This document shows, one piece after another, positions 1 to 15,456 of a stretch of DNA of 15,456 bases (positions within the stretch are counted from its first letter, which is position 1; the number at the start of each line of letters is the position of its first letter). Where the stretch lies: the IMG/VR virus record IMGVR_UViG_2698536485_000022, one strand, 5' to 3'. Under the pieces are notes generated by a model. That model was not told where the DNA came from, did no database searches, and worked only from the letters and a program-made list of their open reading frames with translations. The DNA is from a virus. Lineage: Duplodnaviria > Heunggongvirae > Uroviricota > Caudoviricetes. A program made the position numbers and the translations under genes.

Positions 1-420
1 ATGACGGATTATCAGCCATACAGGAAAGGAACTGTGCTTGCCCCAACTGGGCCATGCAATCATCTTCATGTGATTTGTAATGATCCTGTTTATTACCCCG
101 TTAACGATTGTTATTGTGTTTTAGTTGTTAATATTTCTAGTATCAAGGATGGGGTACCCCACGATCCGTCTTGCGTCTTGAATTCCGGTGATCATCGCTT
201 TATCAAGCATCCAAGTTATGTTGTTTACGCTGAAGCTATAATTTGGCGAGTGGATAACATGGTTAGAAAGCAGCGATCGGGTGAGATTTCTGTTCATGAT
301 GATATGCCAGAAGCTACATTCAATAGAATTCTGGACGGTTTTGATATATCTGATGAAGTTACGCCAAAGAACCTTAAATTTAAAAATAAATATTGCGTAT
401 CATCTATTGATGATGAGTAA
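1..420 (+). CDS. hypothetical protein (139 aa); true start may lie upstream of the window
   Basis: ORF from ATG at position 1 to TAA at 418-420 (MTDYQPYRKGTVLAPTGPC...). No family recognised by eye. Same strand as the downstream CoiA-like gene. Confidence 0.4.
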   Translation: MTDYQPYRKGTVLAPTGPCNHLHVICNDPVYYPVNDCYCVLVVNISSIKDGVPHDPSCVLNSGDHRFIKHPSYVVYAEAIIWRVDNMVRKQRSGEISVHDDMPEATFNRILDGFDISDEVTPKNLKFKNKYCVSSIDDE

Positions 421-459
421 ACAACAGGAATTGTTTCGGTATAGCTTCTGGTGTTTTCT

Positions 460-633
460 ATGGAAGATCAAAAAGCAACCAAGCCACAGCTTAAGTTCGA
501 CACAATGAAAGCATTCGCAGGTATGGGTGCTGCTGTTGAAGTTCTGATGAAGGCTGCTCCTAATGCGTTCACTCACGTTACTGTCTCTGGTAAAGAGCAG
601 CAGGGTAAGCTTCGTCGTCGCAAAGCAGTATGA
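460..633 (+). CDS. small hypothetical protein (57 aa), doubtful
   Basis: ATG 460 is in frame with track ORF 451-633 (GTG 451). Gly/Ala-rich core and basic tail (GKLRRRKAV). No convincing Shine-Dalgarno; may be non-coding. Confidence 0.2.
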   Translation: MEDQKATKPQLKFDTMKAFAGMGAAVEVLMKAAPNAFTHVTVSGKEQQGKLRRRKAV

Positions 634-771
634 TTCATAGGTGGTGATTTTTTAAAAATGTCTTTAGACATAATGTCGTTCACTTAAGTATGGTGGTACT
701 GCGTTTCACCAGATAATGGTTTTTTGATATCTTAATTTCCCTCGCCAGGAGGGTAAATACAGGTAGCATGA

Positions 772-1806
772 ATGCCACTAAAAGCGTCACTTAACGGAAA
801 AGAAATTCATTCTTTTGAATTTAACTCTCAGGAATGGGAATATCTTAAACAGACATATAAAAGCCAGTCTTTGTTTATGTCGTGCTGTGGTCAGCCTGGT
901 ATACCTAAAACAAGCAAACTTAATAACTATTACTTTGCACATAAATCCAAAAGCGATTGCCTGTATGCGAAAGAAAGCGCAGAACATTTATATCTCAAAT
1001 TCTTAATCGCAAAATTAGCCAGTGATGCTGGCTGGTCAGTTACTACCGAAAAACAAGGGGTGACCCCAACAGGAGAACAATGGATTGCCGATGTGTTTTG
1101 TACCAGAAATAACGCGAAACTGGTTTTCGAAGTACAGTTATCACCGCAAAAAGACGATGAATTTAAAGAACGTCAAAAACGATATATCGCATCAGGAGTC
1201 CGTGCACTGTGGTTGCGAAAGTTACGTAAAGGAAGTAAAGAGCATGGTGGGAATATATACCATAGCTACGATTTACCTGTTTTTGGTGTGCGTCAGAATG
1301 AAAATGGGGACTTGTATCTACCACAGTTTGGGATTAGTGTCAGGGAGTTTATCGCGGGTGTTTTTGCCAGAAAGCTATTATGGTTCCCAAAGGTTGGGGA
1401 TGTGCTGACTGCAAAAATAGAATCGCGAGTTACAAAATGCTGGAGATGTAAGAAACGAACTGGAATTATCAGGGGTATTTCTGTTTACAGTAAGTCCGTA
1501 TTCGTCAAGTTTTTATCTTTTCGTGATTCTGATGTCAAAGAACTAATAGCCATTCACGTGGATAACAAAAAACTCTGGGCGGCTGGAATTGGTACTGTTA
1601 AGGACAGAGACAGTGATTGTTATTTATCTAACTGTTGCATACATTGTTATTCGCTTATAGGAGATTTCTTTTTATTAGAGGTTTTCGACTACCCGAATGA
1701 TAAACAAAAGATAATGATAGAATTTACTTTTACTTATGCTAGCAATATGAAAATCTTATCCAGCGAGTGGGTATTTGATGGTAAAAAAGCTGAAATGTTT
1801 TTCTGA
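772..1806 (+). CDS. CoiA-like PD-(D/E)xK nuclease-family protein with Cys-rich C-terminal half
   Basis: 344-aa ORF from ATG 772. Motif series YFAHK ... ESAEHLYLK ... IADVFC ... LVFEVQLS ... RYIASGVRALWL matches what I recall for CoiA-family nucleases (D ... E-x-Q catalytic pattern). C-terminal half has CWRCKK and CCIHC clusters. Visibly AT-rich compared with the phage backbone. Confidence 0.55.
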   Translation: MPLKASLNGKEIHSFEFNSQEWEYLKQTYKSQSLFMSCCGQPGIPKTSKLNNYYFAHKSKSDCLYAKESAEHLYLKFLIAKLASDAGWSVTTEKQGVTPTGEQWIADVFCTRNNAKLVFEVQLSPQKDDEFKERQKRYIASGVRALWLRKLRKGSKEHGGNIYHSYDLPVFGVRQNENGDLYLPQFGISVREFIAGVFARKLLWFPKVGDVLTAKIESRVTKCWRCKKRTGIIRGISVYSKSVFVKFLSFRDSDVKELIAIHVDNKKLWAAGIGTVKDRDSDCYLSNCCIHCYSLIGDFFLLEVFDYPNDKQKIMIEFTFTYASNMKILSSEWVFDGKKAEMFF

Positions 1807-1842
1807 TGCTGTCTTATCCTCGTTGCCATCCCGAAATGACAG

Positions 1843-1875
1843 GAACATCTGGGGGATGTTCTGGGTATTGTGTTC
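1843..1875 (+). terminator. weak candidate terminator hairpin downstream of the CoiA-like gene
   Basis: Inverted repeat GAACATC-tgggg-GATGTTC (1843-1861) followed by a U-rich but interrupted tract. Weak. Confidence 0.25.
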
Positions 1876-1997
1876 ATAACAAAATGCCCCGACTATCAGA
1901 GCCGAGGGAAATTAAGATATCAAAATAACATTATCTGGTGAAATGCAGAGCAGCTCATCTTAAGTGAACGGCATTGGCCTTTATGCGTTTTTTTTCT

Positions 1998-2291
1998 TTA
2001 GTGATGTTCTTTGCTCTTCTGTTTGTCTGTTCTGACCCGTTCCCACTCGATACGTCCTTCTTCTCGTCTTTTATCTATGTATTCCGCAAGATCCTGAATA
2101 TTGATGCAACGTTTTGCTTTTTGTGATGTGCCAATGCGATATGTAGGAACAGGCAACTTACAAGCGTTTGCTTTTGCTTCTGCTGTGGCTGGACTCATAC
2201 CAAAGTACTTTTGGCTAACTGCTGAGAGTTCAATGTTTGAGGTATTGAATTCAGCCATCAGTAAAAACAAGGTGTTCATAAATTTCTCCAT
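1998..2291 (-). CDS. PrtN-family small DNA-binding protein (pyocin-activator / excisionase-like)
   Basis: Track ORF 1998-2354 (TTG start) trimmed to ATG 2291 (MEKFMNTLFLLMAEF...). Pattern MNT-FLLMA ... YF ... LPVPTYRIG-SQKA ... DLAEYIDKRR matches my recollection of the PrtN family. Lies 28 bp downstream of the membrane gene on the same strand. Confidence 0.6.
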   Translation of the reverse strand: MEKFMNTLFLLMAEFNTSNIELSAVSQKYFGMSPATAEAKANACKLPVPTYRIGTSQKAKRCINIQDLAEYIDKRREEGRIEWERVRTDKQKSKEHH

Positions 2292-2319
2292 TATCCCGGC
2301 TGCACCCGGGAGTAATATA

Positions 2320-3186
2320 TTAATTAATAGCGTCTTTGCTCTGAAGTACAGCAAATGCCATTAATACCTCTAAAGTATATCGTCTATAAAACTTAACGAA
2401 TCCAACATAAAAAACATAGACGAAGAAAAAGCTAAGTAGCGTCGAAATAGAAATATAAGACACCGCCCCGCCTTCTATAGCACGATAAATTAATGTTAGA
2501 AATGATATCCAAAATGTAATTACAAATACTAAACAAATATTTCTGCAAAAACCATATAATGCAACATAGTTTTGAATTTTTGTTTGATGTTGATTAGAAA
2601 ATTCATAGACGTAATGATAAGCCAATCTGAAAAGATCATCATGAAGACCTGTCCTGATGTTTAATAATTTATCGTCTATTCTGAATTTTTTTTCATAACC
2701 TTCTTTGATCATTAGCCATGTGGTATTAGCTAATTGAAATGGCAATGATTGTGAATAACATAGTTTTTGAGTGGCGTAATCCCATGGTATTATCGGGAAT
2801 AACATCACTTTGATTATGCAGTATTTTATTTTTCTCTTTGTGTCTTCGTTCTGTTTGTCACTTGATGGTGTTAAGACGTTTTTTTTGTCATCTGATAACT
2901 TATTAAATAGATATTCTGACGGATATTGCAATTCTTCGTTCATATATTTTTCAATAAAAAATGCGGATGTGATAGATATAAAGTGTCCAGCTATGTAAGA
3001 TATGATTACTATTGAACCATAGTTCAAAATGCCAAAGATTTGACTTTGACCTCTGAGCAATTCAGTTAAGTCAATAACAATATCTAGATCGAATGTCAAA
3101 CCACAGAAATACATTAACAGGATAAAAAATCCACCTGGTATTAAATATCCAAGAAAGTCATAGAATGAGAATGGATTTTGATTCAT
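2320..3186 (-). CDS. multi-pass inner-membrane protein, AT-rich cargo gene, function unknown
   Basis: Track ORF 2320-3210 (TTG) trimmed to ATG 3186, preceded by GGAGAG. 288 aa with at least four helix-length hydrophobic segments (FLGYLIPGGFFILLMYFCGLTF, IFGILNYGSIVIISYIAGHFISITSAFF, ICLVFVITFWISFLTLIY, ISISTLLSFFFVYVFYVGFV). Strongly AT-rich. Confidence 0.7.
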   Translation of the reverse strand: MNQNPFSFYDFLGYLIPGGFFILLMYFCGLTFDLDIVIDLTELLRGQSQIFGILNYGSIVIISYIAGHFISITSAFFIEKYMNEELQYPSEYLFNKLSDDKKNVLTPSSDKQNEDTKRKIKYCIIKVMLFPIIPWDYATQKLCYSQSLPFQLANTTWLMIKEGYEKKFRIDDKLLNIRTGLHDDLFRLAYHYVYEFSNQHQTKIQNYVALYGFCRNICLVFVITFWISFLTLIYRAIEGGAVSYISISTLLSFFFVYVFYVGFVKFYRRYTLEVLMAFAVLQSKDAIN

Positions 3187-3294
3187 CGTTGCTCTCCATA
3201 AATTTTTCAATTTGTAATATAACCTATATCTATATGTTAATAAATTACTTATATGTTCTTTTATGGTAGAGTTTGAATTTGTACGTGCTAATTT

Positions 3295-3819
3295 TTACGA
3301 CTCAGTTAACTCTTTAAAGCGTTCCATAAACATCCCGTAGGCATGGCCCGGTGCCAGTGGAATCACGTTGAACATCTCTGTTGCCGGGATGCCTTCCAGT
3401 ACAGGCCAGAAAGAGCCATCATCAAGCCCGAGATCGCGGCGTTCGGTTGCCAGCATGATGAGATCGGCATATTTCACGGGCGTACTCATAACCGGGGGTA
3501 ACCCGTATTTCTCACGGATTACGGCGTCTATTTTTTCTTCCATCCGTTTATAGTCAGGAAGAAGGCGTTTCAGTGGTGCGGGAATGTCCTGGCAATACGC
3601 TTCTGTTGCATCATGCATTAACGCTTCAAAAGCAAATTCCTGCGGCACCAGCTGGCTGCAAAGCACCGCATGTTGGGCGACGCTGTAGAAGTGAGAAAGA
3701 TGACCGGCAAAGCGACAGATATTTGAAAGGGAAACCGCGATATCGTTAATAACGATGTCATCTTTATTTATCTTGTCATAATAAAAATGCTTCCCGGAAA
3801 AAGTTTTAATAAATGACAT
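3295..3819 (-). CDS. yfdR: HD-domain phosphohydrolase, YfbR/YfdR-like 5'-deoxynucleotidase family
   Basis: Track ORF 3295-3846 trimmed to ATG 3819 with GGAG 8 nt upstream; 174 aa. HD signature AGHLSHFYSVAQHAV ... ALMHDATEAYCQDIP. Size and position next to a 274-aa gene match my recollection of CPS-53 yfdR. Confidence 0.7.
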   Translation of the reverse strand: MSFIKTFSGKHFYYDKINKDDIVINDIAVSLSNICRFAGHLSHFYSVAQHAVLCSQLVPQEFAFEALMHDATEAYCQDIPAPLKRLLPDYKRMEEKIDAVIREKYGLPPVMSTPVKYADLIMLATERRDLGLDDGSFWPVLEGIPATEMFNVIPLAPGHAYGMFMERFKELTES

Positions 3820-3946
3820 TTTGTTCTCCACGTATATGCGCTGCACCGCGCTGAATTTGGGTAAAAGGAAGCCCTCACCATCCGGTGATTATTGAGTTAA
3901 TTACGTTTCCATAAATGCCCCCGCAGGGGCATTTGCAGTAATGAAA

Positions 3947-4771
3947 TCAGGCGGTGAAAGTACCAATAAAGGTTTCTACTTTGCTGTCTTTGAATTTCTC
4001 AACAAGCAGATCACGAAATTCGTTAGCCATATCTTCCTGCACCGCTTCCAGCTGAATAATGCGCAGAACCAGTACAGGACGATCGCCAGTGATAATGCTG
4101 AGGCGTAATTTAAACGGACGTTCTTTCAGACCTTCAAACGGAACGCATTTAAATTCAAATGCCACTGGCATAATGTCTTTGGTCTTCGCTTCGACAGATT
4201 CCATCAGGGAGCGTTTGCCGCTGAAGTCATTATCTTCAAAATCAGCGGTCTGGTTTGCTTCAATCGTGATTTTACGGATTGCCGCAGCCGCTTTTGTTGC
4301 CTGAATGGCGCCACCATTAGCATCAAAGCCCACAAGGTAGTCGGCCCAGTCTTCAATCCATTCTGCCAGTGATTTCTGGGAGTTACGCTCGCCGTTAACA
4401 GACAACAGGGCAGAGAACGGTGCTGTCTTTTTCAGTTTGAGAGTGGCGGTGTTATCTGCGTGACCTGGTTCATCAATAGTACCCAGGTTAAGCACACTGA
4501 CGGCACGCATATTATCAGCATCGATAAAGCAGCGGGTGCCTTCATCTGCAAGATCTTTAGAATAACGGGTAAAGTCATCGATGCTGGCAGTGGAAAGCGC
4601 ACCACGGAAACGGAAGCGATTTAAATTAAATTTTTCCAGATCATGAATGCGGAAATTCTCAGGCAATGCCACAGCATCGGCACCAATCTTACTGATAATT
4701 TCATTAACACCCTGAGCAGAAATAAGGGCATGGATTTGATTAATTGCGGTTGCGTCTAAGTTCTGAGACAT
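3947..4771 (-). CDS. yfdQ: YfdQ-like prophage protein (DUF2303-type)
   Basis: 274-aa ORF from ATG 4771 with GAGGA Shine-Dalgarno. Length and synteny (120-aa gene upstream, HD-domain gene downstream) match the yfdP-yfdQ-yfdR order of K-12 CPS-53 as I recall it. Not verified by alignment. Confidence 0.55.
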
Positions 4772-4836
4772 AATAAGTCCTCACTATATAAAGATATTCA
4801 GTGATGAGATAAATAATCAGTTAATTAAGAACGATA

Positions 4837-5199
4837 TTAATGACCTGCTGCGCGTAGTTTTCCGTCAGGTTCACCGGCAAGAGTCAGTAATTGTCCCTGG
4901 TCTTCCTGCAGAATAGTCAGGCGACCACCGCGATTGACATACATCGGCGTTTCGGTGGTGTCTTCTTCGGAAATTTTCCCGCGGTTAGTCGGGCGAACAT
5001 ATGAGAGTTTGTGTTTGATTTTCACACGGTTCTCATCAAATGGTTCGATTTCCAGGTTGAGTGAGACCTTACCTTTGGTTTTCGTGTTCATCACACCGGA
5101 AGCGACTTCACTGAGAACTGCGCCGATTTTGGTTTCAAATACGCCGCCGTCCAGCTCCCCGATAAATGCCTGCACATCAGTACTGCGTTCGCTAGCCAT
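4837..5199 (-). CDS. YfdP-like small prophage protein (120 aa)
   Basis: Track ORF 4837-5430 trimmed to ATG 5199, which has AGGAG 7 nt upstream (MASERSTDVQAFIGELDGG...). The 77-codon upstream extension overlaps structured RNA and looks non-coding. Confidence 0.55.
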   Translation of the reverse strand: MASERSTDVQAFIGELDGGVFETKIGAVLSEVASGVMNTKTKGKVSLNLEIEPFDENRVKIKHKLSYVRPTNRGKISEEDTTETPMYVNRGGRLTILQEDQGQLLTLAGEPDGKLRAAGH

Positions 5200-5247
5200 T
5201 TTGCTGCTCCTCATCATATCGACCCTGCAAGGTCGGTTGGTTTCTCC

Positions 5248-5336
5248 ACAAAACAGAGAAGAACACCTGCGGTGGCAGCCGCCCGGATGGATTGGGTTAT
5301 GAGCCCGTCGTCCGGTGATGCTCTTCTCTGTTTTGT
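5248..5336. repeat. perfect 15-bp inverted repeat (ACAAAACAGAGAAGA / TCTTCTCTGTTTTGT) flanking a 59-bp GC-rich spacer with nested hairpins
   Basis: Arms at 5248-5262 and 5322-5336 are exact reverse complements. The spacer contains CCGGA ... TCCGG and GCGG ... CCGC pairings. Lies 50-140 nt upstream of the yfdP-like start. Confidence 0.8.
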
Positions 5337-5400
5337 AAAAAGAGCGGTACCAGCCGGAAGCAAGGGTACAAACTGGTACCGCCAAAGCAGTGGCTGTTGT
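5334..5400 (-). ncRNA. candidate DicF-like sRNA ending in an intrinsic terminator (tL-like)
   Basis: Minus-strand RNA forms GCGGUACCAG-(19 nt loop)-CUGGUACCGC (5344-5353 / 5373-5382) followed by UCUUUUUAC. The 5' part CUUUGGCGGUACCAGUUUGUACCC resembles the DicF core UUUGGCGGUAUCAGUUUUACUCC as I recall it. Sits downstream of the pL-like promoter, as dicF does relative to dicA. Confidence 0.35.
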
Positions 5401-5799
5401 GGTGGGGTTGTCACTCAGGCGTATGGTCAACCTGACAATCCGGTGTCCTCAACGGGGAAAGAGTAACCCCGCCATACTTACCGCCGCGCCATTTCGCGGA
5501 TTACCACAACGCTGAGAGCACTTAGCCAGTTACGGCACCACACTTTGTCGCGGCTCCATAAATGCCCTCATCGTTGCCCCCTGGTCTCTTCCCTGGCGTC
5601 AAACCGGATCGCCGCGCTGGTTAGGCGTCTTATCAGCATCCTCATTGACTTGCACATTCCGGCTACCTGGTTTGTTTGCCCGAGCAAGGAGTGGATTATC
5701 CCCTTTAACGTCACCAGACCGCTAACGACGCATGTGCCATACGCCGTGTTACAACCAAATTTTGTTTAATCTTGCCTGTGTTGTGTTTCTTTTAGATAC

Positions 5800-5827
5800 A
5801 TTATGTATCCCGAGGGTACATTGTCAA
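5800..5827 (-). promoter_or_regulatory. candidate early-left promoter (pL-like) with overlapping palindromic operator
   Basis: On the minus strand: -35 TTGACA (5822-5827), 16-nt spacer, -10 CATAAT (5800-5805). Palindrome GATACA-TTA-TGTATC (5795-5809) overlaps the -10. GGTACA half-site at 5815-5820. Confidence 0.45.
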
Positions 5828-5831
5828 GTAT

Positions 5832-5854
5832 AAAAAAACCTGCCGAAGCAGGTT
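5832..5854 (-). terminator. rho-independent terminator ending the cI transcript
   Basis: Minus strand AACCTGC-TTCG-GCAGGTT followed by seven U, 12 nt after the cI stop codon (5866-5868). Confidence 0.65.
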
Positions 5855-5865
5855 ATAAATATTGA

Positions 5866-6540
5866 TTAGGCCTTTATTATGTATCTTCTTGGTTTTCCTG
5901 AGAAAATCACTGTACCAATTATAGAGCAATTACCGTTGATCTTAATGTAAGGTTCAGGCCAGTTTGGGTTTAATGCTTTGAGGTAACGCTGTGTTCCATC
6001 TTCTATCAACCGCTTGAAGGTGGTTTCGCCTGTATCGTGCATCAATGCAATAACGTCGTCACCGTGGCAGGCAGGGACTTCAGGATCAACAAAAATCATG
6101 TCTCCCGGGCGGTACTCATCAATCATTGAATCACCAATCACCCGCAAGATATAAGTCATTTCGCCACAGGGTACAGGGCAGGGGTAAGTTTCTGCTGTGC
6201 TCAAATCAACCTCAGAATAGCCAACTTCTTTCCATGCTCCGGCCTGTACCCATGATATGACAGGGACTAACGTTATTTGTTTGTTAGTGATTGAAACATC
6301 AGGTTTTTTTGTGATGTTCGTGGTCTGGTGTTCTTGATCAAGCCATCCGACAGGCAGGTCGAAACATTTTTCGATGTGCCGCGCCATGCTGTCACCGATA
6401 TTTTTAGTAGCACCATCTCCCATAAACCTGCTGGTCTGGGTTGGCTCGCGATCAATCATGGTGGCAAAGGAAGAATTCCCGCCAACACCATCTCTCAGTT
6501 TTCTGGCGTTAGACCGCCGGATGTCATGGACTGTTTTCAT
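5866..6540 (-). CDS. cI: CI-type prophage repressor (N-terminal HTH, C-terminal S24 LexA-like autopeptidase)
   Basis: 224 aa from ATG 6540. C-terminal domain has the Ala-Gly cleavage site (VQAGAW), catalytic Ser in VIGDSM and Lys in TFKRL. Divergent from the cro-like gene. Confidence 0.85.
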   Translation of the reverse strand: MKTVHDIRRSNARKLRDGVGGNSSFATMIDREPTQTSRFMGDGATKNIGDSMARHIEKCFDLPVGWLDQEHQTTNITKKPDVSITNKQITLVPVISWVQAGAWKEVGYSEVDLSTAETYPCPVPCGEMTYILRVIGDSMIDEYRPGDMIFVDPEVPACHGDDVIALMHDTGETTFKRLIEDGTQRYLKALNPNWPEPYIKINGNCSIIGTVIFSGKPRRYIIKA

Positions 6541-6630
6541 AAAGAAATTAAAACCTTTGTACCGATAAGGTACAAGTATCTTGAAGGTTCATCTCAATCA
6601 TGTAATATGTATACCGGAAGTACATATTGT
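6541..6630. promoter_or_regulatory. divergent immunity-region promoter/operator segment (pRM / pR equivalents)
   Basis: Perfect palindrome TTGTACC-GATAA-GGTACAA at 6557-6575 and related TACA-TAT-TGTA at 6621-6631. Candidate pR hexamers TTGAAG (6581-6586) and TAATAT (6603-6608). Confidence 0.55.
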
Positions 6631-6831
6631 ATGAAAGCGTATTGGGACTCTTTAACCAAAGAACAGCAGGGCGAGTTGGCCGGAAAAGTTGGCTCAACAC
6701 CTGGCTACTTACGGCTGGTTTTCAATGGCTATAAAAAAGCCAGTTTTGTGCTGGCTAAAAAACTTGAGCAATGCACGTCAGGTGCAATTACGAAATCTGA
6801 CTTAAGACCGGATATCTATCCGAAAGATTAA
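6631..6831 (+). CDS. cro: Cro-like small HTH regulator (YdaS-type)
   Basis: 66 aa from ATG 6631, in frame with track ORF 6328-6831 (MKAYWDSLTKEQQGELAGKVGSTPGYLRLVFNGYKKASF ... DLRPD). Divergent from cI. The N-terminal part of the track ORF overlaps cI antisense and is rejected. Confidence 0.65.
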   Translation: MKAYWDSLTKEQQGELAGKVGSTPGYLRLVFNGYKKASFVLAKKLEQCTSGAITKSDLRPDIYPKD

Positions 6832-6862
6832 CAGAACACCTTCAATTTTTAACCACAGAACG

Positions 6863-7426
6863 ATGAGGCTAACCGTGGGTAAGCATCACTGGAAAGTAGA
6901 AAAACAGCCTGAGTGGTACGTGAAAGCTGTCAGAAAAACTATCGCGGCGTTGCCGGGGGGTTACGCTGAAGCTGCTGAGTGGCTGGATGTAACAGAGAAC
7001 GCTTTATTCAACCGCCTTCGTGCAGATGGCGATCAGATTTTCCCGCTGGGATGGGCAATGGTTTTACAGCGCGCGGCTGGCACTCACTACATTGCGGATG
7101 CTGTCGCACAGTCTGCTGGTGGGGTGTTTGTATCGCTTCCTGAAATTGAGGAAGTAGAGAACGCCGATATAAACCAGCGCCTGCTGGAAGTCATCGAACA
7201 GATCGGGAATTACTCAAAGCAGATTCGTTCGGCAATCGAAGATGGGGTCGTGGAGCCACACGAGCAGACAGCAATTAATGATGAGTTGTATCTGTCAATT
7301 TCGAAGCTCCAGGAGCATGCAGCACTGGTCTACAAAATCTTCTGCGCTCCAGAAAAGAGTGACGCCCGCGAGTGTGCAGCTCCGGGCGTCGTGGCGTTTT
7401 GTGTCTGTGGAGAAACTAACGCATGA
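6863..7426 (+). CDS. early regulatory protein, CII-like / YdaT-like family
   Basis: 187-aa ORF immediately after cro. Stop overlaps the next start (ATGA). Family call is by position and general resemblance only. Confidence 0.45.
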
Positions 7427-7814
7427 ACAGTTTAACAACACACTACCGTCGCTCGCAACTGATTGCGCTTCCTGTACCGGGTGGAAAAGCGAAGGTGGAG
7501 TATTGCTATGCAGTGAATGTACCAGGTGACAGGGAAATTGTAACCCACAGCTTTGCAGAGTGGGCTGTGGGTGATTTCAACCGGCAGAAGGAGACAGTCC
7601 TTTGCGACAAGTTAACCGCTGGTTCAAAGATCACTACGGAGTGCCCGTCAGAGTCATTCGTTGGGAGCCGGAAACACAACGGGTTATCTACCTCCGTGAA
7701 GGCTATGAACATGAATGCTTCAGTCCGCTCGAACAGTTTCGTCGTAAATTCAGGGAAATAGAGGTCGGTCATGAGCCTGTTAATGACATCCCAGCCCATT
7801 GTGATAAATCGTGA
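7423..7814 (+). CDS. uncharacterised early gene with a frame switch (frame 1 open 7423-7761; frame 0 open 7575-7814)
   Basis: ATG 7423 has GGAGAAA upstream and overlaps the previous stop. Frame 0 has AAGGAGA followed by TTG at 7602 and encodes [54 protein letters not shown]. The frame-1 tail after about 7600 is low-complexity (Ser/Asn-rich). Confidence 0.35.
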
Positions 7815-8763
7815 TCTTGCATGCCGTATTGGTCTGAATGAGGCAATTGTGTTGCAGCAGCTTCATTACTGGCTGAATGAAACGAATTCAGGCACTGAGC
7901 ATGGCGGAATTCGCTGGGTTTATAACACGACAGAACAGTGGCTGGAGCAGTTTCCGTTCTGGTCAGAGTCCACTCTGAAACGCACATTTGCAAGCCTGAA
8001 ATCACTTGGGGTTTTGCGTCGCGAGCAACTCAATAAATCGAAGCGTGACATGACCAACTTCTACACGATCAACTATGAAAGTGAGCTTTTAGAAGAGGTC
8101 AAAGTGAACGAATCCATCAGGTCAAAATGCACTTCTCCATCGGGTCAAAGTGACCTGATGGATGGGCGCAAAATGACACGATCCATTGGTTCAAAACGAC
8201 ACGCTGTCATCGGGTCAAAATGGCCCAATGATCTTACAGAGAATACAACAGAGATTACTACAGAGAATAAAACCTCTTCTCGTCCGGACGCTTCGCAACC
8301 GGACACGCAAACGGCTGAACAGGAGTTTTTAACTCGCCATCCTGATGCGGTTGTATTCAGCCCTAAAAAGCGCCAGTGGGGAACGCAGGATGATTTGACC
8401 TGCGCACAGTGGCTCTGGAAAAAAATCATCGCCCTGTACGAGCAGGCCGCCGAATGTGACGGCGAGGTGGTTCGTCCCAAAGAACCGAACTGGACAGCAT
8501 GGGCAAACGAAATTCGCCTGATGTGTGTGCAGGATGGTCGTACTCACAAACAAATCTGCGAGATGTACAGCCGCGTCAGCCGCGATCCGTTCTGGTGCCG
8601 TAACGTGCTCAGCCCGTCGAAGTTGCGGGAAAAATGGGATGAGCTTTCCCTGCGCTTATCGCCGTCCGTCAGCACGCACACAGAAAAACGTGAAGACCCG
8701 TACTTCAAAGCCAGTTACGACAACGTGGACTACAGCCAGATCCCGGCAGGATTCAGGGGGTGA
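7771..8763 (+). CDS. replication initiation protein, O-like (replisome-organizer / DnaD-like N-terminal domain)
   Basis: 330 aa from ATG 7771 with GAGG Shine-Dalgarno. N-terminus [36 protein letters not shown] ... TLKRTFASLKSLGVLRRE is typical of phage replisome organizers. Position after cro/cII. Confidence 0.75.
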   Translation: MSLLMTSQPIVINRDLACRIGLNEAIVLQQLHYWLNETNSGTEHGGIRWVYNTTEQWLEQFPFWSESTLKRTFASLKSLGVLRREQLNKSKRDMTNFYTINYESELLEEVKVNESIRSKCTSPSGQSDLMDGRKMTRSIGSKRHAVIGSKWPNDLTENTTEITTENKTSSRPDASQPDTQTAEQEFLTRHPDAVVFSPKKRQWGTQDDLTCAQWLWKKIIALYEQAAECDGEVVRPKEPNWTAWANEIRLMCVQDGRTHKQICEMYSRVSRDPFWCRNVLSPSKLREKWDELSLRLSPSVSTHTEKREDPYFKASYDNVDYSQIPAGFRG

Positions 8764-8765
8764 TC

Positions 8766-8858
8766 ATGAGTCTGTTAAATGACGTTCAGAAATTCATTGA
8801 AGCCCATCCGGGCTGTACTTCCGGAGACATTGCGGATGCTTTTTACGTGGGGGCTTAA
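8766..8858 (+). CDS. 30-aa ORF between O-like and dam, possible remnant
   Basis: ATG 8766 to TAA 8856-8858 (MSLLNDVQKFIEAHPGCTSGDIADAFYVGA). Stop overlaps the dam start (TAATG). Occupies the position where a helicase-loader gene would be expected. Confidence 0.2.
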   Translation: MSLLNDVQKFIEAHPGCTSGDIADAFYVGA

Positions 8859-9511
8859 TGAGTAATAAATATTGCCAGGCGCTGGTGGAACTGCGGAATA
8901 AACCAGCCCATGAACTGAAGGAAGTGGGAGATCAGTGGCGCACGCCGGATAACATTTTCTGGGGAATTAACACCCTGTTTGGTCCGTTTGTTCTGGATCT
9001 GTTCACTGACGGTGATAACGCCAAATGTGCCGCGTATTACACGGCGGAAGACAACGCGCTGGCGCATGACTGGTCAGAACGCCTTGCGGAGCTTAAAGGT
9101 GCTGCCTTTGGTAATCCTCCATACAGCCGCGCCAGTCAGCATGAGGGGCAATACATCACCGGCATGCGTTACATCATGAAACATGCCAGTGCCATGCGTG
9201 ATAAGGGCGGGCGCTATGTTTTCCTGATCAAAGCTGCCACCAGCGAAGTGTGGTGGCCGGAAGATGCAGATCATATTGCTTTTATTCGCGGGCGTATTGG
9301 TTTTGAACTGCCTGTCTGGTTTATCCCGAAAGACGAGAAGCAGGTACCGACAGGAGCTTTTTTCGCTGGTGCTATTGCTGTTTTTGACAAGACCTGGAAG
9401 GGACCGGCAATCAGCTACATTGGGCGCGATGAACTTGAGGCATGTGGTGAGGCGTTTCTGGCGCAGGTTCGCCAGCAGGCGGAAAAACTGGTCAGGGAGA
9501 TGGCGGCATGA
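8858..9511 (+). CDS. phage Dam-family DNA N6-adenine methyltransferase
   Basis: 217 aa with the catalytic NPPY motif (AAFGNPPYSRA). Translationally coupled on both sides. Confidence 0.8.
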   Translation: MSNKYCQALVELRNKPAHELKEVGDQWRTPDNIFWGINTLFGPFVLDLFTDGDNAKCAAYYTAEDNALAHDWSERLAELKGAAFGNPPYSRASQHEGQYITGMRYIMKHASAMRDKGGRYVFLIKAATSEVWWPEDADHIAFIRGRIGFELPVWFIPKDEKQVPTGAFFAGAIAVFDKTWKGPAISYIGRDELEACGEAFLAQVRQQAEKLVREMAA

Positions 9512-9834
9512 CGACATTAACTCAATGCCAGCAGCAGGTGCTGGATATGCTGATTTCTTATCAGAAAGAGCGTGGCTTTCCGCCAACCAATCAGGAGGTG
9601 GCAACCATGCTGGGATACCGTTCAGTGAATGCAGCGGTAGAGCATCTTCGCGCACTGGAGAAAAAAGGCGTCATCACGATAAAGCGTGGCGTGGCCCGGG
9701 GGATAACGCTTCATACCGCGGTGAAGGACGACGACAGCGAGGCGGTCGGGATTATCCACTCACTGCTTGCCGGTGAGGAAAACGCAAGGCTGCGTGCAAC
9801 CCACTGGTTACATGAGAGGGACCTGAAAGTATGA
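9508..9834 (+). CDS. LexA N-terminal DNA-binding-domain paralog lacking the S24 peptidase domain
   Basis: 108 aa. MTTLTQCQQQVLDMLISYQKERGFPPTNQEVATMLGYRSVNAAVEHLRALEKKGVITIKRGVARGITL aligns by eye with the E. coli LexA N-terminus (..LT.RQQEV.D.I.......G.PPT..E.A..LG.RS.NAA.EHL.AL..KGVI.I..G..RGI.L). No cleavage site or Ser/Lys dyad follows. Confidence 0.75.
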   Translation: MTTLTQCQQQVLDMLISYQKERGFPPTNQEVATMLGYRSVNAAVEHLRALEKKGVITIKRGVARGITLHTAVKDDDSEAVGIIHSLLAGEENARLRATHWLHERDLKV

Positions 9835-10226
9835 AGCTGATCCTGCCTTTTCCGCCCAGCGTGAACACGTACTGGCGACACCCCAACAAAGGGGCGTTTG
9901 CTGGTAAGAGCCTGATAAGCGCGGCGGGGCGCAAATTCCAGAGCGCGGCGTGTGCAGCAATAGTTGAGCAGTTACGTCGTCTGCCAAAACCAACGTCGGC
10001 ACCTGCATCAGTGGAGATCGTGTTGTTTCCTCCGGATAACCGGATCCGCGATCTGGACAACTATAACAAGGCGCTGTTTGACGCCCTGACCCACGCGGGT
10101 GTGTGGGAAGACGACAGTCAGGTGAAAAGAATGCTGGTGGAGTGGGGACCGGTTATCCCGGAAGGGAAGGTCGAGATCACTATCAGTAAGTACGAAAAAG
10201 CGAGTTGCAAATTAGCAACTCGGTAA
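9831..10226 (+). CDS. rusA: RusA Holliday-junction resolvase
   Basis: 131 aa. Motifs LPFPPSVNTYWR and DLDNYNKALFDALTHAGVWEDDSQV match RusA. Confidence 0.85.
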   Translation: MKLILPFPPSVNTYWRHPNKGAFAGKSLISAAGRKFQSAACAAIVEQLRRLPKPTSAPASVEIVLFPPDNRIRDLDNYNKALFDALTHAGVWEDDSQVKRMLVEWGPVIPEGKVEITISKYEKASCKLATR

Positions 10227-10271
10227 CGGAATTGAGCAACACCCTAAATTTGGGTATTACCTCGTTAAAGA

Positions 10272-10291
10272 TACTGTATTTATGAACAGTG
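10272..10291. promoter_or_regulatory. SOS (LexA) box TACTGTATTTATGAACAGTG
   Basis: CTGT-N8-ACAG core at 10274-10289 with matching flanks (consensus TACTGTATATATATACAGTA). About 90 bp upstream of the KilA-N gene start, adjacent to a TTGATA hexamer at 10297-10302. Confidence 0.65.
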
Positions 10292-10377
10292 TATCCTTGA
10301 TAACTATTAAAAATCGCAGTAAGTTCATCTTGCATCAACGAAAAGGGAGTGCAGTCCCGAAATTTGTGGAGAAACCA

Positions 10378-11193
10378 ATGAATCAGTTGCTTGTAATTGA
10401 TGGCGTTTCTGTGCGCCAGTACTTTGAATCTAACTACTGTCTTAACGACCTTCAGAAAGCTGCTCTTCTTGCCGCTGGTGAGAATCGCTCCTCCCGTTCG
10501 CTGGAAGTTCACGAGTTTATGCGTCGTCCTGAAACGAAGGCTCTTGTGGAATTACTGGAAGAAGAAACTACGGGAGATTCCCGTAGTATTCCTGTCATCA
10601 CCATTCAGGGGCGCAATGGTGGGACGTATGTCTGTAAAGAGCTGGTCTATGCATATGCAATGTGGATCAGCCCGGCATTCAGCTTAAAAGTGATACGTAC
10701 TTTTGATGCGCTTCATAATTCATCACCAGAAGAAACCATATCCGACAAAATTAAATCCGGGGTCATTCTGCTTGAATCAGCAGCAAAGACTCTAAATCTG
10801 TCAAACTCCTCGAAACTTGGTGCATACCAGAAATTATCAAAGGTAGCAGGTCTTCCTGAACTTATGCCGATCTATGCCATTGATGCACCTGCTGATGCGC
10901 CAGATGGTTCAAGCCGCCCGACACTGTCACTGAGTGCACTGCTGAAACAGTATGGTATACGCCTGACGGCTAATCAGGCATATCACCAGATGGTGAAACT
11001 GGGGATCGTCGAGCAGCGCGAACGATACAGCCGTACCGCGATTAACAACATCAAAAAATTCTGGTCGCTGACAGCGAAAGGTTGCATGTTCGGCAAGAAC
11101 ATCACCAGTCCTGCAAATCCGCGCGAGACGCAGCCGCATTTCTTCGAATCCCGATTCCCTGAGCTGTTAAAGCTGCTCGATACCGTTCACTGA
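10378..11193 (+). CDS. KilA-N domain protein, antirepressor-like
   Basis: Track ORF 10282-11193 trimmed to ATG 10378 (GGAG 8 nt upstream); 271 aa. N-terminal KilA-N pattern: LLVIDGVSVRQYFESNYCLNDLQKAAL ... GTYVCKELVYAYAMWISPAF. Confidence 0.7.
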   Translation: MNQLLVIDGVSVRQYFESNYCLNDLQKAALLAAGENRSSRSLEVHEFMRRPETKALVELLEEETTGDSRSIPVITIQGRNGGTYVCKELVYAYAMWISPAFSLKVIRTFDALHNSSPEETISDKIKSGVILLESAAKTLNLSNSSKLGAYQKLSKVAGLPELMPIYAIDAPADAPDGSSRPTLSLSALLKQYGIRLTANQAYHQMVKLGIVEQRERYSRTAINNIKKFWSLTAKGCMFGKNITSPANPRETQPHFFESRFPELLKLLDTVH

Positions 11194-11208
11194 TGGGAGG
11201 CGTGGAGC

Positions 11209-11724
11209 ATGAGAATTACACCACCCCATCTGCAGCCAGTTTTATCCAGGGTTAAACGTTTTGTTGAACGAATGCCGGAAGGCGCAACACTGACCCAGAT
11301 ATCACAGAAAGTGCAGGCGTACAGTCTACTGAATAAAAGGGATAAGGAGATACTCATTGGCATTATCCGCGACAGTGGACTTCTGGTCGTTGCGAATGAT
11401 GGAAGAACTACAACGTTACATCATCCTAAATTTGGACATCAGGCAGTAAATAGTGAAATACCAGTAAAAACAGAGGAACCCGTTGTGATTAAAAAGACCG
11501 TTACTCCGGATGAATTACGCAGGCATGCTGAGGAGCTGATCAGGGCTGCGGAAGAAGCAGAGAAGAAATTTAATGATCGTGCGGAAATTAAAAAGCAACT
11601 GGATCCTCTGAAACTGGAAATCCTCCAGGCGTATGGAATGGCAAGTCGTAAATTTGATGAGTTTGTTGATGCTATGGCGGATATGGGGAAAGCGGTACAG
11701 AAACTGAAACAGATTGTGCTGTGA
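11209..11724 (+). CDS. hypothetical phage protein (171 aa)
   Basis: ATG 11209 with GGGAGG Shine-Dalgarno. Charged coiled-coil-like C-terminus. No family recognised. Confidence 0.55.
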   Translation: MRITPPHLQPVLSRVKRFVERMPEGATLTQISQKVQAYSLLNKRDKEILIGIIRDSGLLVVANDGRTTTLHHPKFGHQAVNSEIPVKTEEPVVIKKTVTPDELRRHAEELIRAAEEAEKKFNDRAEIKKQLDPLKLEILQAYGMASRKFDEFVDAMADMGKAVQKLKQIVL

Positions 11725-11733
11725 GGTTCTACG

Positions 11734-12723
11734 TTGAGAGCACTGCTGACCCCTGAAATTGCCCCGCGTATGGGGATCGTCTTGTTCAGACCAGGTTCAG
11801 AGCTGATGCCCCTGTTTATGCAGGGGCGTGTCCTGCTGGAGCCTGAGCCGGAACGTTATTCATCTTTTGCCAGTGGTGCCGTTCCGGCAGCATCACAACC
11901 GCTGGCGGATGATCCTGCCGTTCGGGCCGTGTTCCGCCATGAGGCGGTGATCCGTCGTGCTGGTGGCGTGGAATGTCTTGAAAGCTGGTTACTTCGTGAA
12001 AAAGGCTGCCAGTGGCCTCATTCCGACTGGCACAGCGAGAACATGACCACAATGCGACACGCTCCGGGCGCAATCCGTCTGTGCTGGCACTGCGATAACC
12101 AGCTGCGCGATCAGTTCACGGAACGGCTGGAAGCAATGGCAACGGATAACTGTGCCCGCTGGGTGTTGTCTGTTGTGCGTCGGGATCTCGGTTTTGATGA
12201 TAGTCACGTTGTGACAATGCCGGAACTGTGCTGGTGGCTGATTCGTAATGACCTGGCGTATGCCTTACCGGAAAGTGCAGCCCGTAAGGCACTGAGATTA
12301 CCGAAGCCTGTTGTGCCGTCTGTCACCCGGGAAAGTGACCTTGTGCCTTCGGTTACTGCCACCAGCATCATCCAGGATAAGGCGAAAAAGGTGCTGGCGC
12401 TGAAAGTGGATCCGGAGTCGCCGGAGTCTTTTATGTTACGCCCCAAACGTCGTCGCTGGGTTAATGAAAAGTACACGCGCTGGGTTAAGACACAGCCTTG
12501 CGCGTGTTGTGGTAAGCCAGCCGACGATCCACATCACCTGATTGGCCATGGTCAGGGTGGAATGGGTACAAAAGCGCATGACCTTTTTGTGTTGCCTTTG
12601 TGCAGAAAACACCATGACGAACTGCATGCGGATACCGTGGCATTTGAAGAGAAGTATGGTTCCCAACTGGAGCTGATATTTCGTTTTATCGATCGCGCGC
12701 TGGCGATTGGTGTGCTGTCCTGA
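11734..12723 (+). CDS. DUF968 (YdfU-like) protein with C-terminal HNH-like Cys/His motif
   Basis: TTG 11734 preceded by GTGAGG; 329 aa. C-terminus CACCGKPADDPHHLIGHGQGGMGTKAHDLFVLPLCRKHHDELH. Lies directly upstream of Q, as ydfU does relative to quuQ in my recollection. Confidence 0.65.
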   Translation: MRALLTPEIAPRMGIVLFRPGSELMPLFMQGRVLLEPEPERYSSFASGAVPAASQPLADDPAVRAVFRHEAVIRRAGGVECLESWLLREKGCQWPHSDWHSENMTTMRHAPGAIRLCWHCDNQLRDQFTERLEAMATDNCARWVLSVVRRDLGFDDSHVVTMPELCWWLIRNDLAYALPESAARKALRLPKPVVPSVTRESDLVPSVTATSIIQDKAKKVLALKVDPESPESFMLRPKRRRWVNEKYTRWVKTQPCACCGKPADDPHHLIGHGQGGMGTKAHDLFVLPLCRKHHDELHADTVAFEEKYGSQLELIFRFIDRALAIGVLS

Positions 12724-12740
12724 TTTTGTGGAGAAAGTTG

Positions 12741-13121
12741 ATGCGTGATATTCAGATGGTTCTTGAACGCTGGGGGGCATGGGCGGCAAGTGGTAACACC
12801 GGGGTGGACTATTCTCCGATCGCTGCCGGATTCAAAGGACTTTTACCATCTGCCACTAAACCACGTCCGGCCTGCTGCGATGATGACGGACTTATCATTG
12901 AAAACTGTCTTGCTCGTCTGAAGCAGAAAAAACCTGAGGAGTATTCGCTTCTCATTGCTCATTATTTGTTGCGAATATCAAAAAGACAGATAGCCAGGAC
13001 GAGAAAGAAAAGCGAAAAAGCAATACGAATTGAGATGCAGATAGCCGAAGGGTTTATTGACGGATGTTTGTCTGTGCTGGGGGTAAGACTGGAGATGGAC
13101 GACTGGCTGCTAAAAAAGTAA
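12741..13121 (+). CDS. late-gene antiterminator Q (QuuD/QuuQ type)
   Basis: 126 aa from ATG 12741 with GGAG Shine-Dalgarno (MRDIQMVLERWGAWAA ... AAGFKGLLP ... CCDDDGLIIENCLARLKQ). Followed by a terminator. Confidence 0.75.
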   Translation: MRDIQMVLERWGAWAASGNTGVDYSPIAAGFKGLLPSATKPRPACCDDDGLIIENCLARLKQKKPEEYSLLIAHYLLRISKRQIARTRKKSEKAIRIEMQIAEGFIDGCLSVLGVRLEMDDWLLKK

Positions 13122-13190
13122 AAAATGATTAGTGCGGTCCGCAAAAAGTATGTCAGTATGTTAAGAGTGGTTACTTCGCCACACAGCTTA

Positions 13191-13214
13191 AACCCGCCGC
13201 GAGCGGGTTTTTTT
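13191..13214 (+). terminator. tR'-like intrinsic terminator downstream of Q
   Basis: AACCCGC-cgcga-GCGGGTT followed by seven T. Confidence 0.7.
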
Positions 13215-13336
13215 ATGGCTGAAATCGGTCCAGTACAGTAAACGTGCTGGTGGCGGTGAATACCTGTCTTTCAGCTTGCCGGCTTTTTCGACAAGAGTTA
13301 TTGGTGTGTCACGTTAACCGGAAAAGGGAAAAAGAC

Positions 13337-13871
13337 ATGCTGAAACAGCAGGATATGACAGAAACCGCCAGAGTGGTGTTTAATGAATTAAGCGTCACCG
13401 AACCGGCGACAGTCGGGGAGATTGCGCAGAATACTTACCTTTCACGCGAACGCTGTCAGTTAATACTGACCCAACTATCAGCGGGGTGAACTGGAAAAGC
13501 CACATCACCAACTGGTCAGCACATACAGTGAGCTGAACCGGCAGTATACGGAACTGCTGAGTGAATATAAAAATTTGCGGCGGTATTTCGGTGTGACGGT
13601 GCAGGTGCCGTACACCGATGTGTGGACGTATAAACCGGTGCAGTACTATCCAGGGAAACATCCGTGCGAAAAACCGGCAGAAATGTTGCAGCAGATAATC
13701 AGCGCAAGCAGTCGTCCGGGAGACCTGGTTGCAGATTTCTTCATGGGGTCGGGGTCGACAGTGAAAGCAGCGATGGCGCTGGGACGTCGTGCAACTGGCG
13801 TTGAACTGGAGACTGAACGTTTTGAGCAGACGGTGCGGGAAGTACAGGATTTAATCATTCGTAACGGATGA
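13337..13871 (+). pseudogene. remnant of a DNA methyltransferase gene (N-terminal 50-aa ORF plus out-of-frame C-terminal fragment)
   Basis: ORF 13337-13489 (frame 2) overlaps a frame-0 reading frame open from 13470 to 13871. The latter encodes YYPGKHPCEKPAEMLQQII ... DLVADFFMGSGSTVKAAMALGRRATGVE, typical of the C-terminal part of N4/N6 methyltransferases. No DPPY-type catalytic motif is present. Confidence 0.5.
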
Positions 13872-13911
13872 GATTGCGGAGTTAATCATGCGTCGTTATT
13901 ATTCAGCAATC

Positions 13912-13987
13912 GGCCCTTTAGCTCAGTGGTGAGAGCGAGCGACTCATAATCGCCAGGTCGCTGGTTCAAATCCAGCAAGGGCCACCA
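13912..13987 (+). tRNA. tRNA-Ile (anticodon CAU, ileX/ileZ-like); tRNA-Met not formally excluded
   Basis: 76 nt: GGCCCTT acceptor stem, TAGCTCAGTGG D-arm, anticodon loop CTCATAA (CAT at 13945-13947), T-loop TTCAAAT, 3' ACCA. Close to the E. coli ileX sequence as I recall it. Confidence 0.85.
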
Positions 13988-13988
13988 A

Positions 13989-14054
13989 CCGCCACTAGCT
14001 CATCAGGAAAGAACGTCACCCTGTGCGAGATTCGGAGTCCCCGGTGGCGGTCCA
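13989..14054 (+). other. tRNA-like remnant (7-bp acceptor-type stem plus TCCA tail, no intact anticodon or T arm)
   Basis: CCGCCAC (13989-13995) pairs perfectly with GTGGCGG (14044-14050), followed by TCCA. Interior begins TAGCTCA like a D-arm but is too short (66 nt) to fold as a cloverleaf. Confidence 0.3.
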
Positions 14055-14067
14055 TTATCGGTATTCT

Positions 14068-14144
14068 GCGTTGTTAGCTCAGCCGGACAGAGCAATTGCC
14101 TTCTAAGCAATCGGTCACTGGTTCGAATCCAGTACAACGCACCA
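14068..14144 (+). tRNA. tRNA-Arg (anticodon UCU)
   Basis: 77 nt: acceptor GCGTTGT/ACAACGC, anticodon stem ATTGC/GCAAT with loop CTTCTAA (TCT at 14102-14104), T-arm ACTGG-TTCGAAT-CCAGT, 3' ACCA. Confidence 0.85.
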
Positions 14145-14548
14145 CACCACACTTATCTGCCCTGACTCTCTTTTGCGGGCTTTTTATTACAGGAAAGACA
14201 CCGGACAGTGAAATGTTAAATGCCTCACAATTCAGGCAGTTGACTGTTGCCTGACATGCTGAGCGTTTGTTAAAAAAATCCTGCATGATGAATCCCCCTG
14301 AGCGGCGGGGCATAATGACAGATGTTTGGTTGCGTATTGTATAGGCAAGTTGCGGATTCTGTCTGGTCATTGCAGAATTCACCGGGAGGCACCCGGCATC
14401 ATGCTGTATACAGAGATTAGGCATATATCCAGGCTTCTCATCGCAGGAGCCTTTTTACATGCAAAAAAAAGCCCGAGTGGGTTCGGGCAACAGCATGAGA
14501 TACTTGCATTGTCATTTTTATCGTGTGGATTTTAACCAGGGTTTATAA

Positions 14549-14579
14549 GGCTGCGCAACTGCGCGGCCTTTTTCGTTTT
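14549..14579 (+). terminator. intrinsic terminator upstream of the nanS-p-like gene
   Basis: 8-bp stem GGCTGCGC / GCGCGGCC (one G-U pair), loop AACT, followed by TTTTTCGTTTT. Confidence 0.5.
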
Positions 14580-14667
14580 GCGGGCTGCGGTTCTCCTCTT
14601 TTGATTCTCCTTGTGGCCGGACCGTGGCCCGCAACTGTTGAGGAAAATCCCGGAAAGGGGAGGAATA

Positions 14668-15456
14668 ATGGCATTTAAACACTATGACGTGGTCAGGGCG
14701 GCGTCGCCGTCAGACCTTGCGGAAAAGCTGACACACAAACTGAAAGAGGGCTGGCAGCCGTTTGGTAGTCCGGTGGCCATAACCCCTTATACCCTGATGC
14801 AGGCGATTGCAGCAGAAGGTGATGTGGTGGTCAGTGGGGCAACTGAGCCGGATTGGTACTACGTCATCGTACTGGCCGGGCAGTCCAATGCCATGGCTTA
14901 CGGTGAAGGGCTTCCGCTGCCGGATTCATACGATGCTCCGGATCCGCGCATTAAACAGCTGGCGCGCCGCAGTACAGTGACGCCGGGCGGGACTGCCTGC
15001 AGATATAACGATATTATTCCGGCCGACCACTGCCTGCATGATGTGCAGGATATGAGTACGCTGAATCATCCGAAGGCAGACCTGAGCAAAGGGCAGTACG
15101 GCTGTGTCGGCCAGGGGTTACATATTGCCAAAAAACTGCTCCCGTATATCCCGAATAACGCGGGGATCCTGCTGGTACCATGCTGTCGTGGTGGTTCGGC
15201 ATTTACCCAGGGCGCGGAGGGGACATTCAGTGCGGACACGGGGGCCAGCCAGGATTCGGCGCGCTGGGGTGTGGGTAAACCGTTATATCAGGACCTGATT
15301 GCGCGCACCAAAGCTGCATTACAGAAGAACCCGAAAAATGTGTTGCTGGCGGTGTGCTGGATGCAGGGAGAGTTTGACATGAGCGCCGCCACCCACGCAC
15401 AGCAACCTGCGCTGTTTACAGCCATGCTGATACAGTTTCGTGCTGACCTCTCCGTG
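14668..15456 (+). CDS. NanS-p-like sialate O-acetylesterase (DUF1737-like N-terminus plus SGNH hydrolase), 3' partial
   Basis: ATG 14668 with GGGGAGG Shine-Dalgarno; open to the window end (263 codons, not in the ORF track because it has no stop). Contains VIVLAGQSNAMAY (GQSN esterase motif). Confidence 0.75.
   Translation, partial: MAFKHYDVVRAASPSDLAEKLTHKLKEGWQPFGSPVAITPYTLMQAIAAEGDVVVSGATEPDWYYVIVLAGQSNAMAYGEGLPLPDSYDAPDPRIKQLARRSTVTPGGTACRYNDIIPADHCLHDVQDMSTLNHPKADLSKGQYGCVGQGLHIAKKLLPYIPNNAGILLVPCCRGGSAFTQGAEGTFSADTGASQDSARWGVGKPLYQDLIARTKAALQKNPKNVLLAVCWMQGEFDMSAATHAQQPALFTAMLIQFRADLSV

What the first reader, a model, noticed from the sequence alone, without database searches (positions are those of the whole stretch)
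772..1806. AT-rich, counter-oriented cargo gene encoding a CoiA-like PD-(D/E)xK nuclease-family protein
The gene is on the plus strand, opposite to the surrounding early-left prophage genes, and is visibly AT-rich, which suggests a laterally acquired moron. The product combines a D ... E-x-Q nuclease core with a Cys-rich C-terminal half. Nuclease morons at this prophage position are plausible anti-phage or exclusion factors, and I cannot place this one in a named defence system.
Basis: partly seen in the sequence, partly recalled or inferred. Interest (0 to 1): 0.6.

Follow-up and report, generated by a model that had tools for sequence, protein, structure and literature searches.

The report
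CoiA-like nuclease on IS4-derived cassette
The gene is real and encodes a rare CoiA-family nuclease with two zinc-binding modules, and it reached this E. coli prophage inside a 1.3-kb transposase-less cassette built from insertion-sequence ends; a role in defence against foreign DNA is plausible but untested.

Summary
Window 772-1806 (+) is a 344-aa ORF at 38% GC. It matches Pfam CoiA_nuc above the curated cutoff. D107, E120-x-Q122 and R134 are conserved, as are an N-terminal CCHC zinc finger and a C-terminal Cys4 module. dN/dS of 0.2-0.3 indicates a protein under selection.

It is the only cargo of a 1306-bp cassette (671-1976) bounded by 73-nt inverted arms. Both arms derive from the right end of a 1431-bp IS4-subgroup insertion sequence. 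The cassette has no transposase, only decayed remnants of the transposase 3' end. It sits in the top of a bidirectional terminator hairpin that is intact in sibling prophages. The same cassette, flanked by a perfect 10-bp duplication, lies in an unrelated E. coli island. Only 12 of 5426 complete E. coli genomes carry it.

The protein is not a competence CoiA orthologue. Its C-terminal domain is family-specific and has no solved structural relative. It matches no PADLOC model. Homologues are single genes in variable regions of mobile elements, with Septu, Gabija, Hachiman, RosmerTA or a Type IIG restriction enzyme nearby in five contexts.

My best reading is a stand-alone conflict nuclease mobilised as an insertion cassette. 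The anatomy is firm; the function is inferred.

The parts
671..1976 (.). IS4-subgroup-derived cassette without a transposase (like a mobile insertion cassette), 1306 bp, with the CoiA-like gene as its only cargo
   Evidence: Homology to sibling prophages stops at about 657-668 and resumes at about 1977. The same unit (window 673-1981, 89% nt identity) lies in an unrelated locus, L011-L014. Its ends match IS4-like termini.
671..744 (-). Left arm: an inverted copy of the right end (IRR and last codons of the transposase gene) of an IS4-like insertion sequence
   Evidence: The two arms form a 73-nt inverted repeat, 84% complementary. The left arm is 83.6% identical to L024 positions 2029-1957. 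The terminal sequence TAATGTCGTTCACTTAAG compares with IRR CAATGCCGTTCACTTAAG. Decayed transposase C-terminal codons lie at 742-683.
772..1806 (+). CDS for a 344-aa CoiA-family PD-ExQ nuclease (RefSeq WP_001128527.1, named 'competence protein CoiA')
   Evidence: dN/dS against close homologues is 0.22-0.31.
838..966 (+). N-terminal zinc-finger module (aa 23-65; C38, C39, H57 and C63 invariant)
   Evidence: CoiA_N PF25164 is below threshold at 18.6 bits against 26.3. The ligand residues are invariant in 44 homologues.
973..1353 (+). PD-(D/E)xK nuclease core (aa 68-194) with D107, E120-x-Q122 and R134
1363..1803 (+). Family-specific C-terminal domain with an invariant Cys4 site (C223, C226, C289, C292)
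1828..1890 (+). Decayed remnant of the IS4-family transposase 3' coding region, with an in-frame stop
   Evidence: tblastn aligns transposase aa 400-420 here at 62% identity with a stop codon. At the DNA level, window 1826-1979 matches L024 1879-2033 at 82%.
1903..1976 (+). Right arm: IS4-like right end (IRR) in its native orientation
   Evidence: Seventeen of its terminal 18 nt match the IRR of the intact IS.
660..670 (.). Left copy of the imperfect target-site duplication (GTCTTTAGACA), which corresponds to the loop and upper stem of the terminator
   Evidence: Alignment with empty sites L030, L031 and L010. Seven of 10 positions match the right copy.
1977..1986 (.). Right copy of the imperfect target-site duplication (GCCTTTATGC), followed by the terminator T-run
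460..633 (+). Upstream flanking 57-aa ORF, conserved in sibling prophages. It defines the left side of the insertion site.
1998..2279 (-). Downstream flanking gene of the PrtN (pyocin activator) family, the first minus-strand early-left gene. It defines the right side of the insertion site.
   Evidence: Pfam PF11112 E=8.2e-23.

Best explanation
The feature is a single-gene cargo cassette. A rare CoiA-family Mg-dependent PD-ExQ endonuclease has zinc-binding modules on both sides of its nuclease core. It lies between two inverted copies of the right end of an IS4-subgroup insertion sequence, and the cassette has no transposase of its own. An IS4-type transposase supplied in trans most likely pasted the cassette into the top of the bidirectional terminator hairpin between the prophage's plus-strand cargo genes and its early-left operon. 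That is how the prophage acquired this extra gene. The protein itself most likely acts alone as a conflict nuclease, for defence or exclusion. In that reading the zinc modules and the fast-evolving C-terminal domain pick out foreign DNA, perhaps single-stranded or branched replication and recombination intermediates as for CoiA, and the PD-ExQ site cuts it. Shown here: the gene, its domains and conserved residues, purifying selection, the cassette anatomy, the IS4 origin of the arms, the empty and filled sites, the second insertion site with a target duplication, and the neighbourhoods next to defence systems. Inferred: mobilisation in trans, nuclease activity, the substrate, and the defence role.
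For: Protein evidence:
- CoiA_nuc scores above the Pfam cutoff.
- D107, Q122, R134 and the eight zinc-ligand residues are invariant across 44 homologues.
- dN/dS is 0.22-0.31.
- CoiA proper is a structure-specific ssDNA endonuclease and D-loop resolvase with catalytic D and E residues. The PD-ExQ site with a conserved Arg is the CoiA-family signature.

Cassette evidence:
- The arms form a 73-nt inverted repeat. Its longest exact inverted match is 23 nt, against a maximum of 18 in 200 shuffles.
- The arms are 81-85% identical to the right end of an IS4-like IS.
- The terminal signature fits the IS4 subgroup (-AATR...WTW, direct repeats of 10-13 bp).
- Transposase remnants are present.
- Sibling prophages and phage mEp460 have the empty site with an intact terminator.
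- The same cassette lies in a thiM-adjacent island with a perfect 10-bp duplication, CCTTCAAAGG.
- Intact and remnant IS copies also sit in hairpin tops with 10-11-bp duplications.
- Only 12 of 5426 genomes carry the cassette.

Role evidence:
- Close homologues (76-89% aa identity) lie in a lambdoid prophage, a satellite-like island, a P4-like satellite and a conjugative plasmid.
- Among distant homologues and plasmid copies, five contexts have Septu, Gabija, Hachiman, RmrA of RosmerTA, or a Type IIG restriction enzyme within 3 genes.
- In the window, the gene follows a Panacea-domain antitoxin-like gene and its partner.
Against: - There are no experimental data for this subfamily, and no PADLOC, PHROGs or NCBIfam model matches it.
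- Adjacency to defence genes is only a correlation, and I ran no background control.
- Several contexts show no known defence neighbour (L004, L028, L029).
- A lone nuclease with no partner gives no obvious way to tell self from non-self DNA.
- The window's target duplication is imperfect, 7 of 10. The cassette may have reached this prophage by recombination rather than direct transposition.
- Both ends are of the IRR type, and nobody has tested whether the transposase accepts such a pair.
- The window allele lacks 4 residues of the RYSKT motif that is conserved in one subclade of the C-terminal domain.
- Distant homologues have no IS arms, so the cassette is a recent E. coli-lineage packaging and not a property of the family.
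Confidence: 0.55

Rival explanations
1. The nuclease serves the mobile element's own DNA metabolism. It would be a structure-specific resolvase or flap endonuclease, CoiA-like or RusA-like, that processes recombination or replication intermediates of the prophage, satellite or plasmid carrying it, and would not attack foreign DNA.
For: CoiA is a D-loop resolvase. The Shewanella plasmid homologue lies near two RecT genes. The family is common on large plasmids, 114 PLSDB records.
Against: This prophage already encodes RusA. The gene is absent from about 500 sibling prophages that otherwise share the junction, so it is dispensable cargo. It has no conserved recombinase or helicase partner.
Confidence: 0.15
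2. The nuclease is part of the cassette's own mobility. It would act as a homing-type endonuclease, or as a TnsA-like second-strand nuclease working with an IS4-type transposase, and would cut hairpin or terminator targets.
Against: The intact IS shows the same hairpin targeting and 10-11-bp duplications without any CoiA-like gene. Most homologues, including those at 76-80% identity, lack one or both arms. The IS4 family is described as moved by a single-ORF DDE transposase through cut-and-paste.
Confidence: 0.07
3. The gene is a neutral or decaying passenger with no current function in this host, or a toxic nuclease kept silent. It would have been fixed only because the cassette hitch-hiked.
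For: The window allele has a 4-aa deletion and substitutions in the most conserved C-terminal motif. The gene is AT-rich, and the only consensus promoter-like site spans the junction. It is rare, 12 of 5426 genomes.
Against: The ORF is intact in all 12 genomes at 97-100% identity. dN/dS is 0.2-0.3 with all catalytic and zinc ligands retained. The family is maintained across Gamma- and Betaproteobacteria and on many plasmids.
Confidence: 0.13
4. It is a true competence protein CoiA orthologue that acts in natural transformation, as the RefSeq name implies.
For: The Pfam CoiA_nuc match and the RefSeq product name.
Against: CoiA is reported as restricted to Bacillota, with YraN/ComM filling the role in other bacteria. 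No Pfam family matches the C-terminal half even at E<=1, and that half is specific to this family. The gene is mobile-element cargo, absent from 99.8% of E. coli genomes.
Confidence: 0.03

Closest known systems
Competence protein CoiA of Bacillota (S. pneumoniae CoiA, B. subtilis YjbF; Pfam PF06054)
   Same: The nuclease domain is homologous and scores above the Pfam gathering cutoff. It has the PD-ExQ active-site variant with a conserved downstream Arg, and a small N-terminal zinc finger.
   Different: The C-terminal half is an unrelated, family-specific Cys4 domain. The host is a proteobacterium, and the gene is sporadic mobile-element cargo and not a competence-regulon gene. No link to RadA or to transformation is seen.
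MIC231, the mobile insertion cassettes derived from IS231 (IS4 family) in the Bacillus cereus group
   Same: IS-family terminal repeats flank a passenger gene with no transposase, and the cassette is presumably moved in trans. The family is the same (IS4) and the target duplications are about 10 bp.
   Different: The cassette derives from the IS4 subgroup in E. coli, not the IS231 subgroup. The 2008 survey of the IS4 family had seen passenger DNA only in the IS231 subgroup. Here both arms are of the IRR type, and the cargo is a nuclease.
IS4 and IS4-like insertion sequences of E. coli (1431-bp element on IncF plasmids; the K-12 insZ remnant between tdk and adhE)
   Same: The terminal 18 nt are nearly identical, and the subterminal 70-150 nt are 81-85% identical. 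All insert into the loop and upper stem of GC-rich hairpins with 10-11-bp duplications.
   Different: The 445-aa DDE transposase ORF is replaced by the CoiA-like gene. Only decayed remnants of the transposase 3' end remain.
PD-lambda-4 (Vassallo et al. 2022), the only published defence system described as having a 'CoiA domain'
   Same: PD-lambda-4B shares the CoiA N-terminal zinc-finger region (HHpred match to CoiA positions 1-63).
   Different: PD-lambda-4B has no CoiA nuclease domain and works with an AAA ATPase partner. The PADLOC models, which include the PD-lambda systems, do not hit the window protein.
DUF820/Uma2 (COG4636) PD-(D/E)xK nucleases
   Different: They have no zinc modules, and the catalytic Lys or Arg sits in a different position. 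Sequence identity is only 7-16%.

Membership tests
CoiA family (Pfam PF06054 CoiA_nuc) | The nuclease domain matches the family HMM above the curated gathering score | tested here: met
   40.3 bits against a cutoff of 20.3, E=4.6e-10, aa 68-194, HMM positions 1-123 of 158.
CoiA family (Pfam PF06054 CoiA_nuc) | PD-ExQ active-site variant plus a conserved Arg (Feder & Bujnicki 2005); catalytic D and E essential (Hardy et al.) | tested here: met
   D107, Q122 and R134 are invariant and E120 is at least 90% conserved in 44 homologues. Catalysis itself was not tested.
CoiA family (Pfam PF06054 CoiA_nuc) | N-terminal zinc finger (CoiA_N) | tested here: inconclusive
   PF25164 scores 18.6 bits, below its cutoff of 26.3, but C38, C39, H57 and C63 are invariant.
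Competence protein CoiA (functional orthologue) | CoiA-type C-terminal extension | tested here: not met
   No Pfam family matches aa 198-344 at E<=1. The domain is confined to about 50 clusters with this architecture and has no solved fold relative. I did not compare it directly with a Bacillota CoiA sequence.
Competence protein CoiA (functional orthologue) | Chromosomal competence gene of Bacillota that acts with RadA in transformation | tested here: not met
   The gene is E. coli prophage cargo in 12 of 5426 genomes. The published distribution restricts CoiA to Bacillota. A role in transformation cannot be tested here.
PD-(D/E)xK nuclease superfamily | Restriction-endonuclease-like alpha/beta core fold | tested here: met
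Mobile insertion cassette (non-autonomous element derived from an IS) | Terminal inverted repeats homologous to the ends of a known IS | tested here: met
   The arms are 81-85% identical to the right end of the IS4-like element. The terminal 18 nt match at 16-17 positions, and the IS4-subgroup end signature is present.
Mobile insertion cassette (non-autonomous element derived from an IS) | Passenger gene or genes present and no transposase gene between the ends | tested here: met
   The only long ORF in 671-1976 is the CoiA-like gene. Transposase similarity is limited to two decayed 20-21-aa remnants.
Mobile insertion cassette (non-autonomous element derived from an IS) | Target-site duplication of the length made by the family (10-13 bp for the IS4 subgroup) | tested here: met
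   The L012 copy has a perfect 10-bp duplication, CCTTCAAAGG. In the window the duplication is imperfect, 7 of 10, and corresponds to the terminator loop and upper stem.
Mobile insertion cassette (non-autonomous element derived from an IS) | Found at independent sites with identical boundaries, with empty sites in relatives | tested here: met
   There are two unrelated loci (dusA prophage and thiM-adjacent island) with boundaries at 673 and 1981. Empty sites are seen in L010, L030 and L031.
Mobile insertion cassette (non-autonomous element derived from an IS) | Mobilised in trans by the cognate transposase | not testable with these tools
   Intact 445-aa transposase copies exist on many E. coli plasmids. 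Whether they act on a pair of IRR-type ends needs an experiment.
Known anti-phage defence systems (PADLOC-DB v2.0.0, including PD-lambda-4) | Match to a model of a described defence protein | tested here: not met
   The protein gets 0 PADLOC hits at E<=1. PD-lambda-4B resembles only CoiA positions 1-63.
Candidate defence gene (by association with defence islands) | Repeatedly found next to known defence systems in variable regions of mobile elements | tested here: inconclusive
   Septu, Gabija, Hachiman, RmrA or a Type IIG restriction enzyme lies within 3 genes in five contexts. Other contexts have none. I did not compute a background rate.

The most novel reading that the evidence does not exclude
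An IS4-type transposase moves single-gene 'moron cassettes' into the loops of intergenic terminator hairpins of prophages, satellites and plasmids. The cargo of this one would be the founding member of an undescribed single-protein defence family: a CoiA-type structure-specific nuclease with a new zinc-ribbon recognition domain that attacks foreign single-stranded or branched DNA. If so, this would be a concrete transposition route for the acquisition of phage 'morons', which has mostly been put down to illegitimate recombination (from my own knowledge), and it would link the D-loop nuclease of transformation to immunity.
Probability: 0.3. Interest if true: 0.7.

Novelty: new variant of a known kind. 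Interest (0 to 1): 0.5.

Why it matters
Three points make this worth following up.

1. It gives base-pair-resolved before and after views of how a prophage gained an extra gene. A cassette made of IS ends landed in a terminator hairpin, which leaves the neighbouring coding sequences intact. Passenger-carrying derivatives had been reported in the IS4 family only for the IS231 subgroup of Bacillus.
2. It marks the RefSeq name 'competence protein CoiA' as misleading for this proteobacterial, mobile-element-borne subfamily.
3. It nominates a rare, partner-less nuclease with a structurally new C-terminal domain as a candidate defence or exclusion factor. The candidate can be tested cheaply, because the native E. 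coli strains (for example ETEC H10407) and standard phage panels exist.

If the function is confirmed, it would extend CoiA-type recognition of single-stranded and D-loop DNA from transformation to immunity.

Tried and rejected
- PADLOC, PHROGs and NCBIfam scans of the protein gave nothing significant.
- PDB sequence searches with the protein and with a 44-sequence profile gave no hits.
- The afdb50 fold library was unavailable. I therefore could not make a direct structural comparison with AlphaFold models of Bacillota CoiA. BFVD gave only low-TM matches to phage 'competence protein' entries.
With the single protein it returned only 2 loci, so the genome-contig scan added little.
- I searched for flanking inverted repeats around six distant homologues and found none. 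The Salmonella P4-like copy has no arms, and the plasmid copy has only a left arm. I therefore rejected the idea that the repeats are a property of the nuclease family or that the nuclease is the cassette's transposase.
- I rejected an invertible-segment reading of the inverted repeat. No invertase is nearby, and the arms are clearly IS ends.
- I rejected identity with PD-lambda-4B, which shares only the zinc finger.
- Rfam found no RNA family inside the cassette.
- The promoter scan gave one weak junction-spanning site, fewer than in shuffled sequence, so I make no claim about a promoter.
- I could not reconstruct a perfect target duplication for the window copy.

Full report
**1. The observation**

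Window 772-1806 is an ATG-started + strand ORF of 344 codons. Its GC content is 38.0% and GC3 is 34%. The whole window is 47.0% GC and positions 3301-15456 are 49.8%. The gene is therefore AT-rich, but so is the entire left 3.3 kb (36.6%), including the neighbouring 288-aa ORF (30%).

The gene is convergent with the minus-strand genes to its right, which are PrtN-family, an AT-rich hypothetical, yfdR, yfdQ, yfdP and a cI-like repressor. It shares its strand with the two ORFs to its left.

Pfam places aa 68-194 in CoiA_nuc (PF06054) at 40.3 bits against a curated cutoff of 20.3. CoiA_N and DUF6035 fall just below their thresholds.

**2. The protein**

A search of 5.8 billion proteins returned only 71 clusters. 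Nearly all are 340-380 aa long and align over their full length. In an alignment of 44 of them:
- C38, C39, H57 and C63 are invariant. These form the N-terminal zinc finger.
- K76, D107, Q122 and R134 are invariant, and E120 is at least 90% conserved.
- C223, C226, C289 and C292 are invariant.
- W333 is invariant.

D107, E120-x-Q122 and R134 together are the 'PD-ExQ plus conserved Arg' signature described for the CoiA family. The corresponding D and E residues are essential in pneumococcal CoiA.

Against close homologues dN/dS is 0.22-0.31. The zinc-finger and nuclease half is tighter (0.10-0.20) and the C-terminal half is looser (0.31-0.48). The gene is therefore under purifying selection, and the C-terminal domain is the faster-evolving part.

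**3. The surroundings and how the gene got there**

The window is the left part of a lambdoid prophage next to a dusA fragment in E. coli. Only 12 of 5426 complete E. coli genomes contain the gene. More than 500 others match the query only up to window positions 657-668, and many match again only from about 1977.

A 73-nt inverted repeat, 84% complementary, brackets the gene at 672-744 and 1903-1975. Its longest exact inverted match is 23 nt, against a maximum of 18 in 200 shuffles.

Both arms are 81-85% identical to the right end of an IS4-like insertion sequence. That end carries the 3' end of the transposase gene. The IS4-like element occurs in two forms:
- An intact 1431-bp element encoding a 445-aa IS4-family transposase, found on many IncF plasmids.
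- The insZ remnant between tdk and adhE in K-12.

The right side of the cassette (1826-1979) is collinear with the last about 150 bp of the IS. The left arm is the same end, inverted. Decayed codons of the transposase C-terminus can be seen in both.

The terminal sequences are TAATGTCGTTCACTTAAG and CAATGCCGTTCACTTAAG. They fit the IS4-subgroup end signature, -AATR...WTW.

Sibling prophages carry the identical upstream gene and have an empty site. So does phage mEp460. There, the 57-aa gene and the PrtN-like gene are separated by 46-47 bp containing the bidirectional terminator AAAACCCGCCTTTAGGCGGGTTTTTT. In the window, the cassette (671-1976, 1306 bp) sits in the top of that hairpin. An imperfect direct repeat of the loop and upper stem flanks it: GTCTTTAGAC and GCCTTTATGC, matching at 7 of 10 positions.

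The same cassette, 89% identical over window 673-1981 and nowhere outside it, lies in an unrelated E. coli island next to thiM. There it is flanked by a perfect 10-bp duplication, CCTTCAAAGG. The intact IS and insZ also sit in hairpin tops with duplications of 11 and 10 bp. This agrees with the 10-13-bp direct repeats and the marked target specificity reported for the IS4 subgroup.

I conclude that the gene is the passenger of an IS4-derived cassette without a transposase. That is the kind of element described as a mobile insertion cassette for IS231.

The arms are not a property of the nuclease family. Six distant homologue loci have none. A Salmonella copy at 80% identity has none. A plasmid copy at 76% identity has only the left arm.

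**4. What it probably does**

The closest characterised relative is CoiA of Bacillota. It is a structure-specific ssDNA endonuclease that resolves the transformation D-loop together with RadA, and it is reported as restricted to that phylum.

The window protein shares the nuclease domain and apparently the small N-terminal zinc finger. It does not share the C-terminal region, the taxon or the genomic setting, so the RefSeq name 'competence protein CoiA' should not be read as a statement of function.

Its relatives are single genes in the variable regions of mobile elements:
- a satellite-like island, a P4-like satellite and a conjugative plasmid, at 76-89% identity;
- large plasmids of Aeromonas, Shewanella, Pseudomonas and others, 114 PLSDB records in all;
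- chromosomal islands.

No partner gene is conserved across these contexts. In five contexts a canonical defence system lies within three genes: Septu in Psychromonas, Gabija on Aeromonas pAsa4, Hachiman in Vibrio, RmrA of RosmerTA in Morganellaceae satellites, and a Type IIG/ISP restriction enzyme in Caballeronia. In the window itself the gene follows a Panacea-domain antitoxin-like gene and its 128-aa partner.

The most likely role is therefore a stand-alone conflict nuclease. The zinc modules and the fast-evolving C-terminal domain would select the substrate, plausibly foreign single-stranded or branched DNA by analogy with CoiA. This is inference. The protein matches no PADLOC model. The only published 'CoiA domain' defence protein, PD-lambda-4B, shares only CoiA positions 1-63. 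I ran no background control for the neighbourhood signal.

**5. Rivals**

I considered four other readings.
- A role in the element's own recombination. This prophage has RusA, and about 500 sibling prophages lack the gene.
- A role in cassette mobility. The intact IS shows the same targeting without the gene, and most homologues lack the arms.
- A silent or decaying passenger. The ORF is intact, selection is purifying and all ligands are retained. Against that, the window allele has a 4-aa deletion in the RYSKT motif.
- True competence CoiA. Distribution and architecture contradict this.

**6. Novelty and verdict**

The sequence is already in RefSeq under a family name, and the nuclease family and the cassette type are both known kinds. 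Three things are new relative to what I could find:
- a proteobacterial, mobile-element-borne CoiA subfamily with an unrecognised C-terminal zinc domain;
- its packaging in an IS4-subgroup passenger cassette, where the 2008 survey had seen passenger DNA only in the IS231 subgroup;
- a clean example of a prophage gaining an extra gene by insertion into a terminator hairpin.

My confidence in the anatomy is about 0.9. My confidence in the defence or exclusion function is about 0.4. I set interest at 0.5.

Noticed in passing
window 1-420 (ORF 34-420, +) and L001 14833-15405: Just upstream of the window's first ORF lies a Panacea-domain protein (RefSeq WP_000458583.1), followed by this 128-aa ORF, which has no Pfam or PADLOC match. 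The pair looks like a PanA-type antitoxin with an unknown toxin, sitting right after the dusA fragment at the prophage end.
   Followed up: partly
window 2320-3186 (-): This 288-aa ORF is very AT-rich (30.4% GC). It has only sub-threshold similarity to SieB superinfection-exclusion protein (18.8 bits against a cutoff of 26) and a weak PADLOC Csx27 hit (E=1.8e-5). It may be a second cargo or exclusion gene. An 85%-identical copy is present in the CFT073-type genomes listed.
   Followed up: partly
window 13912-14523: Rfam finds two tRNA genes (13912-13984 and 14068-14141), the sRNA STnc100 (14254-14462, +; 175 bits) and the anti-GcvB sRNA AgvB (14464-14523, -; 56.6 bits, just above its cutoff of 56). 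They lie downstream of the antiterminator Q gene.
   Followed up: no
L023 2999-3988 (K-12 insZ), L024 601-2031, L012 5891-7219: All IS4-like copies I examined, and the cassette, sit in the loop and upper stem of GC-rich hairpins between convergent genes. Their duplications are 10-11 bp: CCCAGAAGGG, CCCGCTTCGCG and CCTTCAAAGG. This suggests that this IS lineage targets terminator hairpins.
   Followed up: partly
window 665-694 (+): The only sigma-70-like site near the gene is TAGACA-18 nt-TATGGT. It spans the junction, with the -35 hexamer in the duplicated target and the -10 hexamer in the left arm, so it could be a hybrid promoter created by the insertion. It matches only 9 of 12 positions, and the region has fewer such sites than shuffled sequence.
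   Followed up: no
window 1600-1650 (aa 277-293 of the protein): The window allele reads KDRDSD----CYLSNCCIHCY where most close relatives read K-RYSKTVG--Y-SNGCIHCD. That is a 4-aa deletion plus substitutions in the most conserved motif of the C-terminal domain. The other cassette-borne allele (P0002) has also diverged here.
   Followed up: partly
P0102 and P0076: The otherwise family-restricted C-terminal domain also appears after a DUF5710 domain in P0102 (aa 77-161), and at the N-terminus of P0076, a 340-aa protein with no Pfam match. The domain may therefore be an independent module.
   Followed up: no
L022 3001-3708 (E. coli O157 Xuzhou21): Another decayed IS4-like end, 81% identical to the cassette arm, lies next to two large helicase genes near nanC in O157 genomes. 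I did not check whether it bounds another passenger cassette.
   Followed up: no

Follow-up and report, generated by a model that had tools for sequence, protein, structure and literature searches.

A stand-alone four-helix membrane protein gene beside xis-int in lambdoid prophages, distantly related to Csx27 and possibly directed against other phages

The stretch of DNA analysed here (15,456 nucleotides of the tailed-phage record IMGVR_UViG_2698536485_000022 of IMG/VR; hereafter ‘the window’) carries, next to its excisionase gene, a stand-alone gene for a 288-aa protein with four predicted transmembrane (TM) helices. Sequence comparison points to a distant homology between the family of this protein and Csx27, rather than to membership of Csx27 proper. 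The gene is best explained as an accessory gene (‘moron’) that a lambdoid prophage acquired horizontally: the genes on either side of it are direct neighbours in related phages, and its GC content (0.30) deviates from its surroundings. As to what it does, we tentatively favour a membrane-acting, single-gene exclusion or abortive-infection factor that would shield the lysogen, or a cell under infection, from other phages, a reading to which we assign a probability of roughly 0.45; its anti-phage function, its sensing, and its oligomerization are what we infer, as is its expression in the lysogen. The coordinates of the features on which this description is built are collected in Table 1.

Table 1. 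Features of the four-TM gene and its immediate surroundings, in window coordinates.
Feature	Positions	Strand	Basis
CDS of the 288-aa four-TM protein, stop codon included	2320..3186	-	WP_001075213.1; phrog_12528
AT-rich 108-bp spacer upstream of the gene, with SD GGAGAG and weak candidate promoter	3187..3294	-	Sequence
Two TATATGTT copies	3231-3238 and 3250-3257 (span 3231..3257)	+	Exact match
Signature N-terminal motif QNPFSxYDFLGYxIPG, codons 3-18; predicted cytoplasmic face, start of TM1	3133..3180	-	Near-invariant in the 136-sequence alignment
TM1, residues ~13-32 (predicted)	3091..3150	-	Hydropathy; AF2 helix 8-31
TM2, residues ~55-77 (predicted); conserved Y64, G67, H68, S74	2956..3024	-	Hydropathy, alignment, AF2
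Cytoplasmic helical domain, residues 78-211 (predicted)	2554..2955	-	20 K/R, conservation by region, allele mosaic
TM3, residues ~212-236 (predicted), preceded by invariant R215	2479..2553	-	Hydropathy, alignment, AF2
TM4, residues ~244-263 (predicted), then conserved C-terminal cytoplasmic helix (K265, R268, E273)	2398..2457	-	Hydropathy, alignment, AF2
Conserved stem-loop UCCCGG-GUGCAG-CCGGGA, after the stop codon and before the ribosome-binding site of xis	2294..2311	-	Covariation; also L088 2820-2834

The gene is real and of foreign composition. The minus-strand open reading frame (ORF) spans 2320–3210 and opens with TTG; the likely start codon of the 288-aa protein is the ATG at 3186, and a Shine–Dalgarno (SD) sequence, GGAGAG (3192–3197), lies five bases before it. 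An identical 867-nt coding sequence is present in RefSeq (WP_001075213.1, ‘hypothetical protein’, of Escherichia coli 2013C-3264), the PHROGs match is a function-unknown entry, and a literature search found no mention of the protein. The GC content over 2251–3300 is 0.28–0.33 (~0.30 in the gene), compared with 0.40–0.55 in the flanks. Measured against three diverged alleles (those of UTI89, Salmonella, and E. fergusonii), dN/dS is 0.17–0.32, i.e. the gene is under purifying selection. The 288-aa ORF and the AT-richness reported in a first-pass annotation made from the letters alone therefore both stand (ORF 2320–3186, minus strand; GC ~30%).

The same annotation had described a stand-alone gene with its own AT-rich upstream region, and this, too, is borne out: the 108-bp spacer (3187–3294) is real, since the stop codon of yfdR lies at 3295–3297. 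In K-12 and O157, the genes occupying this slot overlap yfdR or directly adjoin it, whereas the window gene has a spacer instead. The spacer is missing from yfdR prophages without the gene, the homology of which breaks at ~3300, and a gap of at least 108 bp is also found upstream of the gene in Salmonella, E. fergusonii, Enterobacter, and Klebsiella phage P7641. Across diverse loci, a same-strand upstream gene is present in 66 of 71, with a median gap of 114 bp.

The first-pass annotation also took two direct repeats in the spacer as a sign of independent regulation. Both copies of TATATGTT are present where it had placed them, but they do not amount to evidence for a regulatory role. The sequence is absent from the remainder of the window (two copies versus 0.40 expected), and at least two copies arise in 13 of 200 shuffles, so the repeats are only weakly above chance; they are retained in the near-identical spacers of UTI89 and E. 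fergusonii but missing from the contexts of the orthologues in Salmonella, Enterobacter, and Klebsiella. A sigma-70 consensus scan (at least 9/12) of the gene's strand in the spacer and its surroundings found no promoter, and a terminator scan of the same strand found none in or around the spacer and none between yfdR and the gene. By eye, a weak candidate promoter can be placed in the spacer (−35 TTTATT at 3239–3244, 17 bp, −10 TATATT at 3216–3221), which at 8/12 is below the scan threshold. The otherwise unrelated Salmonella upstream region has the same geometry (TTTATA, 17 bp, TACATT); this shared spacing is a hint of a promoter, suggestive and no more.

On its other side, the gene is followed after 40 bp by a PrtN/TorI-like xis in the same orientation, and the terminator scan found no canonical terminator between the two. 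The stem-loop at this junction is paired in 90% of cells of the alignment, five of its six pairs covary, and its observed score was reached in none of 500 shuffles. It has an invariant GUGCAG loop and lies just ahead of the ribosome-binding site in xis genes that belong to several unrelated types. Because it is also present in an O157 prophage without the membrane-protein gene—where a TTTT run comes after it, the window copy having no U-tract—we regard it as an element of the xis junction and not as specific to the gene. Its function may be that of a weak terminator or of a processing site, shielding xis-int from upstream transcription, or that of a junction at which modules are exchanged. An Rfam search with the spacer and the stem-loop returned no family.

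The surroundings of the gene vary in the manner of a cassette slot. The gene order in the window is yfdR, four-TM gene, and xis, and that in a K-12 derivative is yfdR, a yfdS-like ‘phage protein’, yfdT, and torI, which confirms the earlier assignment of the gene to the position of yfdS/yfdT. The yfdR-xis slot of O157 EC4115 is occupied by a methyltransferase gene, an exonuclease remnant, and small ORFs; that of UTI89 and CFT073 is occupied by a diverged allele of the gene, after which a different xis and integrase follow. The yfdR-yfdQ module is present in ~3,000 complete E. coli genomes, most of which lose homology at 3300, after the yfdR stop, and the gene itself is present in only ~205 of the complete genomes, with homology breaks bounding it at ~3300 and ~2277–2325. 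Homologues of 50–85% identity in Salmonella, E. fergusonii, Enterobacter, and Klebsiella phage P7641 are in every case immediately followed by xis-int, and this placement holds across at least three unrelated types of xis, whatever the type of int; in the Salmonella prophage, the gene is essentially the sole cargo between cI and xis-int. Among the full-length matches in IMG/VR, 31 of 60 sit 0.8–2.4 kb from a contig end.

Kyte–Doolittle windows delimit four hydrophobic segments in the protein (residues ~12–32, 55–77, 212–236, and 243–263). The middle segment (78–211) contains 20 K/R, and the short loops (33–54 and 237–243) are acidic or neutral. Under the positive-inside rule, this distribution of charge (20 K/R in 78–211) predicts a protein with both termini inside, four TM helices, and a helical domain of ~135 aa in the cytoplasm between TM2 and TM3. 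An AlphaFold2 (AF2) model built from a 136-sequence alignment (pLDDT 91, pTM 0.89) is all-helical, with helices that match the hydropathy segments and with the long helices of TM2, TM3, and TM4 running on into the cytoplasm; a model from a shallow alignment (pLDDT 62) was set aside in its favour. Hydropathy and AF2 thus agree with the first-pass description of two plus two hydrophobic helices around a soluble middle, and topology prediction, which had been named there as a check, gives four TM helices. The fold of the model has no counterpart among solved structures or BFVD models, and a sequence search of the PDB with the family profile found no match.

No family had been recognized at first reading, a view that can no longer be held. 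A profile search of 1.84 billion cluster representatives retrieved 973 relatives at E ≤ 1e-3 (208 at E ≤ 1e-30), and among the relatives listed nearly all are full-length and 265–320 aa long; two independent Csx27 models detect the family. Genome matches extend across Gammaproteobacteria, Bacteroidota, Deltaproteobacteria, Firmicutes, Chloroflexi, Acidobacteria, and others, and many of the homologues lie outside prophages. The positions conserved in the 136-sequence alignment are the N-terminal signature motif (QNPFSxYDFLGYxIPG); Y64, G67, H68, S74, and E79; Y88-P89-S90; H191, H200, and K203; N206-YVALYG; and R215, F263, K265, R268, and E273. Conservation peaks (0.51–0.77) in four membrane-adjacent segments that face the cytoplasm and is lowest in the periplasmic loops (0.08–0.15) and the central linker (0.14). 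The cytoplasmic domain is conserved at its membrane-proximal edges (E79, Y88-P89-S90, H191, H200, K203, and N206-G212) and hypervariable in its middle (~96–182). According to the predicted topology, all strongly conserved residues are on the cytoplasmic face, and this arrangement, together with the variable periplasmic loops, argues for sensing or catalysis inside the cell and not for receptor blocking from outside.

The relationship to Csx27 was detected with several profiles. The PADLOC Csx27 model matches the query at E = 1.8e-5 (23 bits; residues 6–257 to positions 4–182 of the 206 in the profile) and 96 of the 136 family members (best E 2.2e-10). The VI-B-associated ‘tm_4’ profile matches 29 members and the candidate profile PDC-M48A matches 6. 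The NCBIfam model CAS_Csx27 matches 24 of the 136 (best 2e-6), all far under the level at which that model confers a name, and gives no match to the query at E ≤ 0.1. The register is consistent: in the alignments for which coordinates are given, residue 6 pairs with position 4 of the profile and the C-terminal half stays co-linear. Among the characterised models of PADLOC v2 (i.e. those that are neither candidates nor CRISPR accessories), none matches the query or its relatives, the matches being confined to Csx27/tm_4, PDC-M48A, and PDC-S47; no Pfam match is consistent across the family.

Csx27 and the window protein share four predicted TM helices arranged as 2+2 and an N-terminal motif in the same register; the four-TM description of Csx27 is that of Makarova et al. 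(2019) as summarized in later papers. They differ in length, the Csx27 profile having ~206 positions and the window protein 288 aa, i.e. ~80 residues more, with an expanded cytoplasmic domain. They differ also in context: Csx27 proper adjoins cas13b and a type VI-B CRISPR array, whereas the window gene is stand-alone in prophages, and no cas13b, CRISPR array, competence, ubiquitin-like, or WYL neighbour is linked to it in the window, in E. coli, Salmonella, and Enterobacter prophages, or in 78 diverse loci. Csx27, an accessory membrane protein of type VI-B1 CRISPR-Cas and the only characterised relative, represses Cas13b interference in E. coli, that of heterologous Cas13b included. In papers that summarize Makarova et al. 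(2019), it is speculated to form a channel for single-stranded DNA, and the wider Csx27 family is tied to natural-transformation and ubiquitin-like genes. A separate observation concerns a metagenome contig (L181, 604–4513) retrieved with a VI-B repeat pattern: it carries a CRISPR array, a gene for a 1,119-aa Cas13b-like protein, and an adjacent gene for a 181-aa protein with one TM helix, which, judged by eye, looks like Csx28 rather than Csx27.

A full-length homologue with 44% identity is found in P2-like phages between gpA and gpQ, a locus that, with old and tin, is a defence hotspot (Rousset et al. 2022). The homologue is protein 2 of system #3 of that study—a pair formed by a DUF4760 gene and the four-TM gene, with 1,102 occurrences the third most frequent cargo (Table S5B)—and is thus likewise phage-borne accessory cargo, in an anti-phage slot. 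The main text of that study does not mention the pair, and the sequence is missing from its supplementary table of cloned systems. The pair occurs in 289 of 5,426 complete E. coli genomes. In the P2 version, the one-TM DUF4760 gene comes first, whereas the window version is without it, and the phage type and the slot differ. Neither the window nor any lambdoid, non-phage, or non-P2 locus examined contains the DUF4760 gene, the product of which has no PADLOC match. In phage vB_EcoM-705R2, GenBank has no DUF4760 call upstream of the four-TM homologue (L002 5464–5958, plus strand) and shows an opposite-strand ORF (5537–5857) instead; the presence of the DUF4760 gene at this locus is shown by tblastn and by the RefSeq annotation of E. 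coli genomes.

Compared with the UTI89 allele, the coding sequence has ~81% nucleotide identity, which is unevenly spread: yfdR, the spacer, and codons 1–82 are 93–100% identical, whereas codons 83–182 and 223–245 fall to 58–73%. In window coordinates, the hypervariable stretches are 2641–2940 (codons ~83–182) and 2461–2520 (codons ~223–242). These segments suggest allele shuffling or diversifying selection, on small numbers; in the 23-codon stretch around periplasmic loop 2 (codons 223–245), dN/dS is ~1.2–1.3, again on small numbers and not more than a hint.

The architecture had been likened at first reading to that of SieB and RexB, and what survives of this likeness is analogy. As with lambda SieB and RexB and the P22 SieA type, the window protein is a small prophage inner-membrane protein encoded in or near the early-left region. 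Homology to lambda SieB and to RexB was rejected, the hhalign probabilities being 0.3% and 0.5%, respectively; Pfam SieB (PF14163) scores 18.8 bits with the query against a cut-off of 26, covers one hydrophobic stretch only, and shows such a sub-threshold match in 1 of the 136 family members (the query). RexB requires RexA, whereas the window gene has no conserved partner, and no rexA-like neighbour is present in the window. Stators of the MotA/ExbB/ZorA type have the same gross topology (TM1-2, a large cytoplasmic domain, TM3-4, and a C-terminal tail), and the pairing of the P2 homologue with a single-TM protein adds to the resemblance, whereas the window gene is without such a partner and the TM helix of DUF4760 contains no acidic residue. 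A MotA/ExbB-like stator was rejected (Foldseek non-significant, E ≥ 1.3 and TM-score ≤ 0.25; Pfam MotA_ExbB in 0 of 136).

Around the homologues in 78 diverse genomes there is no recurrent partner (no neighbour family occurs in more than nine loci), which suggests that the gene can act alone. The 144 immediate neighbours match 128 Pfam families, e.g. integrases, type I restriction-modification subunits, AbiEii-like ATPases, ribonucleotide reductase, and glycosyltransferases; they are heterogeneous, and defence genes are a minority among them. Among the larger neighbours are restriction enzymes of types IIG and I and a Mokosh-like helicase. One homologue is part of a clear defence island (MmeI-type restriction-modification, HEPN_AbiU2, and DEAD helicase), and another closes an EpsG/Acyl_transf_3/glycosyltransferase cluster after a 35-bp gap. 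In a lambdoid prophage of Serratia proteamaculans, the homologue is located in the nin region of the rightward early operon. The gene next to it (L182 6917–8008) encodes an N-terminal HNH-endonuclease domain and matches PADLOC PDC-M68A (1.2e-28) and CBASS/Shedu-type effector profiles; the two genes may form a small defence cluster.

The window itself holds further cargo beyond xis. Positions 772–1806 (plus strand) encode a 344-aa CoiA-like protein (Pfam CoiA_nuc 4.6e-10, CoiA_N weak) without a PADLOC match; its gene lies between a putative toxin-antitoxin pair and xis, on the opposite strand and 0.5 kb from the four-TM gene. A link between the two genes was rejected, co-occurrence—counted as genomes holding at least 80% of window positions 1–3300—being limited to 7 of 5,426 genomes, and many genomes have the flanks without the CoiA-like gene, which is separate cargo; its product is possibly another defence-type nuclease. 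The ORF at 1–420 (plus strand; phrog_19071, a function-unknown entry) comes directly after a Panacea-domain gene outside the window (L001 11233–11805), and the two look like a Panacea-antitoxin/toxin pair at the prophage end, beside a 5′ fragment of dusA.

We favour an anti-phage role because the gene is stand-alone, behaves as a cassette, occupies the xis/int slot, recurs in the P2 hotspot, has defence neighbours, and exists as mosaic alleles; the accessory exclusion or defence role proposed in the first-pass annotation fits these contexts, restriction-modification and defence islands among them. In such a role, the conserved module on the cytoplasmic face would bind or sense a ligand or a phage component, and the TM bundle, probably oligomeric, would then change membrane permeability or the passage of DNA. 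The abundance of polar residues that do not vary (H, E, K, R, N, and S) suits an enzyme or a site for ligand binding better than it does a simple pore. By analogy, the behaviour of Csx27, which lowers rather than raises Cas13b immunity, would speak against defence, as do the absence of the P2 pair from the table of cloned hotspot systems and the observation that several immediate neighbours are glycosyltransferase or polysaccharide genes and defence genes a minority. The polar residues also keep alive an enzymatic role, in which the protein would be an envelope-modifying membrane enzyme or transporter (acting on lipid-linked glycan, LPS, or phospholipid) and the gene a case of lysogenic conversion like the int-adjacent gtr and oac, any phage resistance being indirect, via an altered receptor. 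Residues D10, H68, S74, E79, H191, H200, K203, N206, R215, K265, R268, and E273 resemble a catalytic or substrate site, in ~8% of the diverse loci the gene directly adjoins glycosyltransferase or sugar-nucleotide genes, and one homologue terminates the polysaccharide cluster mentioned above. The window gene combines low GC with a location close to int, as serotype-converting genes typically do. We nevertheless consider this role unlikely: there is no similarity to transferase, flippase, or acyltransferase families (Pfam and NCBIfam) and no structural match, polysaccharide genes are missing near most loci, and the P2 hotspot and restriction-modification contexts suit defence better.

Transcription bears on a different alternative. 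The lack of a clear promoter or terminator counts against a moron expressed in the lysogen, since a strong lysogenic promoter would read into xis, and it keeps alive the possibility that the gene belongs to the early lytic genes of the leftward operon, is transcribed together with yfdP-yfdQ-yfdR once the prophage is induced or a cell infected, and serves the phage itself (e.g. through superinfection exclusion during lytic growth, or manipulation of the membrane or of DNA traffic). The orientation shared with yfdP-yfdQ-yfdR-xis downstream of a CI/Cro-like switch is in keeping with this, as are the uninterrupted stretch from yfdR to the gene (no terminator, and no threshold-level promoter in the spacer), the distance of 40 bp to xis, into which constitutive read-through would be expected to destabilize lysogeny, and the Serratia homologue within a rightward early operon. 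We judge it improbable, however, as upstream spacers of 108 bp or more are found again in unrelated contexts, 66 of 71 diverse loci have a same-strand upstream gene at a median gap of 114 bp, the Salmonella gene is essentially lone cargo between cI and xis-int, and many homologues are not in prophages at all. Very unlikely, in our estimation, is a role in modulating or antagonizing a host pathway of immunity or DNA uptake, i.e. a counter-defence or regulatory role conceived by analogy with Csx27 and Cas13b. It would accord with the lowering of Cas13b interference by Csx27 (heterologous Cas13b included), with the link of the Csx27 family to natural-transformation and ubiquitin-like genes (Makarova et al. 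2019, as summarized), and with the CoiA-like competence nuclease gene 0.5 kb away in the window. That gene, however, is on the opposite strand and co-occurs in only 7 of 5,426 genomes, and no competence, ubiquitin-like, or WYL neighbour is conserved in the 78 loci. E. coli, moreover, is not known to have type VI CRISPR.

The computational tie of the family to Csx27 and the cataloguing of the P2 homologue as hotspot cargo are already known; the stand-alone form in lambdoid prophages, its fixed position before xis-int, the motifs and topology, and the link between P2 system #3 and Csx27 appear to be new. A broader conjecture, unlikely as it stands, is that the family constitutes a widespread single-gene anti-phage module, in which an infection-sensing cytoplasmic site would gate a membrane channel, and that Csx27 would be a shortened form of it, taken over by type VI-B CRISPR. 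Were this true, the E. coli prophage gene would show what Csx27 does, and a new class of membrane effector would be present in ~9% of complete E. coli genomes (lambdoid and P2 forms together). What Csx27 does has been an open question since 2017, and the organisms that naturally carry it are awkward to handle, whereas a related stand-alone gene occurs naturally in E. coli, with the uropathogenic strains UTI89 and CFT073 among its carriers, and the P2-borne homologue is among the commonest uncharacterised cargoes of a validated defence hotspot. Negative plaque assays would indicate an envelope-modifying or phage-internal role; positive ones would establish a new and abundant membrane defence gene and provide a tractable model for the Csx27 family.

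Follow-up and report, generated by a model that had tools for sequence, protein, structure and literature searches.

A yfdP-yfdQ-yfdR accessory block lacking yfdS and yfdT in the predicted early-left operon of a lambdoid Escherichia coli prophage

Two open reading frames, both on the minus strand in the ORF list of the window, occupy positions 3295-4771 of the DNA analysed here (the window being the whole stretch of 15,456 nt, with coordinates counted from its first letter). They had been read from the sequence as a YfdQ/YfdR-like pair, including an HD-domain nucleotidase, that might manipulate host replication or nucleotide pools from an early-left operon. We ask what these genes are, which unit they belong to, and how far the activities published for the K-12 yfdQRST genes can be carried over to them.

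The identity of the genes is readily settled. Seven complete E. coli chromosomes contain the 1477-nt stretch 3295-4771 at 100% identity, and in them the RefSeq labels are 'YfdQ family protein' and 'yfdR: 5'-deoxynucleotidase'. Pairwise alignment to the K-12 proteins gives 273/274 identical residues for YfdQ (b2360), gap-free and with syntenic flanking genes, and 170/173 for YfdR (b2361) up to a mosaic junction, confirming both names given in the original prediction. The match to the K-12 prophage CPS-53 takes in a third gene, yfdP, and runs at 98.5% nucleotide identity over 1919 nt. Since this homology spans positions 3300-5218, the conserved block, as the alignment delimits it, consists of yfdP, yfdQ and yfdR. 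One mosaic junction falls 19 nt ahead of yfdP, the other within the final codons of yfdR (~3300). By the same alignment the block is essentially allelic to the CPS-53 genes. The two copies are separated by 19 synonymous nucleotide differences as against 2 amino-acid changes in 563 codons, a synonymous excess that indicates purifying selection on yfdP-yfdQ-yfdR. The block comprises the following features.

4837..5199, minus strand: yfdP, 120 aa, 119/120 identical to K-12 YfdP
3947..4771, minus strand: yfdQ, encoding a 274-aa DUF2303 protein
3913..3934, minus strand: GC-rich hairpin AAAUGCCCCUGCGGGGGCAUUU right after the yfdQ stop, read from the sequence and folded
3295..3819, minus strand: yfdR, encoding a 174-aa HD-domain phosphohydrolase that matches K-12 YfdR, the DnaA-binding protein of the literature

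For yfdR we preferred the ATG at 3819, which lies eight bases after GGAG as its Shine-Dalgarno sequence and is the start used in K-12 and RefSeq, and dropped a GTG start that gives a 183-aa ORF at 3295-3846. Likewise, a 197-aa ORF from a TTG is an unsupported upstream extension of yfdP, for which the K-12/RefSeq ATG with its Shine-Dalgarno sequence was chosen. At the other end of yfdR, the last ~6 residues of the protein differ from K-12, with the breakpoint at ~3300. The hairpin at 3913..3934 has no U-tract; it lies inside the 127-nt spacer between yfdQ and yfdR, is also found in K-12, and may act in RNA stability or in partial termination. YfdQ itself matches Pfam DUF2303 (PF10065) over profile positions 2-269 of 269 with 310 bits (E 1.6e-92, cut-off 26.6), and PHROG 210 with E 5e-119. 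Its residues 16-273 also match the PDB entry 9o7m, 'YfdQ Protein' (E 1.9e-44), a 36-chain structure of a homologue, likewise of 274 aa, from a Xanthomonas CP2-like phage. A fold search with YfdQ returned no informative neighbour, and none that backs a DNA-binding role.

The window is 99.88% identical to its closest complete genome, where the prophage is ~47 kb long and integrated in dusA, and where a 67-kb region spans the whole prophage. This comparison identifies the locus as the yfdP-yfdQ-yfdR accessory block carried in dusA by a lambdoid prophage of the SfV/e14-like type. A second yfdQR copy lies elsewhere in the same chromosome. The element had been described as apparently less degraded than its K-12 counterpart; this is correct when set against the 10-kb CPS-53 remnant, but in the closest genome the genes for the large terminase (terL) and tail-tip J (gpJ), and ymfL, are flagged by RefSeq as frameshifted, and to that extent the description needs tempering.

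We now turn to YfdR, on which the proposed functions largely depend. Its motif residues H50, H69-D70, E73, D78 and D119 are all present, and 17 relatives at 66-85% identity show no variation at H50, H69, D70, D78 or D119 and almost none at E73, bearing out the claim of an intact metal-binding H ... HD ... D set; neither low identity to K-12 nor loss of HD residues was found on alignment. The protein matches PHROG 318 (E 7e-108), and both PHROG and RefSeq annotate the family as dNMP phosphatase or 5'-deoxynucleotidase. The closest solved structure is 2gz4 (Atu1052; E 4e-13, with the motif residues aligned), and the same entry was the top match in a fold search that did not return YfbR and that used a poor AF2 query model (pLDDT 55). 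Against the YfbR-like family in Pfam (PF12917) YfdR scores 24.2 bits, below the cut-off of 25.9, and against the NCBIfam 5'-deoxynucleotidase equivalog (NF003009) it scores 19.9 bits, below the cut-off of 122. Aligning the YfdR and YfbR profiles with hhalign joins residues 61-96 only, the HD..E..D core, at a probability of 28%. Because both scores fall under their cut-offs and the alignment is limited to this core, the earlier statement that places K-12 YfdR in the 5'-deoxynucleotidase family goes too far. [quoted passage not shown] In an engineered strain, CMP yield was unchanged by yfdR knockout. What can be inferred for the protein here, by carrying over the K-12 result, is a metal-dependent HD phosphohydrolase with weak dNMP phosphatase activity; from its 98% identity to K-12 YfdR, we also infer Phe46-dependent binding to DnaA domain I. 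YfdP, YfdQ and YfdR gave no match in PADLOC, whose library holds defence rather than anti-defence proteins, and a role of the three as a defence system was rejected on this absence of matches.

The interaction of YfdR with DnaA named in the original prediction is accurate. K-12 YfdR binds DnaA domain I via Phe46 (Noguchi and Katayama 2016, PMC4776307) and moderately competes with DiaA and DnaB for DnaA (PMC4776307), and multicopy yfdQRST inhibits replication initiation (PMC4776307; reviewed in PMC5448010). It is important to note, however, that the minimal inhibitory set is yfdQ and yfdR together with either yfdS or yfdT, and that purified YfdR by itself does not inhibit initiation in vitro (PMC4776307). 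The published yfdQRST effects all come from multicopy or overexpression experiments. Whether the set is complete in this prophage is decided by the genes that follow yfdR, which are these.

2320..3186, minus strand: membrane-protein gene, 288 aa, multi-pass (RefSeq annotation; PHROG 12528)
1998..2279, minus strand: excisionase-like gene of the PrtN family (Pfam PyocinActivator, E 8e-23; PHROG 1300, excisionase)

By tblastn, yfdS, yfdT and torI have no match in the window, and none across the 67 kb that the closest genome devotes to the whole prophage and its flanks. As both searches came back empty for yfdS and yfdT, the published replication-inhibition set is, by these searches, incomplete in this prophage: yfdQ and yfdR are intact while yfdS and yfdT are missing. 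Thus, the inhibition by overexpressed yfdQRST that the original prediction named is correctly reported for K-12 but cannot be transferred here as a set. The membrane-protein gene sits where K-12 and SfV have yfdS-yfdT; in the GC profile it stands at about 31% against about 45-48% around it, and its product has weak similarity to SieB and Csx27. The PrtN-family gene ends the leftward gene string. Of the 74 E. coli-type viral contigs that could be assessed, yfdS and/or yfdT follow yfdR in 50, the membrane-protein gene follows it in 7, and none of the tested genes does so in 17.

How widely the block is distributed, and which of its genes keep company, bears on what the natural unit is. Of 5426 complete E. 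coli genomes, 3012 carry the yfdQ-yfdR pair. The block of three genes turns up in 129 phage records, including SfV, SfIV, mEp460 and many Stx2a and Stx2c phages, at 97-98% nucleotide identity; in the literature the yfdR/yfdQ/yfdP cluster counts as a common constituent of early-left operons in lambdoid phages (PMC12315714). We surveyed the gene neighbourhoods of 80 yfdQ loci, which come from about 75 species. Immediately upstream of yfdQ lies a YfdP-like gene in 79 of them, the one exception being a contig end. A YfdR-like gene lies downstream in 59 and is missing in 21, as counted with an HMM built from close relatives that may miss divergent HD proteins, and yfdS or yfdT is present in 8. The relatives at 41-45% identity (Marinobacter, Hahella, Kistimonas, Photobacterium) have YfdP-YfdQ without YfdR, with an SSB gene after yfdQ in Hahella and Kistimonas, and in Xanthomonas phage CP2 the YfdP-YfdQ pair heads an operon that continues with Erf, exonuclease, endonuclease and SSB genes. 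Full-length ORFs are maintained at 41-75% identity over the roughly 75 species. Our conclusion from this survey is that, as judged by gene neighbourhoods, the evolutionarily constant pair is YfdP-YfdQ, because YfdP adjoins yfdQ in 79/80 loci and YfdR in 59/80, and that YfdR has frequently been added to it in enterobacteria; the view of YfdQ and YfdR as the pair has to be revised. The Erf, exonuclease and SSB neighbours also raised the idea that YfdP and YfdQ are a hidden recombinase or RecBCD inhibitor. We set this aside because the yfd cluster coexists with complete Rec modules, making it an unlikely hidden recombination module (a Casjens-type analysis, PMC12315714), and because yfd-carrying phages without a Rec module fall in the group classed as having no apparent anti-RecBCD protein (PMC12315714).

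Placement in an early-left operon depends on the region upstream of yfdP, where the following features were identified.

5866..6540, minus strand: cI-like repressor gene (YmfK/LexA family, S24 peptidase; Pfam Peptidase_S24, E 1.5e-26; RefSeq ymfK)
5837..5854, minus strand: intrinsic-terminator-like hairpin with U-tract, directly after the repressor gene
5800..5827, minus strand: candidate leftward early promoter TTGACA-16-CATAAT (promoter scan, 11/12 matches)
5803-5821: operator-like palindrome ATGTATCCCGAGGGTACAT, overlapping the candidate promoter
5337..5510, minus strand: dicF-region-related leader element (from DNA alignment to K-12 prophage Qin, strain H3/K-12 context, and fold)

The repressor gene matches the position of SfV cI and defines the immunity region that precedes the operon. 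The palindrome that overlaps the candidate promoter follows the pattern ATGTAT-N7-GTACAT, which recurs between the cI and cro-like genes as an exact copy at 6607-6625 and a two-mismatch copy at 6574-6592; in 200 shuffles this number of matches was never reached. From the candidate promoter, same-strand genes run leftward through yfdPQR to the xis-like gene. Because the promoter adjoining the repressor carries a palindrome in common with the cI-cro region, the layout is, at the sequence level, that of a repressor-controlled early-left promoter, and the early-left position originally proposed is supported, the genes lying downstream of a cI-like repressor and a terminator.

Between promoter and yfdP lies an ORF-poor, strongly structured leader of ~600 nt (z = -3.9). 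Positions 5510-5404 agree at nearly every position with the K-12 Qin sequence just upstream of dicF. Beyond them, at 5386-5337, comes a hairpin that resembles DicF and carries a U-tract, some 135 nt upstream of yfdP. The hairpin reads UUUGGCGGUACCAGUUU... where K-12 DicF has UUUGGCGGUAUCAGUUU...; the element lacks the first 19 nt of DicF, and its loop and 3' arm differ. The Rfam DicF model found no match on the leader at E <= 10, as against 76.7 bits for K-12 DicF, and no Rfam family was found in the 600-nt leader at gathering, at E <= 1 or at E <= 10. A tRNA was considered, given a 'tRNA-Arg' label on a BLAST match, and rejected: ARAGORN found none in the leader, and the labelled tRNA only adjoins the match. 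Since a DicF-like hairpin with a U-tract stands between promoter and yfdP, expression of yfdPQR would need read-through of this hairpin.

The explanation of these results that we favour, and hold to be probable if only just, is a repressor-controlled early block in which YfdR damps initiation at oriC and YfdP-YfdQ form a separate unit. Leftward transcription would start just past the cI-like gene, at the predicted promoter under repressor control, and cross the ~600-nt structured leader to the DicF-like terminator hairpin at its end. Given such a promoter and such a hairpin, yfdPQR would be silent in the lysogen and, early after induction, would be expressed only where transcription passes the hairpin. 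YfdR would then bind DnaA domain I and dampen host oriC initiation in the early lytic phase, perhaps also trimming dNMPs, minor hydrolysis being possible, so that the operon would act toward takeover of the host cell cycle. YfdP and YfdQ would be a tightly coupled unit of their own, probably oligomeric. The effect on initiation is expected to be weak or absent here unless another factor substitutes, because inhibition in vivo needs yfdS or yfdT, both of which are missing.

Other readings share parts of this evidence. One, which we think possible but somewhat unlikely, takes YfdP-YfdQ to be the functional unit, a large homo-oligomer of early DNA metabolism or genome protection, with YfdR as a hitch-hiker and no joint mechanism. 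The absence of YfdR from 21/80 yfdQ loci, including the relatives at 41-45% identity, argues for a YfdP-YfdQ unit independent of YfdR, as YfdP stays upstream of YfdQ in 79/80; the SSB genes of Hahella and Kistimonas, the CP2 operon with its Erf, exonuclease, endonuclease and SSB genes, and the 36 YfdQ chains of 9o7m are likewise consistent with it. Yet suppression of hda-185 in K-12 needed both yfdQ and yfdR, implying some cooperation (PMC4776307), the coexistence with complete Rec modules makes a recombination module unlikely (PMC12315714), the HMM behind the YfdR counts might overlook divergent HD proteins, and no fold neighbour backs a DNA-binding role. Alternatively, YfdR could be mainly an enzyme, an HD phosphohydrolase whose action remodels nucleotide pools or breaks down one specific nucleotide, modified or signalling, to the benefit of, for example, phage DNA synthesis or a blunted host defence, with DnaA binding a side-effect of overexpression. 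We regard this as unlikely. The HD..E..D motif, first His and last Asp that are invariant in the family argue that catalysis is under selection, yfdR differs from K-12 by 16 synonymous and 0 nonsynonymous changes, the family carries dNMP phosphatase labels in PHROG and RefSeq, and a nucleotide activity has been reported. Set against this are the low nucleotide affinities and function termed elusive (PMC4776307), the scores under the YfbR-family HMM cut-offs, the lack of a PADLOC match (though in a library of defence, not anti-defence, proteins), and a DnaA interaction that is specific, being Phe46-dependent, with purified protein (PMC4776307).

Less probable again, and in our view quite doubtful, is that the whole leftward operon is a compact takeover unit independent of yfdS and yfdT, joining a DicF-type sRNA, YfdR acting on DnaA, and YfdP-YfdQ as an ancient core with a new activity. 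YfdP-YfdQ are read as ancient here because the pair stands first in early operons of DNA metabolism in phages as far apart as those of Xanthomonas and the enterobacterial lambdoids; their new activity would go with the lack of a fold neighbour and with the 36-chain PDB entry of a homologue, and the divergent DicF-type sRNA may hit cell division or other targets. Finally, the block might be neutral cargo left by mosaic recombination and now functionless in this prophage. Deletion of yfdQRST in K-12 gave no replication or hydroxyurea phenotype (PMC4776307), the prophage may be defective, given the frameshifts in terL and gpJ flagged in the closest genome, and a mosaic junction falls at the yfdR 3' end. 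We consider neutrality very unlikely all the same, given the strong synonymous over nonsynonymous excess relative to K-12, the full-length ORFs that some 75 species retain at 41-75% identity, the presence of the block in the plaque-forming phages SfV, SfIV, mEp460 and the Stx2 phages, and the MMS and H2O2 phenotypes reported for yfdQ deletion (PMC4776307).

Returning to the repressor-controlled early block, the finding as a whole correctly identifies a lambdoid accessory module that is ordinary, very common, and already annotated and published. What the comparison adds is that the natural unit is yfdP-yfdQ(-yfdR) rather than yfdQRST. About one third of natural E. coli-type copies, that of this prophage included, are without both yfdS and yfdT, and with so many natural copies lacking them the role in nature may not be the one that the overexpression phenotype suggests. 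Annotation alone gives no ground to treat YfdR as a YfbR-type nucleotidase. YfdQ is a very widespread phage protein with a deposited structure. The locus illustrates a natural arrangement lacking yfdS and yfdT and otherwise offers no special handle on the biochemistry of YfdP-YfdQ.

Among known systems, some comparisons concern single proteins. E. coli YfbR shares the HD superfamily, its H68-D69, E72 and D77 aligning with H69-D70, E73 and D78 of YfdR, but only over about 36 columns, and it is a chromosomal housekeeping enzyme. The Agrobacterium HD-domain protein Atu1052 (2gz4) aligns to YfdR over nearly its full length at about 24% identity and is not phage-borne. The Xanthomonas phage of 9o7m has a YfdP-like gene directly upstream of its YfdQ, as here, but unlike here it has no HD gene beside the pair, which is followed by Erf, exo and SSB genes. 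The lambdoid phages LLS (gp37-39) and ST64B (gp35-37) of the 'no Rec module' group carry, by their description (PMC12315714), the same early-left trio; as in that group, no exo/bet/gam-type genes were found in the left operon of this prophage. SfV orf28-orf32, and its counterparts in SfIV, mEp460 and the Stx2a/Stx2c phages, hold the trio at 97-98% nucleotide identity between cI and xis/int. SfV is a functional temperate phage and, unlike the prophage here, retains orf29 and orf28 of the yfdS and yfdT types; it also differs in that its int adjoins xis and that orf33 lies between cI and orf32. The closest system is yfdP-yfdQ-yfdR-yfdS-yfdT (b2359-b2363) of K-12 CPS-53 (KplE1). CPS-53 is a 10-kb remnant at argW, whereas the prophage here is ~47 kb in dusA; it has yfdS, yfdT, ypdJ and torI where the prophage here carries the AT-rich gene for a membrane protein and the excisionase gene of PrtN type, and its upstream leader is unlike the one here, homology starting only 19 nt before yfdP. 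Within the trio, however, the proteins are 99% (YfdP), 99.6% (YfdQ) and 98% (YfdR) identical, and the order, the spacing and the inter-gene hairpin of yfdP-yfdQ-yfdR are the same in both.

Operator-like palindromes of the form ATGTAT-N7-GTACAT lie both at the putative promoter for leftward transcription and between cI and cro, and are probable binding sites for the YmfK-type repressor:

5803-5821, operator-like palindrome
6574-6592, operator-like palindrome
6607-6625, operator-like palindrome

The leader upstream of yfdP contains an element similar to the dicF region of the K-12 prophage Qin:

5337-5510, - strand, DicF-related element

A flank of ∼107 nt within this element matches, at nearly every position, the Qin sequence that precedes dicF, and is followed by a DicF-like hairpin and U-tract. 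Compared with DicF itself, the element lacks the first 19 nt and differs in the loop and 3' arm. The element was not detected by the Rfam DicF model, nor does it carry any RefSeq annotation. Of 5426 E. coli genomes, 4796 contain pieces of the 666-nt leader; such pieces also occur on some plasmids of ∼90-100 kb.

Two features flank yfdR:

2320-3186, - strand, gene for a 288-aa multi-pass membrane protein (PHROG 12528; weak SieB and Csx27 similarity)
3913-3934, - strand, GC-rich 9-bp hairpin with no U-tract, directly 3' of the yfdQ stop codon

The hairpin, which lies between yfdQ and yfdR and is kept in K-12, may act as a processing, stability or attenuation element. The membrane-protein gene is AT-rich (about 31% GC) and may be superinfection-exclusion or abortive-infection cargo; in K-12 and SfV, by comparison, its position is held by yfdS/yfdT. 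As for the yfdQ product (3947-4771), a homologue from a Xanthomonas CP2-like phage has been deposited as PDB 9o7m ('YfdQ Protein', 36 chains). No paper associated with this deposit turned up in the literature library searched, and the structure may already account for the function of the YfdQ family.

Sharing with CPS-53 extends into the right operon:

7771-8763, 330-aa ORF containing a 176-nt CPS-53-like segment
8267-8442, the 176-nt segment, 96.6% identical to K-12 CPS-53 at and just upstream of the yfdO 5' end

The segment is a further mosaic fragment common to the window and CPS-53. Two places in the chromosome of the closest complete genome (NZ_CP027544.1) match a yfdQ-yfdR query; the second copy is possibly a CPS-53-type locus with yfdS/yfdT, and could complement the window's prophage in trans.

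In that genome, RefSeq marks ymfL, the large terminase and the tail-tip protein J as frameshifted (L001 and L165 being stretches of it, in their own coordinates):

L001 14580-15130, frameshift-flagged region
L165 7075-9002, frameshift-flagged region
L165 22327-25721, frameshift-flagged region

The window's ymfL-like ORF (6863-7426, Phage_CP76 domain) is intact. The window and the closest complete genome are separated by 15 mismatches and 3 gaps, so errors of assembly or differences between strains may explain some of these 'pseudogenes'.

The prophage ends are unusual (window 1-1806; L001 6781-9512; L165 30749-32972). A 105-nt dusA 5' fragment is followed by genes for a Panacea-domain protein, small hypothetical proteins and a CoiA-like protein:

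772-1806, + strand, CoiA-like nuclease-domain protein gene

These genes occupy the position, beside xis, expected for an integrase; the integrase lies at the opposite end, about 45 kb away, adjoining the intact dusA gene.

Downstream of the Q antiterminator lies a cluster of small RNAs:

13912-14523, two tRNAs and two sRNAs
14254-14462, + strand, STnc100 sRNA
14464-14523, - strand, AgvB, an anti-GcvB sRNA

ARAGORN assigns the tRNAs as Met-CAT and Arg-TCT, and RefSeq as Ile and Arg. No stx genes were found between this cluster and the SASA-family esterase gene; its tRNA/sRNA layout matches that found upstream of stx in Stx phages.

Follow-up and report, generated by a model that had tools for sequence, protein, structure and literature searches.

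Conserved noncoding RNA modules make up the early-left leader of an Escherichia coli prophage of the SfV/cdtI/Ayreon type

DicF is a small RNA that blocks cell division. It is encoded in the dicBF operon of prophage Qin of E. coli K-12 (ydfABC-dicF-dicB-ydfD). There a repressed operon of leftward type lies behind a repressor gene, and the small RNA (sRNA), which has an intrinsic terminator of its own, is placed within the operon ahead of protein genes; a structured region comes after the terminator. Partial termination plus RNase processing has been documented for this operon: early Rho-independent termination together with RNase E gives DicF, and on the full-length RNA the 3' end can instead be made by RNase III (PMC9438474). 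Another system close to the present one is put of phage HK022, a noncoding RNA situated just after the early promoter in a lambdoid phage without N (PMC9378689). The arrangement given here for dicBF returns in the locus described below, which, as in HK022, also has a noncoding RNA just after the early promoter of an N-less lambdoid phage.

The window, a stretch of 15,456 nucleotides (IMG/VR record IMGVR_UViG_2698536485_000022), is an E. coli prophage of the SfV/cdtI/Ayreon type. On its minus strand the cI repressor gene (5866-6540) is followed by the cI terminator, a promoter, a leader of about 590 nt and then yfdP (Table 1). An earlier note on this DNA, made from the sequence alone, had placed a pL-like promoter upstream of the leader, and we find it there, adjoining the cI terminator and overlapped by an operator-like motif. 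The pattern GTAY-N7-RTAC is present elsewhere in the window in two copies only, both in the cI-cro intergenic region (chance expectation 0.41). As judged from these motifs, the early-left promoter is under repressor control. In the record of phage Ayreon a terminator feature is annotated at the counterpart of the cI terminator. The product of yfdP belongs to phrog_204, of unknown function, and is not arginine-rich, hence not N-like. The previous remark that no N gene is visible was borne out, since no N-like ORF or family match was obtained across the window and the gene at the first position is not N-like; the sole antiterminator identified in the window is Q-like (12726-13121). A promoter scan from the sRNA terminator to yfdP gave no sigma-70-like site. 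In SfV, orf33 is inserted at the leader position; it was considered as a candidate N and rejected as not N-like.

Overall, the leader is neither a decayed gene nor a nut site; it is a mosaic of conserved noncoding RNA modules. The order runs from the promoter through module A, helix P7, module B, a DicF-related sRNA with its terminator and a 25-bp hairpin to yfdPQR. Most likely (with a probability of roughly 0.6) this array, transcribed from a repressor-controlled promoter, works like the dicBF operon of Qin. Once the repressor is inactivated, many transcripts would end at the sRNA terminator and would be trimmed into small stable RNAs, and the fraction that reads through would be cut at the long hairpin to give yfdPQR mRNA. 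Both the partition between termination and read-through and the RNase processing we infer from the likeness to dicBF. It had been argued earlier that read-through into yfdPQR needs antitermination. The terminator and the lack of a promoter before yfdP stand, but in a dicBF-type model this terminator is the 3' end of the sRNA; it forms a product and therefore does not by itself imply antitermination of the N or put type.

Table 1. Features of the early-left region of the prophage, in window positions; features on the minus strand are marked (-).
Feature	Position	Strand	Basis or detail
Intrinsic terminator of the cI (ymfK-like) repressor gene	5837..5854	(-)	7-bp stem, then UUUUUUU
pL-like promoter TTGACA-16-CATAAT	5800..5827	(-)	11/12 consensus positions; promoter annotated in Ayreon
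Operator-like motif GTATCCCGAGGGTAC in the pL-like promoter	5805-5819		
Palindrome GATACATTATGTATC at the pL-like promoter	5795-5809		
Module A, ~180-nt conserved structured RNA core	5573..5752	(-)	Covariance model; five covarying helices including one pseudoknot
Module A, helix H1	5746-5738 with 5734-5726		
Module A, helix P2	5718-5714 with 5670-5666		
Module A, invariant joiner GGUAGCCGGAAUGUGCAAG	5667-5649		
Module A, helix P4	5628-5625 with 5617-5614		
Module A, pseudoknot	5622-5619 with 5605-5602		AACC with GGUU
Module A, helix P6	5596-5592 with 5584-5580		Loop GAAGAGA
Helix P7, CAACGAUGAGGGCAUUUAU (5576-5558) with CUAAGUGCUCUCAGCGUUG (5525-5507)	5507..5576	(-)	Covarying 17-bp helix; encloses 32 nt
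boxA-like GCUCUCAGC	5519-5511	(-)	Within the P7 3' strand; pairs with 5563-5571
Module B, structured domain closed by GUUGUGGU (5510-5503) with ACCACAAC (5403-5396)	5396..5510	(-)	8-bp closing stem; homology
GC hairpin CCGCG-AAAUGG-CGCGG	5499-5484	(-)	Inside module B
DicF-related sRNA body and intrinsic terminator	5335..5395	(-)	DicF alignment; fold
sRNA terminator GCGGUACCAG / CUGGUACCGC	5382-5373 with 5353-5344		19-nt loop, then UCUUUUU (5343-5337)
Long hairpin, 25-nt arms 5336-5312 and 5272-5248	5248..5336	(-)	Between the terminator and the yfdP RBS
yfdP, first protein-coding gene of the early-left operon	4837..5199	(-)	RBS GAGGAG, ATG at 5199; RefSeq (identical prophage)

A strong terminator had been reported inside the leader (5334-5382), and a hairpin (5344-5382) followed by UCUUUUU is indeed found upstream of yfdPQR. 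This hairpin folds with -22.5 kcal/mol (z = -2.9), and a consensus terminator scanner missed it because the loop is 19 nt long. The sRNA that ends here aligns with DicF at UUUGGCGGUAnCAGUUU, a 17-nt core common to both, and at the terminator: at the sequence level it has a Rho-independent terminator of its own at the same aligned position. Like dicF, it is part of a prophage operon under repressor control and comes after the structured region found ahead of dicF. On position, flanks and the 17-nt core we provisionally call it DicF-type. Nonetheless, its terminator stem is different from that of DicF and longer, and it is without the first 20 nt of DicF and without the ftsZ-pairing UUUUACUCCG segment; in place of the segment complementary to the ftsZ RBS (CAGUUUUACUCCG) the window has CAGUUUGUACCCUUG. 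The Rfam DicF model (RF00039, threshold 48 bits) gave no match in 5100-5950 at E up to 10, against 76.7 bits for K-12 dicF, used as the positive control with the same library. By eye, complementarity between the window sRNA and the K-12 ftsZ leader stops after AGUUU, and in DicF-ftsZ duplex prediction (RNAduplex, long loops) real sequences are not separable from shuffled ones. Because the 5' 20 nt and the ftsZ segment are absent, the terminator stem is different and the Rfam model failed, the targets of the window sRNA probably differ from those of DicF. Among relatives the terminator stem is conserved and the loop varies, which suggests a phage sRNA family with different host targets.

The long hairpin beyond the terminator has a folding energy of -51.2 kcal/mol (z = -7.35), and in two relatives (L127 and L093) its pairing is kept despite changed bases; by analogy with dicBF it is a candidate RNase III site. 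With the sRNA terminator and the GC hairpin assigned to a DicF-type cassette, the dicBF design of one transcript with several RNA products would extend to intact inducible phages of the SfV/cdtI/Stx2c type.

Likeness to dicBF includes the approximately 120 nt before the sRNA. Module B matches K-12 (NC_000913, about 1649251-1649373) with 89.4% identity over 123 nt (E = 3e-45), and the matching region is prophage Qin just upstream of dicF. Here the GUUGUGG motif is shared, the GC hairpin is identical (CCGCGAAAUGGCGCGG) and the K-12 closing stem (GUUGUGGC/GCUGCAAC) preserves the pairing of module B. The two loci differ in what stands ahead of the sRNA cassette, which is module A and P7 in the window and ydfABC in Qin. 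A further counterpart is the ban operon of phage P1, in which the C1-controlled ban promoter is followed at once by module B and a DicF-like hairpin, the module B match overlapping the annotated 'dicF-like region' of the ban-operon leader. As in the window, module A (between trnI and ban) is on the transcribed strand of this repressor-controlled operon. The arrangement is different, however: in P1 module B comes first, and module A follows 2.3 kb later, directly before the ban RBS, with tRNA genes and other genes in between. Comparison of the leader modules with STnc100 yielded trivial matches only.

Module A, the largest conserved element of the leader and absent from the earlier note, was characterized by comparison of 76 distinct sequences. 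In this set 96.2% of the cells are paired and 13 pairs are changed on both sides, against 29-53% paired in slid controls, and none of 500 shuffles reached a covariation score as high as the one observed. Single-sequence folding is no better than for shuffles (z = +0.31), so that the support for the structure is entirely comparative. The covariance model (R1) finds one copy in the window, with 136.9 bits (E = 2e-43). Joining strands are invariant whereas peripheral stems are variable, and the segment GCACAU has two exclusive pairings, a local one in H1 and a long-range one with AUGUGC (the latter preferred by RNAalifold). Compared with its closest relatives, the copy in the window has two pair-breaking substitutions (an A-A at the centre of P6 and an A-C in the outer pair of P4) and could be slightly impaired.

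Module A was found in P1/P7, epsilon15-like and lambdoid phages, in 1832 of the 5426 complete E. coli genomes, and also in Kosakonia, Phytobacter, Superficieibacter and E. whittamii; its exact 19-mer occurs in more than 120 IMG/VR contigs. The scan of a genome collection used a 15-mer, which was too short, and nhmmer confirmed only five of its loci, all from Enterobacteriaceae. Among the E. coli matches listed, no annotated feature lies over module A. Rfam 15 gave no match for 5573-5752, whether the gathering score or a cut-off of E = 10 was applied, and no family over module A in 15 diverse relatives; gathering and E-value searches of the window, the P1 and K-12 loci and these relatives returned only weak chance matches over the leader. 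In the searchable full-text literature neither its conserved sequence nor a description of such an RNA was found. Apparently, module A is a widespread RNA family that has not been described: a strongly covarying, pseudoknotted RNA without an Rfam family, carried by a third of the complete E. coli genomes and by P1. In phages without N protein it begins the first transcript made on induction.

The contexts of module A are diverse. In many relatives it lies 4-90 nt downstream of a promoter-like site, and in several, which represent several immunity types, directly after a cI-like gene. In epsilon15-like phages it stands at the head of a short tRNA unit, and in three relatives (L047, L090 and L028) the next features after it are a terminator-like hairpin and, in convergent orientation, a gene for a membrane protein; L028 carries two copies. 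The core thus precedes differing downstream units, and with the P1 ban operon and the epsilon15-like tRNA unit among its contexts no single cis-function fits all. Our leading guess is that module A is a cis-acting 5' element which affects elongation or processing of the downstream RNA. It may even be the first member of a new class of phage leader RNAs that act on the transcription or processing machinery, as a put-like, protein-independent antiterminator or as a switch that senses a ligand or factor, and that control the products of the earliest transcript (DicF-type sRNAs and tRNAs included) in N-less temperate enterobacterial phages (lambdoid, P1-like and epsilon15-like); we put this forward tentatively, as a proposal that is clearly more apt to fail than to hold. 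If module A does govern elongation, processing or sensing, this bears on the expression of the early-left operon in N-less lambdoid phages and would add an RNA tool to those of the best-studied bacterium.

With respect to antitermination, the earlier note had offered two readings of the leader, a nut-like site served by a factor encoded elsewhere and a put-like RNA of the HK022 type. For the latter, the putL and putR regions match the leader at chance level only, and blastn-short, nhmmer and a covariance model all failed to reveal a relationship. The pL-nun and pR regions of HK022 share with the window only chance matches of 8-13 nt, and when module A was the query of nhmmer and covariance searches, nothing in HK022 reached significance (7.4 bits, E = 0.2). 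The RNAs themselves also differ: put is about 70 nt long, has two stem-loops and is present in both early operons, whereas module A is about 180 nt long, has five helices with a pseudoknot and is single-copy in the window. In principle, module A could nonetheless act in antitermination. It might do the job of put without being related to it, as a protein-independent antiterminator whose RNA binds polymerase and lets it pass the DicF-type terminator and, in relatives, the terminators of convergent genes inserted there, which would be compatible with the dicBF-type explanation. Such an element would be expected directly behind early promoters, where module A is found in lambdoid phages that lack N and represent several immunity types, and the complex conserved fold with its invariant joining strands would suit it too; in the window no promoter lies between the leader terminator and yfdP, and in L047, L090 and L028 leftward transcription must cross the terminator-like hairpin and the convergent gene. 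But neither in sequence nor in structure does module A resemble put, each genome has a single copy, which is not in the rightward operon, and where there are two (L028) they would be superfluous for a processive modifier. Moreover, polymerase on the P1 ban operon meets the first terminator-like hairpin before it reaches module A, and the short tRNA unit of epsilon15-like phages needs no read-through. When terminators beyond module A were counted in 108 relatives, the detector fired equally on both strands (103 vs 102 loci) and thus does not discriminate. Taken together, we consider this role rather unlikely. A riboswitch-like sensor, with a ligand-binding core placed over varied platforms (a terminator in some relatives, the RBS in P1 ban and L071, alternative GUUG pairings in the window), would likewise account for invariant joiners, variable peripheral stems, a pseudoknot and the same core before different units. 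The exclusive pairings of GCACAU would fit as well, as would those of GUUG, which has one possible partner upstream, within P7, and another downstream, in the stem of module B. Such alternatives, however, involve invariant bases and are beyond the reach of covariation, no consistent overlap of antiterminator and terminator is seen by eye in the terminator-bearing relatives, neighbouring genes are not metabolic and there is no candidate ligand, so that a sensor seems improbable.

The nut-like reading concerns helix P7 and module B. Both elements on which it was built are present, the boxA-like motif (GCTCTCAGC, the complement of 5511-5519) and the GC hairpin; as a nut- or rrn-type site they would bring in NusB/NusE, either alone or together with an N-like protein from elsewhere, and make polymerase resistant to termination. 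The boxA of lambda is CGCUCUUA, with which UGCUCUCA agrees at six of eight positions, and the hairpin follows 11 nt downstream. The heptamer GCUCUUU is present in several P7 variants, and three relatives (L090, L034 and L047) have the canonical rrn-type boxA GCUCUUUAACAA, perfect or with one mismatch, after a hairpin at the equivalent place past module A. In the window, however, the motif is no single-stranded conserved boxA; it is base-paired in P7, and where relatives change it the partner strand changes in compensation. All 22 distinct P7 variants still pair (-16 to -27 kcal/mol), and cognate strands average -22.3 kcal/mol against -15.0 for non-cognate ones, while in several variants, such as GUGCGCUCCCGG and GCGCCGUUUCCG, the resemblance to boxA is gone. 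The 18-mer GTGCTCTCAGCGTTGTGG has one copy in the whole window (0.00 expected by chance), so none in the rightward (pR) operon. As for the hairpin, it is part of the module upstream of dicF and is common to the N-less Qin, its 6-nt loop AAAUGG is unlike the loops of boxB, and neither the window at large nor the gene at the first position supplies an arginine-rich N-like protein to bind it. A nut- or rrn-type site is therefore highly improbable here, and we retain the dicBF-like array as the preferred reading.

Coding potential of the leader was considered as well. The statement that its minus strand has no ORF above about 30 codons holds for ATG starts and fails for GTG starts, with which mechanical ORFs of 48 (5568-5714) and 66 codons (5214-5414) are obtained; the plus strand has mechanical ORFs of 64 and 74 codons. 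Such ORFs are listed by the Ayreon record and PHROGs, and could be taken for hidden small protein genes or for the remains of a gene, N for instance, that was deleted. Since the spacing of conserved blocks across relatives takes all three values modulo 3, no reading frame is conserved, and a Pfam search of the 48- and 66-codon ORFs gave no match in either; on these grounds a protein-coding reading was rejected. In addition, substitutions in module A and P7 keep base pairs rather than codons, the same sequence is conserved as noncoding in very different phages, and RefSeq has zero features between yfdP and cI in an identical prophage, all of which makes a hidden or ruined gene barely credible. 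Over the terminator region some mechanical ORFs are matched by PHROGs families, which probably represent miscalled ORFs.

Finally, the junction of P7 and module B shows a relation to tRNA genes. Unlike in tRNA-punctuated operons, module B of the window is recognised as a tRNA by neither ARAGORN nor the Rfam tRNA model. Its stem GUGGU/ACCAC, however, is at the position of the acceptor stem of tRNA-Arg in relatives, and in the tRNA-bearing ones (epsilon15-like and others) a tRNA-Arg(UCU) gene has the 3' strand of P7 as its 5' leader. In those relatives the tRNA-Arg begins inside the GUUGUGG motif, between GUU and GUGG.

The early-left leader (about 590 nt, 5200-5795 on the minus strand, between the early-left promoter and yfdP) is put together from conserved noncoding modules like a mosaic: in a sensitive DNA search, the relatives differ from one segment to another. 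The distribution of the initial ~100 nt, with the cI terminator and the promoter, follows the immunity type. Region 5504-5766 matches epsilon15-like podoviruses (phiV10, TL-2011b, SPN1S), P1/P7/D6/SJ46, Klebsiella and Enterobacter phages, and the lambdoid phages mEp390 and mEp460; 5388-5510 matches a different phage set, a second site in P1 and, by direct alignment, K-12 Qin; and 5200-5384 co-occurs with yfdP, SfV and SfIV being examples. As a whole the leader is a hotspot of module exchange. The known dicBF design accounts for two thirds of it; the other third, here called module A (5573-5752), belongs to a large and strongly supported family of structured RNAs without a match in Rfam. This anatomy and the homologies are what the sequences show. 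In SfV, 3686-4472 hold orf33 (99 aa, not arginine-rich) and an annotated terminator in place of module A and of module B, the structured domain at 5396-5510; the promoter is retained, and so is the terminator/hairpin module of DicF type.

A prophage of E. coli 13E0725 matches the window at 100% identity, and the phages Ayreon, cdtI and 2H10, together with a set of Stx2c phages, do so at 97-98%; SfV has parts in common with it. RefSeq annotates no feature in 5200-5865, and the rightward genes are cro-like, cII-like and O-like (other features are listed in the table below). As the earlier note had it, no N gene is visible: inspection of ORFs and protein families yields no N-like protein anywhere in the window. 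The intuition behind that note, that the leader of this N-less phage is functional as RNA, was right. K-12 carries a weak STnc100-like match (34 bits) that starts immediately 3' of dicF.

Features of the window, of module A and of relatives carrying an rrn-type boxA
Feature	Position	Strand	Remarks
yfdQ	3947-4771	minus	RefSeq annotation in window coordinates
yfdP	4837-5199	minus	RefSeq annotation in window coordinates
Long hairpin	arms 5336-5312 and 5272-5248		25-nt arms; directly 3' of sRNA terminator
cI terminator	5837-5854		precedes early-left promoter
LexA-family repressor cI (named ymfK)	5866-6540	minus	RefSeq annotation in window coordinates
GTAY-N7-RTAC copy	5805-5819		in early-left promoter
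GTAY-N7-RTAC copy	6559-6573		between cI and cro
GTAY-N7-RTAC copy	6609-6623		between cI and cro
Q-like antiterminator	12726-13121		
tRNA-Met	13912-13987		downstream of Q-like gene
tRNA-Arg(tct)	14068-14144		downstream of Q-like gene
sRNA STnc100	14254-14462		175 bits; downstream of Q-like gene
Anti-sRNA AgvB	14464-14523	opposite to STnc100	
H1	module A		9-bp hairpin, GCA loop
P2	module A		encloses variable insert with conserved UCCUU loop
P4	module A		loop UCACC
Pseudoknot	module A		P4 loop with GGUG downstream
P6	module A		loop GAAGAGA
rrn-type boxA	25-35 nt after module A; L090 (~3355-3375), L034, L047		GCTCTTTAACAA, GCTCTTTAATAA, GCTCTTTAAAAA; replaces P7

The pL-like promoter was confirmed as TTGACA-16-CATAAT at 5827..5800, with 11 of 12 consensus positions. 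Inside it lies the operator-like sequence GTATCCCGAGGGTAC. The motif GTAY-N7-RTAC has exactly three copies in the window (0.41 expected by chance), which by their sequence are probably binding sites of the repressor; its presence in both the promoter and the cI-cro region fits a repressor-controlled early-left promoter. The claim that no leader ORF exceeds about 30 codons does not hold to the letter, since the minus strand has two mechanical ORFs with GTG starts, 48 and 66 codons long. It stands insofar as these have no Pfam match and no reading frame conserved across relatives. Two PHROGs families of unknown function (phrog_33599 and phrog_3651) match mechanical ORFs at 5214-5414 (minus) and 5272-5466 (plus), which span the leader terminator and the long hairpin; these families were probably built on miscalled ORFs over conserved noncoding DNA.

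The GC hairpin CCGCG-AAATGG-CGCGG is present as described (5499-5484), and belongs to a segment (5510-5388) with 89.4% identity over 123 nt (E = 3e-45) to the K-12 Qin sequence immediately upstream of dicF, including GUUGUGG and an identical CCGCGAAAUGGCGCGG hairpin. In P1 the match to module B lies just 3' of the ban promoter, overlapping the record's 'dicF-like region', and its inner stems are maintained by compensatory changes (GUAUGG/CCAUAC to GCAUGG/CCAUGC, and CGGGG/CCCCG to CUGGG/CCCAG). The window aligns with DicF 3' of module B, at UUUGGCGGUAcCAGUUU and at the terminator. By sequence comparison, the strong terminator noticed earlier inside the leader (10-bp stem 5382-5373 / 5353-5344, 19-nt loop, UCUUUUU) forms the 3' end of a DicF-related sRNA whose loop varies. 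The stem GGCGGUACCAG/CUGGUACCGCC is common to the relatives and the upstream UUUGGCGGUA is also kept; the loops are unrelated (UUUGUACCCUUGCUUCCGG at 5354-5372 in the window, UUUUUUCCUUAGUCCUUU in L127 and L093, AAUCCCGAAUCGUCG in L063 and L102) and, judged by sequence, look like a swappable targeting segment. In L102 the sRNA lies directly 3' of tRNA-Arg. The long hairpin that follows the terminator (-51.2 kcal/mol, z = -7.35) keeps its pairing in relatives despite changed bases.

The window cassette agrees with DicF in position, flanks and terminator, but differs in model score and in ftsZ pairing: the Rfam DicF model has no match in the window leader versus 76.7 bits on K-12, and the sRNA lacks DicF's first 20 nt and the UUUUACUCCG segment (which in DicF pairs with the ftsZ leader). 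Its terminator stem is longer than, and different from, that of DicF. By analogy, the cassette would resemble a DicF-type locus in its working, yet it falls outside the Rfam family as defined. In K-12, DicF is derived from the ydfABC-dicF-dicB-ydfD transcript by early Rho-independent termination and subsequent RNase E trimming, a longer alternative species comes from full-length RNA cleaved by RNase III, and the downstream dicB and ydfD are expressed from read-through transcripts (review PMC9438474). Based on the homology of position and flanks we infer the same logic for the window leader. Upon inactivation of the repressor the early-left promoter would fire, a share of the transcripts would end at 5337-5343 and be processed to small RNAs (the DicF-type sRNA and perhaps also a stable RNA with module A), and the remainder would read on, be cut at the long hairpin and be translated from yfdP onward; the transcript partition, cleavage sites and product stability are extrapolated from K-12. 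No sigma-70-like sites are found between the leader terminator and yfdP. The earlier note held that read-through needs antitermination; on a dicBF-type reading, the terminator does not prove the need for an N- or put-type mechanism.

Module A is widespread: its invariant 19-mer GGTAGCCGGAATGTGCAAG occurs in >120 IMG/VR contigs, and blastn detects the element in 1832 of 5426 complete E. coli genomes (no annotated features lie beneath it among the E. coli matches listed) and also in Kosakonia, Phytobacter, Superficieibacter and E. whittamii. Rfam has no family over it in the window or 15 relatives, a full-text literature search for its sequence gave no match, and no description of the family was found in the literature searched. 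Five helices were deduced from a MAFFT alignment of 24 diverse representatives, in which 92.5% of cells are paired and 11 pairs have changed on both sides. The covariance model built from it finds 79 copies in 78 sources. Over 76 distinct sequences, 96.2% of cells are paired and 13 of 27 pairs have changed on both sides; this alignment is model-fitted and hence biased towards structure, and the independent MAFFT alignment agrees with it. The covariation score is reached by none of 500 shuffles, and sliding the partners by 1-3 columns leaves pairing in only 29-53% of cells. The pseudoknot is supported by a clean compensatory change (AACC/GGUU in the window and closest kin, 9/76, versus CACC/GGUG in the others). 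Invariant G-U pairs on the minus strand, which would be C-A on the opposite one, fit an RNA of the transcribed strand. Single-sequence folding is no better than shuffles, so that the evidence for module A is comparative. RNAalifold favours a long-range GCACAU/AUGUGC pairing over the local H1, both using invariant bases; what speaks for H1 is that its pair at columns 11/23 switches from G-C to A-U in 30 of the 76 sequences. Slight degradation of the window's copy is possible: it has A-A in the middle of P6 (5580-5596) and A-C at the outer P4 pair (5614-5628), positions that pair normally in its nearest kin (Ayreon and others). A coding role was rejected: the spacing of the conserved blocks runs through all three residues mod 3.

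The boxA-like GCTCTCAGC (complement of 5511-5519) is indeed present, within CUAAGUGCUCUCAGCGUUG (5525-5507), which pairs with CAACGAUGAGGGCAUUUAU (5576-5558) directly 3' of module A to form helix P7. All 22 distinct versions of its strands among relatives pair (-16 to -27 kcal/mol), at a mean of -22.3 kcal/mol for cognate strands versus -15.0 for strands of different versions. Since the 3' strand varies (GUGCUCUCAGCG to GUGCUCUUUCCG, GUGCGCUCCCGG, GCGCCGUUUCCG and others) with the partner strand changing to match, the boxA resemblance is not the conserved property. The proposed nut-like site is not supported: the motif is a helix strand, and the window has no conserved single-stranded boxA, N protein or second site. 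The other proposal, an HK022-type put-like RNA, disagrees with the window in size, architecture, sequence and copy number (sequence-level comparison). GUUGUGG, which ends the 3' strand, is invariant, and in tRNA-bearing relatives tRNA-Arg starts inside it (GUU followed by GUGGCAUUAGCUC). In the window GUUGUGGU (5510-5503) is perfectly complementary to ACCACAAC (5403-5396), closing module B with a stem that occupies the place of the tRNA acceptor stem. GUUG has one potential partner upstream, in P7, and another downstream, in the module B stem, so that two mutually exclusive folds could form. A 9-codon ORF AUGGAGCCGCGACAAAGUGUGGUGCCGUAA lies inside helix P7 (5526-5560, minus strand) with GAGGG upstream; found in phiV10 with one amino-acid change and absent from SPN1S and other relatives, it is probably without meaning.

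Across lambdoid relatives with several immunity types, module A comes after a cI-like gene, a terminator and a promoter with a palindromic operator, in this order, and the -10 element ends 4-90 nt upstream of module A; in L017, L047, L038 and L118 the predicted transcript start is at or adjoins H1. The phiV10-type phages have a promoter-like site 86 nt upstream, and tRNA-Arg(UCU) and then one small ORF downstream. In phages P1 and P7 the element lies between trnI and ban, within the C1-controlled ban operon. Module A is almost always at or near an RNA 5' end, either primary or made by tRNA processing (as in P1), and the units downstream are various: sRNA, tRNA, helicase gene, terminators. Directly 3' of its core, helix P7 is found in most cases; others have a ribosome-binding site (P1 ban, L071), another conserved noncoding sequence (mEp390 type), or a hairpin with a U-rich tail containing a canonical rrn-type boxA (L090, L034, L047). 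No N-like gene was seen downstream of this boxA in L090. A convergent membrane-protein gene is inserted 3' of module A in L047, L090 and L028. The lambdoid IMG/VR contig L028 has two tandem copies ~800 nt apart (3993-4158 and 4800-4963, minus), and after each of them a membrane protein of ~165 aa is encoded convergently; L047 and L090 each have a single gene of this kind. Element and gene may move together.

The invariant joining strands and pseudoknot appear, by analogy, to be of a type seen in partner-binding RNAs. We assign a probability of roughly 0.3 to module A being a new class of RNA that controls transcription or processing. Several roles can be considered. A processing or stability platform and a stable trans-acting RNA, which are part of the favoured dicBF-type explanation, are, even taken together, only tentative candidates; a cis-acting element acting on elongation or termination is rather unlikely, and a ligand- or factor-sensing switch improbable. 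An antiterminator, itself rather unlikely, would suit the lambdoid phages without N, in which module A has terminators and convergent genes downstream, but the contexts in P1 and epsilon15-type phages, the presence of just one copy per genome and the two tandem copies of L028 argue against it. Given the perfect rrn-type boxA 3' of module A in a few relatives, some phages may use Nus-dependent antitermination at this position, though not demonstrably, from its sequence, the window phage.

A type I-E CRISPR spacer of E. coli 2012C-4502 (NZ_CP027440.1 1868888-1868919; L255 151-182) is 100% identical to 5700-5731 (minus strand), within module A. The window has ATG, a type I-E PAM, in front of the protospacer. 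E. coli has thus acquired immunity against a conserved noncoding element.

Follow-up and report, generated by a model that had tools for sequence, protein, structure and literature searches.

DicF, an RNA of the Qin prophage of Escherichia coli K-12, owes its 5' end to RNase E cleavage and its 3' end either to termination (53 nt) or to RNase III (72 nt), and its two parts have different partners, the 3' part pairing with ftsZ and pykA and the 5' part with xylR (PMC5069750). KilS (b4833), located in the Rac prophage, emerged as a prediction from Hfq RIL-seq and was then verified on northern blots; its transcription start site (TSS) maps to 1418502, with its RNase E site at 1418471, and DicF goes unmentioned in the paper that describes it (PMC8175672). 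Previous work has regarded DicF as a lone prophage small RNA (sRNA) and KilS as an unrelated new one. Prophage sequences resembling dicF were reportedly described by Faubladier and Bouche in 1994, and some of the variants considered below may already be among them.

The locus compared here lies within a 15,456 nt stretch of caudoviral DNA (IMG/VR record IMGVR_UViG_2698536485_000022; hereafter, the window), which matches a prophage of E. coli strain 13E0725 at 100% identity. An initial annotation, made from the sequence alone, had proposed that the leader of its early-left operon carries a candidate divergent copy of DicF, itself a repressor of ftsZ and other host mRNAs, that ends in an intrinsic terminator and would act as a host-targeting riboregulator.

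The early-left leader and its hairpin

The features of the region are as follows (gene names are from the PGAP annotation of the identical genome).

4837–5199, minus strand: yfdP, the first open reading frame (ORF) downstream of the hairpin
5243–5341, minus strand: long helix of about 27–30 bp, beginning in the U-tract and bearing a conserved apical domain, GACGGGCUCAUAACCCAAUCC
5337–5342, minus strand: U-tract CUUUUU (C5342, U5341–U5337), the expected 3' end of terminated transcripts
5343–5383, minus strand: hairpin of the DicF/KilS family, from its fold, covariation and family model R1
5353–5343, minus strand: 3' arm of the hairpin, CUGGUACCGCU
5372–5354, minus strand: loop of the hairpin, 19 nt
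5383–5373, minus strand: 5' arm of the hairpin, GGCGGUACCAG
5384–5395, minus strand: variable seed cassette AGCCACUGCUUU, in which 5394–5384 is identical to RybB nt 1–11
5396–5510, minus strand: tRNA-like four-way-junction module, with a closing stem (GUUGUGGU/ACCACAAC) and three arms (fold)
5511–5747, minus strand: module X, about 240 nt of conserved and structured non-coding sequence
5827–5800, minus strand: pL-like sigma-70 promoter, TTGACA-16-CATAAT (11/12 consensus matches)
5802–5821: operator-like palindrome of 20 nt, TATGTATCCCGAGGGTACAT, inside the spacer of the pL-like promoter
5854–5837: terminator of ymfK, just ahead of the pL-like promoter
5866–6540, minus strand: ymfK, encoding a cI/LexA-like repressor
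Plus strand: ymfT, a cro-like gene

The interval between ymfK and yfdP (666 nt) is non-coding, and the ATG of yfdP at 5199 is preceded by a ribosome binding site (RBS), GAGGAG. The hairpin sits about 455 nt into the leader of the pL-like promoter, a promoter that would be under repressor control, because the palindrome in its spacer recurs twice between ymfK and ymfT (6573–6592 and 6606–6625). A promoter scan, which covered sigma-70 promoters only, found none adjoining the seed cassette, and inspection of the sequence revealed no AU-rich RNase E site there. A sigma-E promoter (GGAACTT-N16-TCAAA) was not seen by eye upstream of the hairpin.

The 24-mer that had drawn attention to this locus, CUUUGGCGGUACCAGUUUGUACCC, is present on the minus strand (5387–5364) downstream of the pL-like promoter. 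It had been described as being followed by a stem and a U-tract; both are there, but the stem does not follow this segment, which is itself the 5' arm. The 59 nt from 5395 to 5337 fold at −21.5 kcal/mol (z = −3.13; 1 of 200 shuffles as good), and the G+C-rich stem of 11–13 bp (about −20 kcal/mol), followed by UCUUUUU, has the properties of an intrinsic terminator. It was missed by a terminator scan only because the scan permits loops of at most 8 nt. The overall architecture is that of an Hfq-type small RNA ending in an intrinsic terminator, and the tail of five U residues is also seen in DicF and KilS, the U-tract being conserved across all members of the family.

Immediately downstream, the long helix (5341–5243) is predicted to fold at −63.7 kcal/mol (z = −6.2), and when 15 loci from several genera are compared, compensatory changes are seen in 12 of the 39 pairs predicted for it. 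It is a probable processing site of the RNase III type, placed between the small RNA and yfdP. In Qin, an analogous stem of 15 bp lies immediately 3' of dicF, which fits the 72 nt form of DicF generated by RNase III.

The leader as a whole folds with z = −4.8. Module X resembles sequences in P1, P7 and D6 (after trnI and before ban) and in O157 typing phage 9 (just before a tRNA-Arg gene); no Rfam family matched it, and its copies in Kosakonia show apparently compensatory differences, as judged by eye. The similarity of part of the leader to P1 and P7 led us to consider an antisense RNA of the C4/immI type, which was rejected: the match in P1 lies after trnI and before ban, outside immI, and there is no match to the Rfam C4 family. 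Other Rfam families gave only noise at the locus (all matches E > 1). The slot of the tRNA-like module holds real tRNAs in other phages (L006, from O157 typing phage 9, and L103), and in K-12 Qin and phage Evi the module itself lies directly ahead of dicF; within positions 5000–6000 of the window, ARAGORN called no tRNA or tmRNA. In the predicted fold of the precursor, AGCCA pairs with UGGCU upstream of this module.

Two readings of the leader that involve no small RNA can be weighed at this point. The first is that the region is coding, either as an N-terminal extension of YfdP (ORF 4837–5430, minus strand) or through a plus-strand ORF (5272–5466) that is annotated in phage Ayreon. Both ORFs exist and are annotated in some records. 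Even so, the idea is barely credible, given that PGAP starts yfdP at 5199, behind the GAGGAG RBS, that YfdP homologues align from residue 1–5, that length differences in the loop and apical parts are not multiples of three, and that substitutions in the helices are compensatory. A mini-ORF (M-K-I-V-F) that the longer Mangrovibacter and Providencia hairpins contain was rejected as well, as only the nucleotide motif GAUAAUGUUCUG is conserved there, and neither the frame nor the stop codon.

The second is processive antitermination, either nut-like (boxA CGCUCUUUUUA, then a hairpin) or put-like as in HK022. The boxA element is CGCUCUUA or UGCUCUUUAACA, and CGCUCUUUUUAC resembles it; the leader is long and structured, and no N gene is visible. 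The boxA-like letters are, however, unconserved, with homologues reading CCGCCCUUUUU, CCGUCCUUUUU or CCGCAAUUUUUU, and a lambda-type nut site was rejected on this account. HK022 put was rejected after a blastn search, a comparison by sequence only, found no similarity to HK022 21000–32500, the immunity/early-left region of that phage. Antitermination of either kind is extremely improbable.

Kinship of the hairpin with DicF and KilS

Homologous loci were fetched by YfdP homology, and the same hairpin is present 5' of yfdP in E. coli, Shigella, Mangrovibacter, Enterobacter, Atlantibacter, Leclercia, Kosakonia, Phytobacter, Pseudocitrobacter and Providencia. In a 12-sequence alignment of the 11-pair helix, 90% of cells are paired, four pairs are changed on both sides, and the covariation score was reached by none of 500 shuffles. 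While the stem covaries, the loop keeps a U-rich/YCC/UGA pattern, a combination that is unusual for a plain terminator. The hairpin is invariably accompanied by the long helix downstream and the RBS of yfdP, and its 5' foot is a mosaic boundary. Members of the family have in common a terminator hairpin with a GGCGG...CCGCC foot, a U-tail and a place in the untranslated leader of the early-left operon, and differ mainly in a short cassette that is flanked by constant junctions, CACAAC and U(U)GGCGG.

A covariance model (R1) was built from 12 yfdP-leader hairpins, excluding DicF and KilS but including the window, so that the score of the window's own hairpin (62 bits) is circular. When searched against 5 kb of Qin, its sole significant match was K-12 dicF (27.7 bits, E = 4e-6, the E-values of R1 being rough), with the next at 8.2. 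Higher scores were obtained for the 3' part of KilS in Rac (54.9 bits), for a site inside the CDS annotated as ymfH in the e14 element (69.2 bits), and for a hairpin in O157 typing phage 9 that directly follows a real tRNA-Arg (L006; 35.5 bits). No unrelated match exceeded 17.6 bits in about 650 kb, a background that included the rybB, rprA and dsrA loci and their terminators.

The core of DicF given in the initial annotation is correct, K-12 dicF reading UUUGGCGGUAUCAGUUUUACUCC. The likeness to it extends over 16 of 17 contiguous bases, UUUGGCGGUA[U/C]CAGUUU, and the 3' foot, CCGC(C/U)CUUUUU, matches too. The place in the early-left operon is equivalent to that of DicF, with the same upstream module as in Qin: about 115 nt (5510–5396) are collinear with the sequences upstream of dicF in Qin and Evi, at a mean column identity of 88% in a three-way alignment. 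With R1 recovering DicF and the flanking module collinear, the proposed relatedness is borne out. Relative to Qin, the window shows a clean gap of 19 nt, corresponding to UAUCAAUUUUCUGGUGACG, which comprises DicF nt 1–12 together with the RNase E site; the xylR-pairing 5' end that RNase E generates in DicF, UUUCUGGUGACG, falls in this gap and is absent from the window. The 3' arm also differs, being CUGCUCUGCCGCC in DicF and CUGGUACCGCU in the window. Since conservation and covariation, the family model and synteny agree, the hairpin is, as judged from sequence comparison, an allele of the dicF locus in which the 5' end of DicF has been lost and the stem remodelled and compensated.

The function assigned to DicF is not supported for this locus. 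The Rfam DicF model (RF00039) found no match at its gathering threshold (48 bits), nor at E ≤ 10 within 5150–5650; as controls, K-12 dicF scored 76.7 bits and KilS 39.1 bits, and 0 of 20 related loci reached the threshold. The ftsZ-pairing region of DicF (nt 33–52, UCCGUGACUGCUCUGCCGCC) is replaced in the window, in both the 3' arm and the loop. Long duplexes from RNAduplex are meaningless for ftsZ, and in a windowed version of low power, which does not separate DicF itself from shuffles, the best duplex between the candidate and the ftsZ leader (−15.5 kcal/mol) was weaker than 86% of shuffles. A divergent DicF by which ftsZ is repressed and filamentation induced would have in its favor the homology to DicF, the same operon position and the common stretch UUUGGCGGUAxCAGUUU, but with no match to the Rfam model, with the RNase E site and DicF nt 1–12 missing, with the nt 33–52 region replaced and with the poor ftsZ duplex of that low-power test, it is very improbable, and the claim of ftsZ targeting is not upheld. 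What survives of the proposed divergent copy is its kinship and its dicF position; the window hairpin is most closely related to KilS in Rac and to the e14 copy, and not to DicF.

Both of these relatives bear on the nature of the family. In KilS, the RNase E site lies 1–2 nt ahead of a 16-mer that forms its cassette. In the RIL-seq data set that yielded KilS, e14 'ymfH' has an sRNA-candidate score of 0.113, just above that of dicF (0.103), and appears in 81 chimeric fragments, taking the second place in every one; what K-12 annotation lists as the gene ymfH is probably an RNA. Accumulation as a discrete Hfq-bound small RNA is thus established for DicF and KilS and suggested for the e14 copy. 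DicF and KilS appear to be two alleles of one widespread modular locus, and the window provides a third.

The seed cassette and its likeness to RybB

Three kinds of cassette, compared with host sRNAs, are as follows.

KilS, e14 and many loci in other genera: AUUGCUGUGUGUAGUC, the conserved RprA 16-mer
Window allele: AGCCACUGCUUU, in which GCCACUGCUUU is RybB nt 1–11
DicF: its own 5' seed, tentatively resembling DsrA nt 5–21 (14/16)

Only three host sRNAs were compared, and these were picked after the sequences had been inspected. For the RprA-type cassette, the extended alignment with RprA scores 40 against a shuffle maximum of 21, and the occurrence of the 16 nt RprA seed in KilS and e14 is not a matter of chance. 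The score between DicF and DsrA is reached by 0.9% of shuffles, uncorrected for 12 comparisons. For the window, the local alignment score between cassette and RybB is attained by 0.1% of shuffles; K-12 rybB starts GCCACUGCUUUUC, and the RybB-like 11-mer occurs a single time in the window. The sigma-E-dependent sRNAs RybB, MicV and VrrA share the seed CRCUGCUUUU (PMC6694218), and the window cassette includes 9 of these 10 nt. The Rfam RybB model (RF00110) gave no match at E ≤ 10 at the locus.

In the predicted 59 nt RNA the cassette is mostly unpaired, and its RybB-type seed, GCCACUGC..., is predicted to pair with mRNAs of outer-membrane proteins (OMPs) through the same 7–8 bp as RybB.

ompC, −50 to −41: predicted duplex of −17.2 kcal/mol with the window cassette and −17.4 kcal/mol with RybB
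ompA, +23 to +32: −17.9 kcal/mol with the window cassette and −17.5 kcal/mol with RybB
ompW, +12 to +20: −14.7 kcal/mol with the window cassette and −15.5 kcal/mol with RybB

As the free 5' arm matches the RybB seed, any host targets are more likely to be OMP mRNAs than ftsZ. No target in cis was seen for the seed, GCAGUGGC being absent elsewhere in the window.

Among the classified hairpin flanks of the fetched yfdP loci, 52 cassettes are RybB-type, 38 are RprA-type and four belong to a third type. The RybB-type is found behind three different upstream modules and only in E. coli and Shigella, where it is invariant. The 19 nt deletion and a few substitutions would also suffice to turn the Qin-type sequence, GCCCUCUGU...UUUGG, into the 11-mer, and the identity to RybB could therefore be an accident that is hitch-hiking on a common prophage module. 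With the RprA 16-mer present in the KilS-type cassette, the family already offers a precedent for the copying of a host seed.

These observations bear on a purely cis-acting alternative, in which the hairpin is a tL-type terminator or attenuator, combined with a processing signal, that restricts and times the expression of yfdP and the downstream genes, any short RNA so released being functionless and the RybB identity a by-product of the deletion. It draws on the position of the hairpin and U-tract between pL and the first ORF, the constant presence alongside them of the long helix downstream and the RBS of yfdP, the mosaic boundary at the 5' foot of the hairpin, the derivation of the 11-mer by deletion relative to Qin, and the failure to find a nearby promoter. 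It sits poorly with the three K-12 relatives on the same scaffold, all of them Hfq-associated small RNAs or sRNA candidates, with the retained loop pattern above a covarying stem, and with the 16 nt RprA seed of the KilS and e14 cassettes. We consider it the main rival of the reading that follows, and the less likely of the two.

On balance we lean, with modest confidence, towards the partly inferred reading that the hairpin is a partial terminator that would yield an Hfq-type RNA of about 59 nt mimicking RybB. After derepression, part of the pL transcripts would stop at the U-tract (5337–5341), and a cut behind the tRNA-like module would free the RNA (5395–5337). Such a cut has precedents in the RNase E cleavages at the 5' end of DicF and 1–2 nt ahead of the KilS seed. 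The released RNA would have its RybB-type seed free and would end in a 3' hairpin of the Hfq type, by which it would presumably bind Hfq; upon induction or infection it would repress RybB targets such as ompC, ompA and ompW, and not ftsZ. Transcripts that read through would be cut in the long downstream helix, releasing the yfdP mRNA. Several points count against this reading: the pairing of AGCCA with UGGCU in the precursor fold, the failure to see a promoter or an AU-rich RNase E site beside the seed, the possible origin of the 11-mer by deletion, the finding of this allele only in E. coli and Shigella and with an invariant cassette, the small set of host sRNAs picked after inspection, and the absence of DicF and RybB from the Rfam matches at the locus.

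A broader proposal is that lambdoid and related prophages have in common one Hfq-binding terminator scaffold, the DicF/KilS hairpin, ahead of which cassettes are exchanged between the two fixed junctions and copy the seeds of core host sRNAs (RybB in the window, RprA in KilS, e14 and many other genera, and perhaps DsrA in DicF), by which a phage would switch on chosen host sRNA regulons upon induction or infection. This generalization is speculative, and we rate its chances as rather low; if true, the window allele would be one that turns off outer-membrane proteins, among which are several phage receptors.

Distribution and comparison with known systems

The 73 nt element was found at 3287 places in 2485 of 5426 complete E. 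coli genomes. Places where 80% or more of the query is covered, as expected in length for the window-type allele, occur in 1393 genomes, about a quarter of the complete E. coli genomes. It is never annotated as an RNA, and sometimes lies under a 'hypothetical protein'. It is also carried by phages Ayreon, cdtI, SfIV and SfII, and by Stx2c-converting and mEp460-type phages. A literature search turned up no account of RNAs from yfdP or ymfH, nor of 'RybB-like' or 'RprA-like' prophage sRNAs. If the RNA is expressed, induction of the prophage would directly repress the major porins and OmpA, with a bearing on superinfection exclusion, envelope stress and antibiotic permeability, and a single scaffold with three natural seeds would offer a simple system for studying how sRNA seeds evolve and move.

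Compared with DicF, the window hairpin has the same foot (UUUGGCGG...CCGC-C-UUUUU) and first loop bases (GUUU), and in both a long helix lies ahead of the next ORF. The window stem is perfect, however, its loop is 19 nt rather than 11, and the downstream gene is yfdP where Qin has dicB. KilS shares the scaffold and U-tail, precedes the first early-left gene, within its 5' UTR, and has a short single-stranded seed directly ahead of UGGCGG; it differs in its cassette (AUUGCUGUGUGUAGUC, as in RprA, against AGCCACUGCUUU in the window), in having its own mapped TSS and RNase E site, and in lacking the tRNA-like module that is present in the window. The e14 copy has nearly the same stem (GGCGGUACCAG/CUGGUACCGCC) and shares the U-tract, long helix and small hairpin, as well as the ymfK/ymfT immunity region, but has an RprA-like cassette and an STnc100-like upstream module, and, having lost yfdP, its leader runs into xisE.

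With RybB itself, the likeness is limited to the 11 nt seed; the terminators differ, RybB has a sigma-E promoter where the window has a prophage pL promoter, and the window seed would stand at the 5' end of an RNA only after processing. RNAs of the 3'ETS-leuZ type are Hfq-binding tRNA 3' trailers, and 3'ETS-leuZ is a sponge for sRNAs. The window RNA would likewise be a short trailer of a tRNA or tRNA-like unit that ends at the operon terminator, an arrangement seen with a real tRNA in O157 typing phage 9, where the family hairpin directly follows tRNA-Arg, but the window trailer differs from 3'ETS-leuZ in carrying a sense copy of an sRNA seed.

Conserved elements of the early-left leader

The family hairpin (the DicF/KilS-type terminator hairpin) is accompanied in the window by several further elements, on both sides of it and at the promoter:

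5802-5821, 6573-6592 and 6606-6625: operator-like palindrome of 20 nt, TATGTAYNCCGRNRGTACAT, present three times
5511-5747, minus strand: module X, a conserved structured leader of about 240 nt
5396-5510, minus strand: tRNA-like module of roughly 115 nt, predicted to form a four-way junction
5243-5341, minus strand: long, very stable helix (z = -6.2), starting within the terminator U-tract

One copy of the operator-like site lies within pL, the repressor-controlled early-left promoter, and the other two are found between ymfK (cI-like) and ymfT (cro-like). Module X matched no family in Rfam. It is common to P1, P7 and D6, where it is located between trnI and ban. Further copies precede tRNA-Arg in O157 typing phage 9 and occur in Kosakonia prophages, the latter with differences that look compensatory when judged by eye.

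The four-way junction of the tRNA-like module is closed, in the predicted fold, by the stem GUUGUGGU/ACCACAAC. The module also occurs ahead of dicF, both in Qin and in the phage Evi, and its slot is occupied by real tRNAs in other phages (tRNA-Arg in O157 typing phage 9, and a tRNA in hairpin locus L103). No tRNA was called by ARAGORN in 5396-5510, and the module may be a degenerate tRNA that acts as a processing signal.

In the helix downstream of the hairpin, the apical sequence (GACGGGCUCAUAACCCAAUCC) is almost invariant, the 3' side carries the invariant GGAGAAAC, and 12 pairs covary across genera. The helix is a likely RNase III site, perhaps with an additional role for its apical domain.

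Loop inserts and neighbors in other genera

In several genera (loci L091, L101, L106, L110, L113 and L115), the loop of the family hairpin carries an insert of roughly 25 nt. The insert forms a stem of its own (AUCUUC.../...GAAGAU) and includes GAUAAUGUUCUG, which is conserved and single-stranded. An ORF within the insert was considered and rejected, as it is not conserved. In two of these loci, L113 and L115 of Providencia, an ORF ends directly 5' of the hairpin and specifies a putative CsrA homologue (…VRIGIEAPK…IHRKEIY…), a likeness judged by eye from our own translation. A phage-borne CsrA beside an sRNA-like element may merit attention.

RNAs of the late region and related elements in K-12 prophages

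Four RNA features were found in the late region of the window, where STnc100 and AgvB stand back to back:

13912-13987, plus strand: tRNA-Met(CAU)
14068-14144, plus strand: tRNA-Arg(UCU)
14254-14462, plus strand: STnc100 (175 bits)
14464-14523, minus strand: AgvB, an anti-GcvB sRNA (56.6 bits, just at threshold)

The STnc100 core (GUGGUGAAU...CACCGGGAGGCACCCGGCA) is an alternative module ahead of the family hairpin in e14, and is also found downstream of dicF and kilS as weak Rfam matches (34 and 28 bits, respectively). The relevant K-12 features are:

L120 (e14 locus) 5191-5262, about 1201190-1201261 of NC_000913.3, minus strand: e14 family member, inside ymfH
L003 (Qin locus) 2868-2895: DicF 5' flank, AUCA-AUUUUCUGGUG
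L121 (Rac locus) 8406-8503, minus strand: kilS

The ymfH gene model is overlapped by an RprA-like seed, the family hairpin and the long helix, and in Hfq RIL-seq ymfH is an sRNA candidate with a score of 0.113, higher than that of dicF. Probably, then, the site encodes a real RNA and ymfH is a spurious ORF. The DicF 5' flank tentatively resembles DsrA nt 5-21 (AUCAGAUUUCCUGGUG) in sequence, with 14/16 positions alike, a score equalled in 0.9% of shuffles and one among 12 comparisons. KilS shares 16 nt without mismatch with the conserved region of RprA (AUUGCUGUGUGUAGUC) and matches the Rfam DicF model at 39.1 bits, neither of which was found in the KilS paper (PMC8175672); the mapped RNase E site of KilS lies 1-2 nt 5' of the RprA-identical stretch.

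Follow-up and report, generated by a model that had tools for sequence, protein, structure and literature searches.

The RNase III hairpin of the phage lambda N leader is a long hairpin in the pL transcript, located just ahead of the first gene. Leader structures of another kind are the E. coli thrS operator and the tRNALys-like element of HIV-1, which mimic an anticodon arm and have a known partner protein. In the dicBF region of prophage Qin, RNase III sites have been documented on both sides of DicF, an RNA subject to RNase III and RNase E processing, and one such site is listed in the dicF-dicB intergenic region, some 36 nt past DicF (PMC5371410 Table S1); the same site table has no entry for ymfH of e14. 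RNase III can accommodate about 22 bp of double-stranded RNA (PMC6212723). The element analyzed here shares with put of HK022 that it is a structured, cis-acting RNA and that the early leader containing it comes from a lambdoid phage without N; put differs in that it consists of two stem-loops of about 70 nt in total, present in the copies putL and putR and located before the terminators (PMC9378689).

The window, by which we mean the whole stretch of 15,456 bp that was analyzed, is a lambdoid prophage of E. coli and is 100% identical to sequence of strain 13E0725. Inspection of the letters alone (the sequence-only reading) had drawn attention to a perfect 15-bp inverted repeat with a 59-nt spacer just upstream of the yfdP start and had considered it unlikely to be due to chance. 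Both points were borne out. Positions 5248-5262 read ACAAAACAGAGAAGA, positions 5322-5336 are the exact reverse complement of this arm, the spacer is indeed 59 nt and the end of the left arm is positioned 49 nt upstream of the yfdP ATG (5199, minus strand). The arms can be lengthened to 25 nt at 84% complementarity, and the 15/15 repeat is the longest inverted repeat of the window with arms at most 200 nt apart. A search for the 15-mer elsewhere, run on the whole window at up to two mismatches, returned the two arms only, where 0.04 matches were expected and two were found in 0 of 200 shuffles. Another perfect inverted repeat, of 13 bp with a spacer of 26 nt (8112-8124 and 8151-8163), is located inside the ORF 7771-8763 of the rightward operon.

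In the minus-strand RNA the repeat closes an 89-nt three-way junction as its helix P1. On and around the transcript in which it is embedded, the following features are found in the direction of transcription:

5866-6540, minus strand: ymfK, the cI/LexA-type repressor gene, upstream of the repeat and on the same strand
5854-5837, minus strand: terminator after ymfK
5827-5800, minus strand: pL-type promoter TTGACA-16-CATAAT (promoter scan, 11/12 matches)
5802-5821: operator palindrome TATGTATCCCGAGGGTACAT, overlapping the pL-type promoter
5395-5520, minus strand: structured domain of the leader, with GUUGUGGU/ACCACAAC as closing pair of segments and with homology to the part of Qin that immediately precedes dicF (locus L253)
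5337-5382, minus strand: intrinsic terminator GCGGUACCAG...CUGGUACCGC followed by UCUUUUU (hairpin 5382-5344), directly abutting P1
5317-5336, minus strand: 5' strand of P1, transcript ACAAAACAGAGAAGAGCAUC, pairing with 5248-5267
5283-5315, minus strand: P2 arm, made up of P2a, an internal loop and an apical hairpin
5311-5315 with 5283-5287, minus strand: helix P2a, CCGGA/UCCGG
5294-5306, minus strand: apical hairpin of P2, GGG-CUCAUAA-CCC
5269-5282, minus strand: hairpin P3, GCGG-CUGCCA-CCGC, the hypervariable arm
5248-5267, minus strand: 3' strand of P1, GGUGUUCUUCUCUGUUUUGU, which includes the left arm of the repeat (5248-5262)
5240-5247, minus strand: conserved 3' tail GGAGAAAC
5220-5235, minus strand: small hairpin CGACC-UUGCAG-GGUCG, located after the junction and ahead of the Shine-Dalgarno sequence of yfdP
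4837-5199, minus strand: yfdP, first ORF of the operon, with ATG at 5199 and Shine-Dalgarno sequence GAGGAG at 5207-5212

The transcript order is thus pL, a DicF-precursor-like domain, a DicF-type terminator, P1-P2-P3, GGAGAAAC, the small hairpin, the Shine-Dalgarno sequence and yfdP. Since the pL-type promoter lies at 5827-5800 and yfdP is the first ORF, the repeat is part of an untranslated leader of about 590 nt. The near-consensus promoter and the operator palindrome that recurs by cro together indicate a repressor-controlled promoter of the pL type. Two operator-like copies, at 6573-6592 and 6606-6625, fall in the intergenic region that separates ymfK (cI) from the cro-like gene and share with 5802-5821 a 20-bp palindromic motif TATGTAyNCC....GTACAT. 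Together the three copies probably represent OL and OR of this type of immunity.

Folding of the minus-strand transcript, which had been suggested as a check, yielded the three-way junction with a minimum free energy (MFE) of -51.2 kcal/mol (z -7.9, ensemble frequency 0.32) versus -46.2 kcal/mol (z -5.3) for the plus strand. P1 comprises 20 bp and is extended to 25 bp with its flanks in the MFE fold, where GGAGA of the tail can add five pairs to P1 via the U-tract of the terminator. The nested complementary segments that had been noticed in the spacer are real as well: CCGGA/TCCGG forms P2a and GCGG/CCGC forms P3. The earlier idea of a long-range RNA stem in the 5' UTR of the downstream genes stands for the stem, although the repeat is just the closing part of a larger structure. 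The idea that this stem would sequester the ribosome-binding site of yfdP does not hold, because that site is located 35-40 nt downstream of the helix. Pairing of the P2 loop with the U(A/G)UGGAG tail into a pseudoknot was considered and discarded, since the variants of the loop show no covariation and such a fold would have an implausible geometry.

To follow the element beyond the window, homologues were collected from annotated phages, E. coli genomes, genomes of other species, IMG/VR contigs and metagenomes. They amount to about 130 distinct sequences from enterobacterial phages, prophages and metagenomes; the junction set comprises 75 unique sequences and another 37 distinct ones come from an independent metagenome sample. 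The alignment of the latter (A6) was fitted to the covariance model R1 and matches that were shadows on the opposite strand were left out. In both samples 94-95% of the cells were paired, versus 36-55% when the partners were slid. More specifically, in an alignment of 55 sequences 95.2% of the cells were in standard pairs (40-55% after a slide of one to three columns), changes on both sides were found in 11 pairs and 90 compensatory cells were counted where shuffles gave 28.9 and reached the observed value in 0 of 500 cases, with the proviso that such cell counts overstate the number of independent events because the sequences are mutually related. The same proviso applies to the metagenome sample (n=37), with 94.2% of the cells paired and 49 versus 19.7 compensatory cells (0/500 shuffles).

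The compensatory changes are found in P1, P2a and P3. In P1, 95% of the cells are paired across the 55 sequences, a result that was replicated in the metagenome sample, and double changes occur at stem positions 4 (A-U/C-G), 9 (G-C/C-G), 12, 15 and 16. The sequence-only reading had named a lack of covariation or conservation of the arms among homologues as a ground for rejecting its proposal, and these changes show the opposite. The P2a pair of alignment columns 28-52 is G-C in 32, A-U in 16 and G-U in 3 sequences, and P3 covaries at columns 60-94 and 61-93. RNAalifold recovered P1 and the P2 tip unaided; its alternative pairing of the junction lacks compensatory support, whereas P2a and P3 have such support. 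The perfect 15/15 match is a trait of the sequence class to which the window itself belongs; in most homologues P1 has a mismatch at stem position 11 and often another one at position 7.

The conservation is also strand-specific. P1 contains G.U pairs at positions 1, 3, 16 and 19 that are valid on the minus strand only, and position 19 is U.G in 72 of the 75 sequences. On the minus strand 95.5% of the pairs are canonical, compared with 88% on the plus strand, and model R1 scores 115 bits and 43.5 bits, respectively. Covariation and strand-specific G.U pairs together show that the helix is under selection as RNA, within the transcript that continues into yfdP. The arms and loops are conserved to very different degrees. 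The bases of the P2 internal loop (CGAC / AAUCCA) are nearly invariant, whereas P3 varies in length from 14 to about 41 nt and falls into several unrelated sequence classes. The tail GGAGAAAC is found in all 75 variants by construction, because GGAGAA served as the anchor for extraction; it is, however, kept even where P1 is not preceded by a U-tract, and its conservation is thus not explained by pairing with the U-tract.

The strand-specific pattern bears directly on the suggestion that the repeat is a protein-binding site in DNA. Since numerous pairs of the arms are of the G.U type on just one of the two strands, such a site is unlikely, and the operator motif of this immunity region is in fact a different sequence. 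That the element would instead be part of a protein-coding gene is suggested by the CDS annotations that several records place over it, namely ymfH in e14 and a 'hypothetical protein, frameshifted' in RefSeq. However, the total lengths (112, 113, 114, 115, 116 and 135-139 nt) do not vary by multiples of three, P3 differs by indels of 1, 2, 3, 4 and 23-27 nt with neither frames nor peptides conserved, most genomes annotate nothing or a frameshifted pseudogene, and the substitutions follow a helix pattern that includes G.U pairs. A coding segment or an operator palindrome is therefore highly improbable. The RefSeq CDSs and pseudogenes in question extend over both the junction and the STnc100-like domain that precedes it in those phages (L004 3002-3313, the ymfH of e14; L002 2915-3225; L003 2472-2791); going by the indel patterns, ymfH and the frameshifted pseudogenes are best read as annotation artefacts. 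An upstream ORF starting from (A/G)UGGAGAA was also considered and rejected: its length ranges from 3 to more than 38 codons, the frames shift and one variant has ACG for a start codon.

The element is widely distributed. It was found in 2,811 of 5,426 complete E. coli genomes (~52%), with a median of one place per genome, and the metagenome contigs carry a single copy each. A scan of the window with model R1 revealed no second copy in the pR or late regions. Moreover, the genomic context is constant: a cI/LexA-type repressor gene is present on the same strand, 165-2852 nt upstream, in 163 of the 170 homologous loci with enough flank. One contig, labelled Chryseobacterium sp. 18061 (L055), contains a typical enterobacterial junction together with the start of a yfdP-family gene and is likely a contamination or mislabelled.

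This distribution is hard to reconcile with a miniature inserted element, a possibility that had been raised because of the terminal inverted repeats. The 15/15 perfect arms do have the appearance of such repeats and the mosaic boundaries at both ends of the unit are sharp. However, an inserted block of this type is difficult to match with one copy per prophage in a constant context, with arms that covary through strand-specific G.U pairs and with flanks (UUUUU and GGAGAAAC) that show no target-site duplication. The sequence-only reading had also proposed to compare homologous prophages for presence or absence of the 89-bp unit as a block. When an artificial empty-site sequence was compared with the 5,426 complete E. 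coli genomes, no empty site in a single piece was present among the matches listed, every one of them that spanned both halves of the query being a two-piece, 251-bp, filled place. In the K-12 prophage CPS-53 the unit is missing owing to a large deletion, which also removed the immunity region, and not owing to a clean indel. An insertion can be discounted almost entirely.

Directly upstream of P1, the terminator occupies the position of the DicF terminator hairpin and aligns with the DicF terminator of prophage Qin. The 19-nt seed region of DicF is absent in the window, which leaves a seedless DicF-like slot. In SfV, ST64B, e14 and others the 220 nt that end at the terminator score as a sub-threshold STnc100, with 29-44 bits at a gathering threshold of 47. 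Among 95 distinct upstream contexts a U-run immediately precedes P1 in 92 and a strong hairpin is present in 83; the hairpin sequences differ among the contexts and have been replaced several times, whereas the U-run arrangement is conserved. On the other side of the junction, the first ORF differs among phages and can be yfdP, yfdR, xisE or rdgC-like. The conserved abutment of a terminator, with hairpins that have been replaced and a first ORF that varies, identifies the junction as an autonomous module of a mosaic kind that stands at the entrance to the early-left operon. The Qin locus itself contains no copy of the junction according to model R1.

Other parts of the leader appear to have been exchanged as well. 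The 5' part of the pL leader (5504-5760) is ~82% identical to sequence found beside late-region tRNA-Arg genes in other prophages and 88-98% (mostly ~90%) identical to segments of plasmids of about 100 kb; early-left and late operons therefore appear to swap leader RNA modules. The late region of the window contains two tRNA genes at 13912-13984 and 14068-14141 (Ile-CAU type and Arg), followed by a bona fide STnc100 at 14254-14462 (plus strand, 175 bits) that is directly adjoined by the anti-GcvB sRNA AgvB at 14464-14523 (minus strand, 56.6 at a threshold of 56). This layout is typical of the late regions of Stx phages, and the window has no stx gene.

In most variants a G+C-rich hairpin is found at the place of the small hairpin that follows the junction, often with a (U/G)GCAG loop. 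Within the window, G+C-rich hairpins with a (U/G)UGCAG loop recur at 2294-2311 (minus strand), 5220-5235 (minus strand) and 7543-7572 (plus strand), and one of them is positioned just ahead of the Shine-Dalgarno sequence GGAGAAA of a PrtN-family gene. The loop motif is also present in the P3 arms and in the post-junction hairpins of many relatives. It could represent a shared protein-binding or kissing motif.

A function can be proposed for the junction. Our main reading, to which we would assign a probability of about one in two, is that RNase III processes read-through transcripts of the terminator at the junction, in which P2 would serve as a hairpin for specific recognition. P1 would be available only to transcripts extending beyond the terminator, and these would fold into a helix of 20-25 bp, the size of an RNase III substrate. 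Cleavage at P1 would separate the upstream module of sRNA and terminator from the yfdP mRNA and would set the 5' end of that mRNA, and hence its stability and translation. In addition, cleavage could free the core of P2 and P3 as a small stable RNA. In this scheme P2, whose loops are invariant and whose tip resembles the initiator tRNA, would be the sequence-specific recognition element for a partner, and P3 an arm that is either tolerated or varies the specificity.

We argue for the RNase III role from two things only, the length of the helix and the analogy with the neighbouring, non-homologous helix in Qin. As to length, RNase III requires some 20-22 bp of mostly continuous double-stranded RNA, and P1 has 20 bp (25 with flanks), with one or two mismatches in the homologues. 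The mismatches at positions 7 and 11 could weaken or redirect the cleavage. RNase III alone does not explain the near-invariant loops of P2, nor does it explain the conserved sequence of P1. The invariance of P2 exceeds what the RNase III account covers and points to a specific partner.

A clue to the nature of such a partner may be provided by the P2 tip. The 14 nt CGGGCUCAUAACCC (C-GGG-CUCAUAA-CCC, 5307-5294, minus strand) are identical to the anticodon stem-loop of E. coli tRNAfMet, the sequence of which was verified in the genomes (100% identity in 5426/5426, annotated as tRNA-Met). Three consecutive G-C pairs and a CAU triplet are the defining features of the initiator anticodon arm. Because the first large scan had part of the hairpin fixed in its pattern, homologues were gathered anew with an anchor wholly outside the hairpin; all 59 sequences that continued with GGG (59/59) had GGG-C[U/C]CAU[AA/UA/UC]-CCC. 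GGG/CCC was invariant in 55/55 and 37/37 sequences. Loop positions 37-38 are variable (AA, UA or UC) and the defective copy in e14 lacks CAU. The match to tRNAfMet is confined to the top three stem pairs and the loop, as positions 27-28 and 42-43 of the real anticodon stem are unpaired here, and neither ARAGORN nor the Rfam tRNA model detected a tRNA cloverleaf. The identity with the anticodon arm of tRNAfMet is thus shown as a likeness of sequence, from which we infer a possible function in mimicry.

Considered as a function in its own right, the P2 tip might be a decoy or sensor, possibly trimmed out of the transcript, that titrates or senses a reader of tRNAfMet: a VapC-type nuclease, the 30S P site with IF3, or MetRS. 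The three G-C pairs within CGGGCUCAUAACCC and the invariance of GGG/CCC and CAU in the outside-anchored scan are in line with this, as is the finding that VapC toxins of the hosts, Shigella, Salmonella and E. coli, cleave tRNAfMet (PMC7180214). However, with just three stem pairs and the loop in common, no overall likeness to a tRNA, variation at positions 37-38, an e14 copy without CAU and a loop that fits the generic YUNR U-turn equally well, we consider a decoy or sensor unlikely. The two functions may also be combined in a mimic of the initiator-tRNA anticodon arm that would be made by the phage at the start of lytic growth, presented on a stem that RNase III can trim, and would act as decoy or sensor; candidate readers would then be a host VapC-type anticodon nuclease of abortive infection or the 30S P site. 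This combination appears quite unlikely.

The location of the junction also brings to mind processive antitermination, as performed by put of HK022 and by the EAR element of Bacillus; the nascent junction would bind RNA polymerase and promote read-through of terminators further down the early-left operon. The put RNA suppresses termination through binding to the zinc-binding domain of the polymerase subunit beta'. The element is indeed part of the pL leader of lambdoid phages without an annotated N gene, its loops are strongly conserved as in put (PMC9378689), and there are further terminator-like hairpins on the minus strand of the window, e.g. near 1887-1907 and 1843-1861. Against this, the junction is positioned downstream of, and not before, the conserved abutting terminator, and it occurs as a single copy without a pR counterpart, where HK022 has both putL and putR. 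Homology was rejected as well: putL was located in HK022, yet no similarity in sequence or architecture was found and model R1 gave nothing significant there. Antitermination by the junction is decidedly unlikely.

With its long closing stem and its 7-nt loop of the YUNR type, the three-way junction is further reminiscent of antisense-type regulators like the C4 RNA of P1 or the CI RNA of P4, that act in cis or in trans. A processed small RNA would then pair, through its U-turn loop CUCAUAA, with a target such as the start-codon region UUAUGAG, and many of the downstream first genes do begin with (U)AUGAG. However, no conserved complementary site was found, matches of 8-9 nt within the window are at chance level, the loop variants do not covary with the candidate sites and the Rfam C4 model has no match. 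This makes an antisense function very unlikely and leaves processing by RNase III, with P2 as recognition hairpin, as our preferred reading.

No Rfam family matched 5248-5336 at the gathering threshold, and the best matches over the element at E<=10 were noise (14-16 bits). The families checked included STnc100, DicF, C4, tRNA, riboswitches and ribozymes, none of which scored near its gathering threshold over this interval. Neither in Rfam 15 nor in the literature on ymfH, yfdP, mEp phages and tRNA mimicry was a description of the element found. Thus a strongly conserved RNA with covariation support is missing from Rfam, and current annotations wrongly present it as ymfH or as pseudogenes with frameshifts. 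About half of all E. coli genomes that are complete have it, and it also occurs in Shigella, Salmonella and Klebsiella phages, among them Stx-converting and serotype-converting ones. Across a large set of lambdoid phages the element marks where the early-left operon is entered, and it connects the leader of that operon with the prophage sRNAs of the DicF/STnc100 family. A testable handle is offered by the hairpin that resembles the initiator tRNA; if functional, this hairpin would constitute a new kind of tRNA mimicry in phage-host conflict or translation control. Should the mimic reading be true, the junction would be an RNA-based device for counter-defence or translation control of a kind not described for phages.

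A comparison with the described systems likens the element to the processing sites of phage leaders. The closest relation is that to dicBF of Qin, where the upstream leader domain and the terminator hairpin are homologous to those of the window and where a structured helix likewise follows the terminator and precedes the next ORF. However, in Qin this helix belongs to an STnc100-like domain and not to the junction described here, and the window in turn lacks the DicF seed. STnc100 (RF02076) and DicF (RF00039) supply the terminator that abuts P1 in relatives, whereas the junction falls outside both models. The sib/tI retroregulator of lambda has in common with the window that the full helix (here P1 and the paired U-tract) is formed only in transcripts that read through a terminator. 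The lambda N leader and sib have no sequence relation to the element, whose architecture is that of a three-way junction, whose side arm is highly conserved and for which no N/nut system is evident. Compared with put, the window has one copy, a closing 20-bp helix and no similarity. As in the thrS operator and the HIV-1 element, a leader hairpin copies the stem-loop of a tRNA anticodon arm, but in the junction this likeness is one of sequence and concerns the initiator tRNA. In conclusion, the element resembles the known processing sites of phage leaders, i.e. those of the lambda N leader, sib and dicBF, and is set apart from them by its three-way junction, its initiator-tRNA-like arm and its hypervariable arm.

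Follow-up and report, generated by a model that had tools for sequence, protein, structure and literature searches.

ymfM and a DUF4222 gene as probable overlapping genes at an apparent frame switch in the early region of an e14-type prophage

INTRODUCTION

Overlapping gene pairs on the same strand are an ordinary arrangement for phages. In lambda Rz/Rz1 and in overlaps of the phiX174 type, two conserved same-strand open reading frames (ORFs) lie in different frames, and the inner of the two carries a ribosome-binding site of its own.

Which e14 gene is sfiC was a question of long standing, to which ymfM is now the accepted answer; ymfM is also used as a tool for obtaining filamentous Escherichia coli. 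Ansari et al. (bioRxiv 10.1101/2020.11.19.390815) reported filamentation and the loss of Z rings with “the open reading frame” of ymfM in pBAD24, and the SfiC phenotype was assigned there by way of a ymfM deletion. Their text treats the locus as one gene and mentions neither DUF4222 nor any overlap. Within the literature library searched, no paper was found that links DUF4222 with ymfM or discusses the overlap.

The DNA analyzed here (the window) is a stretch of 15,456 nucleotides from a Caudoviricetes virus record (IMG/VR IMGVR_UViG_2698536485_000022). A preliminary description, made from the letters alone, had drawn attention to an early gene whose reading frame seemed to switch near positions 7575 to 7602 and had offered three readings: two genes, one of them with a TTG start; a −1 frameshift joining the two frames; or a pseudogene. 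We compared the locus with its relatives, with sequence families, and with public annotation.

RESULTS

Layout of the early region

By sequence, the two frames lie within an e14-type lambdoid prophage, in its immunity and early region. The features referred to below are as follows.

Positions 5866 to 6540, minus strand: gene for a LexA/cI-like repressor, ymfK
Early region of the window: Cro/YdaS-like gene, ymfT
Positions 6863 to 7426, plus strand: ymfL, cII-like regulator (Pfam Phage_CP76; NCBIfam YmfL equivalog; 88% identical to K-12 YmfL)
Positions 7423 to 7761, plus strand: ymfM ORF in frame 1, 112 amino acids (aa), with its TAG stop at 7759 to 7761; corresponds to e14 b1148 (sfiC)
Positions 7423 to 7575, plus strand: conserved N-terminal part of YmfM (codons 1 to 51), which by alignment and third-position excess appears to be the only part kept as amino acid sequence
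Positions 7588 to 7594, plus strand: putative Shine-Dalgarno sequence AAGGAGA, 7 nt 5′ of the DUF4222 start and within the variable ymfM linker (codons 52 to 60)
Positions 7602 to 7814, plus strand: DUF4222 gene in frame 0, TTG start, 70 aa (PF13973 match; WP_001250270.1)
Positions 7602 to 7761, plus strand: 160-nt out-of-frame overlap of ymfM codons 61 to 112 with DUF4222 codons 1 to 53
Positions 7759 to 7764, plus strand: ymfM stop TAG, at a position kept in relatives, lying over the Shine-Dalgarno-like AGAGG that precedes the next gene
Positions 7771 to 8763, plus strand: O-like replication initiator (phrog_391, “replication initiation O-like,” E = 1e−101)

The stop codon of ymfL (TGA, positions 7424 to 7426) overlaps the ymfM start codon as ATGA. 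The ATG of the O-like gene lies 9 nt past the ymfM stop and in the ymfM frame, with its first 44 nt overlapping the 3′ end of the DUF4222 gene, and the O-like initiator is followed by a gene for an N6-adenine methyltransferase. An Rfam scan of positions 6500 to 8900 gave no RNA element, and no sigma-70-like site that could serve as an internal promoter was found in positions 6400 to 8000. An antisense ORF of 97 aa (positions 7506 to 7799) was observed as a codon-aligned shadow of the DUF4222 gene; it was open in 62 of the 73 relatives (0.54 expected by chance), partly as a side effect of leucine codon choice.

A sequence check agreed with the preliminary description on the layout of the ORFs. 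Frame 1 is open from the ATG at 7423 to 7761 (a 112-codon ORF), frame 0 opens at 7575, directly after a TGA at 7572 to 7574, and AAGGAGA precedes the TTG at 7602 with a 7-nt spacer. The ORF of 70 aa that starts at this TTG ends at 7814, and it overlaps the start of the O-like gene (ATG at 7771), as had been proposed. The second half of the frame-1 product had also been described as low in complexity, which held only mildly, with serine, threonine, alanine, glycine, and asparagine making up 46% of YmfM residues 52 to 112 versus 33% of residues 1 to 51. The switch of coding signal at the junction was real and above chance, according to codon-phase divergence and the DUF4222 profile match.

Products of the two frames

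The frame-1 product is identical at 108 of 112 residues (96%) to YmfM of MG1655 (b1148, NP_415666.1), whose gene occupies the same place after ymfL and shares the ATGA overlap. It matched phrog_1170 over its full length (E = 1e−69), and phage records label the same 339-nt ORF YmfM. Profile searches placed YmfM in no Pfam or NCBIfam family, and its structure model, built from 15 sequences, was not confident (pLDDT 38). Residues 1 to 51 were well conserved, and the protein alignment broke down from about residue 52. The N-terminal segment occurred in at least three strongly diverged types, with a mean column identity of 81 to 84% within each type; in hhalign comparisons the probability was 94% for types A and B and 51% for types A and C. 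Conservation within types, together with the excess of third-position substitutions reported below, indicates selection on the YmfM N-terminal peptide itself. Variants of YmfM with 63 aa occur in nature (locus L042; phrog_20047), and the full-length tail is therefore not indispensable.

The frame-0 product matched Pfam PF13973 (DUF4222) with 68.4 bits (cutoff, 27; E = 4e−19) over profile positions 1 to 52 of 53, and the first position of the profile coincided with the TTG at 7602. It also matched phrog_1343 (E = 5e−34). The structure model was confident, with a pLDDT of 77 for the whole protein and of about 88 for its core. It contains five strands and one short helix, and the product is predicted from this model to be a small beta-barrel of the SH3/Tudor-like kind. 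Clustered at 50% identity, the DUF4222 family comprises 74 representatives, most of them stand-alone proteins of 55 to 80 aa, and the mean column identity of DUF4222 across genera was 81%. In distant phages of Serratia, Yersinia, and Escherichia, the DUF4222 gene was found directly 5′ of the O-like gene, even in the absence of ymfL and ymfM, an arrangement that suggests an older DUF4222 gene on which the tail of ymfM was overprinted. The PHROGs database holds YmfM and DUF4222 as separate families, both of unknown function.

Annotations of the locus were in conflict. In the K-12 chromosome, ymfM occupies positions 1203822 to 1204160 and the DUF4222 ORF occupies positions 1204001 to 1204180, with the same AAGGAGA, 7-nt spacer, and TTG. 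The curated RefSeq record for K-12 names a “cell division inhibitor YmfM,” and DUF4222 is absent from it. In a record 100% identical to the window, PGAP annotated the TTG ORF as WP_001250270.1 and no ymfM, and PGAP likewise annotated DUF4222 without ymfM in K-12-type e14 and in every record among the matches listed. The curated K-12 record and the phage records carry ymfM only, the opposite of PGAP.

Conservation of the arrangement in relatives

Homologous loci were aligned, as the preliminary description had proposed. The alignment of DUF4222 covered 112 related loci, 32 from one-genome-per-species contigs and 80 from viral contigs, which reduced to 98 distinct contexts and 74 distinct DUF4222 core sequences. 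At least ten enterobacterial genera were represented among the contexts: Escherichia, Shigella, Citrobacter, Klebsiella/Raoultella, Enterobacter, Kosakonia, Atlantibacter, Kluyvera, Buttiauxella, Pseudescherichia, and Silvania. An ORF beginning “MNSLT...” was present in the +1 frame relative to DUF4222 in all but a few of the 98 contexts. Its ATG lay at −167 to −179 from the DUF4222 start in most loci, overlapping the stop of the upstream gene (at two loci, L009 and L011, the first ATG was further in), and its end lay at +157, or at +160 or +163 where DUF4222 has codon insertions. Wherever both the YmfM N-terminal segment and DUF4222 were detected, the frame offset between them was constant. 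At two loci (L026 and L034) the sequence was too short upstream for the ymfM side to be read.

The DUF4222 start codon was found at one fixed position in the 74 distinct sequences, as ATG in 52, TTG in 19 (the e14 lineage), and GTG in 3, and a purine-rich sequence resembling a Shine-Dalgarno element preceded it at the same place in relatives. Two exceptions concerned the ymfM frame. In L042, a GTT-to-GTA change creates a nonsense codon at +10, and in L033 the ymfM frame runs on beyond +157. In ST64B and SfV, as in L033, the same frame has no stop there and extends to encode Ash (PF10554) and Rha (PF09669) domains; the DUF4222 gene nested inside the longer ORF is unannotated.

The alignment thus returned two ORFs, each conserved, with the same overlap, an outcome that had been named beforehand as speaking against both a frameshift and decay. 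The separate conservation of the ORFs, the constant overlap and frame offset, and the presence of ATG at the position of the TTG in most relatives support the reading as two genes, one of them with a TTG start. We consider it highly probable, on comparative grounds, that the apparent frame switch reflects two overlapping prophage genes in different frames, ymfM and DUF4222.

Selection in the overlap

Substitutions were compared by codon position between sequences of the e14 type and those of the Citrobacter/Klebsiella type. Over codons 1 to 51 in the ymfM frame, the values for the first, second, and third positions were 0.25, 0.26, and 0.43, and over the overlap in the DUF4222 frame they were 0.11, 0.06, and 0.41. 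The same pattern was found in a second lineage (0.18, 0.16, and 0.32 for the ymfM part; 0.15, 0.10, and 0.42 for the DUF4222 part). The window and K-12 differ at 4 positions in the overlap, which alter 4 YmfM residues and 0 DUF4222 residues. Since the synonymous sites of DUF4222 were as variable within the overlap (0.41) as those of ymfM were outside it (0.43), no amino acid constraint on the YmfM tail was detectable. Within the overlap, amino acid selection is accordingly read as acting on the DUF4222 frame, and the ymfM frame appears to be under selection solely to lack internal stop codons and to end at a fixed place. The preliminary description had raised the possibility of protein-level conservation in the frame-1 tail; the tail was found to be kept only as an open frame.

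Of 73 distinct sequences, 72 had an open +1 (ymfM) frame over DUF4222 codons 1 to 55, and 1 had an open +2 frame. By exact calculation for synonymous recoding with E. coli codon usage, the mean probability of an open +1 frame was 0.055, and with the family's own, already biased, codon usage it was 0.38. Related sequences share ancestry, so that counts of sequences overstate independence; ancestry was addressed by a test based on events, which were counted by Fitch parsimony on a neighbor-joining tree from a short alignment. At fourfold codons where a purine in the third position makes a +1 stop, 15 pyrimidine-pyrimidine events and 1 purine event were counted, compared to 38 and 100, respectively, at other fourfold codons (Fisher test, P = 3e−7). 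The sole purine event at the risky codons was the L042 nonsense variant.

Individual codons followed this pattern. Codon 4 of DUF4222, a valine or leucine before asparagine, was written only as GTT, CTC, or CTT; Val18, before isoleucine, was only GTC or GTT; and Val28, also before isoleucine, was only GTT. By contrast, Val14, before proline, was GTG in 24 sequences, and Leu31, before CGN, was CTG in 43. GTA or GTG at codon 16 and ATA at codon 19 were used only where the next codon begins with C. In three of four distant DUF4222 genes that lack an upstream ymfM-like ORF, the +1 frame contained stops, at +1 or +19, which indicates that an open +1 frame is not inherent to a DUF4222 coding sequence.

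The ymfM stop and the replication gene

The DUF4222 codon that holds the ymfM stop read xTA, with A or G as the next base, in 73 of 74 sequences (ATA in 64, TTA in 7, CTA in 1, and GTA in 1), so that the stop was kept whether the DUF4222 frame encodes isoleucine, leucine, or valine, and by means of codons rarely used elsewhere. In 95 of 98 contexts the ymfM stop (TAG or TAA) was followed 9 nt on by the ATG of the replication gene in the same frame, and in L030 the distance was 6 nt. AGG or GAGG directly followed the stop in most contexts. The spacing of 9 nt between stop and ATG was kept before at least five unrelated N termini of replication genes (MSLLM..., MSTKL..., MSQIF..., MNTLI..., and MSRIF...).

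We propose a scheme in which SOS cleavage of the cI-like repressor YmfK would allow both proteins to be made from one mRNA. Translation of ymfM would begin on the ymfL stop (ATGA) and yield a product in which about 51 residues form the conserved N-terminal segment and the tail is dictated by the other frame, and DUF4222 would be initiated inside ymfM from its own Shine-Dalgarno sequence and TTG. Ribosomes on ymfM would have to reach position 7761, where the stop sits on the putative ribosome-binding site of the replication gene, and the geometry and the selection for an open frame suggest that the replication gene would then be translated by termination-reinitiation. Such coupling would explain why the ymfM tail is conserved as an open frame and not as a sequence. 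Conservation of the “TA” at the ymfM stop could instead reflect what the downstream ribosome-binding site requires. The locus is a clear example of an overlapped frame that is kept only open, with a fixed stop, a pattern more suggestive of a function in translation (coupling) than of one for the protein sequence.

DISCUSSION

Assignment of SfiC and annotation of the locus

The locus exposes a systematic annotation conflict around a named gene that is in experimental use. A clone of the ymfM ORF, whose ends are taken here from the phrase “the open reading frame,” should include 53 of the 59 DUF4222 codons together with the ribosome-binding site in front of them, and by the coordinates a standard ymfM deletion would remove most of both genes. 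As clone and deletion both affect two genes, the SfiC phenotype is not assigned to one polypeptide. We regard it as a possibility, though a tentative one, that SfiC is the nested DUF4222 protein or that the phenotype needs both products. If that were so, the conserved DUF4222 proteins encoded 5′ of replication genes in lambdoid phages would form a class of inhibitors of the FtsZ ring.

Alternative explanations

A variant of the two-ORF layout is that ymfM is translated and its product is idle, the ORF serving to convey ribosomes from ymfL to the replication gene, with DUF4222 as the sole functional protein and hence SfiC. Such a role would fit a tail on which selection acts solely to keep the frame open and to place its stop at the ribosome-binding site of the replication gene. 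It would also fit a YmfM without a confident fold and an N-terminal segment that exists in at least three diverged types while DUF4222 is about 81% conserved per column. The segment is nevertheless held at 81 to 84% column identity within types and shows third-position excess, and we consider an idle product unlikely.

Still less probable, in our judgment, is that only DUF4222 is a gene and that the frame-1 ORF arose by chance, as the PGAP annotation implies. PGAP does call only DUF4222 in the E. coli records listed, and YmfM has no Pfam or NCBIfam family, no confident fold, and no protein conservation in its C-terminal half. A chance ORF would not, however, account for an ATG on the ymfL stop, an ORF length, and a stop position that are kept in nearly all of the 98 contexts; for stop avoidance in the overlap far above the expectation from codon usage; or for third-position excess in the N-terminal 51 codons in two lineages. 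In ST64B and SfV, moreover, it is the ymfM frame that extends into the Ash and Rha domains.

A programmed −1 frameshift would fuse the YmfM N-terminal segment to DUF4222 in a protein of about 125 to 130 aa, with AAGGAGA as an upstream stimulator like that of dnaX. The frame relation is indeed −1, the Shine-Dalgarno-like element lies just 5′, a weak single-tRNA slip context (T_TTC, positions 7575 to 7578) sits exactly where frame 0 opens, and fusion proteins exist in databases (P0001 to P0005, P0011, and P0088). The search for a slippery heptamer that the preliminary description had suggested found no X_XXY_YYZ anywhere in the ymfM frame (positions 7423 to 7761), and the only A_AAG (positions 7626 to 7629) is not conserved, its lysine codon being AGA or CGN in 27 of 74 relatives. 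In relatives, the weak A_AAG and T_TTC contexts were either not conserved or not usable. At five loci (L007, L015, L028, L031, and L033) a frame-0 stop 3, 6, or 9 nt before the DUF4222 start leaves no room for a shift upstream, and the start codon of DUF4222, with its Shine-Dalgarno sequence, is conserved and falls where the domain profile begins. The zero frame is selected to stay open for about 52 codons more, which a frameshift site would not need. The seven database fusions differ in their junctions and have 1 to 14 members each, compared to clusters of up to 1,295 members for the normal forms of 112 aa and of 59 or 70 aa; in the one fusion examined, an indel in a G run (GTGGGTGA to GTGGGGGGA) was present in a single contig. 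The evidence thus disfavors the frameshift, to which we give a very low probability.

Decay or sequencing error, that is, an ancestral single ORF broken by a 1-nt indel near 7575 to 7602, has next to nothing to recommend it: the coding signal does shift frame within about 30 nt and a few single-ORF versions are recorded, but the window is 100% identical here to a finished chromosome, the same split layout is the norm at every related locus examined, down to about 59% (N-terminal segment) and 67 to 84% (DUF4222) amino acid identity, the few fusions differ in their junctions, both parts are under purifying selection, DUF4222 is a complete domain from its own start codon, and stand-alone DUF4222 genes are present in phages without ymfM.

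Comparison with known systems

Read as an overlapping pair, the locus is closest to ymfM/sfiC of e14, which is the same gene in a related prophage, with 96% identity and a shared order of ymfK, ymfT, ymfL, ymfM, and a replication gene. The replication gene of e14 in K-12 is the truncated ymfN/oweE, whereas the O-like gene of the window is intact. In comparison with ymfM as published, the locus described here contains a second, better conserved gene in another frame. That second gene resembles distant members of the DUF4222 family in its size (59 to 70 aa) and in its place directly 5′ of a replication initiator, and it differs from other members in that ymfM overlaps it for 160 nt and in that the e14 type starts with TTG rather than ATG.

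The pair differs from Rz/Rz1 and from the phiX174-type overlaps in that the inner gene appears to be the older one and is more constrained, extending 53 nt past the outer gene and into a third, and in that the overlapped part of the outer gene is kept only as an open frame. With the frameshifting of dnaX and of the tail chaperones (G/GT), the locus shares the −1 relation and a Shine-Dalgarno-like sequence shortly 5′ of the switch, but it lacks a slippery heptamer, a conserved slip site, and an early stop in the zero frame, and its second frame has its own conserved start. The ATGA overlap and the stop that lies on a Shine-Dalgarno-like sequence 9 nt before an ATG are like those of operons with termination-reinitiation, such as the trp genes and phage early operons; unlike in those operons, coupling is suggested here by the geometry and by the selection for an open frame.

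Replication-gene junction and downstream module

The C-terminal tail of the DUF4222 protein (window positions 7762 to 7814, corresponding to +160 to +210 relative to the DUF4222 start in related loci) was found in two forms, giving a protein of either 59 aa with the end HEH-stop or 70 aa with an alternative end of 12 residues not reproduced here. Across the window and the related loci, the form of the tail covaried with which replication-gene family followed downstream, so a recombination joint seems to lie at the ATG of the replication gene. In the interval separating the O-like gene from the methyltransferase gene, the identical RefSeq record contained a short annotated pseudogene at window positions 8760 to 8843 ("hypothetical protein, incomplete, missing C-terminus"). 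The replication module therefore seems to be without a second intact gene, of the P or DnaC-like kind, in this interval.

One ORF was predicted opposite DUF4222:
7506-7799, minus strand, antisense ORF of 97 aa, codon for codon opposite DUF4222

This frame was open in 62 of 73 related DUF4222-locus sequences, versus a fraction of approximately 0.54 expected from codon usage. It was interpreted as a shadow ORF and rejected as a gene.

Variants of ymfL and ymfM and their distribution

The cII-like gene ymfL was annotated by PGAP as frameshifted in the chromosome identical to the window over the matched stretch 7350 to 7900. In the window, ymfL (6863 to 7426) was an intact ORF of 187 aa with 88% identity to K-12 YmfL, the alignment including a local two-residue indel close to the C terminus (VAFCV--C versus VASIASGC). 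A natural variant with GTT to GTA at DUF4222 codon 4 was present in viral contig IMGVR_UViG_2563366891_000011 (L042), where YmfM was cut to 63 aa and the DUF4222 protein was unaltered. The existence of a 63-aa PHROG family, phrog_20047, suggests that this form of YmfM recurs across phage genomes.

DUF4222/ymfM loci of enterobacterial type (81 to 86% amino acid identity) were also present in two assemblies labeled as a Firmicute (Vagococcus sp. WN89Y, L012) and as a Geobacteraceae MAG (L017); these occurrences likely reflect contamination or mis-binning.

Long ymfM-like ORFs in related phages

Long ymfM-like ORFs included the following:
1058-2215, Salmonella phage ST64B (L115)
1052-1888, phage SfV (L116)

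In these phages and in related locus L033, the ymfM-like frame had no stop ahead of the next gene and continued without a change of frame into domains of the Ash (PF10554) and Rha (PF09669) families, yielding annotated ORFs of 278 to 385 aa. The DUF4222 gene, with a GTG start, lay entirely within each long ORF and was unannotated. The long ymfM-like/Ash/Rha ORFs of ST64B, SfV, and L033 may represent one protein or an over-extended call.

Follow-up and report, generated by a model that had tools for sequence, protein, structure and literature searches.

A phage nin-region protein with a LexA-type winged helix, a helical tail of its own and no autopeptidase

A lambdoid prophage whose immunity is of the SfV/e14 type carries, in its nin region, a gene for a LexA-type winged helix that is followed by a conserved helical hairpin and lacks the LexA autopeptidase. 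We refer to this gene and its product as LexL. The family is already known (PHROG 362; SfV orf42; annotated in RefSeq as 'LexA family transcriptional regulator') and widely distributed, and the gene as it stands is annotated, common and not surprising. The preliminary description of this DNA had proposed a phage-encoded mimic of LexA that is immune to cleavage; the phage origin is confirmed by the nin-region location, and we consider the idea of an uncleavable LexA mimic reasonable as a hypothesis. We further propose, tentatively and as a reading that could well prove wrong, that LexL is a small transcription factor of the phage which would bind LexA-type operators in the manner of LexA, repress from them and resist RecA*. 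The positions given here refer to the window, that is, the whole 15.5-kb stretch of DNA that was analysed.

Table 1. LexL, its parts and the surrounding features in the window
Feature	Position	Strand	Remarks
LexL gene (name used here; PHROG 362; RefSeq 'LexA family transcriptional regulator')	9508..9834	+	108 aa, ATG start
LexA-type winged helix-turn-helix, residues 1-69	9508..9714	+	three helices and beta wing
Recognition helix, residues 39-52	9622..9663	+	LexL SVNAAVEHLRALEK; LexA SPNAAEEHLKALAR
Two-helix hairpin, residues 74-108	9727..9831	+	helices 74-87 and 93-103; unrelated to the LexA S24 domain
Shine-Dalgarno-like GGGAG	9495..9499	+	8 nt 5' of the LexL ATG; read from the sequence
Dam N6-adenine methyltransferase (phage)	8858..9511	+	gene 5' of LexL
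RusA Holliday-junction resolvase	9831..10226	+	gene 3' of LexL
SOS (LexA) box TACTGTATTTATGAACAGTG	10272..10291	.	candidate LexL target; outside the gene
KilA-N domain protein, putative antirepressor or regulator	10378..11193	+	3' of the SOS box

Domain structure of LexL

The kinship with the N-terminal domain of LexA is borne out by independent comparisons of sequence and structure. The Pfam model PF01726 (LexA_DNA_bind) matches residues 1-65 of LexL over all 65 model positions (E=3e-19; 69 bits against a cutoff of 23.7), and a phmmer search of the PDB aligned residues 2-69 without gaps to residues 2-69 of E. coli LexA (1lea; E=7e-16), with identity at 34 of the 68 positions (50%, counted on this alignment). 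An MSA-based AlphaFold2 model of the monomer (pLDDT 82.8; pTM 0.56, with the arrangement of the domains uncertain) was used in place of a single-sequence model (pLDDT 51), which was discarded. It contains helices at 6-22, 28-35 and 40-52 and strands at 56-58 and 66-68, and Foldseek superimposes this winged helix on chain B of a LexA-DNA complex (3jso_B) with an rmsd of 1.0 A over 67 residues at 51% identity. The NCBIfam equivalog model of lexA, TIGR00498, scores LexL at 71.1 bits, below its cutoff of 110.95, and is covered over positions 1-91 of 203.

In the recognition-helix stretch, RSVNAAVEH of LexL corresponds to RSPNAAEEH of LexA. One report (PMC13416735) names Ser39, Asn41, Ala42, Glu44 and Glu45 of LexA as involved in DNA binding; among the residues named there, LexL keeps four (S39, N41, A42 and E45) and has valine in place of Glu44. 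Because of these four retained residues, binding of LexL to CTGT-type half-sites appears plausible. All 21 sequences of a family alignment have S39 and N41, and R64-G65-I66 in the wing are conserved. Glutamate at residue 44 is found in no family member compared, and residue 45 differs by subfamily (E, L, T, G or D), the pair 44/45 reading VE, AE, LL, AL, AT, AG or TD.

The product had been described as stopping before the cleavage site and the S24 domain. Both are missing, as claimed, but the protein does not end with the winged helix: at 108 aa, LexL is longer than LexA 1-84 because it carries a conserved 35-aa helical hairpin of its own. In the MSA-based model, the linker (residues 69-73) is of low confidence, and the two helices of the hairpin reach a pLDDT of about 87; Foldseek detected no counterpart of this tail in LexA. 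The motif EAVxxIxxLLxxxxxARxRAxxWLxxxG is present in LexL and in the family alignments, and homologues down to about 40% identity retain the tail, in which V80, I83, L86, L87, A97, W100 and L101 form a conserved hydrophobic pattern. We infer that the hairpin is a dimerisation module.

A Pfam search of LexL yielded no match to Peptidase_S24 (PF00717), the domain with the catalytic Ser/Lys dyad; the same search matched the neighbouring cI-type repressor (5866-6540) to PF00717 at 1.5e-26. In the HMMER and TIGR00498 alignments, the AGE triplet at residues 88-90 of LexL pairs with A84-G85-E86 of LexA and was considered as a residual cleavage site. This interpretation was dropped because homologues have TGG, AEE, ERE or DDQ in place of the triplet, which is thus not a conserved feature, and because it falls within a predicted helix, at its end. 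Lacking both the S24 domain and a conserved Ala-Gly site, LexL is incapable of self-cleavage, which means that RecA-stimulated self-cleavage cannot inactivate it.

Genomic context, distribution and the neighbouring SOS box

The open reading frame at 9508-9834 is a genuine gene. Translational coupling to Dam is suggested by an ATGA (9508-9511) in which the Dam stop and the LexL start overlap, and LexL is likewise taken to be coupled to RusA, whose start overlaps the LexL stop in a second ATGA (9831-9834); a promoter scan of positions 8700-10450 found no consensus sigma-70 promoter. The phrog_362 profile aligns with residues 1-108 over positions 1-106 of 106 (E=1.4e-58) and includes no protease domain. 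LexL is 96-98% identical to the corresponding genes of SfV (orf42), mEp460, cdtI and an Stx2c-phage, and SfV orf42, at 96% identity, shares the order Dam, orf42, RusA. Among 5426 complete E. coli genomes, 2233 (about 41%) contain the gene as an intact reading frame of 106-108 aa, with 2855 gene places in total. Homologues of 40-50% identity retain the position in other genera, and E. coli, Kosakonia, Buttiauxella and Enterobacter share the gene order replication genes, (Dam), LexL, RusA, ..., DUF968, Q. The 'transcriptional repressor' entries for the family are homology labels for which we found no experimental basis, and our literature searches returned no experimental work on the enterobacterial LexL family. 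In a 'bully phage' preprint, the interference caused by phage 1720a-02, which carries the LexL gene, is ascribed to Cro and not to LexL.

As the preliminary description stated, the gene lies upstream of a strong SOS box, which is located 440 bp 3' of LexL with RusA alone in between. Apart from this box, no perfect CTGT-N8-ACAG occurs in the window, where one-mismatch versions of the motif occur at chance frequency. An approximate LexA PSSM, built from E. coli boxes, gives it a score of 21.5, where known E. coli boxes range from 12.9 to 27.6 and the chance expectation is about 0.1 per 10 kb; the window has no other strong LexA-type site. The true start of the KilA-N gene that follows is at 10378 and not at the ATG at 10282 inside the box.

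The suggested functional tie between LexL and the antirepressor behind this box did not withstand comparison with other loci. In an IMG/VR set of 80 loci that carry a 97-99% identical LexL gene, KilA-N directly follows RusA in about 72, with a gap of 20-40 bp and no SOS box, and the spacer with the box separates RusA from KilA-N in only three. In the complete E. coli genomes, this spacer is found at 204 places compared to 2855 places for the LexL gene; at most about 7% of the copies thus have it, and about 93% have no adjoining SOS box. According to the approximate PSSM, an SOS box is present near the gene in 44 of the 80 loci, and none lies within 6 kb on either side in the remaining 36. Furthermore, in a control anchored on DUF968, an SOS box was present in 38 of 52 loci (73%) without LexL and in 23 of 28 (82%) with it. 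Because SOS boxes are about equally frequent where LexL is missing, we dropped their co-occurrence as evidence of function; the link to a downstream SOS-box antirepressor is not a property of the family. In other genera, the homologue belongs to operons headed by an SOS box: in Klebsiella and Enterobacter, the order is SOS box, dinI, GfoA-like antirepressor and LexL homologue, and in Edwardsiella phage EPP-1 it is SOS box, Rha and LexL homologue. This arrangement speaks for LexA-type operators as targets.

Possible function and alternative explanations

In the model that we tentatively propose, LexL would be made up of a DNA-binding domain captured from LexA, a flexible linker and a private hairpin that stands in for the S24 autopeptidase and dimerisation domain and would itself dimerise the protein. 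Given the coupling to Dam and RusA in the nin (delayed-early) operon, LexL would be expected to appear after infection or once the prophage repressor is lifted. Its recognition helix (S39, N41, A42, E45 and H46) would then contact CTGT-type half-sites, and, this helix being LexA-like, LexA-type operators would be the likeliest targets of the present allele, namely the box before the KilA-N gene and the SOS boxes of the host or of co-resident prophages. Because LexL has neither cleavage site nor protease, RecA* would be unable to remove it, and LexL could put SOS boxes back under repression after the cell's own LexA is destroyed. The free N-terminal domain of LexA is reported to keep some binding and repression at SOS boxes, and its degradation by ClpXP to be needed for SOS activation (PMC10584840), which makes a stable protein that consists of such a domain without the protease a credible damper of the SOS response. 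If LexL does occupy SOS boxes, an induced lambdoid prophage could turn the host SOS response off again while RecA* is still active. Mutagenesis, filamentation and colicin release would then be affected, as would the induction of neighbouring prophages, Stx phages among them.

A more far-reaching possibility, which we regard as unlikely, is that an induced prophage uses LexL as an SOS 'super-repressor' against its own host cell and against rivals. If this were the case, LexL would replace cleaved LexA at SOS boxes once pR opens, shut the SOS-controlled antirepressor promoter of its own phage in a pulse-type negative feedback, silence the SOS functions of the host, and keep co-resident prophages, colicins and other elements governed by LexA-controlled antirepressors from being induced. 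With the gene present in prophages of so large a share of the sequenced E. coli, prophages would compete with one another, and the SOS response of pathogens such as STEC would be modulated, at a level that is widespread and so far unrecognised.

It is quite possible, although on balance we doubt it, that LexL is a phage-specific regulator with an operator of its own. Under this explanation, the winged helix is a portable DNA-binding module that has drifted in specificity, away from the SOS box, and LexL, like gp6 of phage GIL01, would activate or repress a phage promoter (of late, nin or moron genes) and leave the host SOS regulon untouched. A precedent exists in gp6, a truncated LexA homologue that activates the late promoter P3 and has GaCACAnnTGTGaC as its binding site (PMC6182141). 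The recognition helix points in the same direction: with residue 44 never glutamate and residue 45 variable among the subfamilies, drifting phage-specific operators fit better than a fixed host target. In addition, SOS boxes are lacking near most E. coli copies, proteins of 65-150 aa that contain the LexA domain alone are common in unrelated phages, and in nin regions the same winged helix is joined to at least three different C-terminal parts, namely the helical hairpin, nothing at all (as in the tailless Edwardsiella homologue) or an unrelated domain of about 100 aa (L172-L178 and P0130). These observations have to be weighed against the fact that S39, N41, A42, A43, E45 and H46 of LexL are exactly those of E. 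coli LexA, and that the window contains no perfect palindrome of the LexA type other than the SOS box, one-mismatch sites being no more common than chance. Nor did an inverted-repeat search reveal another conserved palindrome near the LexL gene in the window or in Klebsiella-type loci; the search yielded only SOS boxes and a terminator-like palindrome, and no candidate for a gp6-type palindrome was found near Q, the late region or the LexL gene. Should LexL have its own operator, it would be the second case, after GIL01 gp6, of a private circuit built on the LexA winged helix, here with a new dimerisation tail.

The gene order discussed above could also be taken to indicate that LexL is no transcription factor but binds DNA in the service of the surrounding recombination and replication genes (Dam, RusA and DUF968, an Orf-HNH protein), for example by targeting or protecting particular DNA sites. 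Synteny with replication genes, RusA, DUF968 and Q across genera and the apparent translational coupling to Dam and RusA speak for such a role, as does the description of DUF968 as a fusion of Orf (NinB) and HNH (PMC4118853). However, adjacency is weak evidence in nin regions, which are mosaics of unrelated accessory genes; the Klebsiella-type homologues stand behind dinI and the antirepressor with neither RusA nor Dam as a neighbour, and in its fold LexL matches a classical operator-binding repressor domain. We consider an accessory role very unlikely. Still less probable is a functionless remnant of a captured lexA that is passively carried along. Two thirds of LexA are indeed missing, the databases contain many truncated or fused variants, and one Shigella copy (L087) is frameshifted, but the conservation of the family argues against decay: the frame is intact in more than two thousand E. 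coli genomes, homologues of 40-50% identity in several genera retain length, tail pattern and position, S39, N41 and R64-G65-I66 are maintained, and a new C-terminal module has been gained and conserved. The remnant explanation is accordingly disfavoured.

Comparison with known systems

LexL resembles E. coli LexA (TIGR00498; 1lea, 3jso) in S39, N41, A42, A43, E45, H46 and R64-G65-I66. It differs in lacking the S24 peptidase domain, the Ser/Lys dyad, the conserved Ala-Gly site and the LexA dimerisation domain, in having valine for E44 and a private helical hairpin, and in scoring 71 bits against the 111-bit equivalog cutoff; moreover, its gene is part of a phage nin operon and is not placed behind SOS boxes of its own. 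The 1-84 fragment released by cleavage likewise presents the LexA winged helix apart from the protease domain, whereas LexL is genetically encoded rather than a cleavage product and has an added helical module. The two also differ at the C-terminus, which is -LKV in LexL and -VAA in the fragment. The -VAA end exposed by LexA cleavage is a recognition signal for ClpX, reportedly described by Neher et al. in 2003. Proteins of the PHROG 362, SfV orf42 and WP_000210151 type are full-length members of the same family that differ from LexL only by allelic changes.

Among truncated LexA homologues of phages, gp6 of GIL01 is the only one that has been characterised; like LexL, it is encoded by a temperate phage. 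GIL01 is an SOS-inducible tectivirus of Bacillus thuringiensis, and gp6, encoded in its early operon, is 44% identical to the N-terminal domain of the host LexA, binds a different palindrome that overlaps the -35 element of the late promoter, and activates transcription (PMC6182141). The hosts, the phage types (tectivirus versus lambdoid siphovirus or myovirus) and the parent LexA lineages are all different. The extension of gp6 comprises 14 residues that complete the wing, whereas LexL adds a hairpin of about 35 aa; where the recognition helix of gp6 has Lys38, LexL shares the residues R38 and S39 with E. coli LexA.

The surroundings of LexL resemble the Gifsy-type LexA-controlled antirepressor modules, with an SOS box in the nin region, a terminator-like palindrome 5' of it and an induction-related gene 3' of it. 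No LexA-domain protein is described in those modules (Lemire et al. 2011, PMC3121763). We considered LexL as the irsA gene of the Gifsy dinI-antirepressor-irsA operon, but tblastn searches of the phage collection with the E. coli and Klebsiella LexL proteins returned no Gifsy record; by position, irsA is more likely DUF968. A further resemblance to the Gifsy modules is seen in Klebsiella and Enterobacter phages, in which a LexL homologue comes next after dinI and the GfoA-like antirepressor. The LexL gene is an optional passenger in antirepressor modules.

Domain structure of LexL

[quoted passage not shown] Residues 1-65 match all 65 positions of the Pfam model PF01726 (LexA_DNA_bind; E=3e-19, 69 bits against a cutoff of 23.7), and residues 2-69 align without gaps to residues 2-69 of E. 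coli LexA (phmmer against the PDB, 1lea; E=7e-16), with 34 of the 68 positions identical as counted on that alignment. An AlphaFold2 monomer model built from a 21-sequence alignment (mean pLDDT 82.8, pTM 0.56) predicts helices at 6-22, 28-35 and 40-52 and a two-strand wing at 56-58 and 66-68; in a Foldseek superposition on the LexA-DNA crystal structure (3jso, chain B), the first 67 residues fit with an rmsd of 1.0 A and 51% identity. Three marks of a true LexA are missing from LexL, namely an S24 autopeptidase domain, a scissile site and a sufficient equivalog score: the Pfam search that finds S24 at 1.5e-26 in the neighbouring cI-type repressor yields no Peptidase_S24 match in LexL, and the NCBIfam lexA equivalog reaches 71.1 bits, below its cutoff of 110.95, with only model positions 1-91 matched. 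Because Pfam, phmmer, AlphaFold2, Foldseek and NCBIfam agree, the preliminary description of a LexA N-terminal winged helix lacking S24 is right but needs one refinement: rather than ending with the winged helix, the protein carries a private hairpin of ~35 residues beyond it.

This C-terminal part is predicted to consist of a low-confidence linker (69-73) followed by helices at 74-87 and 93-103 (AlphaFold2). Foldseek finds no counterpart of it in LexA and Pfam no match, and the pattern EAVxxIxxLLxxxxxARxRAxxWLxxxG is kept among homologues down to ~40% identity. Judging from the model, the two amphipathic helices, joined flexibly to the winged helix, may form a dimerisation module. The AGE at 88-90 was considered as a LexA-like scissile site and rejected, given that homologues have TGG, AEE, ERE or DDQ there and that it ends a predicted helix. 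In one subtype (loci L172, L174, L177 and L178, ~2.3 kb upstream of DUF968, and protein P0130), a winged helix with RSPNAAATH is joined to an unrelated C-terminal domain of ~100 residues, reading ...NLNSIVKVKL...GYSAMTLWSLMSDLGQLCYCGGDVPFELK..., at the same position in the order LexL, RusA, KilA-N, DUF968. Metagenomic proteins of 140-350 aa (P0128, P0129, P0147, P0150, P0151 and others) contain two tandem LexA DNA-binding domains without S24 and may be 'single-chain dimers'.

The recognition helix (residues 38-46) reads R-S-P-N-A-A-E-E-H in E. coli LexA and R-S-V-N-A-A-V-E-H in LexL. Among the DNA-binding residues named in PMC13416735 (citing Knegtel 1995), Ser39, Asn41, Ala42, Glu44 and Glu45, four of five are identical in LexL, but residue 44 is V instead of Glu. 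The 21-sequence family alignment is invariant at S39, N41, K53 and R64-G65-I66. Glu never occurs at residue 44 in the family, and residue 45 depends on the subfamily: E in the window allele, mEp390 and L097/L098; L in the common Klebsiella type (SSSNAVLLH), most Klebsiella copies having lost Glu45; T in the subtype with the different C-terminal domain; G in one Citrobacter member; and D in P0123.

Family and genomic setting

LexL belongs to PHROG 362, whose label is 'transcriptional repressor', and matches it over its full length (E=1.4e-58). Genes 95-98% identical to it occur in SfV (orf42), SfII, SfIV, cdtI, mEp460, Ayreon, 1720a-02 and many Stx2 phages, under labels from 'unknown' to 'LexA-like protein'. 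Among 5426 complete E. coli genomes, megablast detects lexL in 2233, at 2855 places. Members 40-50% identical are found in mEp390 and in prophages of Klebsiella, Kosakonia, Buttiauxella, Enterobacter and Citrobacter. According to a Foldseek search of viral models, proteins of 65-150 aa with a LexA domain only are also widespread outside this group, tectiviruses and mycobacteriophages being among the unrelated phages that have them. Database entries for the gene go back to the SfV genome record and are everywhere annotated by homology; our literature search turned up no experimental work on this very common enterobacterial family. The idea of uncleavable LexA-domain proteins encoded by phages is already in the literature.

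The window shares 99.9% identity with a prophage of STEC strain 2013C-3264. Its lexL copy lies among the nin (delayed-early) genes of a lambdoid prophage. The LexL ATG overlaps the Dam stop (ATGA, 9508-9511), the LexL stop overlaps the RusA start (ATGA, 9831-9834), and GGGAG lies 8 nt 5' of the ATG.

Features of the lexL locus, in window coordinates
Feature	Position	Strand	Remark
S24 cI-type repressor	5866-6540	minus	ymfK-like
cro, cII-like, O-like replication genes			between cI-type repressor and Dam
Dam	8858-9511
LexL	9508-9834	plus	ATG-initiated ORF; product MTTLTQCQQQVLDMLISYQKERGFPPTNQEVATMLGYRSVNAAVEHLRALEKKGVITIKRGVARGITLHTAVKDDDSEAVGIIHSLLAGEENARLRATHWLHERDLKV
RusA	9831-10226
SOS box TACTGTATTTATGAACAGTG	10272-10291		in 150-bp spacer after RusA
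KilA-N protein	10378 (true start)
171-aa ORF, then DUF968			between KilA-N and Q
Q	12726-13121

The longest KilA-N ORF begins at an ATG inside the SOS box (10282-10284); the RefSeq start in the 99.9% identical prophage is 10378-10380, with GGAGA upstream and a leader extending ~90 nt past the box. A near-perfect palindrome, CGAGTTGCAAATTAGCAACTCG, lies just upstream of the box at the rusA 3' end (10201-10222), with no T-run after it on the plus strand; in Gifsy prophages, terminator-like palindromes precede LexA boxes (PMC3121763). Two similar AT-centred motifs flank the box, CCCTAAATTTGGG (10242-10254) ~30 bp before it and CCCGAAATTTGTGG (10357-10370) ~65 bp after it; they could be another regulator's sites or chance.

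SOS boxes and the possible regulatory role of LexL

The preliminary description had proposed a possible tie between LexL and an antirepressor controlled by the downstream SOS box. The box itself is real: it is the sole perfect CTGT-N8-ACAG in the window and scores 21.5, against 12.9-27.6 for known boxes, on an approximate LexA PSSM built from E. coli boxes (chance rate ~0.1 site per 10 kb). The arrangement, however, is found in a minority only. Of 80 IMG/VR loci whose gene is 97-99% identical to lexL, just three have the window-type box; in ~72, a different KilA-N allele (~68-70% identical) directly follows RusA across a 20-40 bp gap that holds a ribosome-binding site only and no SOS box. The spacer with the SOS box is present at 204 places in complete E. 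coli genomes, as against the 2855 of lexL. In mEp390, lexL is followed by RusA and DUF968 without an antirepressor, and the only SOS box lies 10 kb away, beside a dinI/umuD-like moron pair.

Other hosts show other orders. In Klebsiella and Enterobacter, an SOS box is followed by dinI, a GfoA-like antirepressor (GUG start), LexL, a 67-aa ORF, DUF968 and Q, which puts the homologue within a Gifsy-type SOS operon (precedent in PMC3121763). There a 130-aa LexL with an N-terminal extension follows dinI and the antirepressor (L098 6306-7312, L097 6467-7315, L004 1-969, L106-L129), and since all three stand behind a perfect SOS box, this LexL is itself probably SOS-induced. Edwardsiella phage EPP-1 has an SOS box, Rha, a tail-less 71-aa LexL and DUF968; Kosakonia and Buttiauxella have LexL, RusA, a KilA-N or Rha-type protein and DUF968. 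Because such arrangements seemed to indicate functional association, we ran a control on 80 loci anchored on DUF968, seeking a strong SOS box within 4 kb upstream, and found one in 23 of 28 loci with lexL versus 38 of 52 without. SOS-box modules are simply common in these nin regions, with lexL an optional passenger; co-occurrence therefore argues neither for nor against SOS-box binding.

What is established for LexL is a LexA-derived winged helix without the protease, a place in a phage early operon and a conserved C-terminal helical module. The free N-terminal domain of LexA reportedly retains some SOS-box binding and repression, and SOS activation requires its degradation by ClpXP (PMC10584840). 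The leading reading, held tentatively, is that the window allele of LexL would dimerise through its tail, bind CTGT-type palindromes, in all likelihood SOS boxes such as 10272-10291, and, because activated RecA (RecA*) would be unable to remove it, re-repress SOS-box promoters once host LexA is cleaved. A bolder reading, LexL as an SOS super-repressor serving feedback and prophage-prophage competition, is possible but less likely.

Almost as likely as the leading reading is that LexL serves as a private regulator at an operator of its own, in the manner of GIL01 gp6. This truncated LexA homologue, which shares 44% identity with B. thuringiensis LexA, binds a palindrome of its own and activates the late promoter P3 (PMC6182141). 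Of the relatives in kind, gp6 is the one that has been characterised, both being phage-encoded truncated LexA homologues, although tail, phage type and host differ. The variability of residues 44 and 45, the modular C-termini and the many lexL copies without a nearby SOS box all favour such a regulator. A role linked to the flanking recombination genes seems improbable, and a functionless remnant, which the conservation speaks against, very improbable indeed.

Additional observations

A strong SOS box scoring 27 on the PSSM, TACTGTTTTT(A/C)(T/C)ATACAGTA, occurs in a Shigella flexneri prophage (L086, 4103-4122) and in ~30 of L006-L085, where it recurs at a distance of 2.9-5.5 kb on the upstream side of the LexA-like gene. 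At L086, the only locus examined for this, it falls within the cI-type repressor coding sequence, at the linker between the HTH and C-terminal domains. Another SOS box, TACTGTAAAAATAAACAGTG, found in phage SfV (L186, 34170-34189) and ~20 of L006-L085, lies where the DNA methyltransferase gene orf48 is annotated to start, on the downstream side of Q and its terminator, which suggests a methyltransferase moron controlled by LexA.

Within the window, the cII/CP76-like gene ymfL (6863-7761) is split into two ORFs, 6863-7426 and 7423-7761; in the 99.9% identical prophage, RefSeq marks this gene as frameshifted. The left end (1-1806, homologous to L001 1-2009) encodes a Panacea-domain protein, possibly an antitoxin, two small ORFs and a CoiA-like 'competence protein' (772-1806); these genes have no PHROG match and resemble a cargo or defence island placed at the end of the prophage.

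Follow-up and report, generated by a model that had tools for sequence, protein, structure and literature searches.

A near-consensus SOS box, TACTGTATTTATGAACAGTG, lies between the resolvase gene rusA and a KilA-N gene in a lambdoid prophage of Escherichia coli and is probably a host LexA operator on a small σ70 promoter, an arrangement that would make transcription of the KilA-N gene SOS-dependent and independent of the prophage repressor cI. The box is of a quality that shuffled sequence did not equal, it sits beside a conserved promoter, it is linked to one allele of the KilA-N gene, and SOS-type operators recur at orthologs of that gene in other Enterobacterales.

The window (the whole stretch of DNA that was analysed, 15,456 nucleotides) represents the early-right arm of a lambdoid prophage; the hosts are bovine and human E. 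coli strains, and the copy in strain 13E0780, among others, is 100% identical. In order, it contains the gene of a cI-type S24 repressor on the minus strand, followed by a cro-like gene, a CII-like gene (CP76 family), an O-like replication gene and a Dam methylase gene. Next come the genes for a 108-aa LexA-domain protein and RusA, the spacer with the box, the KilA-N gene, a 171-aa ORF, a DUF968/HNH gene, Q and a terminator. The box and its promoter are located 3.7 kb to the right of cI, in the nin-equivalent region and outside the immunity region. The genes that matter here, and the terminator, are the following.

5866–6540, minus strand: cI-type, e14 YmfK-like repressor whose S24 autocleavage elements are intact
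9508–9834, plus strand: LexA-like protein of 108 aa, DNA-binding domain only and no S24 domain, two genes upstream of KilA-N
9831–10226, plus strand: RusA resolvase gene, the upstream neighbour, whose 3' end carries a palindrome at 10201–10222
10378–11193, plus strand: KilA-N gene, 271 aa, with a KilA-N domain and a conserved C-terminal module GKNITSPANPRETQPHFF
11209–11724, plus strand: 171-aa ORF with a PHROG match (phrog_2539)
11734–12723, plus strand: DUF968/HNH (YdfU-like) gene, tightly packed downstream
12726–13121, plus strand: Q antiterminator (RefSeq start at 12741)
13190–13210, plus strand: first strong intrinsic terminator past the box promoter, after Q in a tR'-like position

LexA operators of the E. 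coli type are 20-bp palindromes of the form TACTG(TA)5CAGTA, in which the CTG and CAG cores are 10 bp apart. TACTGTATTTATGAACAGTG is a 20-mer in which both half-sites (CTGT and ACAG) are perfect; it agrees with the SOS consensus at 16 of 20 bases and has the sequence of an E. coli-type operator, with position 20 being either G or A among relatives. CTGT-N8-ACAG occurs once in the 15.5 kb window, at this site, whilst shuffled versions of the window contain it 0.23 times on average (at least one copy in 41 of 200 shuffles). Sites were scored by the Berg-von Hippel heterology index (HI), using a matrix of 26 E. coli SOS boxes from the literature; the HI values are approximate, and the value for the box is about 5.1 on the reverse strand and 7.6 on the forward strand, where the 26 training boxes span 1.1 to 9.6 and the boxes of lexA, uvrA, uvrB and ssb define a range that includes it. 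The second-best site in the window has an HI of 11.9, and none of 200 shuffles equalled the box. As a positive control, the matrix recovers the two boxes before dinI of phage mEp460; tools that classify prophages by the heterology index of their LexA boxes also exist (PMC12527982). The first-pass annotation had described a near-consensus SOS box about 90 bp upstream of the KilA-N gene, and both parts of that description are confirmed, the distance from the end of the box to the ATG at 10378 being 86 nt. The box and the promoter elements beside it are placed as follows.

10272–10291, no strand assigned: LexA (SOS) box TACTGTATTTATGAACAGTG, called on its uniqueness, HI and conservation
10297–10302, plus strand: predicted –35 element TTGATA, 5 nt downstream of the box and kept across genera
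10320–10325, plus strand: predicted –10 element TAAGTT, after a 17-nt spacer and in the same alignment column in other genera

The spacer between rusA and KilA-N, which contains the box, is 151 bp long in the window. The predicted promoter, TTGATA-17-TAAGTT, matches the consensus at 8 of 12 positions, and a strict promoter scan made no call. When the spacer is aligned with those of eight other genera, seven keep both hexamers and the 17 nt between them (Citrobacter and Kosakonia loosely), and Buttiauxella alone lacks this arrangement. The –35 appears as TTGAAA, TTGAAG or TTGAAT in the spacers of Enterobacter, Superficieibacter, Atlantibacter, Leclercia, Raoultella and Kluyvera, and the –10 as TAAGGT, TAATGT or TAATCT at the matching column in other genera, so that the position and spacing of the promoter are kept despite approximately 40% divergence of the flanks. 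A LexA-type palindrome stands at an equal distance from the promoter in six of the seven genera that keep it; in Kluyvera, the promoter is kept and the box is degenerate. Beside this conserved promoter, the box is a credible LexA operator and is probably functional. A recA-like promoter with the box in its spacer (AAGATA-18-TATCCT) was also considered and was rejected, as it is weaker and is not kept in other genera.

Transcription from the predicted promoter would start near 10332. The E. coli-type box ends 5 nt upstream of the –35, and its centre is near –50 relative to such a start. In most SOS genes, the box covers the –35, the –10 or the start site. The efficiency of repression is uncertain because the E. 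coli-type box is located upstream of the –35, outside the usual repression window.

The spacer is present in 186 of 5,426 complete E. coli genomes and also in phages SfIV and PhiR49_1. Among IMG/VR contigs with a KilA-N allele at least 98% identical to that of the window, the box is found in all 47 and is unchanged in 46, the one other contig carrying a variant in which ACAG has become AGAG. Where an insertion has displaced rusA by 1.6 kb, the box is still 86 nt from KilA-N. The SfV-type allele (in SfV, mEp460 and Stx2a_1447) is about 70% identical and follows rusA after a gap of 19 bp with no box, and none of the approximately 30 alleles of this type has one. The E. coli copies are nearly identical, and therefore conservation within E. 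coli says little. SOS boxes are common among these phages: others mark the 5' end of the late-region methylase gene, lie within the repressor gene (in the O104:H4 prophage and mEp460) or precede dinI. An assignment of the O104:H4 copy of KilA-N to the Stx2a phage was discarded, as the stretch from the tRNAs to nanS-p lacks stx genes.

A cross-species survey of KilA-N orthologs, with one genome per species, covered 47 upstream regions and, as background, 963 segments of the same loci. Sites with an HI below 10 were present in 9 of the 47 upstream regions compared with 0.8% of the background segments, an enrichment with a binomial P of 2e-10 if the loci are taken as independent, which they are only in part. 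Several genera have GTGG or ATGG in place of CTGT as the half-site farther from the promoter; the HI of such boxes is 10–13, and they would be weak LexA sites. The position of the box relative to the promoter also differs: in Pantoea and Rosenbergiella the –35 falls within it (GTTACA-17-TATATT or TATAGT), in Erwinia the –10 does so (TTGCCA-17-TATATT, 10 of 12 matches), and the E. coli-type box borders the –35. The spacers of these three architectures cannot be aligned with one another, and SOS control was therefore apparently acquired more than once; the comparison suggests that the KilA-N family has gained it repeatedly.

The recurrence of SOS-type palindromes in the non-homologous spacers of other genera, together with the fixed spacing between the box and the conserved promoter and the failure of all 200 shuffles to match its quality, makes it very unlikely that the box arose by chance, or persists as an inert leftover of the rusA/KilA-N recombination joint, with no regulatory role. 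Such an origin would fit the small share of complete E. coli genomes that contain the box, its place outside the usual repression window of the promoter, the ACAG to AGAG change in one contig and the SfV-type phages, in which the KilA-N gene works without a box.

The window itself encodes an obvious alternative binder of the box, the 108-aa LexA-domain protein, which the first-pass annotation had missed. This protein aligns with residues 2–69 of E. coli LexA (E = 7e-16), and its match to the LexA repressor model TIGR00498 covers residues 1–91 of the 203 positions and scores 71 bits against a cut-off of 111; a Pfam search gave no match to PF00717 (S24). The sequence LLAGE, an AGE motif, was considered as a trans-cleavage site and set aside, as the Ala-Gly is not conserved among homologs. 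Made from pR, the protein could be the main binder of the box, closing the KilA-N promoter after host LexA has been destroyed and perhaps closing host SOS genes as well. It keeps the LexA recognition-helix residues S39, N41, A42, E45 and H46 and is encoded two genes upstream in the same operon, and a weak hint (n about 8) placed Glu45-type proteins beside CTGT boxes and Asp45-type proteins beside GTGG boxes; this co-variation of recognition helix and half-site vanished with more loci. Such a role is very unlikely given how often the two elements are found apart: loci L021, L024, L027, L044, L012, L014, L023 and L025 have the box with no LexA-like gene within 3.5 kb, loci L013, L017, L019 and L020 as well as SfV and mEp460 have the LexA-like gene with no box, and for 71 of 101 LexA-like loci the 1.6 kb downstream contain no KilA-N gene. 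Furthermore, identical boxes adjoin very different recognition helices (NAANDH and NSARDI). Since box and LexA-like gene occur apart and the helices differ, host LexA is the more economical binder.

Downstream of the promoter, two elements precede the KilA-N gene.

10345–10358, plus strand: leader hairpin GGGA-GTGCAG-TCCC, with an invariant TGCAG and compensatory changes in the stem
10366–10373, plus strand: conserved ribosome-binding region GTGGAGAA, with a Shine-Dalgarno sequence kept among relatives

Compensatory changes affect 5 of 5 stem pairs of the leader hairpin, which is 76.8% paired compared with 50.8% in shuffles; in the window, the 3' half of the lower stem is missing owing to an 11-bp deletion. 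An Rfam search of the leader gave no match. The KilA-N start is the ATG at 10378, preceded by GTGGAGAA. A 303-aa ORF from an ATG at 10282, inside the box, was rejected, as it has no Shine-Dalgarno sequence and its frame hangs on the 11-bp indel. In the commoner, 162-bp variant of the spacer, this ATG instead begins a uORF of 36 codons, the end of which coincides with the KilA-N start.

The KilA-N product appears to be a two-domain DNA-binding regulator of the class in which KilA-N, Bro-N, Rha and ORF6N domains are shuffled. The KilA-N domain (PF04383) spans residues 10–114 with E = 1.3e-15 and 57.6 bits against a cut-off of 23.8, whilst the C-terminal half, with the motif GKNITSPANPRETQPHFF, matches no Pfam family. 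In Burkholderiales, Halomonas, Desulfamplus and Thiomargarita, the partner of this C-terminal module is a Bro-N, ORF6N, Rha or KilA-N domain, and in Paenibacillus and a Pseudomonadaceae genome it follows an N-terminal part that no Pfam family matches. The best PHROG is annotated as 'transcriptional regulator', the other PHROG matches being families of unknown function, and NCBIfam gave no match. With a pLDDT of 69, the AF2 model is modest in quality; a Foldseek search with it against the PDB gave no match with E < 0.3, the weak matches being to winged-helix proteins, and a search against BFVD returned KilA-N proteins only. PADLOC offered a single candidate family, PDC-S22, over residues 63–116 in the KilA-N part, with no real defence-system assignment and no likeness to the BstA family beyond the KilA-N domain.

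According to the first-pass annotation, the KilA-N protein is antirepressor-like and its LexA control may provide an SOS-coupled induction route in addition to cleavage of cI, or the protein may act on other resident prophages. The intact S24 autocleavage domain on which the second of these routes depends is borne out: cI matches Peptidase_S24 with E = 1.5e-26, aligns with the C-terminal domain of lambda cI and retains, by comparison with it, VQAGAW (Ala-Gly), GDSM (Ser) and TFKRL (Lys). A LexA-type KilA-N promoter thus likely coexists with a cleavable cI, and this part of the proposal holds; antirepressor activity is unsupported, the protein having no antirepressor domain, no informative structural match and no co-variation between allele and immunity. 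Specifically, no ANT/KilAC (PF03374), AntA (PF08346), P22_AR or DinI/Tum domain was detected in Pfam (E ≤ 0.01), NCBIfam or PHROGs.

It is accordingly rather unlikely that the KilA-N protein is a LexA-controlled antirepressor, whether of its own cI or of the repressors of co-resident prophages, and that it provides a second SOS induction route. There are precedents: LexA-controlled antirepressors are known at the same genomic position in the Gifsy phages (GfoA, GfhA and GftA), others being 186 Tum and N15 AntC, and Fels-1 joins a cleavable repressor with a trans-acting antirepressor (PMC3121763). In addition, the class that shares the shuffled C-terminal module is often annotated as antirepressor, and the E. 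coli strains with the KilA-N gene are polylysogens. However, the known LexA-controlled antirepressors are small and paired with non-cleavable repressors, whereas the cI of the window is cleavable and the KilA-N protein has 271 residues, is assigned to a PHROG of transcriptional regulators and found no antirepressor match in the structure searches. Comparison of prophages points the same way. In the O104:H4 prophage, the KilA-N protein is 100% identical to that of the window and the repressor only 23% identical; conversely, the cI of SfV is 100% identical and its KilA-N allele is 70% identical and box-less. The KilA-N allele does not co-vary with the repressor type, which argues against a cognate repressor-antirepressor pair. 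Furthermore, in most relatives (SfV, mEp460 and Stx2a_1447) there is no box and the gene stands 19 bp after rusA, behind pR and with no promoter of its own, so that it can be expressed only after cI is inactive, and an antirepressor of its own cI would come too late. As KilA-N proteins include the defence protein BstA (PMC8585504), a KilA-N domain does not imply antirepression.

In the preferred reading, with host LexA bound to the box, cI would silence pR in the lysogen and LexA would silence the internal promoter of the rightward early operon, between rusA and KilA-N. Upon DNA damage, LexA cleavage would allow KilA-N to be transcribed whether or not cI has been cleaved yet. We infer LexA binding, repression from this box position, the extent of the transcript and the role of the protein. 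The genes downstream of KilA-N are separated by gaps of at most 15 nt, and no convincing plus-strand terminator was found between the box promoter and Q, or before 13190; owing to this tight packing and lack of a terminator, the internal transcript may continue through the 171-aa ORF and the DUF968 gene to Q. The 171-aa ORF is missing from the O104:H4, SfIV and SfV arrangements, and among viral contigs it occurs only with the 151-bp variant of the spacer. The palindrome at the end of rusA was considered as a Gifsy-like plus-strand terminator and rejected, as it has no T-run on that strand and is terminator-like on the minus strand only. A more elaborate, two-key timing circuit can be envisaged, in which LexA cleavage alone opens the operon from KilA-N to Q and the phage LexA-domain protein, uncleavable and produced after pR has fired, re-occupies the operator and host SOS boxes. 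This circuit is very improbable; if true, mild SOS could prime or trigger late genes before cI cleavage, expression of KilA-N and Q would be limited to a pulse, and host SOS would be shut down during lytic growth.

Among the papers that could be searched, none gives the box sequence or treats this KilA-N gene, and nothing specific came up on KilA-N proteins in connection with LexA or antirepression, or on LexA-like proteins of phages. [quoted passage not shown] 2011, PMC3121763). Like Gifsy, the window combines a predicted LexA box and a dedicated promoter at a site between the replication genes and Q, outside the immunity region, with a palindrome before the box (PMC3121763), and SOS-dependent, repressor-independent expression of a prophage gene, which in the window is predicted from sequence, would be common to both. 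In contrast, the Gifsy products are a DinI homolog and a small antirepressor of demonstrated function, whilst the window encodes a 271-aa KilA-N protein unrelated to those families; the Gifsy repressors are non-cleavable, whereas the window has a cleavable S24 cI, and its palindrome is not a plus-strand terminator. Phage 186 Tum (from the p95 promoter) and N15 AntC likewise have a host LexA operator on a phage promoter, a likeness that is predicted for the window, but both are demonstrated antirepressors and Tum has a DinI-like half (PMC3121763), for which the KilA-N protein has no counterpart. With Fels-1, the window shares a cleavable repressor and an additional regulator, which could target other prophages; however, it is the Fels-1 repressor rather than LexA that controls the trans-acting antirepressor FsoA (PMC3121763), which also belongs to another sequence class.

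The protein itself resembles the shuffled KilA-N/Bro-N/Rha/ORF6N phage regulators, including P1 KilA, described by Iyer, Koonin and Aravind (2002) as cited in PMC8585504, in having an N-terminal KilA-N domain and an exchangeable C-terminal module, which in other phyla is joined to Bro-N, ORF6N or Rha. It differs from P1 KilA and BstA-type members in that the C-terminal module is not KilA-C/ANT and there is no BstA match. LexA-controlled prophage morons, such as prophage dinI, also have a near-consensus SOS box directly upstream of an accessory gene; unlike these, KilA-N is found not at a prophage end but within the early operon, upstream of Q, and regulatory genes follow it. To place a gene under LexA control outside the immunity region is a type of wiring already familiar from prophages.

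LexA is cleaved faster than cI-type repressors, and if LexA control is true, a subset of lambdoid prophages would therefore sense DNA damage via two inputs with different thresholds. The subset with the box includes SfIV of Shigella flexneri, O111 STEC prophages and the stx-negative O104:H4 prophage. The second input would lie upstream of Q, on which lysis depends and, in related phages, also the expression of Shiga toxin. The combination of a KilA-N domain and an SOS box should not be equated with an antirepressor, and a very widespread, uncharacterised KilA-N family would gain a testable regulatory handle.

A leader hairpin lies between the SOS box and the KilA-N gene in the window, and a hairpin of this kind stands a short way 5' of each KilA-N start in the comparison loci L002, L006 and L009-L055; further features of the window and of related phages are listed below.

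Features of the window
772-1806, plus strand: gene for a 344-aa protein, annotated in RefSeq as 'competence protein CoiA'
2320-3210, minus strand: gene predicted to encode a membrane protein of 296 aa; RefSeq annotates it as a pseudogene with a frameshift
9508-9834, plus strand: 108-aa phage protein consisting of a LexA DNA-binding domain only (PF01726, E = 3e-19)
10201-10222: palindrome at the rusA 3' end (stem, then CTTTTTCG), terminator-like on the minus strand only
10261-10297, minus strand: weak leftward promoter (GATACA-16-TATCTT), with the SOS box within its spacer
10345-10358, plus strand: leader hairpin, 20-35 nt 5' of the KilA-N ribosome-binding site
10378-11193, residues ~120-271 of the encoded protein: C-terminal module of the KilA-N protein (motif GKN-x-T-x-P-x-NPRETQPH[FWY]), also in L056-L072
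11209-11724, plus strand: 171-aa ORF of phrog_2539 (unknown function), between KilA-N and DUF968
13912-13987 and 14068-14144: two tRNA genes, Met-CAT by ARAGORN (Ile in RefSeq) and Arg-TCT

The loop of the leader hairpin is 6-7 nt long with an invariant TGCAG, replaced in Proteus and Morganella by GTACGG or TATACGG, and the stem sequences are wholly different from lineage to lineage, with compensatory changes at all five of the five stem pairs. The element is paired 76.8%, as against 50.8% for shuffles, has no match in Rfam and is not a terminator. SfV-type phages also carry the hairpin, there sharing sequence with the 3' end of rusA, and in the window copy an 11-bp deletion has removed part of the lower stem. 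Among viral contigs, the 171-aa ORF was seen only with this deleted, 151-bp spacer variant; compared with SfIV, SfV and the prophage of O104:H4 it is an insertion, and it has a very weak Csm2-like match.

The KilA-N protein ends in a module that corresponds to no Pfam family and is a mobile domain: its N-terminal partners in Burkholderiales, Halomonas, Desulfamplus and Thiomargarita are Bro-N, ORF6N, Rha or KilA-N domains, and in Paenibacillus are regions without a Pfam match.

The left-arm accessory genes may be morons or defence genes. The predicted membrane protein has a weak Csx27-like match (PADLOC, E = 2e-5). At the right end, a truncated methyltransferase gene (13575-13871) and the tRNA genes are followed by nanS-p, which is the layout of Stx phages; stx genes are absent from this region, and the prophage is related to Stx-converting phages but stx-negative.

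The truncated methyltransferase gene lacks an SOS box, while its late-region counterparts, located 3' of Q, carry a good one ~8 nt into the gene, past its start, and two of the same phages have a near-consensus box within the coding region of the type-B repressor, ~180 nt from the gene start.

SOS boxes in related phages
Late-region DNA methyltransferase gene, TACTGTAAAAATAAACAGTG or TACTGTAAAAATATCCAGTT: SfV (L075), 34170; mEp460 (L077), 41021; O104:H4 prophage (L074), 19112
Type-B repressor gene, TACTGTTTTTACATACAGTA (approximate heterology index 2.4): mEp460 (L077), 31970; O104:H4 prophage (L074), 9503

In several genera (L009, L021, L027 and L029) the promoter-proximal half-site of the box reads GATCAG, and a Dam site (GATC) therefore overlaps the LexA half-site; GATC is absent from the box of the window. 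The phage module in which these boxes lie often encodes a Dam methylase of its own.

On the minus strand, the palindrome and the weak leftward promoter could, speculatively, define a LexA-controlled RNA of ~69 nt (fold −25.7 kcal/mol), antisense to the rusA 3' end, an arrangement not conserved beyond the E. coli-type spacer.

The 108-aa phage protein can be aligned with residues 2-69 of E. coli LexA, retains the majority of recognition-helix residues and ends in a conserved ~40-aa tail, with no S24 domain. Its relatives form a compact family of ~106-108 aa in Enterobacteriaceae prophages, annotated as 'LexA family transcriptional regulator', for which no functional study was found in the literature. 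The protein is a candidate that could act as an uncleavable binder of SOS boxes.

Follow-up and report, generated by a model that had tools for sequence, protein, structure and literature searches.

The tRNA genes of lambdoid (Stx-type) prophages are grouped in a cluster downstream of Q and a methylase gene. Two forms of this cluster are the closest relatives of the locus described here: the ileZ-argN-argO cluster, already known and annotated in phage records such as that of Stx2a_WGPS2 (AP012537.1), and the ileZ-Lys(UUU)-Thr(UGU)-Gly(UCC) cluster found in further lambdoid prophages of E. coli, vB_EcoS-689R5 (ON470583.1) being one example. In tight polycistronic tRNA clusters of E. coli, the RNase P cut at a downstream tRNA sets the 3′ end of the tRNA upstream of it. 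The helix that RNase P recognizes consists of the T stem stacked on the acceptor stem, and a minihelix that retains an acceptor stem stacked on a T stem-loop, with a 3′ NCCA, serves as a substrate. A comparative paper reported that the number and sets of tRNAs differ between Stx2 subtypes (PMC7366253). Partial and non-canonical tRNA genes are a recognised category that annotation pipelines miss or miscall (PMC9897764), and most of the partial genes described are terminal fragments left by att-site integration or CRISPR activity (PMC9897764, PMC10111431).

We analysed a 15,456-nt stretch of Caudoviricetes DNA (IMG/VR record IMGVR_UViG_2698536485_000022), referred to here as the window, in which the cluster, that of an E. 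coli prophage, holds two tRNAs rather than three (CAU, UCG and UCU). The 80 nt that separate the two tRNAs are made up of a single A, a 66-nt element and a 13-nt spacer (Table 1). The 66-nt element is very probably a dead tRNA gene, derived from the middle tRNA of the lambdoid prophage cluster, closest to its Lys(UUU) version, and inert. It is unannotated in RefSeq and in the GenBank phage records that we inspected, and searches of the literature on ileZ/argN/argO, Stx2c tRNAs and truncated tRNAs returned no open-access paper describing it, so that the cluster is known while the remnant itself has neither a paper nor an annotation that we could find.

Table 1 Features of the tRNA cluster in the window (A1, alignment of the element with intact middle tRNAs; R1, covariance model of the middle tRNA family).
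Feature	Position	Strand	Basis
tRNA, anticodon CAU, Ile2 (lysidine) type, ileZ homologue, intact	13912-13987	+	ARAGORN, Rfam, RefSeq
1-nt spacer (A) from the ileZ CCA to the first base of the remnant	13988	+	Sequence, alignment A1, allele list
tRNA gene remnant (probable pseudogene), Lys(UUU)/argN lineage, 66 nt, without anticodon arm	13989-14054	+	Family model R1, substitution distances; ARAGORN and Rfam silent
Acceptor stem, 5′ strand CCGCCAC, pairs 7/7 with 14044-14050	13989-13995	+	Sequence, R1 alignment
D arm, GCTC/ATCAGGAAA/GAAC, 3/4 pairs	13998-14014	+	Alignments A1 and R1
Anticodon stem, 5′ strand TCACC, partnerless, plus one base	14016-14021	+	A1, pairwise alignments, R1
T arm, damaged, CGAGA/TTCGGAGT/CCCCG, 3/5 pairs, 8-nt loop	14026-14043	+	Sequence alignments, R1
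Acceptor stem, 3′ strand GTGGCGG, with discriminator U (14051) and encoded CCA (14052-14054)	14044-14054	+	Sequence, R1 alignment
13-nt spacer TTATCGGTATTCT, argN-argO cluster type	14055-14067	+	Alignment A1, allele list
tRNA-Arg, anticodon UCU, argO homologue, intact	14068-14144	+	ARAGORN, Rfam, RefSeq

Only two tRNA genes were called by ARAGORN over the whole window, the CAU tRNA and tRNA-Arg(UCU), both on the plus strand. The Rfam tRNA model (RF00005) scored them at 72.5 and 71.4 bits, respectively, against a gathering score of 29, and genomes identical to the window carry them in RefSeq as tRNA-Ile and tRNA-Arg. The pair of flanking genes named in the original prediction, Ile-CAU and Arg-UCU, is thus correct. 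ARAGORN labels the first gene Met because it reads the anticodon alone. Its body matches K-12 ileX at 68 of 76 positions and keeps C4-G69 and C5-G68, which we take to be determinants for TilS, while pair 6-67 has changed in a compensatory manner. Judged by its sequence, this gene is a CAU tRNA with an Ile2-type body, that is, a lysidine-type tRNA and by type a reader of AUA. The downstream gene aligns to the annotated argO of Stx2a_WGPS2 (AP012537.1), and its allele folds into a fully paired cloverleaf with no stem mismatches. The rare-codon identities first proposed for these two tRNAs (AUA for the one, AGA/AGG for the other) therefore hold.

The comparison with the cluster of Stx2a_WGPS2 is close. 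Order and orientation are the same, as is the place of the cluster, downstream of Q and the DNA methylase gene and upstream of the stx/nanS-p/lysis region; the ileZ genes are identical, the argO genes differ by one base (the discriminator), and the middle element of the window is homologous to argN. In contrast to the Stx2a_WGPS2 cluster, the middle gene of the window has no anticodon arm and a body nearer to Lys(UUU), the spacer after ileZ measures 1 nt instead of 9 nt, and the prophage is stx-less. The likeness to the Stx-phage cluster between Q and stx, as initially put forward, accordingly stands for synteny and homology and fails for the stx neighbour. Relative to the vB_EcoS-689R5 cluster (ON470583.1), the remnant lies two substitutions plus indels away from tRNA-Lys and has in common with it the acceptor pair C7-G66 and a gap of 1 nt to ileZ; unlike that gene, it lacks an anticodon arm, and what follows it is an argN-type spacer and argO rather than the Thr and Gly tRNAs.

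Read in order, the element is CCGCCAC-TA-GCTC-ATCAGGAAA-GAAC-G-TCACC-C-TGTG-CGAGA-TTCGGAGT-CCCCG-GTGGCGG-T-CCA. Its acceptor end is complete, and the perfect 7-bp acceptor-type stem, the D-arm-like start and the TCCA end that had been noticed from the sequence were all borne out by the letters and by the family model. In alignment A1 the element matches, base for base, both argN (Arg UCG) of Stx2a_WGPS2 and tRNA-Lys(UUU) of vB_EcoS-689R5, with near-identity on either side of a 12-nt gap. The junction of the deletion falls at about 14021/14022, and the missing 12 nt comprise the anticodon loop together with the 3′ strand of its stem. Further disabling changes are found in the arms that remain. 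In the D stem, a G-to-A change at 14013 produces a C.A mismatch, a change that is also present in one otherwise intact Lys allele (L041); in the T stem there are two A.C mismatches, one taken over from the Lys type and one new at 14030, in the pair that closes the loop, and the T loop has gained 1 nt to reach 8 nt. Lacking an anticodon arm, such a molecule is unable to decode. The earlier statement that neither an anticodon arm nor a T arm could be folded is thus right for the former, which is deleted, and too strong for the latter, which is crippled rather than absent.

Standard tools pass over the element: ARAGORN made no tRNA call within it, and a search of 131 nt around it (13960-14090) with RF00005 gave no match to it even at E ≤ 10, only noise. 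A covariance model (R1) was built from 20 distinct intact middle tRNAs with their cloverleaf structure. This family is under tRNA-type constraint, since its members keep 96.9% of cloverleaf pairs and show compensatory double changes at three pairs. R1 scores the remnant at 55.3 bits (E ~1e-12), compared with 101-106 bits for intact copies; its alignment replaces 17 model positions of the anticodon arm by 5 nt and flags the non-canonical pairs in the D and T stems. The R1 match, together with the near-identity flanking the 12-nt gap, indicates that the element is not a product of chance. The acceptor stem on its own would not carry this conclusion: chance should produce about 0.78 instances per window of a 7-bp stem with NCCA behind it at tRNA-like spacing, and the window has two unrelated ones (874-949 on the plus strand and 14855-14933 on the minus strand), so that this feature is not significant alone. 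By alignment, then, the central element is tRNA-like, and the proposal that it is a decayed third tRNA gains support from the base-for-base match, the internal deletion and the additional lesions.

Substitution distances separate the two possible parents. The remnant is 1-2 substitutions from Lys(UUU) alleles (two from the main allele and one from L041, which already carries the GAAC change in its D stem) and 4-11 substitutions from argN(UCG) alleles. The suggested comparison with argN therefore identified the right slot, as the alignment to argN of Stx2a_WGPS2 attests, and not the nearest relative. The C7-G66 pair and the single nucleotide that separates the remnant from ileZ are Lys-type traits; the downstream spacer, argO and the upstream methylase gene are of the argN-cluster type. 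The simplest reading of this pattern is that the locus would be a mosaic, with a Lys-type middle gene inside an argN-type cluster and a crossover close to the 3′ end, GGCGGTCCA, that both types share. In one natural allele (L012) the 3′ strand is the argN-type ATGGCGG, which breaks acceptor pair 7; this looks like a crossover displaced inward by a few bases. A search of IMG/VR for an intact ancestor in which the anticodon stem is compensated (TCACC/GGTGA) found none, and the present sequence may accordingly have arisen either by one 12-nt deletion together with an A-to-C change or by two separate deletions, one of 1 nt and one of 11 nt.

We surveyed the distribution of middle genes in 128 clusters sampled by the 5′ 25-mer of the gene (IMG/VR and genome-collection matches, reference loci and the window), a sample that is biased by the search pattern and whose copies are not phylogenetically independent. 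The ileZ-Arg(UCG)-Arg(UCU) architecture accounts for 72 of the 128, and ileZ-Lys(UUU)-Thr(UGU)-Gly(UCC) for 36 and a further 4 partial clusters. The ileZ-remnant-Arg(UCU) architecture, and with it the two-tRNA state, was seen in 14; the remaining two clusters have, respectively, two Arg(UCU) tRNAs (L017) and an ileZ-Arg(UCG) pair with no third tRNA called. Only 3 ileZ alleles were present among 115 copies (112 identical), and argO had 15 alleles in 84 copies, 77 of which are fully paired. The middle gene, with 37 alleles in 128 copies, was fully paired in just 28 of 113 full-length copies; a further 14 copies have the remnant deletion and one a 1-nt deletion. By these allele counts the middle slot is dispensable and clearly under weaker constraint than ileZ and argO, the contrast being large despite the bias of the sample.

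The remnant itself is widespread and uniform. Over a stretch of 321 bp that includes the cluster, the window is 100% identical to many genomes of STEC type (O111, O55:H7, O157:H7), in which just two tRNAs are annotated, and 82-84% identical to Stx2a phages in which ileZ, argN and argO are all annotated. The deletion allele was found in 401 of 5426 complete E. coli genomes (~7%; at least 80% of an 83-nt query covered), was never annotated there, and was at least 99% identical in 389 of the 401; 13 of the 14 remnant copies in the cluster sample are likewise identical to one another. A scan of IMG/VR with a 14-mer spanning the junction gave 120 matches, nearly all of them unrelated, and filtering left 13 true copies among 124 pattern occurrences over all loci collected. 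In a scan of genome contigs, the only two matching stretches came from E. coli and Shigella flexneri records and added no diversity. All 15 matching records of Stx2c-converting phages (LC727876-90) carry the allele upstream of stx2c, unannotated, and the allele is therefore not confined to degraded, stx-less prophages. The upstream flanks of the remnant are of at least three kinds and its downstream flanks of several, from which it follows that the ileZ-remnant-argO block is mobile as a module.

Around the cluster, the genes run in the order Q, methylase, tRNAs, nanS-p-type esterase, holin and lysozyme, and the tRNAs sit between a truncated DNA methylase gene and an STnc100/AgvB sRNA region. 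Genes for stx are absent from this prophage. A terminator-like site at 13190-13210, just past the Q gene, combined with general knowledge of these phages, would place the cluster under Q-dependent late transcription, like its counterparts in Stx phages; a simple scan found no sigma-70 promoter directly upstream of ileZ and no separate promoter for the cluster. The methylase gene has been cut short by an 875-bp deletion relative to the prophage of O111 11128 (junction at 13473/13477), and the hairpin and U-run that follow argO have a predicted energy of -6.0 kcal/mol here, compared with -13.8 to -14.6 kcal/mol in relatives. With a truncated methylase gene and a weakened terminator hairpin after argO, the surroundings of the remnant are, to judge from the sequence, likewise decaying.

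These observations suggest a passive life for the remnant. It would be transcribed passively in a single precursor that also holds ileZ and argO, and the 80-nt structured spacer would be cut away as RNase P and 3′ exonucleases mature both flanking tRNAs, after which the excised RNA would be degraded. Its near-invariance probably comes from its position between tRNA genes that are both useful and highly conserved: as part of a module of ~233 bp it would travel with the two whenever prophages recombine. We see no sign of selection on the remnant itself.

Two facts nonetheless count against an inert remnant. The allele is almost invariant in ~400 genomes and in several flank contexts, which can be read as conservation, and the minimal features of an RNase P substrate (a GC-rich 7-bp helix, the discriminator and an encoded CCA) have been kept 1 nt past ileZ, at the spacing also found in intact ileZ-Lys clusters. 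The remnant might then be active, either as a processing element, in which RNase P cleavage 1 nt after the ileZ CCA would make the 3′ end of ileZ, or as a stable 66-nt, CCA-ended minihelix RNA, possibly a decoy for acceptor-end enzymes or defence toxins. We consider this improbable. The acceptor stem does appear when the transcript of the entire cluster is folded (centroid structure), and the element resembles an RNase P minihelix in its acceptor helix, its discriminator and CCA, and a short hairpin on the 3′ side; its minimum free energy fold has a 3-bp hairpin stacked on the acceptor stem. It differs from such a minihelix in that two of the five T-stem pairs are broken, the T loop is enlarged and ~30 nt of D-arm debris are inserted. 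Retention of the acceptor end is unsurprising, because about 5 lesions spread over 77 positions would all miss the 18 nt of acceptor stem and NCCA with a probability of ~0.26; that figure, and the broken acceptor pair 7 of allele L012, indicate that this end is not specially protected. Folding energy offers no support for a structured RNA, since neither the remnant (z = -0.89) nor the whole cluster (z = -1.08) is more stable than shuffled sequences. Compensatory variation in the remnant is nil, and its invariance is the same as that of the neighbouring spacers within each lineage, so that invariance cannot separate selection from hitch-hiking and recent spread. As for the idea, offered earlier beside that of a decayed tRNA, of a minimal tRNA-like RNA, nothing we found supports a function.

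Other origins for the element are less probable again. Direct descent from argN, the tRNA-Arg(UCG), with the Lys-like bases arising by convergence or gene conversion, would account for a remnant that occupies the argN slot of an otherwise argN-type cluster, with the methylase gene upstream and a 13-nt spacer and argO of the argN-argO type downstream, as well as for the argN-type 3′ strand of one allele. We regard it as quite unlikely against the substitution distances given above, the Lys-type acceptor pair, and a spacer after ileZ that has the 1 nt of Lys clusters instead of the 9 nt of argN clusters. The least credible of the alternatives, which we rate as highly improbable, is that the element is either not derived from a tRNA or is a tRNA fragment that an integrating element left at its att site. 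Such att-site fragments are the commonest partial tRNA genes in prokaryotes (PMC9897764, PMC10111431), which speaks for the second version as the chance frequency of a 7-bp stem with NCCA does for the first, but the family model matches across both ends of the element, and no integrase or island boundary was found at the locus. An origin as an att-site fragment was rejected on structural grounds as well, given that both the 5′ and the 3′ end of the tRNA are present and the deletion is internal, whereas att duplication keeps one end. The element shares tRNA homology, disabling lesions and a mobile-element location with the partial tRNA genes of prokaryotes, and it departs from most of them in that it stands in a tandem tRNA operon and that its deletion is internal, with both termini kept. 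A dead middle tRNA of Lys(UUU) type is thus the reading to which we hold; this is ordinary gene decay and not a new kind of RNA, and no function is indicated by anything found.

The consequences are mainly a matter of annotation hygiene: Stx2c phages carry an unannotated tRNA pseudogene immediately upstream of stx2c, and when Stx phages are compared, a count of ‘two’ tRNAs against ‘three’ reflects decay at a single homologous slot and does not mean that the gene sets differ. Were the remnant a processed RNA after all, it would be a natural minihelix substrate; nothing found points there. Taken over the sampled alleles, the comparison shows a middle slot that is evolutionarily labile, with anticodon switches (UCG, UUU, UCU), stem mismatches and, here, the death of the gene, beside ileZ and argO genes that are nearly fixed. 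This difference suggests that the phages' requirement is for decoding of AUA and AGA.

The intact Lys(UUU) relatives of the remnant have features of their own. They carry an unusual C at position 33, and read U36-A-A-G-U-U41 where the host tRNA-Lys reads U36-A-A-U-C|A41, differing at positions 39-41. The PARIS nuclease AriB cuts host tRNA-Lys at U36-A-A-U-C|A41, and a single change at position 39 abolishes cleavage (PMC12409363). The ancestor of the remnant, which lies outside the window, may accordingly have been an anti-defence tRNA that has since been lost from this lineage. The neighbour of tRNA-Lys in the Lys cluster is tRNA-Thr(UGU), the other prime target of AriB, and its positions 36-41 are the same as those of the host tRNA.

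The position between ileZ and the next tRNA in these clusters, the middle slot, is held by a single tRNA lineage whose members are about 85% identical throughout (IMG/VR loci L007-L126; for example 3104-3180 of the argN-type cluster L002, 2096-2172 of phage vB_EcoS-689R5 (L003), and L017, a cluster with two Arg(UCU) genes). Three anticodons occur within it, UCG (Arg), UUU (Lys) and, at one locus, UCU (Arg), and compensatory changes are found at acceptor pair 7 and within the anticodon stem. Judged from sequence comparison, this lineage is a phage tRNA family undergoing anticodon switching.

Intact relatives of the remnant, the 66-nt tRNA pseudogene between ileZ and argO, are prophage tRNA-Lys(UUU) genes with C at position 33 and the anticodon loop CCUUUAA; the type is present in vB_EcoS-689R5 and about 40 IMG/VR loci, such as L041, an allele with a D-stem change. 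At positions 36-41 the prophage tRNA-Lys reads U36AAGUU41, whereas host tRNA-Lys reads U36AAUC|A41, which is the cleavage site of PARIS AriB (PMC12409363). The gene directly after the prophage tRNA-Lys(UUU) encodes tRNA-Thr(UGU), which alongside tRNA-Lys is a prime target of AriB (PMC12409363), though its positions 36-41, UAAUCA, are host-like. The Lys(UUU)/Thr(UGU) pair may constitute an anti-defence tRNA set of temperate lambdoid phages.

Impairment may affect many of the annotated argN genes, as suggested by their stems and 3' ends. Among the 72 'intact' argN(UCG) copies at IMG/VR loci with argN alleles, about 40 show an A.A mismatch as the sixth pair of the acceptor stem, all but two of these also have a T-stem A.C mismatch, and a few argN(UCG) copies encode the 3' end as UCA rather than CCA. 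ARAGORN nevertheless calls these copies tRNAs.

Over its whole length the window matches, at 100% identity, a lambdoid prophage found in E. coli of bovine and human origin (e.g., NZ_CP020106, NZ_AP042515). This prophage is without stx and adjoins zur and a truncated gene for a dusA-type tRNA-dihydrouridine synthase. Several of its genes are truncated or frameshifted, which marks it, on sequence, as a decaying prophage. Compared with the O111:H- 11128 prophage, the window has an 875-bp deletion in which a small ORF lost its end and a DNA methyltransferase gene about 660 nt from its start, and RefSeq annotates the residual gene (13475-13870) as a pseudogene without its N-terminus. The hairpin downstream of the antiterminator Q gene is a candidate for tR' of the late operon, and, if real, would place the tRNA cluster within the Q-dependent transcript. 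The gene annotated for a pseudouridine synthase family protein would place an RNA-modification enzyme close to the phage tRNAs, with a few genes separating it from the tRNA cluster downstream.

Features in and around the tRNA cluster (window coordinates unless stated)
Feature	Position	Strand	Details
tRNA-Lys(UUU) and adjoining tRNA-Thr(UGU)	L003 2096-2250		phage vB_EcoS-689R5
7-bp stem, then NCCA	874-949	+	tRNA-like spacing
'pseudouridine synthase family protein'	~11271-11723	+	prophage-encoded; RefSeq
Antiterminator Q gene	~12740-13120
Terminator-like hairpin	13190-13210	+	8 bp, then T run; ~70 nt downstream of Q
DNA methyltransferase region with deletion	13246-13870		junction 13473/13477; vs O111:H- 11128 prophage
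Hairpin 3' of argO	14159-14185	+	4-bp stem; -6.0 kcal/mol
STnc100 sRNA family	14254-14462	+	Rfam, full-length; 175.2 bits (gathering score 47)
AgvB (anti-GcvB sRNA family)	14464-14523	-	Rfam; 56.6 bits (gathering score 56)
7-bp stem, then NCCA	14855-14933	-	tRNA-like spacing

Neither of the two further stem-NCCA sites in the window received a tRNA call from ARAGORN or Rfam, and their number fits chance (~0.8 expected per window).

In related clusters, argO is followed by a GC hairpin of 7-8 bp and a U run (-13.8 to -14.6 kcal/mol). Its window counterpart is degraded, and termination behind the tRNA cluster may therefore be leaky there. The STnc100 match begins about 110 nt downstream of argO; converging on it is the AgvB match, which is barely at threshold and has a terminator-like hairpin of its own at 14488-14471.

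Follow-up and report, generated by a model that had tools for sequence, protein, structure and literature searches.

A known convergent sRNA module very probably accounts for the ORF-free interval between tRNA-Arg and the nanS-p-like gene of a lambdoid prophage

Introduction

The window analyzed here is a DNA stretch of 15,456 nucleotides from a virus of the class Caudoviricetes (IMG/VR record IMGVR_UViG_2698536485_000022). In this window, the end of a tRNA-Arg gene (14144) and the ATG of a nanS-p-like esterase gene (14668) are separated by a stretch of 523 bp without an ORF. The question is what the genome holds at this place, which the initial annotation, made from the letters alone, had read as the stx slot of Stx phages, empty of stx and filled by stacked hairpins. 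By the comparisons below, the interval is very probably the standard sRNA module of lambdoid (Stx-type) prophages, which extends from the cargo site, downstream of Q and PR', to nanS-p. Convergent prophage sRNAs at the moron site were described in 2014 in the Sakai prophages Sp3, 4, 5, 9, 10, 11, 15, and 17 (PMC4104026). Because this arrangement was published at that time, it is not a new element; the sRNA module is already known and was rediscovered here from raw sequence. The annotation of the interval is now exact.

Genomic context of the interval

The left border is tRNA-Arg(UCU), an argO-type gene at 14068–14144 on the plus strand, which was recognized by ARAGORN and by the Rfam tRNA model (71.4 bits). 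The same gene is annotated as argO3 in Sakai Sp9. The right border is the start of the nanS-p-like esterase gene, i.e., the Shine-Dalgarno sequence GGGGAGGA with the ATG at 14668 (14657–14670, plus strand), and the domains DUF1737 and SASA were found in the esterase by Pfam search. The claim that about 520 bp between the borders hold no credible ORF was borne out. A 116-aa ORF on the minus strand runs antisense through the tRNA and had no Pfam match, and a 69-aa ORF on the plus strand (14326–14535) had no Pfam match either. RefSeq gives no CDS in the matching (identical or near-identical) interval of three records, i.e., 13E0780, O111 11128, and Sakai Sp9, and the sRNA genes were left unannotated in these records as inspected.

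Upstream of the interval, the Q antiterminator (12726–13121; PF06530), a tR'-like terminator (13190–13210; terminator scan), a C-terminal fragment of a DNA methylase (13575–13871), and tRNA-Ile(CAU), called Met by ARAGORN (13912–13987), were identified. A degenerate argN lies between tRNA-Ile and tRNA-Arg. The order in the window is therefore Q, tRNAs, an STnc100-family RNA gene on the plus strand, EcOnc03 on the minus strand, and the esterase, and the same layout was found in Sp5, Sp9, Sp10, and Stx1 and Stx2 phages. The lambda-type tR' with its short PR' RNA (6S RNA, StxS; PMC7547250) is likewise an intrinsic terminator of the late operon, expected to be passed by Q-modified polymerase alone. 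The tR' and StxS-like unit of the window is placed about 1.3 kb upstream (13190–13210), whereas the terminators of the interval are distal and flank separate sRNA genes.

A lambdoid prophage of the cattle E. coli strain 13E0780 matches the window at 100% identity, as do several other strains. In 13E0780, the prophage adjoins zur and a truncated tRNA-dihydrouridine synthase gene, and the holin, lysozyme, and Rz-type lysis genes come after the esterase. The window also showed 98% identity to Sakai Sp9 across 1,980 bp. The neighbors in Sp9 are the same, i.e., methylase (truncated or intact), tRNA-Ile, argN remnant, tRNA-Arg, the sRNA pair, and esterase. The differences are in the host strain, the upstream prophage genes, and the Q allele, and the window methylase has an 872-bp deletion.

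Cargo site

The extent of the stx slot was read from the points where homology to Stx phages ends and restarts. In Stx2a phage L001, the left homology covers the tRNAs and 41 bp further, i.e., the segment 3' of tRNA-Arg that is common to Stx2 phages (14145–14185, plus strand), and stops at 14185, and the right homology starts from 14225. In place of window positions 14186–14224, this phage has 1,341 bp (L001 2660–4000) with the stx2 cassette. The stx2AB cassette of Sakai Sp5 (L006) is at the equivalent position. In Stx1 phage 75/02, homology to the window restarts at 14211, which is 40 bp past the stx1B stop, and the slot of Sp10 is occupied by a TerB-like gene. From these end points, the actual moron/stx junction of the window is an empty slot of about 39 bp (14186–14224), and all hairpins are downstream of it. 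The "Stx slot" is therefore far smaller than the ORF-free gap implies.

The comparison with Stx1 and Stx2a phages, which had been suggested as a check, confirmed that stx is absent; no stx2 was found in the window. As the initial annotation had proposed, the interval belongs to the cargo region between Q and nanS-p in a lambdoid prophage. However, unlike what had been thought, the hairpins are outside the stx slot. They belong to a conserved module downstream of 14186–14224 that is present whatever the cargo, i.e., with the slot empty or holding stx1, stx2, or a TerB-like gene. Stx1 and Stx2 phages have the same sRNA module downstream of stxB.

STnc100-family RNA on the plus strand

A single structured RNA gene takes up the greater part of the interval; it had been overlooked in the initial annotation. 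The gene was assigned by Rfam covariance model to the STnc100 family (RF02076) and covers 209 nt at 14254–14462 on the plus strand. The score was 175.2 bits (gathering score 47; E 3e-41) over the full model, 1–206 of 206. The same match was found in Sp9, a Stx1 phage, and a Stx2a phage. The identification rests on this covariance-model match; single-sequence folding of the whole region gave no signal and was no better than shuffles (z −0.83). Weak Rfam matches in the interval, i.e., Leu_leader, Trp_leader, isrK, and snoRNA and miRNA families (E 0.3–1), were taken as chance.

The window copy corresponds to EcOnc28 of Sp9 and is a homologue of EcOnc27/sRNA103 downstream of stx2. It is full-length and directly downstream of the cargo site as in Stx2 phages, but it is the Sp9-type variant, in which 12 nt are inserted compared with the copies of Stx phages. 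Its terminator is an 8-bp stem (14431–14452) followed by T5 (14431–14457, plus strand; −10.6 kcal/mol, z −2.95), in which a compensatory C-G/U-A change was found between lineages.

Hfq-CRAC peaks and northern blots were reported for EcOnc28 and EcOnc27, with the EcOnc28 peak in Sp9 (PMC4104026, Table S2). The Sp5 homologue, EcOnc27, has a size of about 235/247 nt (PMC4104026). This size would place the 5' end in the window near 14214–14226, at the edge of the conserved block. In EDL933, transcription of STnc100 copies was seen by RNA-seq (11 copies), with northern-blot confirmation for one of them. Several recent papers mention the copy that follows stx2, which has been related to PasD. The roles proposed for STnc100, e.g., fimZ/espA up-regulation and stxB complementarity, refer to the Stx2-phage copy.

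EcOnc03 on the minus strand

EcOnc03 is an abundant, Hfq-dependent sRNA of 51–56 nt that was mapped in prophage Sp9 of E. coli O157 Sakai (Tree et al. 2014, PMC4104026). The anti-sRNA family is composed of AgvB1/2, AsxR, and EcOnc03, has sizes of 51–60 nt, and shows a common architecture in which about 42 nt on the 3' side are conserved and 14–18 nt on the 5' side vary (PMC4104026). The conserved 3' part of the family is the Hfq module and terminator.

In the window, the EcOnc03 gene was found at 14463–14523 on the minus strand, where the STnc100 and EcOnc03 genes end back to back, i.e., convergently. The RNA is 5'-CGAUAAAAAUGACAAUGCAAGUAUCUCAUGCUGUUGCCCGAACCCACUCGGGCU8. The published EcOnc03 sequence (PMC4104026, Fig. 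S4) matches window positions 14467–14517 (minus) exactly, and it is likewise exact in Sakai Sp9, O111 11128, and Stx1 phage 75/02. The Sp9 EcOnc03 (PMC4104026; Waters et al. 2017, PMC5286369) thus has the identical RNA sequence and the same convergent partner. By Rfam search, AgvB (RF02702) was matched at 14464–14523 (minus) with a borderline 56.6 bits against a gathering score of 56, and AsxR (RF02703) at the same place with 46.8 bits, below its gathering score of 63.

The EcOnc03 terminator is composed of the stem GCCCGA/TCGGGC (14488–14471) and U8 (14470–14463) on the minus strand (terminator scan; fold z −1.8). This hairpin with its eight A had been singled out at 14471–14488 as a terminator for a minus-strand transcript only, and it corresponds to that of a real minus-strand transcript, the published sRNA. 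The 5' end of EcOnc03 is the variable, allele-specific region (AAAAAUGACAAUGCAA; 14504–14523, minus strand), and four alleles were found at this position among the loci surveyed. By the alignment and the allele table, the window therefore shows the family architecture, i.e., a conserved 3' region of about 42 nt with the terminator and a variable 5' region.

The start of EcOnc03 was assigned to the C at 14523 by analogy with the AgvB and AsxR 5' ends (CGAU...), which were mapped by RLM-RACE (PMC4104026). A putative promoter precedes it (14524–14558, minus strand), with the −10 element TAAAAT at 14534–14529, the −35 element TTGCGC at 14558–14553, and a spacer of 18 nt. The −10 block ATTTTAACCAG was unchanged in all variants surveyed. 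The promoter agrees with the consensus at only 8/12 positions, which is why it was not reported by the promoter scan. From this promoter to the terminator, an RNA of 53–61 nt would be made in the window. In Sakai, northern bands of 56, about 54, and 51 nt were seen, and the RNA was destabilized in a Δhfq strain (PMC4104026, Table S2). As published for its family, the RNA from the minus strand is an sRNA that acts in trans and depends on Hfq; for both RNAs, transcription, Hfq binding, and sizes are taken from literature on identical or homologous sequences of other strains.

The full EcOnc03 gene, at a coverage of at least 80%, was present in 523 of 5,426 complete E. coli genomes (about 10%). 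It was 100% identical in 57 phage records, and 47 of the 57 were named as Stx1-converting.

Terminators and promoter overlap

By terminator scan, three terminator-like sites were located inside 150 bp, i.e., two on the plus strand and one on the minus strand. A GC-rich stem-loop with a U tract, the sign of a rho-independent terminator, was found at all three predicted sites (fold z −2.9, −2.9, and −1.8). The terminator count in the interval, 5 against 2.8 ± 1.9 in shuffles, was not significant alone, and these features are held to be real because homology, not raw counts, supports them. A weak hairpin with T5 after tRNA-Arg (14159–14180) was also considered as a terminator and was rejected; its fold (−6 kcal/mol, z −0.05) does not exceed that of shuffles.

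The strong plus-strand terminator, which had also been predicted in the initial annotation, was confirmed as a predicted intrinsic terminator at 14547–14579. It has a stem at 14547–14570 (10 bp, 7 GC, loop AACT) followed by the T-rich TTTTTCGTTTTG, with a fold of −18.3 kcal/mol and z of −2.86. Among the matches listed, it was near-invariant in about 110 related loci, and it was placed at a fixed offset, with 88–100% identity, in every listed locus with enough flank. The −35 element of EcOnc03 sits within the stem of this terminator, and one conserved block is therefore both the putative minus-strand promoter and the plus-strand terminator. The conservation of the terminator could come from the overlapping promoter instead of termination. 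The substitutions common in the stem across the survey were C-to-T in the 3' arm; there are two such changes, independent of each other, and a G.U pair is retained in the plus-strand RNA only. The pattern modestly supports a function of the hairpin at the level of the plus-strand RNA.

From the layout, it is plausible that the plus-strand terminator insulates the downstream genes. The initial annotation had suggested an antisense or insulating element, of which the insulating part stands as plausible through this terminator. The antisense part does not; the minus-strand RNA belongs to a family of trans-acting sRNAs and is not an antisense regulator of cargo.

Survey of related loci

IMG/VR was scanned for the anti-sRNA terminator motif. 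At least 120 loci were obtained, and at least 127 together with the loci of the other comparisons. The EcOnc03 terminator was kept in 127 of the 127 loci listed, but the loci were selected by that motif. Four discrete 5' alleles were found among them. Among the matches listed, the AgvB allele was present in 60 loci, the EcOnc03 allele in 25, a fourth type (CGAUUAUAAAAAUGUAUA...) in 23, and the AsxR allele in 17; two of the 127 loci were untyped because their sequence ends too near the motif. In every listed locus with sufficient flank, the esterase start was at a fixed offset. Between tRNA-Arg and the STnc100 core, the distance ranged from 138 bp, the state of the window, to 1,546 bp across the 127 loci listed, and 16 of the 25 EcOnc03-type loci among the matches listed had the 138-bp spacing. 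In a five-way alignment, a conserved STnc100 core, a conserved anti-sRNA 3' part, a variable 5' seed, and an invariant promoter/terminator block were recognized. At the sequence level, the identity, family membership, conservation, and synteny of the module are thus established.

The alleles were linked to the cargo, which was scored within 1.5 kb. Among the matches listed, the AsxR allele was accompanied by Stx2 in 13 of 13 loci, the EcOnc03 allele by Stx1 in 6 and by none in 17, and the AgvB allele by a TerB-like gene in 38 and by none in 13. AgvB (RF02702; Sp10, Sp17) has the same position, promoter/terminator block, and 3' part of about 42 nt as EcOnc03. However, its 5' seed is other than that of EcOnc03, and among the matches listed it goes with TerB-like cargo or none, not with Stx1. 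AsxR (RF02703), downstream of stx2B, shares the family, position, and terminator hairpin sequence with EcOnc03, but its 5' seed is unlike that of EcOnc03 and its link to stx2 is strict among the matches listed. Together with the Stx1-phage records, this allele-cargo linkage indicates that the window has a Stx1-type sRNA module with an empty cargo site. EcOnc03 is then the anti-sRNA allele of Stx1 phages and their stx-free relatives.

Alternative explanations

The hairpins could be terminators or insulators only, i.e., a stack with a back-to-back bidirectional pair that shields the esterase, lysis genes, and tRNAs, with no sRNA genes. The three closely spaced terminator-like sites would fit this explanation, and so would the strong plus-strand terminator that is fixed upstream of the esterase in all listed related loci. 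However, the minus-strand unit is identical to an Hfq-bound sRNA validated by northern blot and RACE and has a conserved −10 element about 60 nt upstream of its terminator, and the plus-strand unit fits the full 206-position STnc100 model. An allele-specific 5' seed on a conserved body makes no sense for a bare terminator, and we consider this explanation very improbable. Slightly less probable still is that the interval codes for one or more small proteins, e.g., from the 19-codon ORF at ATG 14284 within STnc100 or the 69-aa ORF at 14326–14535. Ribosome profiling of EDL933 showed appreciable coverage on several STnc100 copies (RCV up to 3.2), and ATG 14284 is conserved. However, the ORF from this ATG has 11, 13, 17, 19, 23, 25, 28, 66, or 70 codons in the 127 loci listed, and the shared residues are the first 9 only, which overlap a conserved RNA hairpin. 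The larger ORFs were also without a Pfam match, and RefSeq has no CDS here. The interval is thus best read as a pair of sRNA genes.

For the empty cargo site of this module, it is conceivable, though rather unlikely, that the slot is a deletion scar, i.e., that the prophage came from a Stx1 phage that lost stx1 and not from a lineage that never had cargo. The EcOnc03 allele and the flank from 14211 onward are of Stx1-phage type, the phage records with the identical gene are mostly Stx1-converting (47/57), and the homology restarts 40 bp past the stx1B stop, all of which would suit such a loss. However, Stx was absent in 17 of the 23 EcOnc03-type loci with enough upstream sequence among the matches listed. 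Together with the 138-bp spacing in 16/25, this shows that the empty state is a common and stable haplotype. The left flank (tRNA-Ile, argN remnant, and tRNA-Arg) is also of Sp9/Stx2-phage type and absent from Stx1 phage 75/02, and no stx remnant was found in 14186–14224. This matter concerns the origin of the slot only, and the identity of the elements is unaffected.

Proposed mechanism

The module very probably consists of two convergent, independently terminated sRNA genes, i.e., STnc100 (about 210 nt, plus strand) and EcOnc03 (51–56 nt, minus strand). The cargo site is empty, and the right-hand module is the allele of Stx1 phages. In the lysogen, the strong terminator would stop any transcription that arrives on the plus strand from the tRNAs or the cargo or by read-through of STnc100, and the esterase and lysis genes would then not be reached. 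Only Q-modified polymerase should pass the strong terminator. Judging from the layout, the Q-driven late transcription through the terminator might also turn EcOnc03 off on induction.

Targets of EcOnc03

AgvB blocks the R1 seed of GcvB, i.e., it sponges this core sRNA, and AsxR destabilizes FnrS (PMC4104026). Partners of EcOnc03 were searched by duplex energy alone (RNAduplex) against 25 K-12 sRNAs, an incomplete set. The positive controls ranked first, i.e., AgvB-GcvB with −19.4 kcal/mol and AsxR with the FnrS terminator region with −8.3 kcal/mol. The EcOnc03 seed had no outstanding partner among the 25 sRNAs (SgrS −12.3, GcvB −11.5 kcal/mol; z about 0 to −0.7). Because no core-sRNA partner emerged among those tested, the anti-sRNA label of EcOnc03 is by family analogy only, and an anti-sRNA action of this allele is what we infer from its relatives. 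A function as AgvB was rejected despite the borderline Rfam score. The AgvB motif CACAACA, the GcvB R1 target consensus, is absent from the EcOnc03 5' seed CGAUAAAAAUGACAAUGCAAG, and the GcvB duplex is weak (−11.5 kcal/mol for EcOnc03 against −19.4 for AgvB). A function as AsxR was also rejected; the seed differs, and FnrS was not among the best predicted partners.

In the published RNase E-CLASH tables, about 85 EcOnc3 hybrids are found, with GO enrichment for cation transport (mntH, fieF, bfr). Most of the support for this enrichment comes from single reads in which the terminator or the conserved part takes part. AgvB1, EcOnc3, and AsxR each had 4–5 hybrids with one site of ECs4425, which is eptB. 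The shared core contains GUAUCUCAUGC (14493–14503, minus strand), whose 11 nt are all complementary to the eptB translation start (−18.8 kcal/mol). By our estimate, chance alone would give an RNA of this size about one 11-mer match over all start codons, and the weight of the eptB case therefore rests on the CLASH hybrids. It is a tentative possibility, with the odds against it, that the conserved core of EcOnc03 and of all family alleles acts directly on an mRNA, i.e., eptB. If true, these prophage RNAs would be bifunctional. The shared core would turn down the Kdo-phosphoethanolamine modification of LPS, and each allele would gain a target of its own through the swappable 5' seed, of which the EcOnc03 version is linked to Stx1 phages. 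Within the searchable library of published literature, no paper was found that discusses anti-sRNA/eptB hybrids.

Esterase leader hairpin

A conserved long hairpin was found in the esterase leader at 14581–14631 on the plus strand, by MFE fold and by RNAalifold. Positions 14581–14587 pair with 14625–14631 and 14589–14593 with 14619–14623, which gives an interrupted stem of 12 bp. Across 18 variants, 98.5% of cells were paired, against 17–56% in slid controls. Two pairs with compensatory changes and several one-sided G.U changes were counted (RNAalifold, pair counts). The hairpin matched no Rfam family and has no U tract. A possible role is that of a leader structure in the esterase mRNA. This hairpin and the eptB lead are the only parts of the interval from which something new may come.

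In addition to the STnc100 gene, the second plus-strand terminator (14431–14452) and the hairpin at 14581–14631 had been overlooked in the initial annotation. By eye, a third compensatory pair of the leader hairpin was also noticed, i.e., C14588-G14624 against U-A.

Anti-sRNA Alleles, Cargo and eptB Complementarity

The cargo of the stx slot, between tRNA-Arg and the STnc100 sRNA gene, was compared with the 5' allele of the anti-sRNA in 127 surveyed loci. Among the matches listed, cargo was tightly tied to the allele. The AsxR allele was always accompanied by stx2, the EcOnc03 allele by stx1 or no cargo, and the AgvB allele by a TerB-like gene or no cargo. A fourth 5' allele (CGAUUAUAAAAAUGUAUAUCUCAUGC...) was found at the anti-sRNA position in 23 of the 127 loci, again among the matches listed, e.g., in the IMG/VR loci L008, L016, and L026. 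The cargo site was mostly empty in the listed loci with this allele.

The paralogues EcOnc03, AgvB, and AsxR share the core GUAUCUCAUGC, located at 14493-14503 on the minus strand. The start-codon region of Sakai eptB (about 2415-2427 of L144, the Sakai sequence carrying this gene) is perfectly complementary to the core. In published CLASH tables, 4-5 hybrids per paralogue are placed at the eptB start site, and no discussion of anti-sRNA/eptB hybrids was found in the literature searched.

Features Flanking the Anti-sRNA Gene

An ORF starting from a conserved ATG was located within STnc100 (14284-14343, plus strand), and its length varies from 11 to 70 codons. According to published ribosome profiling of EDL933, some of the STnc100 copies there are appreciably covered by ribosomes. 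Immediately 3' of the plus-strand terminator, the leader of the esterase gene holds a conserved, interrupted 12-bp hairpin (14581-14631, plus strand), which showed compensatory and G.U-only changes among three lineages. The hairpin has no U tract and matched no Rfam family.

Downstream of Q, the plus-strand region 13122-13215, with a strong terminator at 13190-13210, is probably the PR'-tR' short RNA of the StxS/6S type. Positions 13158-13214 showed 84% identity to the post-Q region of a Stx2a phage, and Rfam gave a weak isrK-like match here (E 0.65). A truncated DNA methylase region lies at 13206-13871 on the plus strand. Compared with Sakai prophage Sp9, about 872 bp of the methylase is missing (L004 4773-5644); the remainder is a 98-aa C-terminal fragment (PF01555), labelled as a partial pseudogene in RefSeq.

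The plus-strand tRNA with a CAT anticodon (13912-13987) was called tRNA-Met by ARAGORN and tRNA-Ile (ileZ) in the RefSeq and Sakai annotations; if it is ileZ, the CAU anticodon would be lysidine-modified. Between tRNA-Ile and tRNA-Arg, an argN tRNA remnant (13988-14058, plus strand), which was called by neither ARAGORN nor Rfam, has lost its anticodon loop through a 12-nt deletion. The argN of Sakai Sp9 is in the same degenerate state.
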